A stretch of DNA of 64,000 bases from Bispira polyomma (taxonomy: Eukaryota), in the NCBI GenBank assembly GCA_965649765.1, contig OZ287756.1, forward strand, positions 61,194,001-61,258,000, written 5' to 3'. Positions 1-64,000 of this stretch are shown piece after piece. Position 1 is the first letter of the stretch. Every line of letters begins with the position of its first letter. The translations under genes and the position numbers were made by a program. Below the pieces are notes generated by a model. The model had not been told where the DNA came from and ran no database searches. It worked only from the letters and a program-made list of their open reading frames with translations.

Positions 1-374
1 AAACATTTTGAATAATATTGCCAATGTTTTATGATGTAAAACTAAAACAGCAAATTTGTTTGAATTTTTGGTCAGTTTTATGTATAAGTTATAGTAATTT
101 CTTTAGTTATAAAAGGCTTGACTATTTAACATTACAACTTGTGCAAGGTCCTTTCATGAGGGCGTTATGAGTTTGTCGCTGAATGGTTACTTTTTAAATA
201 AACTGAAGAAAATGCTAGTTCTTAAAACAAAAATTAGTGCTGACACCTTTAGAACAGAATAAGAACTGTGTAAAATGCAGCTATACAGCCTTTCACTGGA
301 AATTAAAGACTAGCAAATTAAAGCAACTCTAGTGAAGTCCTTTTGTTAAGCTTAGAATGAAGGGAGATTAATAC

Positions 375-468
375 CTCCACTAGACCAGCTCATACGTCTT
401 TGTATTTTATCCCATCCACCATGCATGAAGTCATTATGATTCCACTATGCGAATTAGACAAGTCTTCT
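375..468 (+). repeat. Fragment of an interspersed repeat; inverted related copy at about 12328-12425
   Basis: atccaccatgcatgaagtcattatga...gtcttc matches the reverse complement of 12328-12425. Confidence 0.7.
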
Positions 469-1072
469 TTGTGCAAATAGCACCAGTGTCTCTATATAAA
501 GTCATACTGCTCTCATATAATGTTTCATCCAAAATTACTTGAATAAAGCGATTTTACTATTTCCGGCTTGCTGCTTACAGAGTATTTAAGGTAGAAACGA
601 AAATAATGAATAGGGTCGCAACTAAACTTAATAAAAGTAGAACAGAATTATAACTTTCGTGAAGTAAATATTGACAGATATTAAAGGTGACAGAATACTT
701 ATTAATTTAATATGCATTCCGAAAGGTAATTCACCAGGATAAATATCCAGAAGCTATTTGTTTAAGGGCCTTTCTGTACTGTTCGGCCATCTTGGATTTA
801 ACAGGAAATCACCTAGTTCTATATTTTTCAAGATATCTAAAAAAAATAGTTTTCACCTCTTTTCAGTTATTCTGAATGTTAGGCTGTGATAAATGTTTAA
901 GTTGATATATGATTTGACGGGCCAGGCCTTCGCCGGACTTCAGTATAGCACAAAAGTCTATAAGGTAACATATAACAAAATTAATAGTGGTCTAACTCCA
1001 AAGTTTTCTGTGTGAGCAGAAGTGTCTGCTTGATTTCTAGGATATTGCAGCATAGTTTGGTTTCTGGTGGTA

Positions 1073-1097
1073 ACACACACACACACACACACACACA
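1073..1097. repeat. (CA)n microsatellite
   Basis: Direct inspection. Confidence 0.95.
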
Positions 1098-1656
1098 CTC
1101 ACTACCTGAGTGAGAAAGTTATACTAGTAGTAATATTGCTATATGTGTTATTGGTATCTACATCTGGATGTGTAATACTGGCACATCTACATGCGATGAG
1201 AATAGCAACAAAAGTGATAAGTCCGCTAGTACTACTTATACATATGGATCGAAATATTACACCTGTTACAGTGTGGTTTAAAATTTACAAATTCAATGTT
1301 GTAAAAAAGGAAAGAAAGAAAGATAAGAGATTTGGGGTCAATATTGGTCATGTTTATTTCACTGTGTAAAGTCTATAGGAAAATGTATATCGTGTGAACA
1401 TTCTGATAATAAAATCTAAAACCCCTGTTAATGCTGGGAGATAAAAAAAAGTAGTTCACAGGAGAAATTTACTTCATAGCTTCTTATGGTACACACGTGC
1501 AGTATGCTTGGAGATGGAAATAGTTGATAAGTCAAAGTTGCCTACAGTAGTGATGTAATAATAATAATAATAATATTCCATATCCTGTTATTCAGAAGTC
1601 TTTAAAAGGTGCAGAGGGAAATTCAAGGTAAGCGTTTAGCAGATTTAGTATGCCAG

Positions 1657-1918
1657 CGGCCGTATTCACTAACAATTTTTAAGTATTATTCTTAAATTTA
1701 GAAAAAAAAAATTGATTTAAGAATTTTCTTATTCTTAGAATGGAATTGTGTTTACAAGTCAATTTTTAGCTAAGAATTAATTCTTAGAATGAGAAATGTC
1801 TTAGCGAAGAATTGTGAATAGAAATTTAGGCGCACATGTTTTTATGATGATCATGTGATCACTGTTTACAATACTCTCATCTCAAAACAGAGAGAATAAG
1901 ATCTTATAGTGAATACCC
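1657..1918. mobile_element. MITE (PIF/Harbinger-like, gtattcacta termini)
   Basis: Terminal inverted repeats gtattcacta...tagtgaatac; internal ttcttagaa/taagaa motifs shared with 9105-9425 and 14893-15179. Confidence 0.6.
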
Positions 1919-1920
1919 AA

Positions 1921-2044
1921 ATTTTTATTTCATTTCATTCATTTATTTATTTTATTAGAGTGACATGTATCATATCAATATATATAACAATACATAAACA
2001 AAATTTACACAGAATACCCATCCCTTTTTATGGGCTTATATGTC
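1921..2044 (-). mobile_element. Distal 3' UTR and simple-repeat tail of a non-LTR retrotransposon (continues at 8455-9090)
   Basis: (TAAA/TGAA)n-like tail on the minus strand at about 1921-1958; 1961-2044 is homologous to 8506-8588. Confidence 0.7.
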
Positions 2045-2247
2045 TTGATATCACGACCATAAAAGGGTCTGGTGCTTCAGTTGCCCCAGTCTTTTAAATC
2101 TTATAAACTACCTTAACCCCTGGCGACTGAGCTGATTTATTTCGCTTTGTCTATCCAGCCATACATTCAGTCAGTTCTTTGTTTAACTCCCTCCTAAAAT
2201 TCGCCATTAAGCTTTCGACACTGAAGCACACACACAGGAAAATTTGC
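2045..2247 (+). repeat. Split direct repeat A1 (5' terminal)
   Basis: Near-identical to 7369-7586 (gatatcacgaccata...cacacacaggaaaa); A1 lacks about 14 nt (gacaatgcatttt) present in A2. Confidence 0.95.
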
Positions 2248-2363
2248 AAATAGGAAATCCAAGTTGTTCTTCGTTATTTTATGGACTTTTTACTTTTATT
2301 AATGTTTTATCCTGTTTTAGTGAAGTAACATTGTAGTATTTTATCTGGATAATTATTAAAAGA

Positions 2364-3601
2364 ATGGGAAAACCTAAGAAGACGCCTTCTGATGAGGCTC
2401 GGGTCAAAACTATAACATCTAAGAAAAGCAGCGTTCGTGTAAAAACATCAAAGAAGAAGATCACTCAGGGACAGGTAAACGACAGTATACTCAATATTCT
2501 TCATTTGCCGCTATATCCAGAGAATGCTATCCAGTACGCGTCTCCACAACTCGGCCAACAAGTGCCCACGGTCACGGCTAATCATACTCATCCTCTCACA
2601 GCTCATGGAGCTGCCCCGTCTTCGACACAAGCCAAAACTAATGTGATGCCAGCTATGAAGGCTATGTTTGAGAGACTGGAAAAATCCAACAGGGTCATTA
2701 ACCAGAGATTGGACAGGATGGAAGCACGCGAAACGTCCCATTCGACTCCCGTTGTGTCATCCAGTCAAGATATTTACAAAAACAGGCCAGCTACAACGGC
2801 TCCATACATACCTCTAGCTGCTGCTCCAGCACCCATATTACAGACACAAGAGCGTTCGTTCCAACATGTGGACTACTCTAAGGAAGCCATTGTCCTCAAG
2901 AGGTAGACGTTTTGAAATCTATCCCTAAAGGCCCGGCAATTGTCAACCAAAGGCTGGCTGAGTACGAGACCCAGGCGCAACGTACTCTCTCACAAGGTAA
3001 GCCAGTCAGACAAAAATCAGGGCATTTCAATAGTACCGACATACCGACTGCTGATCCAAAACTCAGATGGCCCAACGAAGGCTGGGTGGGCGGGACAGCT
3101 CGTAAGCGTCCCACGTTTGATGAATTATCACTCCCACAATGGGCAGCTGGTCAGCTGTCCAATGCCATGCAGGTCAACGACTCGGAAACATCACAGGAAA
3201 TGGTCCAACAAGTCATTCTCTCATTAAAGGATGCCGCTTCTTTCTCATGGGATGTAGTAAGAACGTCATGGTTGTATAACATGCATGAAGTCGAAGAAGG
3301 CAGGCTGCAGTGGGGCGACAAAACGCAGTGGGCCCTCAACCGGATGAACGCTGCGCAGATGGCCATGGCCAATCCAGCCCATTCACACAACTCCCACGGC
3401 TCATACAAACCACAATCGGCCAGAAACATTTGCAAGCTCTTCAATGCTGGTAAATGCACCAACAAGTCGAACCACGGCCAATACCGACACATATGTTGGC
3501 ACTGCTCCACTGTTCTGCACAAGGAATCGCTCCACCCAGAATTCAAGTGTTATAGGGCTAACTCTTCCAAACAACAAGAAAGTAAAACAACCAGTAACTA
3601 G
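2364..3601 (+). pseudogene. gag-like ORF of the YR retrotransposon (frameshift near 2900)
   Basis: ORFs 2364-2906 and 2912-3601; Lys-rich N-terminus; C-terminal Cys/His fingers (CKLFNAGKC..NH, HICWHC..HPEFKC); clearly homologous to 42560-44726. Confidence 0.85.
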
Positions 3602-4536
3602 GCCAATAACCAACAACCAGGTGAAGGAACATTGGAAAGGAATTGTAAGATTTTGAATGTTTCAAGTGATGATAGTAATAGTGACATTAACAATATAGTA
3701 GCTTTAGATTTTACCAGTAATGATAACAACAGTAATACAAAGAGACCAAAACTTAATGGCAGTACAGCCACTAGAAATGACTTAAATATGATGAAATTAG
3801 AAAGTAAATGTGTTAACAAGATGTGGGTTGGCCATAAGTCTACCAATTTTTAGCTGGACAAGAAACCCAGCACCAAGTGTGACTACAGTATATTTAATTA
3901 AATTGTATGATAATAATGTAACTATGTCTTACAAAGTAAGGCAACAAAATATGTCAATGCAGATTCAGCTTATATCACTAATACGTGTGATGTGACAATT
4001 CAGGTGACAAATTGGTCATATTGTTTTGCAGATTCTTTAGAAATGTTGCCTGTGATTTCATATTAGATCCATGAATGGGGAAATTACCGGTTTCTTCATA
4101 CAAAAATCAAACGCCACTGGTCAAACTTATGACTATTTAAAATGTGATTTCTTACCTGAGGACCCTATTTGGATTACACAAACTATACAAACTTATGTAT
4201 ATGTTACACACATTTATGGTAACTTGGAATCTGCTAGTTCTACTATTGAGATAGTTACTGTTGGTGACATGTCACCAAAGGAAATGTTGGCAGATCAGCA
4301 AAAAGACATTCTGTCACTTAACAATTATGGGTGTAATTACAGTGATTACATCACAGATATAATTAATCAAATGCTGGGTGACAATGATGATAGTCACTTA
4401 GAATCCACTGATCAGTTAGTAAATAATACAAATGTAGCAAGTGTGGATAGCACACAGGGTAATGTCTTGACACTACTTACCGACTGCTCGGAACACGGTT
4501 CACCATCCTAGAAACAAGAATGTCACTGACATTAAC

Positions 4537-6222
4537 TTGCCTGATAAAAACAATGGTTTCTTGGTGCTGTCTGACACCAATTTTACTTTTACAGGCCCAG
4601 ACAGGGCCCCTGTTTTAATTTCATCTTTTGATCAAATGGTCACAATTGCAACCATTATTAGGGATTCAGGGTGCCCCAATTATAGAGGAGCACGTATTCA
4701 ACTAAAATCTGGCTTAAACATTGATCAATGGGAAAAAATTTTAATGGATCACCCAGATAAATTATTACTCCAGTACTTGAAATTTGGCTTCCCTCTGTCT
4801 TTGGATGACCCTACTTCATTAAATACAGGGAAGGCTACCAATCATCATTCAGCATTACAATTCAAAGGCGCAATTAGTCAATACCTTGAGAAAGAAAAAG
4901 CCAATGGTGCCATGTTGGGCCCAGTTAAGGAAGTACATAGCGAGTTATACCACTGTTTGCCCCTCCTCACTCGACCAAAGGACTTAAACAAACGTCGGGT
5001 TATACTCAACTTGTCATACCCACAGGGAAAATCGGTTAACGATAATGTCAACAAACAACTATTCGACAATATTCAGTTTGTACTTAAGTTTCCCACTATT
5101 GATGACATAGTCGACAAAATTCGTCAAACCAAAGATGCTAGGATATTTAAGTTGGACGTTTCCTGGGCGTTTCGAAATTTGCGGGTTGATCCCATTGACG
5201 TACTCAAACTAGGCATATGTTTTGAAGGTGGAAAGTACGTGGATCCTGCGGTTGCGTTCCAGCGTTCCAGCGATGCTCTGACATGATAGCTTATGCCATG
5301 GAAAAATTAAACCACCAAATATTCTGTTATATCGACGATTACGTCGGTATATCAACTAGTGATACAGCTGAGCAAGCGTTTCAAGATTTATATCAATTAG
5401 TCGATTCTTTAGGCCTCCCTATCAATTGAGACAAGCTCTCAACTCCTGATACCAGGGAAACTTGCTTGGGCATAGACATAGATATTGCTGAGGGCACTAT
5501 TAGTATAACCCAAGACAAAATCGAGGACACTCACCAGTTATGTGTGGAAATTGTTAAGAAGCAATGGATATCTAGGGCCAAATTTCAGTCCTTATTAGGC
5601 AAACTTCTATATGTCCATAAGTGCGTCAAACCTGCTAGGGTCTTCATAAACAGACTCCTCATGGCCTTTCGAGGTAACTCACAGGCGAAACAATTTAAGA
5701 TTACAGAGGCCATGAAGGCTGACATTGCATGGTTTGTCGTTTTCCTTAAGCAATACAATGGAATTACATACATTGAGAAGTTTGACCTTGAAACTAACAT
5801 TATATACATTGATGCATGTTTAACAGGTGTAGGAGGCATCTTCAACAACCAGGTCTACGCCTCTCCCCTTTACAATGTATATGATCGCCAACTTTCCATT
5901 GTACACATCGAGATGCTCAATATTTTAATAGCACTTAAACTCTGGAGCGAACAGTGGGTGCATAGTACGATTAGAATATACTGCAACAACATAGCTGTGG
6001 TACTAGTCGTTGGTTCAAACAAGACTAAGGATGATTTCAGCACAATATGACATTGACTTACAGATTGACCATATTAAGGGTGAGAAGAACTGTATAGCAG
6101 ACGCACTGTCCAGAATATACTCTGGCCATTATTCAGATAAGGAAAGAAACATACTGTTAAAACAAGAGTTTGTGTGGCATCCTATCCAACTTCACTTTTT
6201 TAACTTTAACATTATTATGTAA
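4537..6222 (+). pseudogene. Reverse transcriptase / RNase H (pol) of the YR retrotransposon, disrupted
   Basis: LKFGFPL, RRVILNLS, KLDVSWAFRNL, YIDD at 5328-5339; RNase H motifs IYIDACLTGVGG, HIEMLN, HIKGEKNCIADALSR; split over ORFs 4537-5286, 5466-6050 and 6010-6222. Confidence 0.93.
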
Positions 6223-6243
6223 TTTCAGGCCACACAAGCATTC

Positions 6244-7181
6244 ATGGATTCAGCCTGGAGTAGACTGAAAACTGCTCTAAGACCAAAAACTCTGGCAGCT
6301 TACAACAATCAGTTTAAGACTTTTCTTGCCTTCAATGTGTTTGCTGGCACTCAGATTATAACCACACACGTGGTCATAACTTTCCTAGAATACTTAGTAC
6401 AAAATGGGACTTCCACAGGGGCCATTAACAACTACTTAGCAACCATTAAGTTTATGGCAAGAAAATATTCCTGGAACATTTTTGAAAATAACACTGTGGC
6501 TATGTTCTTAAGAAGTTTGACCCACAATTCCCTTTTCAAACCCCAACCAAAAGGAATATTTGAAATACACCATCTAGCACTCATCTCCAGACCTTGCAAC
6601 ACACTTACTGATCCTATATTATATAGGGCAATTTTTCTCCTTTCTTTCTTTGGTTTTCTTAGAATTTCAAACATCGCCCCCCATTCTAAAGCCCAGTGTG
6701 ACAACACACGTCAGTTGTTAAGGAAAGATGTCATTTTAGGTCCACCAGGAGCCCATGTGATACTGAAATGGGCTAAAAACTTACAAACCAGGGGGGAAGT
6801 ACACATAATTCAAATCCCTTTATTAGACAAAAACCTCTGCCCAGTTAAGGCCTTACAGCAGCTTCTTACCTCCAGGTCACTCCCAGATACCCACTGTTTG
6901 TTGGCTGCACACCTCCATATGAACCAATAATCGACACACACATACGTTCTGCCCTGGCATCTGTTCTGACATTTGCTGGGATTCCTCAAAAATATCACAC
7001 TTTCCACACATTTAGACGTTCAGGGGCTTCATATGCATTCAATAACAATGTATCTTTACAAAATATAATGTCACACGGACTGTGGAGGTCTTCAGCTGTC
7101 TGGACATACCTTAAGAAAACTTCACAAGCAGCCTCCACAGTTTCCCTCACTTTTGCCTCCTTCATACCTAAATTTTTATAG
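6244..7181 (+). pseudogene. Tyrosine recombinase of the YR retrotransposon (frameshift near 6895)
   Basis: FFGFLRISN (catalytic R), LKWAKNLQ, LCPV; after the frameshift the sequence reads FHTFRRSGAS (HxxR), HGLWRSSAVWTY (catalytic Y), stop at 7179-7181. Confidence 0.93.
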
Positions 7182-7188
7182 TTTGGCT

Positions 7189-7368
7189 TGGGTCTTTTAA
7201 AAATTTATTTTACAACTTTTAACTCTACTTTTAACCCCCTTTACTTGTAAATAAGATTCTAACATGTACAGAAATAAATATCTCAAACTAGAAGTATTAT
7301 ATACTTTCCCCTGAACACACCACTTCATATACTTGAACTTCACCTATCTTACCAACTTGGGCAAACTG
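7189..7368 (+). repeat. Split direct repeat B1 (internal)
   Basis: Near-identical to 8276-8454; directly abuts A2 (gggcaaactg|tagatatc). Confidence 0.95.
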
Positions 7369-7586
7369 TAGATATCACGACCATAAAGGGGTCTGGTGCT
7401 TCAGTTGCCCCAGTCTTTTAAATCTTATAAACTACCTTAACCCCTGGCGACTGAGCTGACTTATTTCGCTCTGTCTATCCAGCCATACATTCAGTCAGTT
7501 CTTTGTTTAACTCGACAATGCATTTTCCCTCCTAAAATTCGCCATTAACCTTTTCGACACTGAAGCACACACACAGGAAAACTTGC
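7369..7586 (+). repeat. Split direct repeat A2 (internal)
   Basis: Copy of 2045-2247 with a few substitutions and indels. Confidence 0.95.
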
Positions 7587-8275
7587 CCACCACCTCCTCT
7601 TACCACAGCAAAATTAAGGGTCACTTCAACTTACTCATGGTTCGAACTGGTTGTAGTCCGCCCACTGGGCCGTGTGGGGGGTGGATACAGTCTACTTTAA
7701 CCCACCCCTGAGCATCACGTTTAGGGAGCCAGGGTGGAATATGGGCTCTGAGATGCTGGATCTCCCCTTGCCAGGCGGTAGGTGTCCAAGGCCCACGGGG
7801 CCGACTCCAATCAAAACAAACCAAGAGCTAAACTAGTTAAATATATTACGTTTTGAACTCGCCTATAGGGTAGAGAATTGAATTTCGGCTAGTCCGGTTC
7901 ACCTTCACCACTTGTACATACAGTGGATTGTATATGACATACTAATAGCAACTCAGTAACGCAAACGCGGATACTGTTTCTACTTGTCTGTGGCCCAGCC
8001 ACATATAAGACTGTCTTCTTGCGGTATTATCATTATGGTCGCTTAGAAATTTGTGTAGAAAGCACCATCATGGTATTACAGTATTGTAACATTATATTTA
8101 CTGTCTTGATACAGGTTACTGTATGGGTGCACTACTACAAAGACACCCAATAGTTTACATAATTATTCTTTTTAACTGCAGTTTTATTTAACTGTTGTGT
8201 TGTGTAATTGCTTAGCTCATGTATTAGTGCATTATGATATAGGCACTGTTATGAATGTTATGTTATTAATTGTGA

Positions 8276-8454
8276 TGGGTCTTTTAAAAAAAATTTTACA
8301 ACTTTTAACTCTACTTTTAACCCCCTTTACTTGTAAATAAGATTCTAACATGTACAAAAATAAATATCTCAAACTAGAAGTGTTGTATACTTTCTACTGA
8401 ACACACCACTTCATATACTTGACCTTCACCTATCTTACCAACTTGGGCAAACTG
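8276..8454 (+). repeat. Split direct repeat B2 (3' terminal)
   Basis: Copy of 7189-7368, ending gggcaaactg. Confidence 0.95.
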
Positions 8455-9090
8455 ACTATAAAATACATCAAGCATTAAATATTGGCCAGAGTTGACATAG
8501 GTAAATGACATGTATCACATCAATATATGTAACAATACATAAACAAATTTACACAAGATAACCAGCCCCTTTTATGGGCTTATATGTCACTATGAAATAC
8601 ATAAAGCATTCAATATTGACTAGAGTTATTCCAAATCAGTTCAATATACAAAGCAACTTGCTTAGATCATCAGATGAATTAAAAAAATCAATATTACAGT
8701 TCTGATAATTTTCAAAGAAAGTGTTACGTCCTATTTCATAAAATTCACACTGACACAAAAACTGTATTTCATTTTCAATTTGATGTTCATTACATACTAA
8801 ACAATATCTATCATTAACAGGGATATGGTAAAATGGACCCACTTCAATAGCTAAAGGTAAAATTCCAAAGCGCAGTTGCGACACAAGTGATCGCTGTGAC
8901 CTAGTGAGAGACAATTTCAAATAATTTTCAGTTTCTATATCTTGTTTAAATTTAACAAAACTTCTAAGTTTTGGTTTTGATGGTATTTTTCGACTCCAAT
9001 CATAATGCATAAGATCATACAATCGGTCTTTTGCCTCTTTCAGATTAAAACACTGTCCCTTAAAGATGATATTTTAAAGTGATAGAATTT
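8455..9090 (-). mobile_element. 5'-truncated non-LTR retrotransposon (ORF2 C-terminus plus 3' UTR with a tandem duplication of about 125-135 bp)
   Basis: ORF 8636-9022: PKLRSFVKFK...LRFGILPLAIEVG...RYCLVC...ENEIQFLCQC, resembling the C-terminal Cys-rich region of LINE ORF2; clade not assigned. Confidence 0.8.
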
Positions 9091-9104
9091 CTGCAACTGC
9101 AAAG

Positions 9105-9425
9105 ACTTTATTCTTAATTTTTTTTTTCTTAAAAATCCAAGAATTACAGAAATTTTAACAGTACAAATGTTAGGAAAACCTATATCGCTCATGAAATTAA
9201 TATTGGTTAATGAAATACATAAAAATATGATGTATTTGGTTAGGTCTTAACCATTCTTAGAATTAAAGATCATTCTTAGAAGATTTTCTGATAAAAATTT
9301 TTAAGCATAAGAAAAAAAAAATTGAGAATAAAAATTTAGTGAATGTCAATATTCTTATTCTTAGAAATCCTGGGTTTCTTAAGAAAAATTCAAAGTATAA
9401 GAATAAAAATATTAGTGAGTACACA
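9105..9425. mobile_element. Degenerate MITE of the same family as 1657-1918 and 14893-15179
   Basis: Shared ttcttattcttagaa motifs and a terminus resembling ttagtgaatac. Confidence 0.5.
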
Positions 9426-10058
9426 GTTTCATTTGATACTATAAGACGGGGAAATAACAATCACTATTATATGGGACTTTACCAGACATCATGCCCTGGT
9501 GTCATATATTTCTGTGTATAACAGAATAGATATATAGATTTCACAATTAAAAACATTTGTTACCTTAGACCAGGCTTTTTTTACCACCGATTTAATGGCA
9601 ATTGGTATACGGTATACTCATGGCCGCATAAGTACTTTAATATGCAAAGCACTTGTAATTCAAGTATATAAACAGCATTTTCTAGTTATTTGGGATAAAA
9701 AGTCACACTTTCTTAAATATTTGACCCTTGATATAAAGCAATTGTGATTTACACCTAATATCTACCATTGTAACGAATACAATTAGGTCATCAACCTCCA
9801 AGGTCATCACATATGACAAATTAGTATGTGTGAGTGTTGTTGTAATCTTGGTAACCAACAAATCAAAGATACATTCGTGAAAACATCAGCTCTTTTTTGG
9901 AGGTAGAGCTAGATCAATCCATCCAGTACGTTACATAAACAATTTATTGGTTTCTATTATCTGCTTCATTTACCCATCTGTCTTCTTTTTTTGGTGAAAA
10001 ATGTTTCAGCTTCCAAAATAATTTTCCAGTGATAGATATTTTGAATTATTATCCACTG

Positions 10059-10075
10059 TGACGTCAGTATGACGT
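10059..10075 (+). promoter_or_regulatory. CRE palindrome (TGACGTCA) with an adjacent half-site, upstream of the ASB gene
   Basis: TGACGTCA at 10059-10066 and TGACGT at 10070-10075, about 640 bp upstream of the ATG; function not shown. Confidence 0.35.
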
Positions 10076-10703
10076 GTTGTTCGTGACTGACACAAGCCGG
10101 GTGATACAATGAGCCGGTGAATGTGTGTGTAAAAACTGTAGTATTTATCAGAGTTATAGTCTCGATTTTACGCAATATTTCTGACAGAAATTTGTTAAAA
10201 ATTGTAACTAACATACAATATGGACCTAAAAAAACATAATGGTATCGTAAACTCGATTTTTAGTGCCCTAAAAGTATGGACATGTTTAAAGCTTATTCTT
10301 TAAGGTGACAAGTCAGTACCTTTTTTTGTTTTGTATTATATAGTTTGCTGTTAATTTTCAACATTTTGGGGTTCTTTCCTACTGTTTTATGTTATATTTT
10401 GACCTATATAAGCCTAATAATACTCTTACAAGTGGAAACTAAAATAAAAACCTTCCTTGTAGGATATAGTAAAAAATATATATGACTTAAGAAGATAAAA
10501 CATGCAATACTCACCCTACCGGTCTTGTATTGTACTGTTTATCTTCTTTTGTCATATTTATTTTTTAATATACACCACTCGGGTATTTTTACTATTATAT
10601 AACTTTTTAAAACAATACACAGACACTCAGTATGGTGCATTACCTACGTCAAATTATGAGAAGACATTTGACACAATACTAAATACAATTACACAGGCGT
10701 TCA

Positions 10704-10853
10704 ATGAGCAGAACACGTGACGATGACGAAGTTGATCATGTGACCTATTCGGAAGAGAAGATAATCCGTATGTTGGCTGATGTCATCAGGTTCCACCACC
10801 CTGTGAGAGACGCCAATGTCTGTGTGAGGGCAGGGGTCAATGTGAATGCTAAG
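10704..10853 (+). CDS. Ankyrin repeat and SOCS box protein, coding exon 1
   Basis: ATG at 10704; ends ...GVNVNAK at the donor AAG|GTCAGT (phase 0); joins exon 2 to complete an ankyrin repeat (NVNAK-VSKGLRPLHYAA). Confidence 0.75.
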
Positions 10854-11549
10854 GTCAGTGACGTATGGGTTAACGTGAATGCCAAGGTCAGTGAAGAACA
10901 GATTAACCTGAATGCCAGGGTCACTGAAGAAATGCCTGTCATAATTTTTATATTTCTAGAATTTTTCTAAATTACAGTCAAATACAATCACAAAAGTAAT
11001 GAAAAAACCAGGCCTGTTCTCAACCAGACTAACATTTGCGACCCTCCATTGTGGCAGGTCACACCCGGAATATATTGTTATGCCACATATAGATCACTCT
11101 CCCTGGGGCATAGCCACGGTTAACCCCAATAAGCCCAGGCGAACCAATTTAATGACATGAAACGTTGACATAACTGTCGCAGAGGTGATACTTTACTAAC
11201 ACCCATGAATGAGAAAGGAAGACATAACGAACACTAACAAATACCCACTAATACATCACTAACCGCAACAAAAGTTCAGTGACTGCTACTAATTGACACT
11301 AATGGGAATCGAGTCAGAAGGAGGCAACACCATCTGCTACTGACGAGAACCATTTCAGAACAAATCAAGACATATACCCATCCGCCCCACAAAAACATTT
11401 AGACAAATCTGAACCAAAGTTGAAACATACTATTTGACATGTCAGGTTTGTTGACTTTTGCTTATGGTAACAGCTCTCTCCCTCGCCATGCTCATCGTCA
11501 GTTAATCCAAGCTTCGTCCAGGACAGAGAACTCGGTCTAGGGTGAACCT

Positions 11550-11770
11550 TGGTAGTGTAGTGGTAAGACTCATGCCCCCAAACTCTGGAGTCACGGGTTC
11601 AAAAATCGGCCATGTGGATAAGTTATAAAACTACACCAACTAAAAGATGCTAGTTTTCAGAGTAAAAAACCTTGACCAACTACCCTGTTCTGATATTCTC
11701 CGCCAGTGAACTGTCCATGCTTGTATGATACAGGATATGTTGAAAGTGACGTTAAATCAAATTTAAACTA
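11550..11770 (+). mobile_element. Old tRNA-derived SINE copy
   Basis: A-box-like gtagtgtagtggt, B-box-like gggttcaaa; 3' end gttgaaagtgacgttaaa shared with 13490-13640. Confidence 0.55.
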
Positions 11771-11825
11771 CAACCATTAAGTAAGACTACCATATATATA
11801 TATACCACATGTATTTTAACTGAAG

Positions 11826-11972
11826 GTGTCCAAAGGACTCCGTCCACTTCACTATGCCGCCTACGAGAATTACGTGGAAATTATTGATTACTTGGTCACC
11901 GAAGGTGCTGACGTCAATCTTTGTGATGACGTAGGATACACGCCACTCCATATAGCAGCTAACCACGGACAG
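11826..11972 (+). CDS. Ankyrin repeat and SOCS box protein, exon 2
   Basis: AG at 11824-11825; VSKGLRPLHYAAYENYVEIIDYLVTEGADVNLCDDVGYTPLHIAANHGQ; donor CAG|GTAAG. Confidence 0.9.
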
Positions 11973-13044
11973 GTAAGGGGGTTATAAGGGGTTATAAAGC
12001 TAACTACGAAAAATGTTTGACAATTTTTTATTTTTTACTACAATATGACATCATAAAATAGAATCTATTAATAGCTCAACTATTCCCTATAGGGTAAATA
12101 AAGGTTTACATATTACTTGCTTTTCTTTGAAGAAACTGTGACAATATTCTGTCGCTAAAACTAAACTGTACCATCACTACCCTTGTAGGTGTAGTTCAAC
12201 TACCAATATAAAGCTATAATTGTGGTGACATTGCATTATAGGGCGGGTGGTGGACTTTCTTTAAAGTCATGTTTCCCCAAGCATTATATGAGGGCGGTTT
12301 GACTTTGTAAATTCGTACTGGTGATGAGAAGACAGGTCCAATTCACAAAGTAGACTCATAATGCCTTCATGCACGGTGGATAAAGATAACATACTGAAAG
12401 ACTTGTGCGCCAGTCTAGGCGGGTGTAGGCAACAGTTATGGTGGTTTGAATCTCGGCCCTAACATTGTTGTGTCAAAATTGGCAGCAGACTGGATGAAAG
12501 CCAGTGACTTACAGAGTGCTAATCTTACGATAGAATACAAATGTCTTGAATCCAGCATTAAAAAAAACAATAAATTAACAAATACTTCTGAACGTTCCAA
12601 TTGATGGTTAGAAACAGTAGCCCGGTGGTTAGAAAGTTAATCTGGTGATCAGAGGGTTCAACTCCGAAGCCACAATTAATGGTAATTTATGATGGGAAAC
12701 ATGGCCAGGTGTGAACTCACGGTTGCCTCTCTGATAACGATCAATGTTATGTTATATGTGAAATGTTAGTGGATATTTGAATGTATTTTCTGAGGTGATC
12801 AGGCAATGGCCCATGGCAATTTGATTGGTTTTACTGATACACAAGTATCTGTTTACATTTGAGCAACGCTGATAAGTGGCAGGCAATGCAAAGCAATGTT
12901 TTGAAAAAAAAAATAGCTCTGTATGTCCCCGTGTAAACATTGTCGATTCTTTATTAATAATTCAGAAACTACTGAAAGTAATAATTTCTTAAAAGCATGG
13001 CGAAAAAGCTTATTTTATTTGGTTTATTGTGCTTTTTGTTGTAT

Positions 13045-13180
13045 CAAAATCGGTTGACAAATGACTAAGACATTTTAAGTTTAAATACAGGTATCCATTT
13101 TTCTTAAATACTTCTATGGAAGCATATCAATTGCCGATTGCCTGTTGAACATCGGCTGATTGCTGTCGCCCATTGCCGAC
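13045..13180. repeat. Interspersed repeat fragment; inverted copy at about 23518-23640
   Basis: ttaagtttaaatacaggtatcca...attgccgattg matches the reverse complement of 23518-23640. Confidence 0.65.
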
Positions 13181-14892
13181 ATGGAAATGCAGACTGACTT
13201 GTATACCAAGGCTCACACGTTTAGCTATTTGAATTATTTGAGTGGACAAAAACAATAATTTTTCTGTGAAGGACAAAACAAATAACTTACAATGACACAT
13301 ATATTAATTGTTTCTGTAAACAGATTCTACTCCTTGCTTTTTTAAATACAAGGACATGTACTTTCGGTTCCAGAAAAAAAATGTTCTCCATGTTGCATTA
13401 TTGTTGTACATAATGTGTTCCAAAAGAAATTTGAATACATCAAAATATTATATACAATAGTAATACTAATATATGTGATAAACGATGCATTTTTTACTTG
13501 CAGATGCCCTGTGGTTTTACAGTGCTACAATATCTTGCTCAACTAGCACTGCTTTCCCCCACCAGTATAAAAACTGTCCCTCGTTAAATGCCCGTACAAT
13601 GAGTTGAAAGTGACGTTAAACCCAAAAATAATCAATCAGTCAATGCTTTATTTTAAAAGCGTGCGATACAAGACCAAATATATACCATAACAAAAATACA
13701 ACAAGTCTGATGCAAGGCTAAGTGTGCTACCTTATAAACACCACCAGCTCACCTACAATGTATTGATTCCACAGTAACACACCACAAGTCATGTGAATAG
13801 AATACTAGTACTGTAAGCTTGGAAGTACTGGCTAATTTAAGTAAGGCAGAAAAAGAGTGAAATGTCAGCCATAAGTTGATATTTAAGAATCCAATGTTTC
13901 AAGGCAAAATATGTGAAATACCACATAAGAAGTATTTATTTCTACAAAACAAAAACATTCTACATATTGTTCTGTTTACTTGAAAGGTGCACAATGGCCT
14001 ATTTAGTAACCTTGGTGATATGTTGTAAATATTGGTGGATATAACTGTGTACTTCTACATGCAGTTGTATGGATCAAACATGCATGTATATATATTGCTA
14101 TAATACACATTATACATTAGAATTCTACTTTACCAAATATATACAATGTGGGAGATTCTGAGGCAAATTATGGCCATCTTTTGATGTACCCCTGATAAAA
14201 TAGAGGATGGGTACATTTTAACAGTGTTACTGTAAAGCCAAAGTACTGTGTATACCGGACATCCAGTAATATCAACTCCATTCCATACGTCATATTATTA
14301 TCATTATTAAGGCTGTGTTATATTCTATCACTAATAAGTTGTTTACAAAGCAATTGTGGTGGATTTGTGAAGGGTGCAATATAAAGGAACATACATATGA
14401 AAAGGTGCCTTTATATGAAATTAATGTCAGTGTTTACAGTGTGAACAGATTTTTATGGAAGTTTATCTGTAGTATTTGTGCAACATTGTAACTGAAGGAT
14501 TTAACAGTAGTTCACAGAAAAAAGTGAGTCTGGTCTAGTCTTGATTAAGGATCTATAGTAACAGCATCTTTTAAGAAAGTATTAAATATTATTAACTATT
14601 GTAATGTCAGCTAAATGTCCTGTTGGAAAACATAGCCTGATATAGCCAGTATGTAAACAGTTAACTTCCAAACCGCAGGTTATTGATTTATTTTTGTTTC
14701 AAACCAATTGGCGGTTATTCTATTGGGTTCTTCTATAGTGTATGGCTTACTACGGATTAAGATTGGTCTCACATCTGTTTACCTGGGTTTGAATGTAGGC
14801 CATATCATGTATGTTTGAATGTTTGCAGTAGGCTTGCTGAAGGCTTGTGGTTTGCAGTTTAAATGTTGTCCAATTAATAGTTTGTAGTTCAG

Positions 14893-15179
14893 GCCTCATA
14901 TTCACTAACATTGTTCTTATTCTTAAAAAATAAGAATTTTTGGAAGAATTGTTATCAAAATACTTTCCTATAAAAAAACCCCAATAATTCCATGCTAGTT
15001 AACAACTACAATATTAATACGACCTGTTTTGTACACAGCAAAAATACCTAATTTGTAAACATTTACTTTGTGAATCTGAACATCCTCAGGAATTTAGAAG
15101 TTCTTGTTGTCGGAATTTTTATCGAAAAGTTTATGACTAAGAGTAATTCTAAGCTTAGGAATGTTAGTAAATATGAAGC
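14893..15179. mobile_element. PIF/Harbinger-like MITE with CAG TSD
   Basis: TIRs of about 20 bp (gcctcatattcactaacatt / aatgttagtaaatatgaagc); CAG at 14890-14892 and 15180-15182. Confidence 0.8.
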
Positions 15180-15182
15180 CAG

Positions 15183-15416
15183 GGCTGGTATTCTGAAATT
15201 ATACTGGGCTGAAACTCATACTCAACTCAAATCTGGATTCTCCATAACCCTGGATACAGTAAACATTTCTAAAATCTGACTTCATATTTGAATTCAGCGC
15301 TGAAAGCTCTATTAAAATGAATGGTCACAAGTATAAGTTATTTCCATGTACAATGATTTCCACACAGCCTATATTTGAGTTGAGTATGAGTTTCAGCTTG
15401 TTCGAGAATATGGGCC
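15183..15416. mobile_element. Second PIF/Harbinger-like MITE with CAG TSD
   Basis: Inverted gctgaaactcatactcaactcaaat / atttgagttgagtatgagtttcagc; ggc...gcc termini; CAG at 15180-15182 and 15417-15419. Confidence 0.8.
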
Positions 15417-15550
15417 CAGATATCTTAAGCCAACTACCCTGTTCTACTTTATTGTACCACTGAAACTACCATGTCATGATATATTACACAGTTGTTCTAA
15501 GCAAACTTTAAACCCAAAGTCAACTTCAATCTCTGAATGTTTGTTTGAAG

Positions 15551-15699
15551 GAAGGAGCCTTGAGGTGTCTGATTGGTCACGGAGCTGTTGTCAACTTCTG
15601 TGATGCGGACACTGAAGACCGACGTTCCAACGCAAGCCGCATTCTCAGTGAACTCACCATTAACCCTCTTAGTCTGGCCTTGGAGAATGATCACTACAA
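15551..15699 (+). CDS. Ankyrin repeat and SOCS box protein, exon 3
   Basis: EGALRCLIGHGAVVNFCD...INPLSLALENDHY; donor AA|GTGAGT (phase 2) matches exon 4. Confidence 0.85.
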
Positions 15700-15711
15700 G
15701 TGAGTTTATCT

Positions 15712-15712
15712 G

Positions 15713-15759
<47 letters not shown>

Positions 15760-15822
15760 TGAGTATTCCAGACCTCAAATATCTGCAAGTGTGAGTATTC
15801 CAGACCTCAAATGTCTGCAAGT
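15712..15822. repeat. (TA)n followed by a 32-bp tandem duplication
   Basis: gtgtgagtattccagacctcaaat(a/g)tctgcaa twice. Confidence 0.9.
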
Positions 15823-17086
15823 TTGACAAAAGTTAGAACAGAAGCCACAGATATTTGCCCGGCCTGTCTCTGAAACACGTAAAGGATTAATACTGTTTGG
15901 AGTAAACATTGCCTGAAAATTTTGGCAAAGAAGAATAGAAAAGAATATGCAAATACCTATATTGGTGATGATACAAGTGATAGTCAAACAATTTAAGCAC
16001 TCAAGCTAGACAAACAAGATGAATATATATATTCAAACCTAAGTAGAGTTACAAACTAATAAATGTCAAAGCTAGTAACATTAGAAAAATACTGAAGTTC
16101 CAAAACTTGTGTCAATCTGTGTTGCTAGTTCACAGCATGAATCAGAAGGTTTATTGGTCGAACTGGTGATCTCATTAATGTCATTGCAAGTGACAATATT
16201 TGAATCTTAAGATAGCCAAGCGAACGGCCAACTAATAGACGTTTGCATTCACTGTCATCATTACAGAATGAATGAGATATATACTACCCGTGAAAATGAC
16301 AATATATATATATATAATGCACCCCCACATTTTTCCTTATGACCTGGCGATGTTTTTTGTTTGGGTAATTGGTTATTGTTGGGCTTTAGAAATGTAACTA
16401 TAAATGTGTGTATGTTTGTGTGGAGTCCTATCCTTATCAATTTCAATATAAAAATACTGGTTTGGAAACTATTCCGGTTTTATTCTGCTAGCTTGGTTGA
16501 CACACTTTAAAAAACTCATCTTTCTTTTGTTCCCAGTCATCTAACTTGTATATAAATTAATATTTATGAGTATGTTAAACAGTTAAATACCCAAGCAGGT
16601 AATGATAAACATTGGGTGCATTATGTACACCTTTAGAATACTGCTGTTATGACTAAGCACATTATGACTTTGAATACTACAGTTTATACTCAAATATCAC
16701 CTCTATTGATTTCTCAGCCGATTTTACAGTTTACACCCCAGCCTGGGTTCTTCCACTTTTCAACCAATTGTTCAGTCTCAGCTCCCCCAGGAAGCATACT
16801 AGCTCACAACGGATTTACAGAGCGTCACATTGACACAAACCCCAAAGGCGTCTCCAAAAGGGAAAGTCTTTTGTATGCAAGGAGTTAAAAATACATGTAA
16901 CATGTTTTTTAGCTGTGTTTGCTCATAAAGTTTTATCGTTAAAATTACTTCCCAATCAGTAAGTAAAATTCTCATTTTGTATTAATCTTCTTTAACCAAT
17001 TCTGAACTTTTTGTATGTAATTTTTGTTTACATTCCTTGTTTACGTTTATATAAGTATTATGTACATATATATACAACTATTCTAG

Positions 17087-18086
17087 GTGTGTAGATGCAT
17101 TGCTACAAAACGGAGCCAATCCAAATCAAAAGTACTTTCTGGGCCACGAAATCACACTGGTCCCACTGCAGAACACCAGAAGCCTTGATCTAATGCTCAA
17201 ATATGGCGCTGACCCAGACGTTTTTAACCGAGCTGGTCTGTCCACTCTGATGCGAGCTTCGAAACAAGGCGCAAATGACACAGTCAAAGTTTTACTGAAA
17301 CACGGTGCCAACGTCAATTTGCAGTGCCCCCCGAAATTCGACCAAAAGACAGCCTTGCATTATGCCTCCATGGCAGGCCACACAGACATATGTAAACTCT
17401 TACTGGACGCGGGTTCTCAAACTAATGCACCACCTGACTTTCGGTATGCACCCATTGATTTTGCAATCACTCAGGATCACTACGATGTGTGCAAGCTGCT
17501 GCTGGAGTATGGCGCAGACGCCAATGAGATCAACGGTGATAGCTGCTCACCACTGCAAGTGGCATGCACTGCATTCGGTCTAAAGAAGCGCAAGGATATT
17601 GTCGAGGTACTTCTTCGACACGGTGCCGAGCCGAACTACAACAGTGGCATATATTCCTACATCGGCCCGTCGCTGAGTCCCATCGTCGAGTACTTCACCT
17701 ACAACGGCGAAGACTATGACTATAGCCTGGTCAAGGCGCTAGTGCAGCACGGCTCCAGAGTAAACATGCGCCTGCCCACCAGGCTTCTCAAAATCAACGA
17801 CGCCTATGGAGTATTGGGCCAGGTGCACAAACTGAGGCCTTATGAGGACATGCTGAGGTTTCTGCTGGACGCCACAGGGGATTTTGATCTGGCACAGATC
17901 GAAAAGGAAAGCTCTCTCTCCAACAGGCAGAAAGAACTGCTTCTTGAGATGGCCACAGAGCCCAGGACCTTAATGCATCTCACTCGCGGTACCATCCGCC
18001 TCATTTTGCAGCCACCAATTTACAGCAAAATAGACCTGTTGCCTTTGCCCAAATTTTTGAAGGATTACTTATTCTTCAGTGTGTAG
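17087..18086 (+). CDS. Ankyrin repeat and SOCS box protein, terminal exon (whole protein about 481 aa)
   Basis: ttctag| acceptor; several ankyrin repeats (TALHYASMAGHTDICKLLLDAG); C-terminal SOCS box PRTLMHLTRGTIR...IDLLPLPKFLKDYL. Confidence 0.93.
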
Positions 18087-19982
18087 TGCTTTGGTTTTTG
18101 CCTAATTGATTGTTTTGGAAAATTTGTCTCTCCGTCACAGGTGTGTTATTCAAGCATTTAAAAAATAATATAAATTGACCCATCATCACTTGTTCGCCCA
18201 GTTTGTTTAATTTATAAGTTAAGATAAGCCATCTTCCATCTAGGATAGAGTATACTGTGATCCGGATTACATTCAATATTTAGTATATGGTGAGTAACCT
18301 ATATCTAAAGCTCAAGTCCTACCGGATTTACATTAGTCTATATTAACCAGGCAAGGCTGACACTAATATTTGATGCAAAAGTTCATGCAGAAGTCAATTT
18401 ATATTTTTTATTACGTCAAAGGTGTAAACTGATGCAGAGATACATGTATTTGTACGTTAATACCTGTAAAGACTAGCAAGCATTCATACGCAAAGACAAG
18501 CAAATATACATAAATGATGCACATTGACCCGTTAATATAGGTAATACTCCGACAATTTCTATGTATTACATTAACACTCGTTTTGCTATGTCAAACCACG
18601 TTTCAGGACTAGATGTACGCAAGTCCACATTTTTTGTTACATTGCTTGCCGCATCAATCTTACGAGGTTTGTGTGTACAAATTTTAAACGGTTTGAAATT
18701 ACAAATTTCTTGGGTCTCATCTCTCACACTAGGTTATGTATGTTTAAGTATATTATGTCAGCTCCCGCAAATACCATGCAAAACTTACACAAATTATTTT
18801 TTAAACGACTCCTAACGTGATGGCCGGTGGGACTGGGCATAAAGTATGGCAGTAAACAAAACATCACAAATGTCTAGTATTAAAACAATATAAAAAGTTC
18901 ACAAATAATATCTTGACTATTTTTGTATTTTTAACATGGTAGGGCATTTACAGAACAATAATAATAATAATACAGCCAGTAGTGTATGTTACTTAGGTTA
19001 GTGTATTGCCTTTAGTATTGAAGTAGATTATATGACTTTAGTATTTAACAAATGATAAAGTAGAGATGTATTCAGCAATGTTGTGATAACGTGCTTATCA
19101 TTATACACAATATTATTCAGTGTAATGTTTTTTGGTTGTGGTTTTATTTTCATGAACTGTGATCACCACTGAGAGTCTTATATTATAAATAACAAGTCAT
19201 ACAACGTTTGCAATATACTACTGATCATAATGATATCAGTTAGAACCTCAGGTCATCTTAACATCTCAATACTTAATTTTATGAACTAATTTTCATTTTC
19301 TCAAATTTATGTTTTTTTCCTATAGTTTTGTACTAAAAGGCATCTTCTATCATTGCTCCCAGCATGTATGATAGATATTCTAGTGCATTACTTTTGACTG
19401 AATTGATAACAATTAGGCCTCAATGAGTATAATTTTTATTTTTTAAACTTACAAATATTTGATTTAATGAACTAAATTTCCACTCTATTGTTTTACAATA
19501 AGATTATCCACCAAGTTTACAAACCCTTCTATTGTCTGGCCATAATCTCAATCTCCCAGAGTGTTCAAACATTAGCTTTTTACTAACTGGCTTATATTTT
19601 TCATTTTAAAAATTCAAAAAACGGTAAAAACCTCTCAAGCGCCACTGTGCCAGTAAAACAAAAATCCTAGAGCTGATTTATTGGCAATTGATGTATAGTC
19701 TTGGGATTATATATCCATATCATCATATTGATGTTATTGTGCTACTATTCTGATATTGTATTAATACCAACTGTTATATATTCTGTTATTTGTTCGCAAT
19801 TTTTAGCTAGATTTAACTTGCCACTAAACCTGTAGTGTTGTGTTTTTATGCATTTACTGTCCAGTTTTACTCTACATTTTACTGTAAAGTAAATTACACT
19901 ACGTCCATTGAAACAAGCAGTACCACTACCAGTATATTCTGATAACGAGAAAAAGTAAACGCAGGAAAATATGGTTTGATGC

Positions 19983-20290
19983 TTGTGTCAGTGCTAGAGA
20001 CCAAATTAGAACTAATAATTTAAATTAAGATCTTGACCAAAATCTGGTTAAAAATATTACTTTAGCAAACTGATTTCTTTTCCAATTCTCACTTTGTGTC
20101 AGTGCTAGAGACCAAACTTCTGGATACATTTTCCAGACCGACTATGTTTTGGCCAAAATTTGATGAAAACTGTTGCCATGCAAACTATTTTTCTGTTAAG
20201 TTTACACTTTGTGTCCGTGCTAGGGACCAAACTGATATAATCAAACTGATTATGTTTTGGTCAAAATCCGACAAAATGTTTTAGCAACCT
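19983..20290. repeat. Degenerate tandem repeat, period about 112 bp, three units
   Basis: ttgtgtc(a/c)gtgctag(a/g)gaccaaa at about 19983, 20095 and 20209. Confidence 0.75.
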
Positions 20291-21749
20291 TTCTAATTTT
20301 TAAAATTTATTTTCTCAAGGGAAAAACTCATAGAGTTTAAGTGTCCAAGCTAATGGGCATAAAAATGTTGCAGGTAAATATGGCTGCTGCACCTCTATTA
20401 TTTTTTACATTTACACGATTACTTGTACCTTCTTAAACAGCTAATGCTTTTATTTGTGTTTCACTTAAAATATCCGTTAAATAAGAATTACTTATTTTCC
20501 ACAAGTGCAGGCCTGGGTTTTTTGATAGCCTTGGATGACTATTTTCTTTAACGTGTGCAAAAAATATGAGTGTATACAAACATTCCATACTTTTGAAAGG
20601 TAGATTGAGCAGCACTAAAATTACCTTGTTTATAGTATGTTCACTTATTTATTATATTGACTTCTATTAATTAAATATCTGGTATTTTAATCACTCTTAC
20701 ATGTTCATGGTTTAAATTTGGACATAGATTTCATGACAGTAGAGGCAACATAAAATATGTGTTGTACTTGTGTGACCAAAAATATCATTTGTATTTGCTT
20801 GTGTGAAATCAATGGCATCATAAGGTTCCCGTGTTTCTCTTATTATTGTTTCTGGAGTACCCAATATGTAACTAGGTTTTTTCACACCTAATTGCACCAA
20901 TTTGAAATAAATAATAATAATAAAATATTCGAATATTCCTACTGTTTTGGTACTAAATTGCTTCTTCTGTGTTGTCAACCTTCTATTATCTGAATAAAAA
21001 TTCTTGCTATCCCAACATGTTCAAATAACAGACATCTTATTGTATAATGAAAAGCACCAATTCCTATGATTCTGGATATCTTGTAATTTATAATGTCCTG
21101 ATCACTAACTATGTTTTGTACAACCAAACAAAATATACATAATTACATTAATACATGTCCAAGTTTAAATATGACTGGTTGAAAATTGCAGTAAATAGAA
21201 CTTTACACCAAGTGAATGGTTAAAAGGCATCATTCTTATGATGTTGCCCAATTTTTATAAATGTGTCCTATAACTATCGCCTATGGTGGGTTTTGAACTT
21301 ATAATTGAATTTATTACTGGAAATATTCTCACCTTGTGGTATATTACATAATAGGAACTGCTACAAACAAAAAACAAAACAAAACAGTTATACCTTTATG
21401 TGGCATTTTATTATTTATTATTTAAGGTTCATGTGTGGATATCAAGATTAACTAAGATATAACTAATGTTCCCCTAGTTTTATCAATGTTTTGGTTATCG
21501 GCTCTGTTAGGTGATAATTAAGGTATATTTATTCACTTTTTACTAGCAGGTTAACTGGACTGCAAAAAGAAATTTTAATTATATTATGGTAAACACCATA
21601 TTTGTGCTCTACATCAAGTATAACTAAATATATTGCTTGTAAATGCATCTAACACATGACTCATTTTCTCTGATATCATATTACAATAATGCTTCTTACA
21701 CATTATACTGGATAGAACTATCCAAATAAATATGTCCAAGAGAAATATT

Positions 21750-22585
21750 TCATTCAATGCCAAGAAGTTTTCCTATTGTCAGCAACTTAAAAGCATCACA
21801 CCTTTTACACTGGTACATCTTGGCACCTGCCAGATGGTCTCCTGAAGTCTCGCAGCCACTCCCAATAATTGTTGCTTCAAAATTTGGCCAGCTGATGTCG
21901 TCTTTGCGGCGTCTAAAGGTTGTCAGCGCAGCAGGGCAGCACACTGTCTTGGACAAGGACGTTGACATAACAGTGTTGACCTCACCCACAATGGCCCTGC
22001 TCTGCCTCAAGTCTTCGTTCTCACTTTCGATTGCCTTGAGTTTGGTTTCGAGATATTCCACTTTGGCTTTTGCATCCAGTTCTTCGTAGTGGCTTTTTTG
22101 GTAGCACTGTTTCTTAACTGGGAGAAGTCCCTGTTCAGCAGTTCTTTCAGGCAATTGCTGTAGAGATGTTCCAAGTCGTAGATGCTTGCAAAAGAGAAGA
22201 GCAGCATGGAGGCGGGCAGTTTCACCAAGATGACTCCACACCTCTGCCGTAGGCCGTCACAGCAGTACTCGTGGGCCAGAGGTAAGATCTTAAACACATT
22301 CTTGTCATCCAGGGGCTTCCCTATATGCGTCACATTAATGAATTCCATAATATCCTCATGGGACTTTAAGGGCAGTGGTATCTTGCTCTCGTGCGTCTCC
22401 TTTAAGTTCCGCTCGAACATCGATTTAAACACAGGCGAGATCATACTCAGGCAGATTTTGCTCGCCAGCAACTCCTTCCCTTCCACCTCAAAGGCGATAT
22501 CAGCAAATTTAATGATCTCATCGCACTGCAGTTTCCCCGACAGGTCAACACTAGTCTGTGAAGCCAGCTCGTTTAACCCCTCCAT
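21750..22585 (-). CDS. BTB/POZ-domain protein (paralog 1), frameshifted at an A6 run; pseudogene or sequence error
   Basis: FADIAFEVEGKELLASKICLSMISPVFKSMF...ILPLAHEY; acceptor tttcag just upstream of 22605; homology to paralog 2 continues only after a frame change at 22094-22099. Confidence 0.8.
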
Positions 22586-23223
22586 TTGTGTGTGGTGATT
22601 GTATGCTGAAAGCAGACAGAAATATAGTACAACCTGTGTTATATTACCCTAAAATATAGTTCACTTTGCCAGATTAAAACAAAATATGTTACTTTGGTTT
22701 AAGATATCCATGGAAGTTATTGTTTAAAATATTCTTGACTTTGGTTCATGAAGTGATGGGGATTGGCAAATTAAAATAAAATATTTTCTTCAGTTTAAGA
22801 TTTCCACTTACGGAACTTTTTTGGTTGATAAAAATATAGATTACTTCGGAAAAGAAACATGTGCCTGTGAAAAATAACAAAGTGATTTCGTACAAATTAG
22901 GCTGGTCTGACTTTGTAGAAAGCACTGATAGGTACTTCCAGATACGGATATTTAACTGGCTTTGAGCTTTGACTCAGGAGAAACATATTTTCTTTTATAA
23001 ATATCTTGCATATCTTAAATAGCCCTTTCTGAGAAATGTTCTATATTCTACTCTATACTATGAAGCTATAGCTTATACTATGAAGCTATAGCATTTTACT
23101 GGATACTAAATTTGGCATGATTATCAGGTTATCGGTTATAACTAACATGTAATTATAGTTTAATCACCTGGGACCGTATTCACAGAAAGGTCTTAGCCTG
23201 AACTTAGTCTTAACCTTAACATT

Positions 23224-23464
23224 AGGGCCGCGATGGCCTAGTGGTTAGCAAGCATTGCGCTTCACAATCACTGGTCTCTCACCTCTGGGCGCCTATGATG
23301 CCTATGTGGGAAAGATGGTAGTTCCTTAACTGTGGGCCGCTGGTTTCACTGTAGAACGTTAATTAACTGTATGCAGTGTTTCCTCCAGCGTTTCCAACTA
23401 TGTGTCCCAATATAACCTTAACAGCAACTAAAGTGGACATTAAATATCTAAATTCAAATTCAAA
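23224..23464 (+). mobile_element. tRNA-derived SINE, family 1 (internally deleted)
   Basis: A-box tggcctagtgg, (aaattc)n tail, 14-bp TSD ttaaccttaacatt (23210-23223 / 23465-23478). Confidence 0.9.
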
Positions 23465-23741
23465 TTAACCTTAACATTTATGTTTTAAATATTAAAGCCT
23501 GTGCAATGTTAGTCTTAGGGCAATCGGGCGACGGCTGACAGCAATCAGCAATTTTTTATGTTTCTATGCAATATTTAAGAAAAACTGGATACCTGTGTTT
23601 AAACTTAAATATTTTAATTATTTCTCAACCAAATTTGATGCAGTACCTTCAGTCAATTCTCAGATATTTTAAAAAAATTGGCAATGTTTACAAGGCCATT
23701 ACTTGGTGTGGCCATTTTGACACCAACAAGAATAATTGCTA

Positions 23742-24125
23742 TGCCGTGGTCACACTGGCCTTACGTTTCGATTATGCACAAAAAATGGCTAAAAATAGCA
23801 CACGTAAGGTGAAAGGTAAGCATTTACGTAGTAAACATTGTGTACTTAAGTAAACTTAAGCATACGTAAGTAAGATGGTGCCTTAAATCTCCCATTTTAA
23901 GAAAAACGTAAAATAAATTTAAGCTGCTCGAAATTTCTTACGTTTATGGCCGTTTTCCTGAAACGGTTGGTGCATTCGCGGGAAACGTACGATACATATT
24001 CAATGCATATATGACTTAAAGGACGGCAGTAAAACAAACTATACATCTAAATAATATTTAAAACGAGGAGAATGAGAATGAAACAGGTTTAGAAACGTGG
24101 CTAACATATTTTAAAATGTGGCTAA
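23742..24125 (+). mobile_element. Partial MITE; inverted relative of 59296-59795
   Basis: gccgtggtcacactgg terminus and internal sequence match the reverse complement of about 59490-59795. Confidence 0.7.
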
Positions 24126-26281
24126 CTATCCAAACCTTAACTCCTGTTTGGCTGATACCTATTGTTAAAATCAGGAGTTTTTTTTTAAAGAATGTACTGT
24201 CTGCTTTCTGGGCCACATTATTGAATGACCTTGTTTAATAAATTTTTCAGTTCAAGTTTACATTGGTACATCATATTCAGTAACTTTTAAATATATATTA
24301 CATTTATTCATCAAAATTATGATATAAAATTATATTAACATAAAATTGCATCGCCTTACCTTTACTTATAATTATAACAGGTGTATGTGTATTTAGAATT
24401 TCGAAATGACTTTAAACAATACTTAAAAATACAATTCGGCTCTGACCATTAATTTTAAAGAAACACCTGATTCTTGGCTATTCTCCTACACATAAGTGAA
24501 ACAGCTATTAAAACGTGTTAAATGGGTGTAAAAATGTGTACAGGTGCGTACAGAACATGAACAAAACGGCCCATACATTGATTTTTTGCTATTTTCCCTG
24601 AATTTTCACTTTATTTTCATTTTCTTAGGTTTATGGAATTTTGAACGTAACTCGAACATGCTCAGTTGACCATGGCATTATTAAAATCACTATTTCTCGC
24701 TTGATTTTAACCAATACAGTATCATTTTAAAGTGTACACATGGATTTCAAATATGTCATAAATGCAACTCATTTATCACACAACTACACAGTAAATCGCT
24801 GTTAAAATAAATTTAGTGAAATTTAAATAATTTAGTGTTTTATTACCATATGGTTAACACCAATATACTTAATAAACCAGCTATAATTATATAATATTAA
24901 AATGTCTTATCATATAGTATATCCTTTAAAGTGATACCTTATTTGTTAAAATCAAGCAATAAATAATGATTTTATCAAATAAGCCTTGAACATTTGTTCT
25001 TATTGGTGTCTAGATTGACTGGCTGTTTTGACAGATACAAATACAGGTGAGTGTGCACATAGAACAAATATAACAATTACACAGCAATATTCTTATACCA
25101 TCACTACTTACATACATCAAATATAGAGTACCAACTTTGTACAATGTTAGATATAACTCTCGCAAGTATCCATATTTAACACAATTATTCTAAAATATTA
25201 CACACTCTCCCGACAATCGTTACGATTCCCACAATAACAGTGTGGGTTAGCAGCAACACACCACACGAAAGACGAGGACTAATATTGTTTTACATGGGAT
25301 GCATGGAACATCCCAAACTAGTATTATCACATTCGGTGGGAGGGGGGGGGGGTGAGTTTGGTGCCTGCTCACTAAAAAAGATCTATCCATAACACGAGGA
25401 ATCCTAGAATGCATATTGCCAATCAATAACATGTGGATCAATAAACAGCTTCCTCGCTCAATATTTTTATCAGGAGCCGGTAGGTGCTGTTTCCATTCTG
25501 AAAAGGGCGCAGACATCGTAGAATTCTATAAGGCTTTCATAGATTAATTGGAATCAATCAACTCATCCAAACTGAGTGAGCTGTGTCAGATTTGCCTGGA
25601 TATATAATGGCCATATGAGAAGTGTATTTCAACACTGATGAGCACCTGTGTTTTTTAAAACTATACTTGTTTCTGCGGTGTCGGTTGTGTACCCTTTTAC
25701 ATGTTTTTCATTATGTGGACCAGTAGAAATGGCCCCAAACTATCCATAATACTATATATACTTTGAGGAAAATATGCCAATAGACCCCCTTTCTTGGCTC
25801 TTTTTACAAAAAAAATAGGAGTAAAGTACAGAGGTGCGGCAGTTGGAAATGACTTGGAAGTGACGAGGTGCAGTGTTTCTGTGTTAAATATATCATACAA
25901 ATAAGGGATAACACATGACAAAGCAGGCAATACGTAATTTTTAGCACGATTGGAGGCGTAGTAACACGAAGGCGAATACAGTTGTAGGAAGGTCTGGTTG
26001 TAGGGTTAAAGTATAAATTGTTTAAATGTTTTAAGATATTTTAAAATACCCAATACATATAAAACATAAAGAAGATATGTTTCATGTATACCTCCTAAAT
26101 ACCCATTAACGTACATACACGGATTAGCCTGTACGAATCTACGTAATATGTTAGTATTAACAGTACAGTATGTATCCATAATGTCTTCCTCATTACCACA
26201 CTTTGTGTTGACTTTTTTTCATTATGCACCCCTTTAAGGTCATCTCAACGGGGTGTATTTGACTGTGTATGCGAAGTGTGA

Positions 26282-26907
26282 TTGTAAATATGCGAAATCA
26301 GCAAATACACGTATTTACTGAAAATATCAGTAAATAGGTGTGATTCCCAAAAAAATCAGTAAATGCGTATTTACTGGTATTTACTGGTTTTTGGTCTCTA
26401 TTTTTCACAAGTTTACTGGTGGTGATTTAAAAAAAACGTGTAATGTGAAAATGTCATTGAAGTGTTTCGTTTACATTTAAAAGATAAATATTAATTTTAG
26501 GTAATTTTATCAGTGTTTCTCATGCATTTGATGTAAATGTGCATGTACTAGTAATATTTTTTGGTGGTTTGTGTTCTACAAGGTATTAATAGGTCTGTCT
26601 TTAGCTAGGTCACTTTAAAGCACACTATATTACATTTTGTTATCTACATTTTTGCCTATTTGCACAAGTGTAGTCAAACTATTGGTATCCCTACTGTATA
26701 CAAATTAAACACTGTCATTTAAAAAAAAGAAGAAATTATTTTCAAAATTGTGAAAATTGAAAAGATAATATTTTAAATTAATGTTTAATTAAATCAAGAC
26801 TAAAGGTAGTAAGGTACTCTTTTGTAAAAATGTGACTAGTTAATCACCACTTGAAACAAAAAATGTACAGTAAATATGTGTATTTTCTGATTTTGCATAT
26901 TTGCTGT
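26282..26907. mobile_element. Non-autonomous TIR element
   Basis: aaatatgcgaaatcagcaaatacacgtatttactg inverted with cagtaaatatgtgtattttctgattttgcatattt. Confidence 0.65.
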
Positions 26908-28725
26908 ACCTTATATATAAGTATGCTCTATATAGTGTGTCACCTAAATGAACACATTTATTTCATGTTGGCAATTATCATACCACCCCGTTCCTATGGG
27001 CTATCATTTTTTTAATTAATTTTAATGGTAACCTTTTGTTGTTTATCTTTAAGTTTTGTATTGTTAAACATTGTACAAAGCCCTACCATGGGGGCATTAT
27101 GATTTTTAGTCTGAATGCCTGCCTGAATCACCGAAAAGGCTGTTTTTATTTACTGCTGTGAGGCTGTTAGCGACAGGGTTGTTTACCATACCAAATCATT
27201 GTAAATGTGAAACGGCTTACCTACAGATACACTTAGTTTGTTGTAAATAAGTTAAATTATTTATCCGATATAGGTTAGTAGCCCTTCACCATTTTTGTTT
27301 ACTGAATTGATATAATTACCGGTATATTATCGTTAAAGTCGAGAACAAGTGTAGTGATCATTGTTTTACTTGTGTAACTCGCATTATTTTGATTTCGGAC
27401 CAAATTTGACTACAATAATTTTGAAATATATCATTAGGGATATTTTGTATTAAATAAAATTTCAAGTGTCTTATTTTGTCAAATTATTCCTATCGAAAAA
27501 AAAACCGCAAGGAATCCCACAGTAAGAAATGGTGTGTGCATGCAGTATTCAGAAACTACTAATATGTCTCAGTAAAGTAAAACTATCCACAAGCATAGCT
27601 TTACAAAAGAAGGTTTTAAGGGGGTAAAATGAAAAAAAAAACAGTCCCCTGAAGTGCTTGTTCTAGCAACACTCATGAATATAAGATTTGTTTTTGCACT
27701 GTTCTCAAGTATTCTAGGTGGCGTGGTTGCAGAGTGGCCAGAAGCTATTTCACAGCCACTGGTGTGCTCAACAGTATGAGTGTTTCAGTCCTGTTTATTC
27801 CTTCATGTGAAAAAAATTTGTCAGGTACTGGCCAGTGGTTTACAGTGCTTCAGCTATTGAAAGTGAGGTAGGAAAACAACTAAATTCTATATTCTTGAAT
27901 AATCTATTTTTCACAAAACTACACATAATGTTTGTTTGTTGCAAATGTAATTCATTAATTTAAAATGCAGTCATTTTTATTCATATCATGGAATGTAACA
28001 CATTATATTCCGAACATCTAAAATCAATATTTTTCAATTATTAAATCAATGATATCAAATCAGCAGTTCAAATTATAGATTTGTTAAATTTAATCAGATT
28101 TTCGGTGTTGGATTCAACCCAAAATAAAAGGCAAAATCTTCATACGTTTCTACCTAAAATATTTCAATGTTAGATCCAGCCAAAAATCAAACAGTTTTCA
28201 AACGTTGGACCCCACCTGAATTATAAGTTGGAAAGCTACCATATTTCAATAGTGACTCCAACAAAAAAAATTTATCATCTAAATAATTTTAATTTTTGTG
28301 TTGGAATCAACGTCAATTCCATGTTGTGTGCCCTCAGGATAAAGGCTTGAAAATAGTTTGAAACTGAAACAATATCTTACCGATACAAATACAAACGTAA
28401 ATTAGTAAAAATCATATAATAAAAAATATATCTCCAAATGTAAAAGTTTCATAATGCTGTATATGCTGCTGAAAGAATGTGTATGCAATCAAAATCTCAC
28501 TGCTGATATGTAACTTTTAATATTTTTTGACAAAAATGCATTGAAGCTAAAAATGTAGGCAAATGTTACTGATGATATGTAATTTTTAATATTTGTGACT
28601 GACATGCATTGACACTATAAAAATTATACAGTGTTATCAAAATGGTTAACTATTCAAATATTCTAATAATAACTAAATCAAAAAGAATTATTGTTTTAGC
28701 AATTATCAAATTTACTGAGTTACCA

Positions 28726-29326
28726 TTATTTGCCATATGAAGATGAACTAGTAATTGTCTTGGGTACTTGTACCTCTATAGTGGCTTCCAGATAGCCTAG
28801 TTTGGCTTGCAATCCTAGATTATCATATATCGGTTTTTCTCTTGCCATTAGGCTGTGATACGCCTCTTTTGGGAGATCTTCCAGACATTTCTTGCATAAC
28901 TTTGTAAGGCCATATTTATCTGCCAGAGAGTACAAAAGTAAGGATTTCTTTTTCTTCAGCAAGACTTGTTCACACTTCTCCAGTAATGGCTGGCAACTGT
29001 ACTCGTGCACAATTGGCAAAATGCCGAACACATTGGCAAGCGTTATGTTTCTGTGTAAATGGGTGACCTCAATGAATTCCAGAAAATCATCATACTTCTT
29101 ATCTGGTAAAGGGATTTGGGATATTCCTGATTCCCTAAAGCAGCCTTTGAGCATATTCTTAAACATCGGGGAAATCATACATAATATTGCCTTAATGGCA
29201 ACCACAATTTTGCCTTCAACTAGAAATTCAACGTCCCCATTATCCAGTATCTCTGGTGACTGTGTTTTGGGTAGGACTTTCTCTTCACTGGAAGGTTCCT
29301 CGTCAACTGATGTTGGCAATGATTTC
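28726..29326 (-). CDS. BTB/POZ-domain protein (paralog 2), main exon; upstream coding exon not identified
   Basis: GDVEFLVEGKIVVAIKAILCMISPMFKNML...ILPIVHEY; acceptor ttttag at 29327-29328 (phase 2); intact reading frame. Confidence 0.85.
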
Positions 29327-30816
29327 CTAAAAACAAAATATGGTGCTTATACAATACACTAAAAGTGGACATTTACTTATTCCTAATATTAACTGCCTTG
29401 GTTATCCTAGTAAGAAAAAATAAAAATATTTAACCGAAAATGTACTGCTTGTGAACCGCGTGCTAGCTCCCTCAGTTCACGAATGGTAATGAGGCATACC
29501 TTTACAGATGCTTATATAGAAAAAGTGTAAAAATAGTTTAAGAGGCAGATGCATTTGATTGTATTTGAGTATGGTGACCTCGCCTTAACTCCAGCCAGTA
29601 CGATCGTAAATAGCACTACAGGGTTTTAGGTATGTGTTTCTAAATGCTACATCACCTTAGTACAACATTTTAGCAAAAGCTATTAACCCTTGACGACCTT
29701 GTCCGACATCCAGCTACGGCCATTTTTATTCGCCAGTGCTATGTCCATCAGCCAGCAGTCAGCAGTATATAATATTTTAATGGTTCTTGTTCTCAATACA
29801 ATTTTATTTACCCTTTTTGCACAATTTAAACCCCACAAAAACAAAAGAAACATGTCGGGCTGGCAAACCCCAATCAAAGTTTAGTTACAGAGTCTCATAC
29901 ACAGTATGAGTAGAAAACAAGAATACAAATTTAGCACATGTGACCATTTCTCAATTTCAGATTACAACATTATTTTATGGTAACATAAATTATGAGTTAA
30001 ACAGATTTGCAAACACTGACTATGATTTGCTCAACTTTTTGAGCAGATATTTACCCTTGCATTCCCAGATTGCACATTTAAGAATATAGAATTTTCCCGT
30101 CATGTAAATAACATTTATGGGAATATTAGTTATATCAGATTCCCAAACTCCAAAGATCAATGAACTGACTCAACTAAGATTTTTTTTTGCTCCAAAACTG
30201 CAGACTCTATTATTATATAGCTCCCTCAGCACACAGTAATACCATATATGTAGTATATTACTTTTAACGTAAAATTTAAATATATGTTCTAATTTGTGAG
30301 GTAATAAGTAGTAGCAAAAACATTATCTGTGACGTCAGGAATGTAGGTCAACGTATTCTCCCTTAGCATAGTACAGTTACTCTCCATCGGCAGCGAAGTG
30401 GTTAAGAAACCAACTTTCAGGTTAATATATTGTATTGTCTGTTATTTCTGTTGTTTTTTAAAGAAAACATTGTGGAAATGCTAGAGAGTACATAGCGTAC
30501 ATGAACAATAATCATTTTCAAACTTCCTGGAAGCGAGATTGAAGTATTGTCAGTTACTGATATAAAAACTCTTAAAATGGGGGTTGGCCAAGAATTAGAG
30601 TGGCTTTGATTACACAAAATATGGTATATCAGCTTTGTTTACAAACAATAGGACACTGATATTAATGTAAAAGTGAAATGATCTGAATTTAAAAATATAT
30701 CCAGTTTTTTTACGGCCAGCCTTCTGGTGTTGGCAAAGCTGCCGAAAAATCTTACATTATCACCCATCAAGTGTCAAGAGTCATATCTGTTTGGTTTTTT
30801 TTTTTTTTTTTTTTTT

Positions 30817-30928
30817 AATTTGGATATTTAACGTCCACTCTAGTACCTGTTTAGGTTATATTGGGACGGGTAGTTGGAAACGCTGGAGGAAACACTGCAT
30901 ACAGTTGATCAAGGTTTTGCACTGAAAC
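30817..30928 (-). mobile_element. SINE family 1, 3' fragment
   Basis: Near-identical to the 3' parts of 41623-41874 and 37939-38085; adjacent poly-T. Confidence 0.9.
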
Positions 30929-33899
30929 AAAAAAACGATAGTACATGTCAGTTGGCAACCAACAATAAAAACGACCATACTTACCAACTTTTTATTTTAT
31001 GAAATGCCAGAATAGCAATAAAATACTGACCGTAGTTTATTAGGTTTGATTATTTAAGGACATTGTTCCTGATATCTGCAACAATGGAGGTTTCACTAAT
31101 ATTTCTGAAAATATAGACATATAAATTATTTAGAAAAGCACGTGTCTATTTACTGTTCAATTCTATGCACTTTGTTGGTGTTTTAGTAACATCAACTTCA
31201 CAATTGAATAAAAAAATGAATATTGATTCAATGAATTTTCTTGACTAATGTTTTTATTGTGTAAATCCTAATAAAGTATAATACCAAAAAAATCTCAGGA
31301 ACTGTTTTTAAAGTTTATTTTTAATCCAATTTCTCACTGTAACAGTTCAAAATCCGAGTTTACCATGGAAAACTTGGAAACTGTGATGCCGTGAATTCAT
31401 CCTTGACTACCCTTACAAAGCTATTAACTTACATACTATGTTATTGTTTTCATGTTCATGCCAAAAACGGTTGACATAGATTACCTCTTTTTACTAAAAA
31501 AAATATTCAACGTTGTAAAATGGATGATATTTAGTGTCTTTAAGGAATTCTAGATGCCTCCATTTTTTTAAAAGTTAGATTTCATATATACAAATGTATG
31601 TATTATCACAATAGTGTTCATCTATTAACCCAATTGCAAGTAACAATCTGATTTCTTTAGAAGTATCCACTTAGTAACTACTTTATATATTTATATTTCT
31701 AACCCCTTCATACCTGCTTCAAGTTCACTAATTTGTTCTATCAAACAAATTTTACAATTTAGCAATGATCACTTTTTTATTTACATAAAAACAATTACAG
31801 GTAAAGTAGCCAATTTTAGCTTTGCTACTTTAGTCATGTGTTTAGTCATATGTAAGGTTTTTTGTATGTAACATTAGAAAGTTTACACACTGCGTTTGTT
31901 TGTCCCGGTAAGTACGTCATCAATTTGTGTATGAAACGTCATGTCTATACAGTGCTACAGGAAAATATAAGGTTTTCTACGCAAGTGATGGCTGACTTAC
32001 GTGAGTAGTTACCCTTAAAGTTTTTAGTGTACTAATTAACCATATTTTTCAAAACTTTATGTACATATGTATAAAAACAACAAAAACTTCCTTGACGAAT
32101 CCCTAAACGTAGTTCTTAGAATGCAGGGAAAAGGAAACGTGGTGCGCAACCTCTCCAATCTTTACATTTAAAAATATATAACCTAGTTTGGTCATCTAAT
32201 TTAAATTATTGTTCTATTAGGTTTCTTTTTAAGTTATATTATTAATATTTATTGTTTCTACAGATAGCCACTACGAAGTTTACAAAAACATCACTTCCAA
32301 AAACTGTCTACAGTATTTACAATTGGTAATTTCAGAAAAATTACTGAACTGAAAAAAAATTGCAGTGTATCATCTTTATGGCTTCACTGGCATGAAACAA
32401 ATTAATTCATTTTAAAATTGAAGAAATATTTCATCAAAATGAATCACACAATCGCATGTTCACAACACAAAATGTGACTTTATGATAATCACTGTAGTAT
32501 AAACGATTCTATTGCTTTGACTACACTTTAACTTACAGTCGATGTGCGACCTTGATGTGACCAGTGAATTGACACTATGAGATGCAGGTAAATATTTTAT
32601 TCATGCTACTAGTATATTACATTTACAAAGCCAACATAATTGTACATTTATTTAGAATGATAAGGTGACCTTAACTTGCTAAGGTCACCTTAACATGGAC
32701 ATCAGGTACCCTATTGGAATAATTTACACCAAAAAGGAATCTAAATTGATTTAGAAAAATGTTTATAATATTTAGAATGTAAAAATAATTGAAAGTACCC
32801 GCTACCAAATAGTTATAAATATTTAGTAACTAATTATTATATTATTACACATCAAGATTTTTATTTGTGTTTTAAGTATTATTACTGAATATGATTTAAT
32901 TAGGTTAAGGTAACCTCAAATATTTAAGGCTACCTTTACTTGATGCAACAGGTTCATTTAGTAAGATAAATTTACAGATATAAATTGATAATACAATCTT
33001 TTTTTATTAATATATTCAAATAACTTTAAAAGAACTAGGTGCAGGTACAAGTATATATACCTGATAATATTTAGTATCGGCTGTATAACTTTTAACTTTA
33101 CAGGTATGTCATTTCCACTATAATATTACCTAACCATGTATATACATTATAAATTAACACCTTTAAGTATCATGAAGTTTTAAATATATAGTATCTACAG
33201 TAAAACACAATACATAAGCATCAAACAACTAAACTAATCCTACTCGTATTGTAATAGTAGTTGTTTAAATGTTATTGCAGCTTGAGTGGTGGAAACCTAA
33301 GTATCCACAATATACTTCCACACACAATCTGATATCCATGTACCACGTGTTTTTTTTTTTTTTTTTTTACTGAATTGGAACCTTTGATGTGAAGGCTAAA
33401 GTTGTATCTCAACGCCCCTTTAATCGATATGAACGGGATGAGTGGAGGAAGAAAGACCCAGAGCCGGGACTATTTTTTGCTGACGTTGTTGTAATTCATG
33501 CACCTTTCCTCAATCGAAAATAAGGGTTGAAAAAAATTGCAGAGTGTGATTTAGAAAGCATTGAATTTTTAATATAATCATTTTAAGGATTTATTATCTT
33601 TTTAACATGTACAGGATAATAACAGGATGGATTTAACTACCATGTCAGCCGTAGCAAAATTTTTGACAGTTCTAGCATTTTTTGGCTATATACCACATCC
33701 TTTCTGACATGACTTTATTTAAAAGCATGTCAATACATTGACCTGCATTTTGGTTATGCATCTCGCCAATCATGTGAAAACTTGGTATCATATAATACTT
33801 GTATGTACTATACATGTCACCATATTGTCCATACACAAATTCATTTACAGTGATTTTTTCATCTACTCTAGTTTTCTGTTCATTACTATTGATTTTTAG

Positions 33900-34807
33900 C
33901 CCTCATATTTTTTTTAGTGAAATTTTTTAATCATGCAATGTTTTGTCAGGATGATTATACAGCTTACCTGTGGCAAACCAAGACTCACAAACATGGATAC
34001 AGTTTTATGACTCAGTTCATGATCCTTACTATACTTACAGGTGCCTCTTTCAAATCTCAACACAGGTGATTGCTTTCCTATCGTTAAAGGTTTTAACCTG
34101 GCTGCTACCTGTGTGAACTACTACATGTCTTTGAGCATGAACCCTATATACCTTGTTACTTTTGTAAACCATTCAATTCTGCCTTCCTTACTTTTGCAAA
34201 GGAGCACCACATGACTGCTCACAGGTCACACTGGCGAGGCCATTGAACACGTTTTTTTCCAAATCTACCTGACATCCCCTTTGCGATTTAATTTGACTTT
34301 TGCCAGATAAAACTTGGCCATTCAGTACCTCACACACAATATTTAGTCTACCTGTAGCTGTATATTGCTGGAGTTCACCACGTTTATGCTAAGAATGATG
34401 ATGTCACTACTAGCCACACACAGACTACAACAAGGCAGAACTACTTGGGTCCTGCCAACATTAGGATTTGTCAAGGGTACTTCCTTACTCTAACACAAAA
34501 CCGTGTTCGACCCTTTACTTTTTACACTAATCGTTTGGTTATTATCAACCAACTGCAACAGATCTTCATTTTTGACAATATTTGGTGTACCGTCCATTCC
34601 TAGAAGTGACTCACCCTGTTTCTGTAGTTCAATCTTCACTGGAAGCTGTAGTTGTTCTTCATCGATATCCTCTTCCTTGGTAAAATCCATCAATTGGTGT
34701 TCTAGTTTCACCTTCTCCTGCTGGCTGTTTTGTAACAAGGTGCAACAACGTCCGGCTGGTCTGGGATGTCTGCCCTTGCAGCCAGTACACTTTACACTAG
34801 CCATCAC
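33900..34807 (-). mobile_element. Degenerate gag of another DIRS-order retrotransposon
   Basis: N-terminal MASVKCTGCKGRHPRPAGRCC; internal SSHVVLLCKSKEGRIEW (compare HEVEEGRLQW in 2912-3601); C-terminal HVCESW...HPDK finger remnant. Confidence 0.6.
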
Positions 34808-34851
34808 AGTTCTTCAGGCTGGGTTATTTTAGCTTTTTATGGTTGATCACA

Positions 34852-35078
34852 GTTTCTCCTACAATGCACCAAAACCGTGGAACAGTCTGCCGCAGGAAAA
34901 TTTGTGCTGGTGCTACCTTGTCATCTTTTAAAAGCAAATTAAAAACACACTTGTTTGACGAGGCTTTCTTTCCCTAGTTACATATTCATTCCGTCACCAC
35001 CTGGAATATGACCACCTTCCGGTAAAGGACCTTACGAGATATGATACACAATGATATGATTCAGCACTGTACAAATGG
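34852..35078 (+). mobile_element. 3' fragment of an L2/CR1-group LINE
   Basis: FSYNAPKPWNSLP...FKKQIKNTL-like ORF2 end followed by a short UTR. Confidence 0.65.
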
Positions 35079-35716
35079 TAAGAACAAGTATATGTGTTTT
35101 ACGACGATTGGTTTGTCTTGCTGGTTTTGTTTTTCAAGAATTATATGTCAACTGTGTTTACTCAACTTTTAAGTCTCTCAATACATGGGATATCGAGGGG
35201 CAAGCAAATTCGAGGATCTGTGTATCATGTTAGTTTTAAATATTTAAAACAGCGATTTTTATTGGTAGTATAATCAATCAATAAATATTGTTAGTATAAT
35301 CAATCAAGAGCAATATACACAGAAAGGCATAGTAAAATGGATTAATTTTTGTAAGCTATGTATTGTTTTGTTAGGTACTGTGCGCTTGTTTACATCCACG
35401 ATTAGACGAAATAATCTGTCCCTTTTAGCGAGATTCCTTGATGTTATTTTGGCAGACTACTTTATCATATATAAGGAAGGAGGGGATGTATTTTTTTTGC
35501 CAGATTCTATCTCTATATATGCCAATTTTGATTTACAACATTTTGCTTATGGAAGTCGTTCTGTCCCTTTTCCTGTATTCCGTCATCAATATAACAGCAA
35601 GGAATCTTGCTAAATAGGGACAGATTATTTGGTCTAACCCTCGCTATACAGTGCACTAACATACACCTAGATTATAGCAACTGCATTTAATAAACATATC
35701 CCACCGACTACAGCTA

Positions 35717-36393
35717 TATGTGTAAAGTGGTGGTTCAACATTCAAGTTCGATAGGCAAAATGGGCTTGATTTTAAGATTGGGGTGGTCGGGGCGAAAAAG
35801 GCGGTAAAAATGAAAGTGTGGGGCGACCTTGCAGATTCAACTGATTGCGTCTCACTTTGACTGGACATGGACCACGATCAAAGTTGATGTCTGTATTGAA
35901 ACTCACCCGGGCTCCCCGACCCAGGTTAGAATCGAACTTACTGGCGATAGGATCCGAAGTATCACCCTAGGATAAAATGTATTGCCAATTGGAGCTGACA
36001 GATCTATATCCTCGACCATCAAGATAGAACGTCTAAAAATCAAAGTTCGGACTGGTATGGCAAAATAACTGACAAAATGGGCTTATATACTTCCCGACCG
36101 CCTGTTTGCCCTGTTTCCCCCCCACACCGACCTATATGTTTAAACGAGCTTGTGTTAGGACAGGCCTGGAATGAGATAAGAATTATCAGACGAATTTATT
36201 CGCCGAAAGTGACCTTTCCATTTTTAGAGGTTCGGGAGGTAAGTTGGGGTACTTTTTGAAAATATTTAACATGTTCAATATCCTTCCTGACCATCGCGAC
36301 CACCCCGTTTTCTCCCTCAGACCTATACGGACATGACCCGGACCTCAAAATTGGGGACCAAATTGGCATAGTGGAACCACCATTAAAACATGT
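35717..36393. mobile_element. Probable non-autonomous TIR element
   Basis: tggtggttc...gaaccacca terminal and ggggtggtcg...cgaccacccc subterminal inverted repeats; GC-richer than the flanks. Confidence 0.45.
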
Positions 36394-37469
36394 AATTGTA
36401 AAAAGATGTAAAAAACTTATATATTATATAAACTTGTCCGCTTTACTTTTGTACAATACAAATTACGAGTCCAATAAGGGCTCAATTTACTATACTATGT
36501 AATGTGGATATAGCAATGAAATATAATGTATATATTACCTGAATTATTCCCAAGACTGTATATGATTTGAAACTAAAAATGAACTATAAGTCTAGACAAT
36601 GTAGAAGTGCTTTGTCTTTCTTCACTGACTTACAAGTTATCATTGTTACAGTACAATGTCCAAGTGACTGTTGTAATGAGCAATCGATATCTTTGTTTGT
36701 TAAAAGCTTTCAATAAAAGCTCTCGGCGATAAGTCAAGTTAAGCAAATAGATAATCTCCTAATATATTCTGGTAATATATAACAATGATGAATGTTTCAG
36801 TGATAAAAAACTTTTATTTCATAATATATCGTAGTATACAGGGAACTATATTGGTGGTTCAGAATGAATCTCAGGCCAGTTCATTGAAGGAGAAACTCTG
36901 TGACATCTTAGAGTGTGCACAACTGATATTGTGTTTTTTTAGTAATGACTATACCGCATCAAGAAGTATTTAAATAATATTGAAACGATTTTTAATCAAG
37001 TGACTGTTTAATGTTTTGGATATTTTTCCACTGCACATATAGTGTAATGAATAGATATTACATTGGTGCATTGGATAGAAGTATAATAGGAATAAAAAAA
37101 AATTGTTTCATATGATCTTGTTATTTTATGAAATGACTTTGCTGATTCTCAGAAAAAAGGAAATCTCAGCAATTTATCTGAAATAAGCCTAACTAAGGAA
37201 AATAAAATACATAAAATGAACCTGAGTAGTGATGCCACACAATACCTTGAAATAAATCCACCGACCCCAGGATGAAATCCATGTGGTATTTTCTTCAGAG
37301 TATGGTGACTTGACATGTATGTCAATGGAACAAAAGGTGGATAAATACTAATAAATTCTAAAACATCAACGAGTGGAAACAGCATTTGATAAAAAGGCAC
37401 TACAAAATGAGAACAGACATTTGAAAATCCATTTACAAAAATCGGATGGGATAGTTTCAAGGCTGAATT

Positions 37470-39595
37470 CCAAACAACAACCGAGTCAGCAAAGAACTAC
37501 TGGCCAAGATCAGGCTGACAAACAACTACTCAGACAAATCAACCAAAACCCAAAACTCCAAGCATTAAAAACCTGCCTACAGACAGATCACTAAGGAAAT
37601 CCAGACAGACCTTGCCAAAGAAAAACAAGAACGACAAATCAGAGACTTTGACTCAGTTGACCCAAAGTGCAGCTCCACCTACTGGCAGAAGAAATGCAAA
37701 CCTACCGGCCAAGTAACTAAACCAAAACCACCCAAGCTCATGGCCCCTACCACAAACAGGAACATGACCACTTACAAAGAAATAGCTGAAACATTTGTCA
37801 CCAACCTCTCAAACACACACAGAACTCACACAGACACATACGCCAACAACACACACAAGCAGAAGGTTGACTAATTGGCATACAACTACGAGGAAGAACT
37901 AACACCAAACACCACCGCTACCACTCCCTCAGACGAGGTGTTCCTTACTGTGGGCCGGTGGTTTCAGTGCAGAACCTTGATCAACTGTATGCAGTGTTTC
38001 CTCCAGCGTTTCCAACTACCCGTCCCAATATAACCTAAACAGGTACTAGAGTGGACGTTAAATATCCAAATTCAATACAATTCAACTCAGACGAGGCACA
38101 AAATCACAGATAAACCCAACCAAGCCAATAAACAACTTAAACTCAAAAATAGCTCTGGAGAAGACTATACCCCACACAGCCATACAAAACCTATCGACCA
38201 CCTCACTAACCACACTCAAACTCTACAACCTGTGCCTCATACGTCATTATTTCCCCAAGAGATGGAAAAATGCTATAGGGACCATGCGCCTCAAACCAAC
38301 AATAACCCTACAAGCTACCATCCAATAAGCCTCCTTAACTGCCTGGGGAAACTCTATCGAAAAACTAATCACTAGAAGACTATGGGAATTTATCGAAGAC
38401 CACAACATCATTAACATCTGGCAATGTGCATACCAACCACAAAAGGAAGCAACTGAACACATTCACATTATCAATGACGTCAAGAAGGCTTTTGACGCAG
38501 TGTGGCACAGTGGCCTCCTGAAGAAGCTACACAACCTAAAGATACCTCCTGACCTACTTTGTGTAATATCCTCATTTCTGACAGACCGCACCATACAAGT
38601 CAAGACTGGCACTTCCCTCTCAGACACAGTAAAACTACTAACAGGAACACCACAAGAAAGCATACTCCGTCCTCTACTTTTCATACTATAAATCAAAGAC
38701 TTTCCAATATCACCACCGAACCACTGCACACAATATGCAGATGATGTCTGAATCTACACCAGCAACAGACAAAAACACCTACAAAAACAGTTTCAATGTC
38801 AAATCAACACAATAGAAGAATGTGAGAAGTAGTACAAAGAAAGACAAAGAAGACGCAGCTCATCCTCTTTGCAAACAACAGACGTCAAAGATACATTACA
38901 GTTACAGTAAGGCAAAATAAGATTGAAAGCACAGAAGTAGCAACCGTACTTGGCACCACTCTATACCCAAGAATGAATCAACAAGCCCTCATCAAGAACA
39001 TCAAGGGTAAAATAGCAGGAAGAATGGAGCACCTCAGAGCACTGACCAACGGCGGAGCTCCAATACCTGCACTGAGTACTTTCTACCTAGCCACAATTTG
39101 ACCCGTGCTCGAACAAGGATACCACCTCACTCACAACCATGGACCCAGCCTCAAAGCCCTACAGAAACTTCAAAACAGATGCCTCAGAATCATTACCTGG
39201 ATGCCCAGCCACTTCAGAATGACACCTATATACAACCGATTGATGGTCGACAGAATACAACCACACTTGGAGGAATGCCACAAAAAATCACTCACACGTT
39301 ACAAAGAGTCAACTCTCCAGGAACACCTCAACACAGCTTTGCAGTACATGTGACCTTTTTACTTTAGGGCTAGCATAGCAGAGGTACCGTTCTACCACCC
39401 AGCGACAGTCCCAGCCTAACAAAGTACAGAAGCACCACCTAGCAAACCCTTCACACAGATGGGCACACAACTGTAACTACAGGGATAGAACTGCAGAGGT
39501 ACCCCTCTAACATCCAGGTGCTGACATGGCCTAAGTGGGAAGAGATGCAACACCCAGCTAACCCTGTACAAATAACTGAATATAACTATTTATAT
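37470..39595 (+). mobile_element. Degenerate non-LTR retrotransposon (I/Jockey-group-like RT)
   Basis: YHPISLLNCLGK, DVKKAFDAVWHSGLLKKL, GTPQESILRPLLF, YADD at 38734-38745; many frameshifts; A/C-rich strand. Confidence 0.88.
37939..38085 (+). mobile_element. 5'-truncated SINE family 1 inserted in the LINE
   Basis: 11-bp TSD ctcagacgagg (37928-37938 / 38086-38096). Confidence 0.9.
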
Positions 39596-39669
39596 GAACC
39601 CCTCCCACCCCCCAACACACACACCACTAAATCGTTATATTTGTTTCTTTTCTTCAGATCTGGCAGGAA

Positions 39670-39775
39670 AAGCATCCTTGGGCGAGATGTGTACACACTT
39701 CTACCTAGTGGCTCGGATGACCACTTAAAGTGGTGGTCCTCTGTCACTGGGTCGTATCCCCAGTGGTATTTCATT
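39670..39775 (+). mobile_element. SINE family 2 fragment
   Basis: ccttgggcgagatgt...cctagtggctcggatgaccacttaaa...ggtcctctgtcactg shared with 57949-58160. Confidence 0.7.
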
Positions 39776-39809
39776 AACTATCTCTAATTTCCCATAAAAA
39801 TTAACTACC

Positions 39810-40800
39810 ATTGTTTGTAAATTAGACTTTTTGTGTGGGCTTGGGGTCTCCAAGGTCAAAGATCTATTTGCTTTACAAATTTACTTACCAGTGTTAAAGT
39901 AAAGGGCTTGAAAACATAGAAAAGATCAAAAACATCAGCCTAAAAACCATTTACATTTTAGGTAGACTTAACCATGTGGCTGATATGTTATGAAGGTGGC
40001 AGCTAACCTCTGATAACAACAATAAATTATCTCAACTCATACCTAGACCAGTCTTGGTAAATGTGAAACACAAAATGCTAGATATAGATTGGTCTATCTA
40101 ATTCCAGATATTCCACCTTATCTAAGAGAGTTAATTCACCAAGCTTTTCGACTTGCCACAGAGAGAACTTGTTCAAACATGTTAGGAACTTTCTTGGCTT
40201 GCTGTTGTTTTGCTCAGGTAAGCCTCCACTGTATCTCCCTAGTATTATTAATGGCTTTCCTAGAAGTTTTGGTGGTGAATACTGTCTACTTCAATATGAA
40301 ACTATCTCTCATCTATCAATGCAAAATGGCTTTGTATGGTCTAAATGTCTCAGCTTTTTCTGATCCTAGGATAAAAAAATTATCAGAAAGCCTTGGTACT
40401 GAATAGACCATTTCGAGCTAGGATTAAGCAAATAATAGATGTACAACTATACAAATAATACAAGGCAGGTTTTTAAAGCTATATACCTTCTAGCTTGCTT
40501 TTACGTCTTAAGAATCTCCAATCTGGTCCGTCATGCAATTTCACAATATTAACCTCTAACACAACTGGCTAGAGGCAATGTTTCTTTAGGTCTCCACCTT
40601 ATAATAAAATGGAGAAACACAATGCAAACCAAAAATATGGCTAAGGTCCTGAAAATATTTAATAAGTTTAAGTTACTCAAATATCTGCCCAGTTGCAGCC
40701 ATTAGGCCCTTGCTAGCTATCACTCCTGGTAGCAAAGATGTAATACTTTGATTGTATACTGGTATGTAGATAGTAAGATAGCGAAAGAGTGTTCTAAATT
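39810..40800 (+). mobile_element. Relic RNase H end and tyrosine recombinase of a third DIRS-order element
   Basis: YILGRLNHVADML*RW (RNase H end), stop TAA at 40099-40101, then IHQAFRLAT..FLACCCF..LMAFLE and LRISNLV. Confidence 0.75.
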
Positions 40801-41622
40801 TTACTAAGGTTATCACTTTATTTACAATTACAATAGTAAAATAAAATAACATGTGGCTCACATTAAGTCTGTTCAATTTTAATATTCTCCCACCAAGAAT
40901 GAACCTTTAATAGTTTCACAATACCATAGTTCACAAAGCCCCTGACTTTCGTCCATAGTTCAACTTAAGATCTTATGCTGTCATAACTCAGTCCCAATGA
41001 ATAATTGTGCAGAGTCCACATGACACACTGAGTCTTGCTTCTACCACCATACACTGTTGCTCTGTGTAACCAACAAGATGGATGATTCTAGCAGCCTCAA
41101 TGACTCAGCCATAAAGTGCGTACTGCCACCACCAGTGCTTATAAAGTAAAGAATTAAGTGTTTTTACTATACTATTCATACAAGTGTATCCTTGTTCATG
41201 AAATACACACAATATTCACTATAATTCTACATATTTCCCTTAGAAAGTTGCACATTAACAGAATACCTAGTCTATATTGGATGAAAGTTTGTCAACCGAG
41301 CATAGTTTAAGCTCAATGTACACTGTATATAATCATTTCCAAGTGATGACAATTCAACTAAACATGCACTAAATTAACTAAAGCAGCATTTCCACATAGA
41401 GAATACTTAACTAGTAACAAAACATATAATTTAAATTGTAACACACTAAATTGTTACACAGCTTTGTTTCAATTTAATACAAATTTCACATGGCTTCCAA
41501 TCAGATACTAAAGTGTGTGTAAATCTCTCACAAATTCTTAAGCGTCTACGACTTCAAAATTCATCATCACACTTTTCAGCCACTCTAGCCATATCTCCGA
41601 TCATGACATACAGAGTCATGGC

Positions 41623-41874
41623 TTTGAATTTGGATATTTAACGTCCACTCTAGTACCTGTTTTTAGGTTATATTGGGAAGGGTAGTCGGAAACGCTGGAG
41701 GAAACACTGCATACAGTTGATCAAGGTTCTGCACTGAAACCAGCGGCCCACAGTAAGGAACTACCACCTTTCCCACATAGGCATTGACCGGATTCGAACT
41801 CACGCCGCCTAGAGGTGAGAGACCAGTGATTGTGAAGTGCAATGCTTGCTAACCACTAGGCCACTGCGGCCCCC
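41623..41874 (-). mobile_element. Full-length tRNA-derived SINE, family 1
   Basis: A-box TGGCCTAGTGG and B-box GTTCGAATCC on the minus strand; 14-bp TSD tacagagtcatggc (41609-41622 / 41875-41888). Confidence 0.95.
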
Positions 41875-42119
41875 TACAGAGTCATGGCACATGGACACCT
41901 GACTGTATGTGGAAGTATACTACTGATCGAAAAAAACTCAACACTTTACACGAGCTCAACTGTAAAAAGTAATGTTAGTAGTGTTAACATAGTGGTAGTA
42001 ACTACATGTCAAGCATGCTGATATCCATAACACTTGAAGTATAAAAGGAGTAACCATTGATTTAATAATACTAGTAATATATATGTTGAGTAAGTTTAAA
42101 TGACAGCAAAACATGTTAC

Positions 42120-45096
42120 ATGATATCTTTTCAATCTGGTGTTCCCCTGGACTGTGTTAAGGCTGTCACCTCTGTGTGGGTTCGCCTTCAACAAGTGACA
42201 ATGCTGTGGGCCTGTCTCAGTATGACCCTGGCTGTAAACGGGAGGTAAAACCCTAAACTTGGATTTAAAACCCATATATTTCACTTACCTTAAGCGCATT
42301 ATTTTACACCTATATGTACCCAAAAATTGGTGTATCAGCCTAACTACCAACTACAGCCCGCACACTTTCTGTTTGGGCTTCCCTTTTATAGAATCCATTT
42401 TGAATATTTTCATTTCAAGCTTCTATGTCAAAGAGCAAACAAGTGGGAAAAATATTTTCAATATGTGAATTGAAATATACACGGTTTTAATTTTTAAAAA
42501 TTCATTTGTTTATATAAATATATACTTGTTACATACTGACATTTATTGAGTGTTTCAGAATGGATAGAACGAAGAAGCCTACAAAGACGAGTACAGTCAA
42601 GAAATCAAACAAGAAACCTTTGTCCACGAAGCGCTCCAAAAGAGGTAGTCAGGTATCACATGCTAATGTTGAGAACCTTAACGGTTCATTGCCTGCAGTA
42701 GCGGGCCCCTCCAGTACTCAATACTCGGAAAATACTGACTCTGTATACCATCAGAACGAGACTTCGCCTATAACATCTTCACAGGGGCCTCTATTAATGC
42801 CGGGTTCACATGTAGCTGACCAGAATTCTGAGATGTTGGCAATATTGGTTAGATTGGAAGCATCTAACGTTGAACTATCTAACCAATTGACCAAGGTAGA
42901 GCAGACAGCAGTCACTAGTACAGCTACACCATTCGTGGCCTCTACTTTAGGATCTGTATACGGACACACATTTACTCAGGTAGCACCCACAGCATCACTT
43001 CCTGTAGGCCACCCATCGCTGGTTTGTATGGACAGACCACGTCCTCGTTACCACCTCCCGTAGTTACACATCACAGTCTAGGGTTTGTTTCTTTACCAGC
43101 CAACGCCATGGCTGCAAACGTGCCACTACCTCTGGTTGGAGGAATTCCGACCTATAAAGTGAGCTTTCGCCATGACATCTCGGCTCCTACACACCCTACC
43201 CACACAGGGACTGAATTTCAACGGGACAGCATTGTGCCGAACTTGGACACGTTATGTTCACTGCCTCACGTCCAGGCAGAAATCACTAGACAGTTGGCCC
43301 AGTACACTGCTATGGCACAGCGAGACCTTTCACAAGGTAAGCCATCATAAGTCATGCCAGTTTAACAGCACAGATGTGACCACAGCAGATGCCAGATTGC
43401 ATTGGCCTAACAAAGGCTGGGTAGGAGGTTCTTCCAAGAAGAAACCGGCTTTCGACGAGTTATCTATGTCACAGTGGGCTGCAGGGCATCGCTATTAATT
43501 CCAGATGCCGACGAGATGAGGGACATGATCTGACAAGTAATCTCTTCGCTTAGGGATGCTTCGTCTCTCCCTTGGCCAGTCGTCAGGACAGTCTGGGCCC
43601 TCAGCATGCACATGATTGAAGAGGGTAGGCTGTCCTAGAAGAACGACACCCAGTGGGCACTTAATAGGTTAAGTGCTCCCCAAATTGCCATGCTAAATAA
43701 TAGTAACTTCAATAGTGTGTTACGGTCACGGGAACAAGCACAGTAGCAATTACCAGTTGCTTTTAGGTTGTAACCAGAAAAGACAAAAAGTTTCACTTAA
43801 CAAATTTATTTAACAAATAAAATAACAATTACAGAATTACAGTCAACTGAGATACTCTTATTAGTTCATACAATAATACAATAATGAAACCAATCTGACC
43901 TGACCACAGTCCTGTCCATATAAATAACAATTGAACAAGTTTGTCCACTGTATCCAGCAATCTGTCTTGAGATCCGCTCAGTGTCCACACAATGCCTGTA
44001 TCCTGTTATCCGTTCTGTGTCCACAAACACAAAATATATATATCCAGAGAGTCTGCACAACTAAGCTATCTAGTCCAGGATGCAAACAATACCCAATATG
44101 CAGTAAATCCAATCTCTGGTATATCCACAACTTTTATCTAGTTCACTCCAATGAGTTCACCACAAAAACATTTTTAGTAATCAGTTTACATCCACAGGAA
44201 AAGAAATAAAACGTTTCACAGTATAGCAGTTCGTATAGCACACCAACTCAATAAACTCTGGTCTGTGGCCAGGCTGTCAACCCTTATATATACAACTGCT
44301 AGAGAAGGCTCTGGAATATGTAAACAATTGCTAGAACATTCCAGAGATGAGATATAAACATATTAACACAACTTTAATAACAACAGAAACAAAATAGAAC
44401 CAGTTTCTAGAAGCTTATGGGTTTTCCCAATTCTATAAATAGATCACTCTAGCAGAGTGCTTTAACATACCACAATGTCCTTATATGTAACAAGTGTGAA
44501 CAATAACAGTGATTCCAAAATTATTTGTAGATTGTACAATAATGGTAAATGCAGTCACAAGACCAACCACAGCAATTATAGACATATTTGTTGGCATTGT
44601 AGCTGTACCATAGGGAAAGATTCCAATCATCCCGAGTTTAAATGCTATAAGGTGAATAGCAAGCAACTAGACAGTCAAGCAAATCAAGGTAAATCAACAA
44701 CAAGGGAAACGAACAACGAGAACTAAAGTTAAAAGTAGAATAGTGATAGGCAATGAGATAAGGAATAATTTGAAGAGTAATAAAGAACTCAGATGTAAAA
44801 AGTTGAAGAAAATATAAAAGCAGTATATGATAAAAAGTGTATTATAAGTAATAATGTTTGTAGCAATGTTGATTTGTCTTGTTGCAGGAATATATCCCAA
44901 AATTGCAGATGAGGGCATTATGGAAAATTCTGTCGGGGCTAACAACAAACAAAAATGCAATTTGTATGCATATTCTGAATTTAGCGTTAAGCCCAGTCAC
45001 AATGGCCCCATACAGTACTTACAGGAACAACATATTGAAGATAGTCAGGCTGACAGTTTTCTTTCTGAAACTTTTGGGGAAGTTTTTACTATATGA
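42120..45096 (+). mobile_element. 3'-truncated Ngaro-like YR retrotransposon (5' repeat and gag), a diverged relative of 2045-8454
   Basis: Starts tgatatc...tctggtg like A1; gag 42560-44726 homologous (FNSTD..TADARLHWPNKGWVGG, CRLYNNGKC..HICWHC..HPEFKCY); interrupted by a solo LTR. Confidence 0.85.
43718..44492 (-). mobile_element. Solo LTR (Gypsy-like), about 775 bp
   Basis: TGTTAC...GTAACA termini; 4-bp TSD AGTG (43714-43717 / 44493-44496); TATA-like element at about 44283-44292 and AATAAA at about 43805-43810 on the minus strand; removal restores the gag frame (NSNFNSVNNNSDSKIIC). Confidence 0.88.
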
Positions 45097-45288
45097 GAAG
45101 TGAAAGTGATAATGAATTATTAAAGAACTTTAATTATTAAGTTTTAAGATTTTTTTTAACAATTCATCAGCAACAAATTAAGTTTTAATATAAGTTTTTA
45201 CTATTTGAGAAGTGAAAGTGATAATGAATAATTAAAGAACTTTAATTATTAAGTTTTAAGATTTTTTTAACAATTCATCAGCAACAAA
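45080..45288. repeat. Direct duplication of about 97 bp (period about 112 bp)
   Basis: aagtttttacta...tcatcagcaacaaa at 45080-45177 and 45192-45288. Confidence 0.92.
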
Positions 45289-45689
45289 AATACCTGGCGT
45301 AAAAATGACACAAAAATGTGAATATTTATTCTGCTACACCCTCCCAAAACGTGACACCATGCACAAATGAAGAAAGAATCAATACCACAATATTGTATAC
45401 CATAGGATAAACAATGAATTTAGCATTATTTTGTATGATTTACTTTTTTAATAAATGTCAGTGAACTCTGTTAAAATACAACAAATTCAACATTGACTGA
45501 TGTTCATGTTTTCAAGTATGAAAACATATTAAAAAAATAAATCATTAAAAACAATATACATGTTCTCTCAGATGGCAGTTCCTAACAAATATGTTACCCA
45601 GACTGATAAAAATCCTACATAATGTATATTAAATATATTACATAGTGATTTAAATATTATCAATAAATTATATATCGAGTTGATTCCAG

Positions 45690-47463
45690 ATAGAATGAAC
45701 CTGTTCGTAAAAAAATGTGACGTGGCAACTTTGTATATGTTTCTGTTCTCTTTCATTGATTTCTCCTTCTCCTCACAAGTCTCACACTGCTCCCTGTAAT
45801 GATGTACCTTGGCTAATCTCCCTGTTTGCTGGGGATCAAGGTTCTGAGCATTCTCCAAATTTTTCATGCAACTATGCATATATCCTGCAAGGCATAGCTG
45901 AAGGTTGACGAAATGCTTGACTCTGACACTTCCCTAATGAATTTGGTTGTCACTAGGTTAAATTTGTGATTGACATTCTGTTCTTGATCATTAATGTCTG
46001 GGGGAATAGTTGTGCTCCAATTTTAATACTTGCAACATTTTTTTGGATCAAGCTGCTGTAATATATGTGTGTAGTTGGTATAATTTCCTACAGGAATAAT
46101 TTTTTCATCCAGATCGATCGAGACAATGTACTGGTAGCGGTACATGTTGCGGTAAAGACAGTCATTATAGCCGGTTCTCTTGGCGATTTCGGCTGAAAAT
46201 CTCTGTGTTGGATTGATTTTCACGATCAATGGCACCTGGTGGTATAACAGTAGTAACCTTTGTCTTGGTAAAAATCTAGGACCTTCTGGTAATTGGCACT
46301 CACTTGCATAGTGCCATTGTACACATTGAATTCAGTGATACCAAACAGCTTGTTCATTTCTATCCACTCCACCATCCAGCGGGCCTCCTTGTCACCCATG
46401 TAACCAAACGACATCCGGTTGGCAATACACTGACCGAAGATATGAGTAAAGGAGTCCTGCTGCTTAATGTATGTCACCGGTAAATACAATGTCAGCTCAC
46501 CACTGCGGTAGATGGTGTTGAAGGAAATAGGTGAGACCCTGTATTTCAATTTGACGGGAATGGGGCAGCTCATCAAAAGGTTGTAATATGTCTTGTTGTT
46601 GACAACAGGTTTGAATCCAGGAATATCCAGTCTATTAAACACAGAAGTACTGACCACAGGGTGTAAGCTGCCTTCTGTCCACAAACAACAGAACGCTTTC
46701 TTCTTCAAAACCTGCCAGCTATTAGTCTCAAGAAGTGGTAGCCTGGAGCAGGAAGCACAGCAAAAATATGTAACTAATATGATGTTATCAGTGACATCTA
46801 TTAATTGACTATATATTTCCAGTTTTATATAAGTGGATGTAGTAATGCAAAATTGCACACATACAAAACATACATGTATCGAAAGTTTCATAACTCTAAA
46901 GAATAGAGCATTTTGCCGATTTTGGTTCTCAAATATGAAACCACTTATTCCATAATGTAGGTTCAAATCCTTGTGGTTGTAATGAGCTACTCACTTTTTA
47001 TATTTAATTTGGTTTACCTTTTCCCTATTGTCTACTCCAAAAGGAAAATGTACATTGACATCAGTCATTCTTAGGAACAAGTGCATAGCTTTCATGATGG
47101 ATCATTATGAACACATAAAAACAATAAAAAATATTTATTATTATTAAGTTTATTTGCGATCCATCCCTAAAATAACTTCTATTTGCTGGACATGAGGTAG
47201 TAAGGGTAACACTCTTGCACCTTTCATTACAGTTATGGGTTTGACTGTCGACACAGAGTGAAAAAGTTGGCGGTAGATTTGTTGCAGGCCAACAATCCTA
47301 TACTGGTTTTTACCATCTGTAAACTGCCCGCCGTAAACTGCCCTAAGCATTTTACACATCCATACCTGCATACTGTTTCAGTTATTGTCATTGGCTTATC
47401 ATATGAGTTGGAAAAGTGGTATAAAAATAAACATAACTTTAATCCTAGCAGATACTTATACAT
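45690..47463 (-). pseudogene. Glycosyltransferase family 92-like (beta-galactosyltransferase-type) pseudogene
   Basis: VEWIEMNKLFG, YNDCLYRNMYRYQYIVSIDLDEKIIP (DxD) and KVHHYR motifs spread over three frames with stops; hydrophobic N-terminal segment at 47463; probable intron 46743-47220. Confidence 0.8.
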
Positions 47464-47636
47464 CTTTATTTCTGCAGGAAATTATGTTAAGGTTATGTTA
47501 ATGTTTTTACTTCTATAGCGCCACAATCGATAACCAGACACCCTCTGTGGCACATATCCTACTAAATGTGCAAGAGCATTGTTGGGTAGACGGAAAAAAG
47601 TTTGTGATCAGAGATTCAGTATCTTACATTTTTTTT

Positions 47637-47848
47637 AATTGGGATATTAACGTCTACTCTATGACCTGTTTAAGTTATATTGGTACAGGTAGTTGGAAAT
47701 GCTGGAGGAAACATTGTATACAGTTGATCAAGATTCTGCACTGAAACCAGCGGCCCACAGTAAGGAACTACCACATTTCCCAATTAGGCATTGATGGGAG
47801 TCGAACCCACGCTAGCCGATCCAAGAGGTGAGAGACCAGTGATTGTGA
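47637..47848 (-). mobile_element. SINE family 1, 5'-truncated
   Basis: High similarity to 41623-41874. Confidence 0.9.
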
Positions 47849-48156
47849 GAGACCGTAATAAATTTGTTGCAGAGAAAAGTCAGACATGAAAGAAGTAGAG
47901 GTTTTGTGGTACGTTCATTCATACAGCTCAAATTGTGACCTATAAAAACACAAAGAAGATGATTAATCTTGCCTTGTGTGTTAAACAGGTATGTTGTTTT
48001 TCTATTACAGATAGTTAGAAATTAAAACTCAGCCAGGTGATGTTATTTTATCATTTACTTAAGCCATCTTCGCTAAAATAATATGATGTAAATCTGTATC
48101 AGTAATGGACTTTTGACATAAAAACATGTGATACCCTTACAATGCTGACGTGTATA

Positions 48157-49657
48157 TGTTACAGGCAAACTGTGTAATCAGAGATTTCGTGAAATCCCTG
48201 GAAATTTCAGTCCCTCATTCACGAAATCCCTCATTCACTTAGGCTATTTGCGAAATGACTAAAATTTACAGGGATTTTGCAAAATGACTAAAATTTCCAG
48301 GGATTTTGCGAAATGACTGGTTTTTAGGCTTAGGCATTTCACGAATTGCCTAAATAATAAAATTAGTGCCAATTATTGAAAAAATAATACTTTTGGATTA
48401 AAAACAGTTCATTTTTATACATACAAACAGCGATTAAAAGATGAACATTATATTTTTTGTCTCTTCAATGCAAACAAAGTACATGAGAGGATCCTCTGGG
48501 GCTTAACCAGCTTCTCAATATCTGTGCACTGAAGAGTCTTACCTTATATTTGTTGAGTATGAAAGCTATGTCTAGATTTTTATGAAGTACCATGGGCAGC
48601 AAGTTTTAGGTCTTCAATGGTTGAAATGTACACATCTTTTTGAAGCTGATACTTTTAAATTTACACTTTGCAAACTTTGGAAATAATTCATTATATTTTT
48701 CTGAGTTATAGCTCATTATCATCATAAGCAATTTCCACAGTTAAATACAGCAAGAAAATTTGCATAAAAAATAGAAAGTGAAGGATCACCAATGAGGTTA
48801 CCTTTATTTTATAAACCCACATACCAGCGCATGAATCTGATTACAGTTATCTATGTAATACAGTTCCCAGATCTCACATTATTTCTTACTCGGACTTTAA
48901 TCACTTTTTAGGTGCTGCTGATTTAAAATTAATGTAGTGGTAAACATTATAAGATACCAAGATATTTGATATTAAAGACAAACACTTACTCAGGGATGAC
49001 CTTACAGGGGGCCACTGCTTAAAAATATTAGTGTTTGATTACATCTGTGGTCAGTATTTATGCCAATAGTCACTTTAAAATGTTTATGTATTATATTTTA
49101 TTTATTTTATAAAGCCTATTATGTACAATCAACTTAGAAGTGTACAACTTCTGTATGTCTAACAAAATATAAGAGAAAAGTTTATACCTTGTGGTAACTA
49201 TACAATCACATTGAATAGTATATAATTATAAGTATTTATCAAATATGTCATATTGTCATTTAATTACTGTAAGTTTTATATAAAATTAACGTGGAACCTG
49301 TACAATCACATAAAGTAATAGAAAAGTATAAATCAATTATGTCCATATTTCCATTAAAATAATTAATTCACTTTTATTAAAGTAGAGAAGGACAAAACTT
49401 GAAGTAAAAGGTTTACATTTTATAGTTTAATTAAATTTTTCCTTTCACAAATATTGAAACTTTGAACTTTTTTTCTTTAAAATCTCTATTACAAAAATTG
49501 CCTGAAATCCTGTATTACCAGTCCGGCAATCTGTGTAATTATAAACGGCAAATTTCAGTCATTTTGCAAATTGCCTAAGTGAATCAGGGATTTCGTGAAA
49601 TGACTGAAATATACAGGGATTTTGCGAAGGCCCTGATTGCACAGTTTGCCTGTAACA
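48157..49657. mobile_element. 1.5-kb non-autonomous TIR DNA transposon (Ginger-like termini)
   Basis: TGTTACAGGCAAACTGTG...CACAGTTTGCCTGTAACA; imperfect TIRs over 100 bp with internal repeats; TATA on both flanks. Confidence 0.8.
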
Positions 49658-50475
49658 TATACATTTTAGCTGTTAACATAGTAATAAACTAATACAACAA
49701 GTTATCTTTACTATGTACAATATAGTCAGATAGTTTATCACATAGGGAAAGGCACTGCTTCCTGCTATTTTATTAGTTCATACTTTTATACTCCCTTAGT
49801 CAAACCTTAAAGTATTAATTGACCTTAACATTCTAGTTTAAGGCAACCTTATGATAACGGTGTATTCAGGGTGGTCCTAAATTAAAATTGTTTATGTGTT
49901 TTATTTTAAACGTTTGGTTGAAAATTTTGTTTAAAGTCAGTTCAAGGGCACTTTGAATTTTTTCCTTACTTATCCTAAATATATCACAATAATATTTTAA
50001 ATAATTGATAATATTTAGCAGTATTGCCATTACCATGTGTCCCTGGGTTGGAACCATTGAACTTAAACTGAATGTGATTTCCTTTACAAAACCTTTAGTT
50101 ACATAATTGAAATTTGCATTTTATCAAAGCTTTGCTTGTTTTTATTTTGTGGGGAGATCTGGCTCATTATTATTTATTTATTTCATTTCTCATATAAGTG
50201 ATACACATTTATATAGTAAAACAAAAAAAAAGAACACAAAAAGAAGAAAATTCTACAGTATTGGTGCAAAAATATTTATATAACATTTCAATATATCAAT
50301 ATCATCTTTTGTAAATGTACAAGTATTTACATTGGCATTCAAGTTATCTCTCATGTTAAGCAGAGACAGAATATTTTGAATGTTGATAATGTCATTACAA
50401 TAGTAGTCAGTGGGAAGTTTTCTGACAATATTACTGAAATTTACATGACAAACACGATCAAAGGGAATTTTATAA

Positions 50476-50815
50476 TCTAATCTAATCTAATCTAGTCGTA
50501 CTTTTATAGCGCTTAATCTTTGTACAACAAATTCTAAGGCGCAACAAACCCAAAACGTTAATCGCAAATCAAAAATAGTGGGCGGATGGAAGTCGTAACC
50601 AGGGAGACTACCGTAGATGGTTGCGACGGCTAAGGTGGAAAAGCCTGTTCAAAAAGATAGGCCTTCAGCTTACTCCTGAAAGAGGAGAAAGTTTGAGCCA
50701 GGCGAACATGATCAGGTAGGCTGTTCCAAATGAGGGGGCCATCATGAGCTAGGCAGTGATTGAACTGAACTTTGGATTTGTGGATGCGAGGGTCGAAGGT
50801 GGGAATGTTAAGGTA
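50476..50815 (-). mobile_element. 3' fragment of an L2-clade LINE
   Basis: WNSLPDHVRLAQTFSSFRSKLKAYLFEQAFPP*; gcgc...gcgctat end and (TAGAT)n tail. Confidence 0.85.
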
Positions 50816-52477
50816 TAATTTATAAGTGATCTTGATACTTCAGATTTGCCACCCTTCGTAGTTATTATACTATTATTGATGGTCATTTAAGTGGATTATA
50901 CTTCCTGGAAACAGGGTATGAACTGTGTTACACAATTTATCTACATACATATATGTTAGTTGAAACCTTATCTCAGCAACAAGTATGTAGATATATATCA
51001 TTTCACCTGTCTATGTAAATTAATCACCCAGAAACAGGTCTAGTCAAAGTTTGGAGGAGTAAAACTATATATAGTGTCATCTATCATATATCAGTGTTCT
51101 AATATGTTTTTTTACGATTAGACAAATAGTATAAAACCAGAAGTACTTGAGGTAAGTGTACTTCTTTTAATTTACAGCCCATAACATTCAGTTAGCCAGT
51201 TATTGATTTATACCTATACAAAGGTTGACAATATGGAAGAAAGTCTCTACATAATCTTATCAGTTGGATAACATATATTGTTTGTTCTTTACACAACCTT
51301 ATCAGTTGGATTATACTATTTTTCCTCTTTTAACCCTTTAGACCCTGTTTGCCTCAAACAATGTTTGCAACAAATATTGATATACATTGTTAATTATAAA
51401 AGTTAAAGATTTCCAAAAATGATGAATCCCCAGAAGCACTGATTCTTTTTCAAAATGGAAGAGTCAATAACATATCACATTGTTGACAAAAAAAAAAATG
51501 ACCAGAGAGAAGATGGCTATACAAGAGAATAAGCTGAGACAAGTTCAGTTTGTGAAATTGTCGGAACGTTATTGTGTTACTTTGATCACTTTGTGTTTGT
51601 AATTAATGCTAAGTCTGTTGAAGTCAGAATTAGGTAAAATTGCCACAAATAACAAAGGAAGAGGAAATATATGACAGAATTCCCATGAAAGCAAGAATCT
51701 CGTCCAAAAATCTAGACATGCATGATATTGGAGGTAAAAAAGTTGGTTTACTGGAACCGATTGATTTCATGATAGTTTTGAAGGTGGTGCAGTTACGAGT
51801 GAGGATGATTTTTTAATAAATTTGGTTTTGAGCTAAAACCACAGCACCACCTTTCCCCACCAGGCGAGATTTATGTATAAACTGGAAGCTAGTGATCGCA
51901 TGAAAGAATTAACTTTATTTTGTCTGATATGTGTTTTAGTTACTCCTAGATTGTCGCTTATGATTGGCTCTTTGTTTCGTACTCAGCGACAATTGGCCAG
52001 ACCAAATTTTGTTGGGCATGGGTTAACGGCAATGTCACCAGATAGGAGAAGAACCAATTGATACGCTCTAACAGCCGGTGGAAAGAAGATCTATAGCCAG
52101 TATGTATAATGCATGGGGTATTAGGTATGTATTATTACCCAGGTATTATTCAGAATTACTGATGTCAGTGATCATCATGGTTATTAACTAAGGAGAATAC
52201 CATATATTTGAAGAACGATTTTGTCAGGGTTTCTTTTCAGCTGTACAATAGCCATACACGATTCAGCATATATACAAAACACTTGGTATTATTTGCCAAT
52301 TATTGCACAAAAATACAGCATTCATTTGAACAGATATTCGGCCTTGAGTCCTATCTGGCCATGAAAGGGTTAAAAAATTTCGAGTGTGGGCACATTTGAC
52401 TGAAAGTCATAACACGATAAAAGTACTTGGTTTTAACATCCTCTCACTGCCATGTATTATCTGTGTGTTACAGCACC

Positions 52478-53035
52478 ATGGAGGCAGTATTAATGAAAAG
52501 GTTTTTTGTGATGCTTGTCATATGTCTAACTTTACTAGTTGGGACACTATATTTCAGATTTAGTAAAGACTTGTCACAATTGATACATATTAAAAAGGCA
52601 AGAGAAACAAAAAATATACACATGATTTCTTATCCAAAAAAAGATTTGCAAATTCCAGCACACAAAAGAATATTTCAAATTTTGTATTGGACTGGGTCAT
52701 CAAAAGGAAGTCATAGTCCAAGGAACTGGTTTGGCCTTGGGTCTAAACCCTTTGATAAATGCGAGTATAGAAACTGTAACCTAACCGGGGACCGATCAGA
52801 CTACAACAATTCTGATGGAATACTGATCTACATGCGCTACGCCAAGCCATTGCCGACATACCGGTTTCCTTGGCAGAAATGGATAATGAGGATACATGAA
52901 TCACCAGCCAACGAACGGGACTACACAGAATACAATGGGGTTTTCAACGCCACATGGACTTACCACACCAAATCGGACATTTACTCCCACATTTACTACA
53001 GGCAGTTTGTCAGCAAGGCAGATGGAGACATCACG
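52478..53035 (+). CDS. Alpha-1,3/4-fucosyltransferase (GT10), coding exon 1
   Basis: ttacag|caccATGG; type II membrane anchor; ILYWT, CEYRNCNLT, QKWIMRIHESP, FNATWTYHTKSDI; donor ACG|GTAATA (phase 0). Confidence 0.92.
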
Positions 53036-53455
53036 GTAATATTTTATAAGTAATTACAAGCATTATACCATAGGATGGAATATAAATAATAAATTGTTAA
53101 TACAAAGATGAATTAAGACTGAAATATAAACGATCTCATATATTTAACAAACTACTTCTAACATAAATGAAATTTACATGGATTAATACAATTCATTTTA
53201 TATGATTCTAACATGACACGGCTGTGTCTGCGATTCTGATTGGTCAAAAACTTTGGTAAAATTCAATATTATAACTAAGGTATACATTGGCTGCTTTCAT
53301 CAGTAGTGTTTTGATGCCCAGTGAAAAATAGTCCTTCCATGAATGTGATATTGCAGTAAATATAGTAGGATTCAGCTAATTATTTTAATTTGTCATGTTA
53401 GAAGAAGAATAACCAACGATTTACACAGAATTTTAACGTTTTGGGAGGCACAGAC

Positions 53456-53719
53456 TTCGAATTTTAATTAGGAAATTTTTAACGTCCACTCCAGTACCTG
53501 TTTAGGTAATATTAGGATGGGTAGTTGGAAAGGCTGGAGGAAACACTGCATACAGTTGATCTAGGTTCAACACTGAAGCCAGTGGCCTACAGTAAGGAAC
53601 TATTGCCTTTCCCACATAGGCATCGACTGGAGTCGAACCCATGCAAGCCGATCCCAGAGGTGAGAGACCAGTGATTGAGAAGCACAGTGCTTGCTAACAA
53701 CTAAGCCATTGCAGCCCCC
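53456..53719 (-). mobile_element. Full-length SINE family 1 in the fucosyltransferase intron
   Basis: 14-bp TSD tgg(g/a)aggcacagac (53442-53455 / 53720-53733). Confidence 0.9.
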
Positions 53720-53982
53720 TGGAAGGCACAGACACACTCTGGCCTTGACTACATGTTGCTATGCGTCCAATCATGGAAAAAAATAACACACCAGGTTTGT
53801 TAAGGGTTATTTCTTAAATATATTTAAGTCCAATTATTCGAAGCCACTATAATGTACCCAAATATATACCCTGTGATGTGGTAGATTGTGTAAGGCCACC
53901 AGAATCTATATTGCGGTAGAATTGTGGATGTTGCCCGAAATTCTACCTCGACATAAAAAAATGCTGGGTGCTATAATTTCAG

Positions 53983-54603
53983 GCTTCACACCCGGTTGAC
54001 GTCAGCCATAAAGACAGGACCGTGGCCTGGTTTGTGGGTCGTTGCCCTGTGCAGAGCCAACGCAAGCGGCTAGTCGCACGCCTGAAGAACTATCTAGATG
54101 TGGACATCTATGGCAAATGTGGTCACTTAACTTGTGGGGCAAAGATGAACAAAGATTGTGACCGGATGCTTTCTACTAAGTACAAGTTTTATCTCTCATT
54201 TGAAAACAGCCTCTGTGAGCAATATGTGACCGAGAAACTCTGGAGGGCATATTCGAATAACGTTGTGCCAATCGTCATGGGGGCATCAAATTACTCCCCC
54301 TACTCCGCCTACCTCCCCGAACATTCTTATATAGACATCAGGAGTTTCTCCTCTGTCAAAGAACTGGCCGAGTACATCAAGGTACTTGATAAAAATGAAA
54401 CACTTTACATGGAGTATTTTGCATGGAAGAACAAATATGAGATAACAGGTTTCAAAGGGGGTGATGCCTGCCCATTGTGTAAGTTTATGAATACACAGTC
54501 AAATGTAACCAAAGTGTACAATACTTTAAACTTATTCTGGAACACAAAGAATGACTGTTTCCAGCCTGAAGTATATTACCAGAAGCTTTTTGCACAGTCT
54601 TAG
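53983..54603 (+). CDS. Alpha-1,3/4-fucosyltransferase (GT10), exon 2 (whole protein about 392 aa)
   Basis: tttcag acceptor in phase; VAWFVGRC, VDIYGKCG, YKFYLSFENSLCEQYVTEKLW (alpha-1,3-FucT motif). Confidence 0.95.
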   Translation, partial: ASHPVDVSHKDRTVAWFVGRCPVQSQRKRLVARLKNYLDVDIYGKCGHLTCGAKMNKDCDRMLSTKYKFYLSFENSLCEQYVTEKLWRAYSNNVVPIVMGASNYSPYSAYLPEHSYIDIRSFSSVKELAEYIKVLDKNETLYMEYFAWKNKYEITGFKGGDACPLCKFMNTQSNVTKVYNTLNLFWNTKNDCFQPEVYYQKLFAQS

Positions 54604-56723
54604 TTTGAGATATCTGGCTAAGATTGGTGTATGGTGTGTGTTTATGGTTTTGTCAGAACATAGTATGAAAATTTTAATCAAATTGTATTCATGTAGAATG
54701 CTGTGTTTATTATTAAACTTGACACTGTCCTGGAATAGTGTTCACAAAAAGTCTTAGGGTGTATGCTTGAATGTCATGCTTTATCTTAACTTTTGGTATA
54801 AACAGACTTGGACTTTTGTCTTAATCTTAGCAGGATTCACAAAGCAACTAAGCATTAGTTTAAGACAGGCAGGTGGTGGGTTTTTGCTTCATAGTAAAAG
54901 TCTCAGGATTTGTACCGCATGTTTTAAAAATAAACTATTGTACTTATACAATCCGTACACAAAAGTTAAACAATTAAATTCACATTTTGATATGAAAAAA
55001 CAAGCAATCAATACTGTAAAACCAAACAAAAATTAGTATAATACATAACATATTTTGAATCATACATTCTTAATTTTGTATTTATGTTTTTTACTTTGAA
55101 TTCTTTATTTAGGCCTTAGTAATTACATAGTATATATGTGTGGGTAATACTGCTGTATTTTATTGTAAATAACACAATGTAAAGTCTGACCCTTCTTTTG
55201 TGAGTCCAAAACTTAATTAAGACAAAAGTCTGAGACCTAAGACTTAGTTTAGCATAAGCTTGAATTAATGTAAGACCCTTTCATAAATGTTTCCATTTGA
55301 CAACAACCTTAGCAATATTTATCAATTCAGTTGCCAGTTCTAATAAAAAATACTAGATGTTCTATTATGATAAAAGGCACTTTGCTTTGAGATGGGGTAT
55401 ATATGTATTTTCTATGTTTCCAATTAAAATAGTATTATTAATCATATGCCTGGTTTCAAATATGTTTACTAGAATTGAGCCTATTATGATTCCTAGTAAA
55501 AATTTAACTTACATTGATATTTTAATTGCAAAATTGTCATTAGTAAAAAGCAATTCCAATAAACGTCTAAACCTTTGTTTTACTTTGTGTAACTGACTTC
55601 TAGCTAAAACTTCCATTGGTATAGTGTAGAAATAAAGTTCAAGGGCGAGTACTTTATTGGAGAATCAAGGACTGACTTACGGCGGAATAATGGACATTTG
55701 TACATGTACTTCTAACACTCATCAGTGAAAACCCAAAACACTATGTTATAATGTCATTACGTGAACAGGAAACAGGTAAAGGGTTGTACAGTGTCACACT
55801 ACAGGATGCAATGTTAATTTAACTTTTGTAAAAAGTGGATTTCATTCCTTTGTTTTGGGAACTAAACATAAACTAAGAAGGTAGGTAAGTGAAAATCATG
55901 TATTTTGAAGTAATTTAAAACTTGCACTAATCCTAATTAAATCCCGGATAGTCACAGTAAATGAGTTATTTATATTATTATTTTGATTAAATAAATAACT
56001 CTATATTGGTCAAGGGGGTTGAATCGCTTCAAACAGTATTGTTTTAGCACCAATTTCTAGCGTACATATAATTCATTAACTATGCAAAATACTTTAACAT
56101 GACATAAAACTTTACGTGGATTCAATTTCATGCACATTTTACTTTATTAAAGAAGTTTTGTAATGTTAAAGTAGTTACTTAGGTTTGTTCGAGTGTTTAA
56201 GAATGCCTTTTAAAGACTAGTTAATGTACAGTATGAGTCATTTGCATTTTATGCTTCATAGAATAATGCAATAAACTGGTCATAAAACCTGACCAACTGA
56301 TAAGGCAAAACAGGATTACAGGTATGTAATACCAATAAAGGATGGAAATTCAGCCCTTCTGTGTATGCCACCAAGATGTAGTTTGTGTGCAGTAGAGGTC
56401 ATCCAGGTACAACTTCAAACATTCTTATCAGTGTGTTGGATTATTGGGCCATCTCTACCAGTAAAAAACCTATGGGGCTATCAACGAAAACACACAAATG
56501 CGCTAATGGGTTATGGTCAACTTGAAGACTGTGTGCTTGTGATATTGTAATGCTATTTCTCGTTTGTATAACAACTACGATGACTTTGAATGTATACGTT
56601 AGTAAGATTTTGTCTATAAAATTGTTTTTATTGTGACATAATACGGTTATTATTCTAGATTATATGATTATATTATGTATACTATTTGCTTTTAGAAAAC
56701 GTATTTTATTATTTTTAATGGTT

Positions 56724-56727
<4 letters not shown>

Positions 56728-56805
<78 letters not shown>
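56728..56805. repeat. (TA)n microsatellite
   Basis: Direct inspection. Confidence 0.97.
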
Positions 56806-56807
<2 letters not shown>

Positions 56808-57948
56808 CCATACTATATGCATAATAGTAAAATAATATGTATAAAATATATGCATTATGTAATATCAAGTTTAAGTTTAGAGATAATTATCTAAGGTAAA
56901 AAATCATTACTTTCCTTGTTTACATTTATATTGGCTGTAAGTGTTAATGGTGTTTTCTGCTTGTTTTAATCACTTAAAAATAACCTGACGGACTAGGATG
57001 CTACTGATTTGTCCTCTTTTGTGATAAAATTTTGAAATATGCTTCACTCTGGAAACGTACCTATTATATTAACTGTATATATTATTCGTCAACATATAGG
57101 TACCTTTATGTTAACCATAAGTTTATAGAAAATATTTTTATTAATTTCAAATGATGTCACACGTTAAGGTGGTCGTAAAATTGGTATGTTAACTTCACTT
57201 GGGAGTTAAGGCAATCTCAATTTAAAAGTGTACTTAACTGGAACAGTTAAGTTTATCGTAAACTCATGTTACAATCGTAAACTTAATCCGAACCTGGGAT
57301 GTTAAGATAATCGTGAACCGTAATAGTAGATAGAAAGGATAAATCTATCAATTTGTATAATCAGAAATGGCGACCAATAATGAGTTAATTTTTGTGACTT
57401 AGTTCTGTTGTTGTTTTGTTTTAATATGTCAGCGTCTTTTTTCATATGTTTTATATCTTTTTGCCAAAAAAAAAAAAATAAAATAATTTTTCTACAATAA
57501 ATAAATCTAACATTTGTGAACAGGATAAATAGAGACTTTTTTAGACAAGTTTTTTAGACATACATATGAACGGTAGTTCTATATCTTTTCTTTTGGTTTC
57601 ATATCTAAAAACGCTTTCTGTGAGATGTGACAAATTGTGAATACCATAGAGAGAGGTTTTCTAACCCCATTACTCTATCTGTTTGTTTTTGTTTTTTTTT
57701 GTTTTTTTTTTTGTGTGTGTGGACTTTTAAACGGGGAAATAAAAAAAAATTAAATGGAAAAAAAAATAAATTAAATTATCGTAAACCAAAGTTAGTCACT
57801 AAACTAAATGGCCAAAGGTTGAGGTGTAAACACATTCCAGTATTTAATCCTTTGCATATGTATATATACAAAGTAATGCTATCATGTGTGCTTTCTCTAC
57901 GAGTTTTTTTACCTGGGTATGCTCCAGACTGTTGCCCTTATATTTCAA

Positions 57949-58160
57949 AGCCCTCGTGGTCTAATGGTTAGGGTTTTGGTTTGATGATCAGAAGGTCCCC
58001 GGTTCTATTCCCGATACCGACCACTAGTTTCATTTGGTGGGGTAACTTTCTTGGGTAAGATGTAAACACAAGTGTGCCTAGTGGCTCAGATTACCACTTA
58101 AAATGGAGGTCCTCTGTCACTGAGTAATATCTCCAATGGCAGATTAAAGATCATTTGGGA
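57949..58160 (+). mobile_element. tRNA-derived SINE, family 2
   Basis: A-box tggtctaatgg, B-box ggttctattcc, body with cttgggtaaga; related copies at 39670-39775 (+) and 60575-60755 (-). Confidence 0.8.
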
Positions 58161-59295
58161 TGTTGAACAATGGTCATCCCAAAGTAAGCCTCGGCGCCCA
58201 TAGTGGCAGCCCATGATGAAGTTCATTTAAAAGGATGCTGTGTTCTGTAAGTGTGCTGTAACAAATGCCCTATTTCGAATCATTTGTAGCAACTCTTTAG
58301 AACATGATACTGTAGTCATGATGTTCTGTTTTTATATTATGTATGCAAGAAATGCGTTATCCAGACCTCAAAATCTAAAAAATTATAAAAGTGAGTCAGA
58401 TTTTTTTTTTTTTGTTAAGTTAACTATTCACTCAGGAGCATCAAAGTTAAAAACAAGTCTCGCTTTTGTGAGCTTGGGTCACACTTTGGCGATTTACAAT
58501 TAACATCTCAGAAAGATGATAAAGTGATTAGGATTGCCGGTCATCGCCCCTTGATTTAATTTAGAATCGCCTTGGTAGCTGCCTTTGGGCAACAATTTCC
58601 AAATCAACGTAATTTCGCCCATAGATTGCTCGCTGCAGGTCATATTAGAATTACCAGGGTTCAGTTGACCACATATCGCCATTGAAAATATTGCAAAGCA
58701 GTTGAGCAAAGATCGGTTATGCTATGTTGGTTGACTGTATTGGTCGCCCTGTGATTGCACAATTTGATACACATTATAATAACTGAAGCATTTGTAGCAT
58801 GCGAAATTGATGAATAAACATCCTCTAAGGCGCTGATATCCAAAAAAGGGAAGGTCCAGGGGCGAGCAGAAATCGTTACCAAAAGAATCTGGGGGATTGG
58901 GTTTACTGCCAATGTTCATTGTTGAACTTAAAAGCAAATAGTAAACAAGAACAATTAAATCCAAAAAAATGAATGCTACATATATTATATATGAGGCCCT
59001 TAAGTTTGGCCTAAACCTATTTATAGTAGTAACAAATATGTTTAAAAAACATATATATATATATGTGCAATCGATTGATGAACCCAAATTTTTCTATATT
59101 GACATTATGTCTATAAACGATATTCCTATAAACATGGTTCATGTTAGCCGTATTTGGCATTTTAAATTGTTTTAACTGGATTGATCCATTGGATTCTGGC
59201 CACTAAAGTGCAAACTGTTGGCACGTTTAGTGTGATATATGGCTAGTATGCATGTATGCTGAAAACACCATATCAACTGAATTTCCCATATCTTA

Positions 59296-59795
59296 AGTCC
59301 TGGTCACACTGAGCAGGTTGATGTTTACATTCGTTTCGAGTTTTTAAAACAAACATAAGCAAACAGCAAAAAAACAAAGTGAAGTTTGGGAAACCTAAAA
59401 ATAGGCTGTTTTATACACGTGGTCTACATGTTTGTAAATGCATTTAAAACATTTTAATAGCTGTTTTAATTATATTTGTACTGTTAGCCACTCTTATAAA
59501 TAGGTTAGCCACGTTTCTAAAAACGTTAGCCATGTTTCTAAACACGTTTAATCTCCTTCTCTCTCTCGTCACCCTTGTTTTAAATATGTTGCATTCACTC
59601 CATCCACCTTTTTATGTTTCTGGTTACCATTGGGATGTGTAGTTTTGCTTACTGCCGTCAATATTACTCACACATGCTTATTTTTACTGACGTATGCTAC
59701 CTCCACTATGCAAATGCTTACTTTTCACCTTACGTTTGCTACTTTTGGCCATTTTTTTAGCGTAATCGAAACATAGGCCCAGTGTGACTAGGGCA
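59296..59795. mobile_element. PIF/Harbinger-like MITE with TTA TSD
   Basis: agtcctggtcacactg...cagtgtgactagggca flanked by TTA on both sides. Confidence 0.75.
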
Positions 59796-60134
59796 TTATA
59801 CTTTGATGTAGTTTTGTTAAGGGTAGGTGTATTTCCTGCTGTATCTGTGTATAAATGCTCACTACATATATTTTTAATGATTTGCAAAATAATTCACTTG
59901 AAATGAATGGGGACATATCTAGGTTAATCCCAACAAAAAGTCAATCTATCAATGTGATATTCAGCATGGCTTCAGGTAGATGGTAAAATAATATACACAG
60001 CAATATACACAGCAATATACACAGCCACCATGAAGTGTTTGTATTTGATAAGAAGTCATGATATATACATGCAACACCTCTCCCCTGTTTACATACATGT
60101 CAGCTCAAGTATTGAGGTATTTTTAGTAACTCTG

Positions 60135-60241
60135 AGCCCGTATTCACGAAGGGACTTAGCCAAGTCCTACGCCTAAATCTAGCACAAAAGTATACTGATT
60201 TAAGCCTGAGACTTGGCTAAGTCCCTTCGTGACTAAGGGAC
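60135..60241. mobile_element. Small hairpin MITE (about 107 bp)
   Basis: tcacgaagggacttagccaagtc perfectly inverted with gacttggctaagtcccttcgtga. Confidence 0.75.
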
Positions 60242-60574
60242 ATTAAGAAATGTAATGGGCAGATACAAAGTAATATTTCTTTAAAACGATTTCTGGGGGA
60301 TGGACGTGACACAATTTGTACATATACATTTAATAGTATCTTCCAGCCCCACAGTTGACATTTGACTTTTATCAGTTCAAGTTTGAACACATATCTCAGG
60401 AACCGTAATCATAATCAGACTTATACTCAGCACATATATCTAGATTCATCCGGTATTCAGAGCGATAATTAACCCTTTCCTGACTGTTACAGTCAACTGC
60501 CTCAGTTACTGTCACTCCCCTACCTGACAAGAGAGGCTTGAGGATTACCATTTATCAACGTCCCCAAGGATCTT

Positions 60575-60755
60575 TAGGCTGCCACTGGGGATAGGACCCA
60601 GTAGCAGAGGACTGCTATTTTAAGTAGTCATCCAAGTCACCAGGTAAATGTGTGTAAACATCTCACCCAATGATGTTATCTCACCAATGAAACTAATGGC
60701 TGGTACCGGGAAAGGAACCCGGGACCTTCTGATCAACAGACCAACTCCCTAACCA
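60575..60755 (-). mobile_element. SINE family 2 copy
   Basis: Reverse complement of 57949-58130 (gggaccttctgatca...ccctaacca). Confidence 0.75.
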
Positions 60756-62149
60756 CAATTGCAAATTTTAGTGTTGGGTAAAATTGATTTCATCCTCACA
60801 AAAAATAATACAACCACTTAAGGTAACAAAAATAAAGGCTTTCCTGAGTAATATTAGTCAGTTTATTTTTTATTAGAAAACCATTTTAGATACAAACACT
60901 ATATATTAATGTAATGATGATAAGCTCCCCAAATAGACACAGTTGTCCTTTTTTAAATTATAACTGCTACTCTTGTTTGTCCATACAGCAGAACCTCGAT
61001 TATCTGACCATATTGGGGGGTGAATATATCATTTTATTGTAATAACAGAACATGACTGAAATAGAACAGACATTTAAGGTCAAAATAAAAGGACAGTAAA
61101 CATTTAGGTGATTAAAAAAAACGTTCACTAGATATATTAATTCGAAAAATAGAAGTTTGGATAATGTAGGTTTTATTGTATTCACTTAACCCACCATGGG
61201 CAAGCAAAAATTGCTATTTTAACTTTTCTAAAAATTTGAATTGTACAATATGTCACAATATATGCAACTTCTTACCATGTCAGTTACTTTGGTTAAACTT
61301 ATATATGTAAGAGGTAAATTTGTTTCATATCAATGTACAAACAAAATGCAAACATACTATTATGTATAACTTTTATATACGTTAAATCTTTGACACTTGA
61401 AATCGAAATCTGACTTAGGTTTCTTGTAAAACATACTCTTTTGCTGAAATGCAAATATATTGTATTCCCAAATGTTTTTGCACCCCTTTTCAAATCAAAA
61501 CTTGTCTTTTGTAAATAAAAATGCTTAACTTTTTATATAATTCTCAAAATTAACCATCTACAAGATTACATGATTTATTCATCAAATAAAAAAACATATT
61601 GAATCAAAATGTCAACAATACTTTTAAGAGACACACTTTTAGCTGATTTAATCAAACTATTTTATGTGGTTTTCTCTGTTTTTCCAAGCAAACAAAATAT
61701 ATACTAGAAATGTTCATGAACACTATGTATACAAAGTATCTGAGCCGAGAAATGTCCCTGGTATAATGCATTGCATCTCAACCTCATTCAAATAAGGGAT
61801 AGGTTAGAAGCACTGTCATAAACAACTGTATTATTACATCAGATACATCTTCACTACAAAGTTGGTGCTTTTGTGAAAAAAATAATGTTTCCCCACAAGA
61901 AACAAATTGAGTCAGACAGTCAAAATATATTGATATAACGGATTAACAAATAAAGTACCAAACTCCCAAAATTGAACATTAAATCCAGTAACACTATAAT
62001 ATTGAGAGACAATTGCAAAATGTTAGTAAATACACAATAAAATACAAATTTAAGACCTTAATATTGTAAAAAACTACTGTCTGATTTCGTCCCTTCCACA
62101 ATCTATACCCAATGTGGGAAAGGTGTTGTATTGCTTGTGTCATTTTTTT

Positions 62150-63044
62150 TTACCTGGTGTTGGCGTCACTTGTCTTGTCAGGCAGCGCCACTTGACCTAT
62201 GACGATGAATGACTGGCAGTCACAGATGTTTGTCAATGAGTTACAGCGGGGATACTTGCCAAAGGGGCAGGGTCCTGCACAGGCCTTGTGGGGGAGGCCT
62301 GTGCAGTCGCCGCCCTGCCTCACCTTGGCACGGCACCGGCACGCCGTTGTGTCGCACCACAGGATGGACGAGCCGCACTGGGAGTTGCCGAAGCAGAACC
62401 TGGGCCGGCGCCGGCACTGGTAATAGTAGTTGGTGTAGTGGTTGCTCATTCCGTGGGCATTGATCACGTTATCGAAGGGCTGCATGGGTGAGTTCCACTC
62501 ATGGGCCAGGCCGCCGCCCGAGCCGATGTTGTCGCCATGGGCAATGCTGGAGGGGTACTCCGTTTCGGGGTCCGTCTCCTGGTGGTGGCGGCGGAAGTCC
62601 TCCCAGATGCAGTCCACAAAGGCGTGGTGCATGTAGAAGATGGGGTCACTGGGTGCACAGGTCACGCTCGCCATGTGGCCATTGACGAACACGTGCACGG
62701 AGCCGTGCCGGTTCTCCAAGTAGCAGTCCTCGTTGCACGAGATGTCCTTGAAGCACTGCTTGCCGTTCACGTAGTTGATGTTGGAGTCACTCAACAGGTA
62801 GGAGTTGCCCATGCTGCCGGTCATCGTGTTCCGCCTCAGCTTTGTGTTGCTGCCGCTATGGCATTCAGGTACGACGTCCCAGCCTCCCGCGGGCCCACTA
62901 ATTACATTGCCGTCGTTGTTGCCCATGTATGAGGATGTCCAGAGGGCAGAGGCTGAGGGGTCGGGAAGACTCTGATCTAAGGTGGAGTCCCAGTAAGGAA
63001 GGCCCGGACCAGAGAATCCATACTCAAACAGGGTGTTCTCATAT
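62150..63044 (-). CDS. Tyrosinase (type-3 copper protein), 3' exon with CuB site and Cys-rich tail; upstream exons not located in the window
   Basis: Acceptor ttttacag at 63045-63046; LPYWDSTLD, LENRHGSVH...HMASVTCAPSDPIFYMHHAFVDCIW (CuB); Cys-rich C-terminal module. Confidence 0.92.
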
Positions 63045-64000
63045 CTGTAAAAGGAAAAAAAGATAGGAAAAGCAAATTGAATTGCATTGTATTGTGAATT
63101 TTTAACTATTAATTTTAACTATCTCTTGTAGGACATATTTTGAAGCTCAACATCATCAATATGGAAAGCAAATTTGAATTGTATTCTGAATTTTCAATTT
63201 TTTTTTTTTTTTTAGTTTAACTATCTGATGTTAGATATCTTTCAAGTTGAAGACTTTTGTCTTCACTTTTAGGAAAAAAAATACTATAGACTTTCGGGAG
63301 GCTGGGACGTAGTGGTATTCAGAAAGCAGTTAAGCCTAAGTTTTAGCTTAAAGAAAACTAGTATAACACCTGACATATTTTGAACCATACATAATTTGAA
63401 TGGGACGTAGCCAGTCTAAATTAAAAAAAAATTTTACTCCGGGAAGTTCATACAAGCCTAAATAATTATATAGTATTTTATAAAAATTAAGACTTTTGTC
63501 TTAACATAGTCTTAGCTAAGTCACCTTTTGTGAGTACCATTTTAAACAAAAATTAGCTGAGCCAAAGGTCTATGATTTAAGACTGGGCTTAACCTAAAAT
63601 TTGGCTTAGTTTAAGACTTAGAACAGTACAATTTAAGGCAAAAAATACATGCGGCTGTTATTAAATGTCAGTGTGCGGCTGCAACTATGTGAGAATTGTT
63701 ACCCCAGAAGTTTTACTTTTTATCAGTCATAATGACGTTAATTATAATCTTCATACATAGTCAATCTGTCTCCATTATTTTGCAATAGAAATATTCATAT
63801 ATTTCCCAAAGATAATATTTCCCCAAATGATCATTATGAGTCGATCAAGGGTCCTTCTAATGATGAAACCAGCTACCTAACCACTAGACCACATAATACA
63901 TCAACTATGGTATGGTTTTAATGTATACAAACTCCACCTACATAAAGTCAATGTGTAATGTAGCTTGTAGGGGCTGGCAGGGTCACTGCTAAGAAGTAAA

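Follow-up and report, generated by a model that had tools for sequence, protein, structure and literature searches.

The recombinase of a Ngaro-like tyrosine-recombinase (YR) retrotransposon of Bispira polyomma is probably expressed from a spliced RNA, as an extension of the first half of Gag. The signals that point to this are a splice donor in mid-gag (D2) and a phase-matched acceptor in front of the YR frame, both conserved across the family. A single intron of 3.2–3.6 kb would be spliced from D2 to the acceptor just past pol, the spliced RNA would give YR fused to the first ~210 Gag residues (a predicted Gag-YR of ~540 residues), and the unspliced RNA would give Gag and, by occasional readthrough of a UAG, Gag-Pol. 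Judged from sequence conservation, this reading as a whole is probable, and the D2-to-acceptor splice taken by itself is highly likely. The initial annotation of this DNA had proposed a recombinase made from spliced RNA with a Gag start; conservation upholds that core idea but not the specific joins chosen for it, which involved another donor (D1) and an acceptor inside pol (A2).

Results

The window, i.e. the whole stretch of 64,000 nucleotides analysed, contains a decayed copy of a Ngaro-like YR retrotransposon, placed by its repeats, ORF order and domains (Table 1). Split direct repeats A1 ... B1 A2 B2 are present, with a spacer separating repeat A2 from B2, and gag, RT/RNase H and YR follow one another on one strand with repeats 3' of YR. 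At E 0.05, Pfam gave no methyltransferase match for any of three full-length pol frames, and pol ends ~35 residues past the last RNase H motif; the YR domain matches were above cut-off in 1/3 for PF00589 and in 3/3 for PF02899. The lack of a methyltransferase match speaks against a PAT-like element (methyltransferase plus split direct repeats), and an inverted-repeat search speaks against a DIRS1-like element (inverted terminal repeats, internal complementary region): repeats of at least 40 nt were absent from L135 and L147, and L130 gave only a flanking TA run. The window copy is broken, with gag frameshifted near 2900, and cannot make the proposed proteins. It was compared with 94 other stretches of the same genome, which fall into 15 subfamilies; the codon test covered 14 subfamily representatives, that is, all subfamilies but 11, which has a single copy.

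Table 1. Coordinates of the features discussed, as positions in the window
Feature	Position	Strand	Remarks
Split direct repeat A1, element 5' end	2047..2247	+	repeat search; young copies with identical layout
gag-like ORF1: basic N-terminus, predicted coiled coil, helical segment, C-terminal helical domain, Cys/His knuckle	2364..3601	+	
D1, donor-like site CAG|GTAAAC, phase 0	2472..2480	+	kept at exact site in 8/14 subfamilies
D2, splice donor CAAG|GTAAG, phase 1, in gag at predicted domain boundary	2993..3001	+	
Predicted intron (second gag half and whole pol), removed in predicted sub-genomic RNA	2997..6228	+	inferred from conservation
gag stop TAG-G, sharing the pol frame; conserved primary motif CRA-CNR-CYA-G over +10 to +19	3599..3620	+	candidate readthrough signal
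pol ORF: RT and RNase H behind an N-terminal extension that belongs to no Pfam family; methyltransferase absent	3602..6222	+	several breaks in this copy
A2, proposed Pol acceptor, inside conserved coding motif F-x-F-x-G-P-D-R	4575..4596	+	unsupported as required acceptor
YR splice acceptor: branch-point-like TTTAAC, T-rich AG-free tract, pol stop TAA (6220-6222), TTTCAG	6196..6228	+	
Tyrosine recombinase ORF, without conserved start codon	6229..7181	+	11-nt deletion and frameshift near 6900 in window copy
Split direct repeat B1	7189..7368	+	repeat search
Split direct repeat A2 (distinct from acceptor A2)	7369..7585	+	repeat search
Split direct repeat B2, element 3' end	8282..8454	+	~0.7 kb beyond repeat A2
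Third relic: pol stop and acceptor TAATTCCAG, phase 1 to its own YR frame	40099..40107	+	
Second, diverged element, gag only, interrupted	42560..44726	+	D1 at 42652, D2 at 43336

Exact CAAG|GTAAG stands at D2 in 75/89 anchored copies; among the remaining 14, one matches exactly but is truncated at the edge of the search window, four have the site deleted, seven keep GT and two lose it. GT is kept in 83/85 copies. The D2 glycine is the sole codon-invariant column among 266 conserved four- or sixfold-degenerate codon columns of the 14 representatives, which share ancestry and hence are not 14 independent trials, although their synonymous sites are near saturation (pS 0.5–0.8); the codons flanking it are CAA in 14/14 and AAG in 13/14 representatives. 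No other strong donor is conserved in those parts of gag, pol and YR that can be aligned (mean score 5.9 for D2, 4.2 for the next best). Since the D2 glycine (G214) does not vary at the protein level either, the constraint may act in part on the protein. In the Gag model (pLDDT 67.6, pTM 0.39), D2 falls in a low-confidence linker directly after helix 190–212; a fold search with that model returned no match at E 0.001.

The AG of the YR acceptor is kept in 81/84 copies, is in phase 1 with 38 nt to the YR Trp in 78/81, and was found in 137/140 genome-wide matches of five subfamilies, and it stays while the YR-frame residue at that point varies (Ser/Ala/Thr/Leu). Upstream of it, the T share lies in the 88th–99th percentile and 16–64 bases are free of AG in 14/14 representatives (the tract and anchor scoring excludes the D2 cell of L124 and the A2 cell of L108, whose anchors were misplaced). 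The frame that follows lacks a conserved start codon: its first Met is codon 9 in 6/14 representatives, where it could start YR without Gag, and codon 26–79 in the other 8/14, and the match to a SAM-like domain begins at residue 16–21. A host exon boundary within the window, inferred from ORFs, carries the identical TAATTTCAG|GC.

The same arrangement extends to a distant relative, L155 (44% YR identity), which has a D2-equivalent donor at the same position and in the same phase, and a phase-1 acceptor, TTTTGTAG, at the corresponding codon, which in L155 lies 330 nt beyond the pol stop; its gag stop is in frame with pol, but is UGA-U rather than UAG-G. In homologs from other assemblies, which were compared as proteins only, xIS[G/D] occurs in 21/120 YR proteins (120 of 309 listed), with unchanged spacing in 19 of the 21, and 17/19 Gag proteins have GK.

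Production of Pol by occasional readthrough of the in-frame UAG, as Gag-Pol, is the likelier route on the sequence around the gag stop. TAG-G is found there in 76/82 copies and 14/14 representatives whereas the pol stop varies, and UAG-G is described as a type III readthrough context in the consulted part of PMC3159437. Counting against readthrough, and unlike the situation in gammaretroviruses, no local 3' RNA structure was detected within ~80 nt after the UAG, the alifold prediction being empty. The initial annotation had named a continuous pol ORF running from the end of gag with its own start as an observation that would count against it: unbroken copies do have one continuous pol frame of 947–1015 codons from the gag end, but without a conserved start codon. 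In eight copies, the first Met of this frame is codon 16–117, and 325–454 codons are open between the TAG and A2, against 15–71 stops in the other frames. The pN/pS ratio upstream of A2 is 0.48–0.81, a weak measure given a protein-guided alignment and pS near saturation.

Pol might instead be spliced as well, with YR still spliced to Gag as proposed, the acceptor being either the AG within the gag stop codon (phase 0, from D1) or the YAG at +19 (phase 1, from D2). Phases match for both candidates, TAG|G doubles as a perfect YAG|G, and the +19 YAG is kept in 64/73 copies despite Leu/Pro and Gly/Val/Ala/Asp exchange. I nevertheless consider this unlikely: a T-rich tract is absent at both sites (0th–65th and 0th–55th percentile), other AGs often lie just upstream, the +19 AG is missing in subfamily 19 and mostly in subfamily 10, its spacing to the gag stop is always frame-keeping, and L155 has TGA at the gag stop. 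Any role of the D1-like donors and of the +19 YAG lies outside the reading with one Gag-YR splice and Pol readthrough, which is a point against that reading.

It is improbable that YR is expressed with no splice at all, by -1 frameshifting, stop-start reinitiation or an internal promoter, D2 serving only to recruit U1 snRNP and protect the full-length RNA. YR does lie in the -1 frame, overlapping the pol end by 4–16 nt, with an AUGA overlap in subfamily 14; M-I-S-G is the annotated start of several homologs in other assemblies; and a U1 role has been described for the donor of the EVD Copia element (PMC5580714, in part). However, a slippery heptamer occurs in 3/14 representatives and an AUG in 1/14, L155 still keeps its phase-1 acceptor although its 330 nt between pol end and YR include stops, and the invariant AG, the T tract and the phase match would all be left unaccounted for.

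In the programme of the initial annotation, D1 would be joined to the YR acceptor, giving the recombinase a short basic leader, and D2 to A2, giving a spliced Pol in the manner of foamy viruses. The window copy itself offers what was reported: D1 (CAG|GTAAAC after 2474, phase 0), D2 (CAAG|GTAAGC after 2996, phase 1), the A2 acceptor (4594, phase 1) and TAA-TTTCAG ending at 6228 (phase 0) are in place, both joins are in frame, D1 and D2 recur in the second element (after 42652 and 43336), and stop plus acceptor recur in phase 1 in the third relic. By contrast, the phase 0 of the acceptor at 6228 occurs in the window copy alone, because 11 nt are deleted just behind it there (27 nt from acceptor to Trp, as against 38 nt in 7/7 closest relatives checked). 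D1 has phase 0 in the window copy's subfamily and its kin, and in the rest of that subfamily it does not share a frame with the acceptor; in the family, the in-frame partner of the acceptor is D2. A donor-like site does lie 79–111 nt past the gag ATG in 10/12 representatives, against 13% of 50-nt windows (the interval having been chosen after D1 was seen), and in subfamilies 13–16 a donor-like site after the basic leader is in phase 1, in frame with the YR acceptor, a trace through which the short-leader idea may survive in another clade. As for A2, subfamilies 5 and 7 have a T-rich tract there, but its AG is kept in 64/81 copies and YAG in 51/81; AG is lost from the whole of subfamilies 12, 18 and 19, and subfamilies 3 and 13 have AAG only. 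A coding motif spans the site, and the codons upstream of it stay open in one long frame. On these counts, a conserved foamy-type acceptor opening the RT frame was rejected. Conservation beyond coding need, which the annotation had asked for, holds for D2 and for the acceptor at 6228, where it exceeds chance or coding, but fails for A2, and its programme as drawn is very improbable.

Finally, the notion that the motifs are by-products of coding (Q-G-K, I-S-G, F-T-F-T-G) in an AT-rich genome is true for A2 and could draw on the residue invariance of G214, but it is scarcely credible for the rest, being largely refuted by codon invariance in 1/266 control columns, namely D2, and facing a YR acceptor located downstream of the pol stop, in a stretch in which the YR frame has barely opened.

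Spliced products were sought directly. No intron-less copy was present among 40 candidates scored by matches ending at D2, and two short junction patterns gave 0 matches each, which carries little weight since such RNA need not be copied. One candidate spliced copy, L061, was rejected, its deletion ending off the splice sites. Among 19 Gag homologs and the 120 of 309 YR homologs that were listed, none was visible as an annotated Gag-YR fusion, and the entries resemble plain ORF calls. In contigs X1–X3 (kind not on record), over all 30 bins, 0/15 joints listed (of 90) coincided with D2, with A2 or with the YR acceptor, a result that weighs neither for nor against the splice.

Discussion

The Gag half that would be fused to the recombinase comprises a basic tail, a predicted coiled coil and a helix, and it is tempting, if tentative, to suppose that it might target the recombinase to the Gag particle or to the nucleus, a task that Gag-Pol fusion performs for retroviral integrase. 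The chances seem about even that animal Ngaro elements follow a retrovirus-like programme based on two RNAs, in which UAG readthrough giving Gag-Pol would be combined with protease-less packaging of a spliced Gag-YR, a single conserved intron placing the oligomerisation half of Gag in front of the recombinase, with a short leader-YR maybe in one clade from a second donor of shifting position after the basic leader.

How the start-less recombinase encoded by the third ORF of YR retrotransposons is expressed and packaged is not explained in the parts of the literature seen, and the conserved junction coordinates, the predicted Gag-YR and the readthrough site turn this into a testable question. 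If the splice reading is true, present annotations of these recombinases are truncated, and splicing is a possible host control point over a young, recently active family.

According to the consulted parts of published descriptions, Ngaro elements share with the present family the split direct repeats in the order A1-ORFs-B1-A2-B2, the order gag/RT-RNase H/YR, and the absence of a methyltransferase and of long ORF overlap (PMC8547959, PMC4157794, PMC3266345), and have three ORFs, YR being allowed either to keep the frame or to be frameshifted (PMC3783388). Those parts mention no conserved intron, Gag-YR fusion or gag-pol readthrough, and no description of a Gag-YR splice plan was found in the literature searched, a set lying apart from the founding Ngaro papers. 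The present family differs by a 0.7–1.1 kb spacer between the A2 and B2 repeats and by a pol N-terminal extension of 325–454 residues.

In Candida Tca2, an LTR element with UGA, gag and pol are in frame across one stop and, as the consulted excerpt has it, the junction alone did not direct readthrough (PMC2194720), which calls for caution about readthrough at the gag stop here. In the plant Ty1/Copia elements (EVD), conserved alternative splicing is described, again in an excerpt, as setting the ratio of structural to catalytic protein (PMC5580714). The spliced EVD RNA yields Gag only, whereas here it would yield half of Gag fused to the recombinase.

Gammaretroviruses have a large intron that bypasses pol to reach the last ORF. 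MuLV also shares gag-UAG-G-pol in one frame, as the part of PMC3159437 consulted describes. Here, in contrast, no local RNA structure matching the MuLV pseudoknot was found within ~80 nt of the UAG, the donor lies in mid-gag so that the product would be a fusion, there are no protease and no LTRs, and the last ORF is the integration enzyme rather than Env. Foamy viruses obtain an enzyme, Pol, from a spliced sub-genomic RNA; in the present family, it is the recombinase, not RT, that is indicated as the spliced product.

The element and its family

The stretch carrying the proposed splice sites is a tyrosine-recombinase (YR) retrotransposon with split direct repeats and gag-like, RT/RNase H and YR ORFs, all three of which are broken in the window copy. 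Many relatives are present in the 1.04-Gb host genome (75 contigs), where the YR search (G000) gave 13,293 first-look candidates. The comparison set comprised 94 stretches of 10 kb each, which formed 21 clusters; merging these at a nucleotide identity of roughly 55-76% left 15 subfamilies. In several copies the frames are unbroken and the repeats 99-100% identical; several subfamilies have undergone recent bursts, as dozens of nearly identical copies with open frames show. Pol lacks a methyltransferase in the family copies examined; judged by this and by its layout, the family is Ngaro-like. In the related stretch L135, the B-A-spacer unit is tandemly repeated. A joint between two A repeats (L033:2665/8021), present in contigs from all three runs, is a solo-LTR-like deletion by A1 x A2 recombination.

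Features of the window (a slash in a splice site marks the cut)
Feature	Position	Strand	Remark
Element	2047-8454
Repeat A1	2047-2247
Donor-like site D1	after 2474		CAG/GTAAAC
Donor D2	after 2996		CAAG/GTAAG, mid-gag
Pol N-terminal extension	3602-4594		equivalents in L124-L147
CRA-CNR-CYA-G motif	3611-3620
A2 acceptor	4594		initially proposed for Pol
YR acceptor	AG ending 6228
Repeat B1	7189-7368
Repeat A2	7369-7585
Spacer between repeats A2 and B2	7586-8281		0.7-1.1 kb; also in L130, L135, L147
Repeat B2	8282-8454
RT fragments	37500-39360; 8636-9073	+; -	decayed, non-LTR retrotransposon-like
Third relic, pol stop plus acceptor	40099-40107
Host ORFs	22007-22648 and 28726-29346; 17055-18086; 62150-63118; 46226-46990	-; +; -; -	presumably resembling BTB-domain, ankyrin/SOCS-box, tyrosinase and glycosyltransferase genes
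Host ORFs	52421-54603		presumably fucosyltransferase-like; likely acceptor TAATTTCAG/GC, matching that of the element
Inserted short repeat, ~120-270 nt	23225-23458; 30809-30928; 37940-38080; 41622-41875; 47629-47848; 53461-53720

Proposed pairing of the recombinase acceptor with D2

The initial annotation joined D1 to the YR acceptor, and every motif and phase that it listed is present in the window. The acceptor is indeed in phase 0 in the window copy, but this is peculiar to that copy, in which 27 nt separate it from the conserved YR Trp, in contrast to 38 nt in the 7 closest relatives checked and in 78 of 81 copies (leaving out L050, L111 and two window rows). Because of this spacing, the family acceptor is in phase 1, as is that of the third relic, correctly annotated from the start. 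A phase-1 acceptor fits D2 and not D1, making D2 the predicted partner. Read from sequence, the feature is real and strongly conserved, with the predicted pairing changed to D2 and the YR acceptor.

CAAG/GTAAG is exact at D2 in 75 of 89 anchored copies; among the others, one matches exactly but is truncated by the search window, the site is deleted in four, seven are variants with GT and two lack GT. A codon test across representatives of 14 subfamilies covered 266 residue-conserved columns with four- or six-fold degeneracy, of which a single one was codon-invariant, the D2 Gly (GGT, 14/14), flanked by CAA (14/14) and AAG (13/14). Within the alignable regions, the donor score of D2 is well above that of any other conserved GT; the unalignable gag N-terminus and 5' leader were looked at separately. 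In the structure that AlphaFold predicts for an unbroken Gag (pLDDT 67.6), D2 lies in a linker behind helix 190-212, before the C-terminal helical domain and Cys/His knuckle.

The acceptor AG is retained in 81 of 84 copies, and YAG precedes the YR start in 137 of 140 genome-wide matches to queries from five subfamilies. The site varies (TTTCAG, TTGCAG, TTACAG, TTTTAG), as does the would-be residue, while AG is constant. A T-rich, AG-free tract lies 5' of it in all 14 representatives, and the codon test found an invariant Phe codon within a word, TTTAAY or TTTGAA, resembling the branch-point consensus. The first YR Met is codon 9 in 6 representatives and lies at codons 26-79, within or behind the SAM-like domain, in 8. 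The short pol/YR overlap holds a slippery heptamer in 3/14 and AUG in 1/14. In L135 and subfamily 14, an AUGA stop/start overlap at the pol stop gives an in-frame YR Met just 5' of the acceptor.

A phase-0 CAG/GTA occurs at D1 in 8 of 14 subfamilies; those without it have another donor-like word nearby, whose phase is 0 for subfamilies 3 and 12 and 1 for 13-16. A donor-like site lies 79-111 nt behind the gag ATG in 10 of 12 representatives versus 13% of windows; this comparison is post hoc and between related subfamilies. D1 may be a U1-binding site of irrelevant phase or, in subfamilies 13-16, a leader-YR donor.

Pol expression

Unbroken copies have gag, a single TAG and 947-1015 pol codons in one frame. 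The gag stop is TAG-G in 76 of 82 copies and in 14/14 representatives, whereas the pol stop varies (TAA in 11, TGA in 3). In 8 copies, no stop interrupts the 325-454 codons before the A2 acceptor, compared with 15-71 in the other frames; the first pol Met shifts between codons 16 and 117. Conserved coding motifs lie 5' of the A2 acceptor and span it; of 81 copies, 64 have its AG and 51 a YAG, and the AG is missing altogether in subfamilies 12, 18 and 19. Production of Pol by readthrough of the gag UAG fits these sequences best. A search for local RNA structure behind the gag stop found none. A primary motif, CRA-CNR-CYA-G, lies 10-19 nt behind the stop, ends in YAG at +19 and is kept across subfamilies with residue exchange; it is a candidate for either a readthrough signal or a weak acceptor. 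Splicing of Pol from D2 to the +19 YAG, or from D1 to the AG of the gag stop itself, is improbable: both joins would be in frame, but neither AG has an acceptor tract. The Pol N-terminal extension (325-454 residues) contains a conserved block, T-N-W ... P-V/I-I/L/V ... G-F-F/Y, and has no Pfam match; no protease is evident.

Relatives beyond this genome

One of 96 candidate stretches, the metagenome contig L155 (44% YR identity), carries a phase-1 AAG/GTAATT at the corresponding gag codon. Its gag and pol share one frame, interrupted by TGA, and the corresponding YR codon has TTTTGTAG, likewise in phase 1, despite 330 nt between pol stop and acceptor. In other assemblies, as proteins alone, GK occupies the D2 position in 17 of 19 Gag homologs, and 21 of 120 proteins show xIS[G/D] where YR begins (19 of the 21 at the same spacing), most of the 120 being called from later starts. 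Several homologs have YR called from M-I-S-G.

A model of expression

Layout, site conservation, phases and the lack of starts are established comparatively. I propose that the unspliced RNA would serve as genome and Gag message, and that removal of a 3.2-3.6 kb intron would yield a predicted GagN-YR protein of ~540 residues, whose basic GagN tail and predicted coiled coil might, conjecturally, let the recombinase co-assemble with Gag. The literature searched, including PMC7192593, PMC4495291, PMC6681497, PMC4157794, PMC8547959, PMC3266345, PMC3783388, PMC3159437, PMC2632668, PMC9341512, PMC2194720, PMC5580714, PMC4178896 and PMC7828637, yielded no account of Ngaro/DIRS elements using splicing or readthrough; an earlier mention, for example in the founding papers, is possible. 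Gag-Pol would come from the same unspliced RNA by readthrough at UAG-G, which, according to PMC3159437, is the type III readthrough context.
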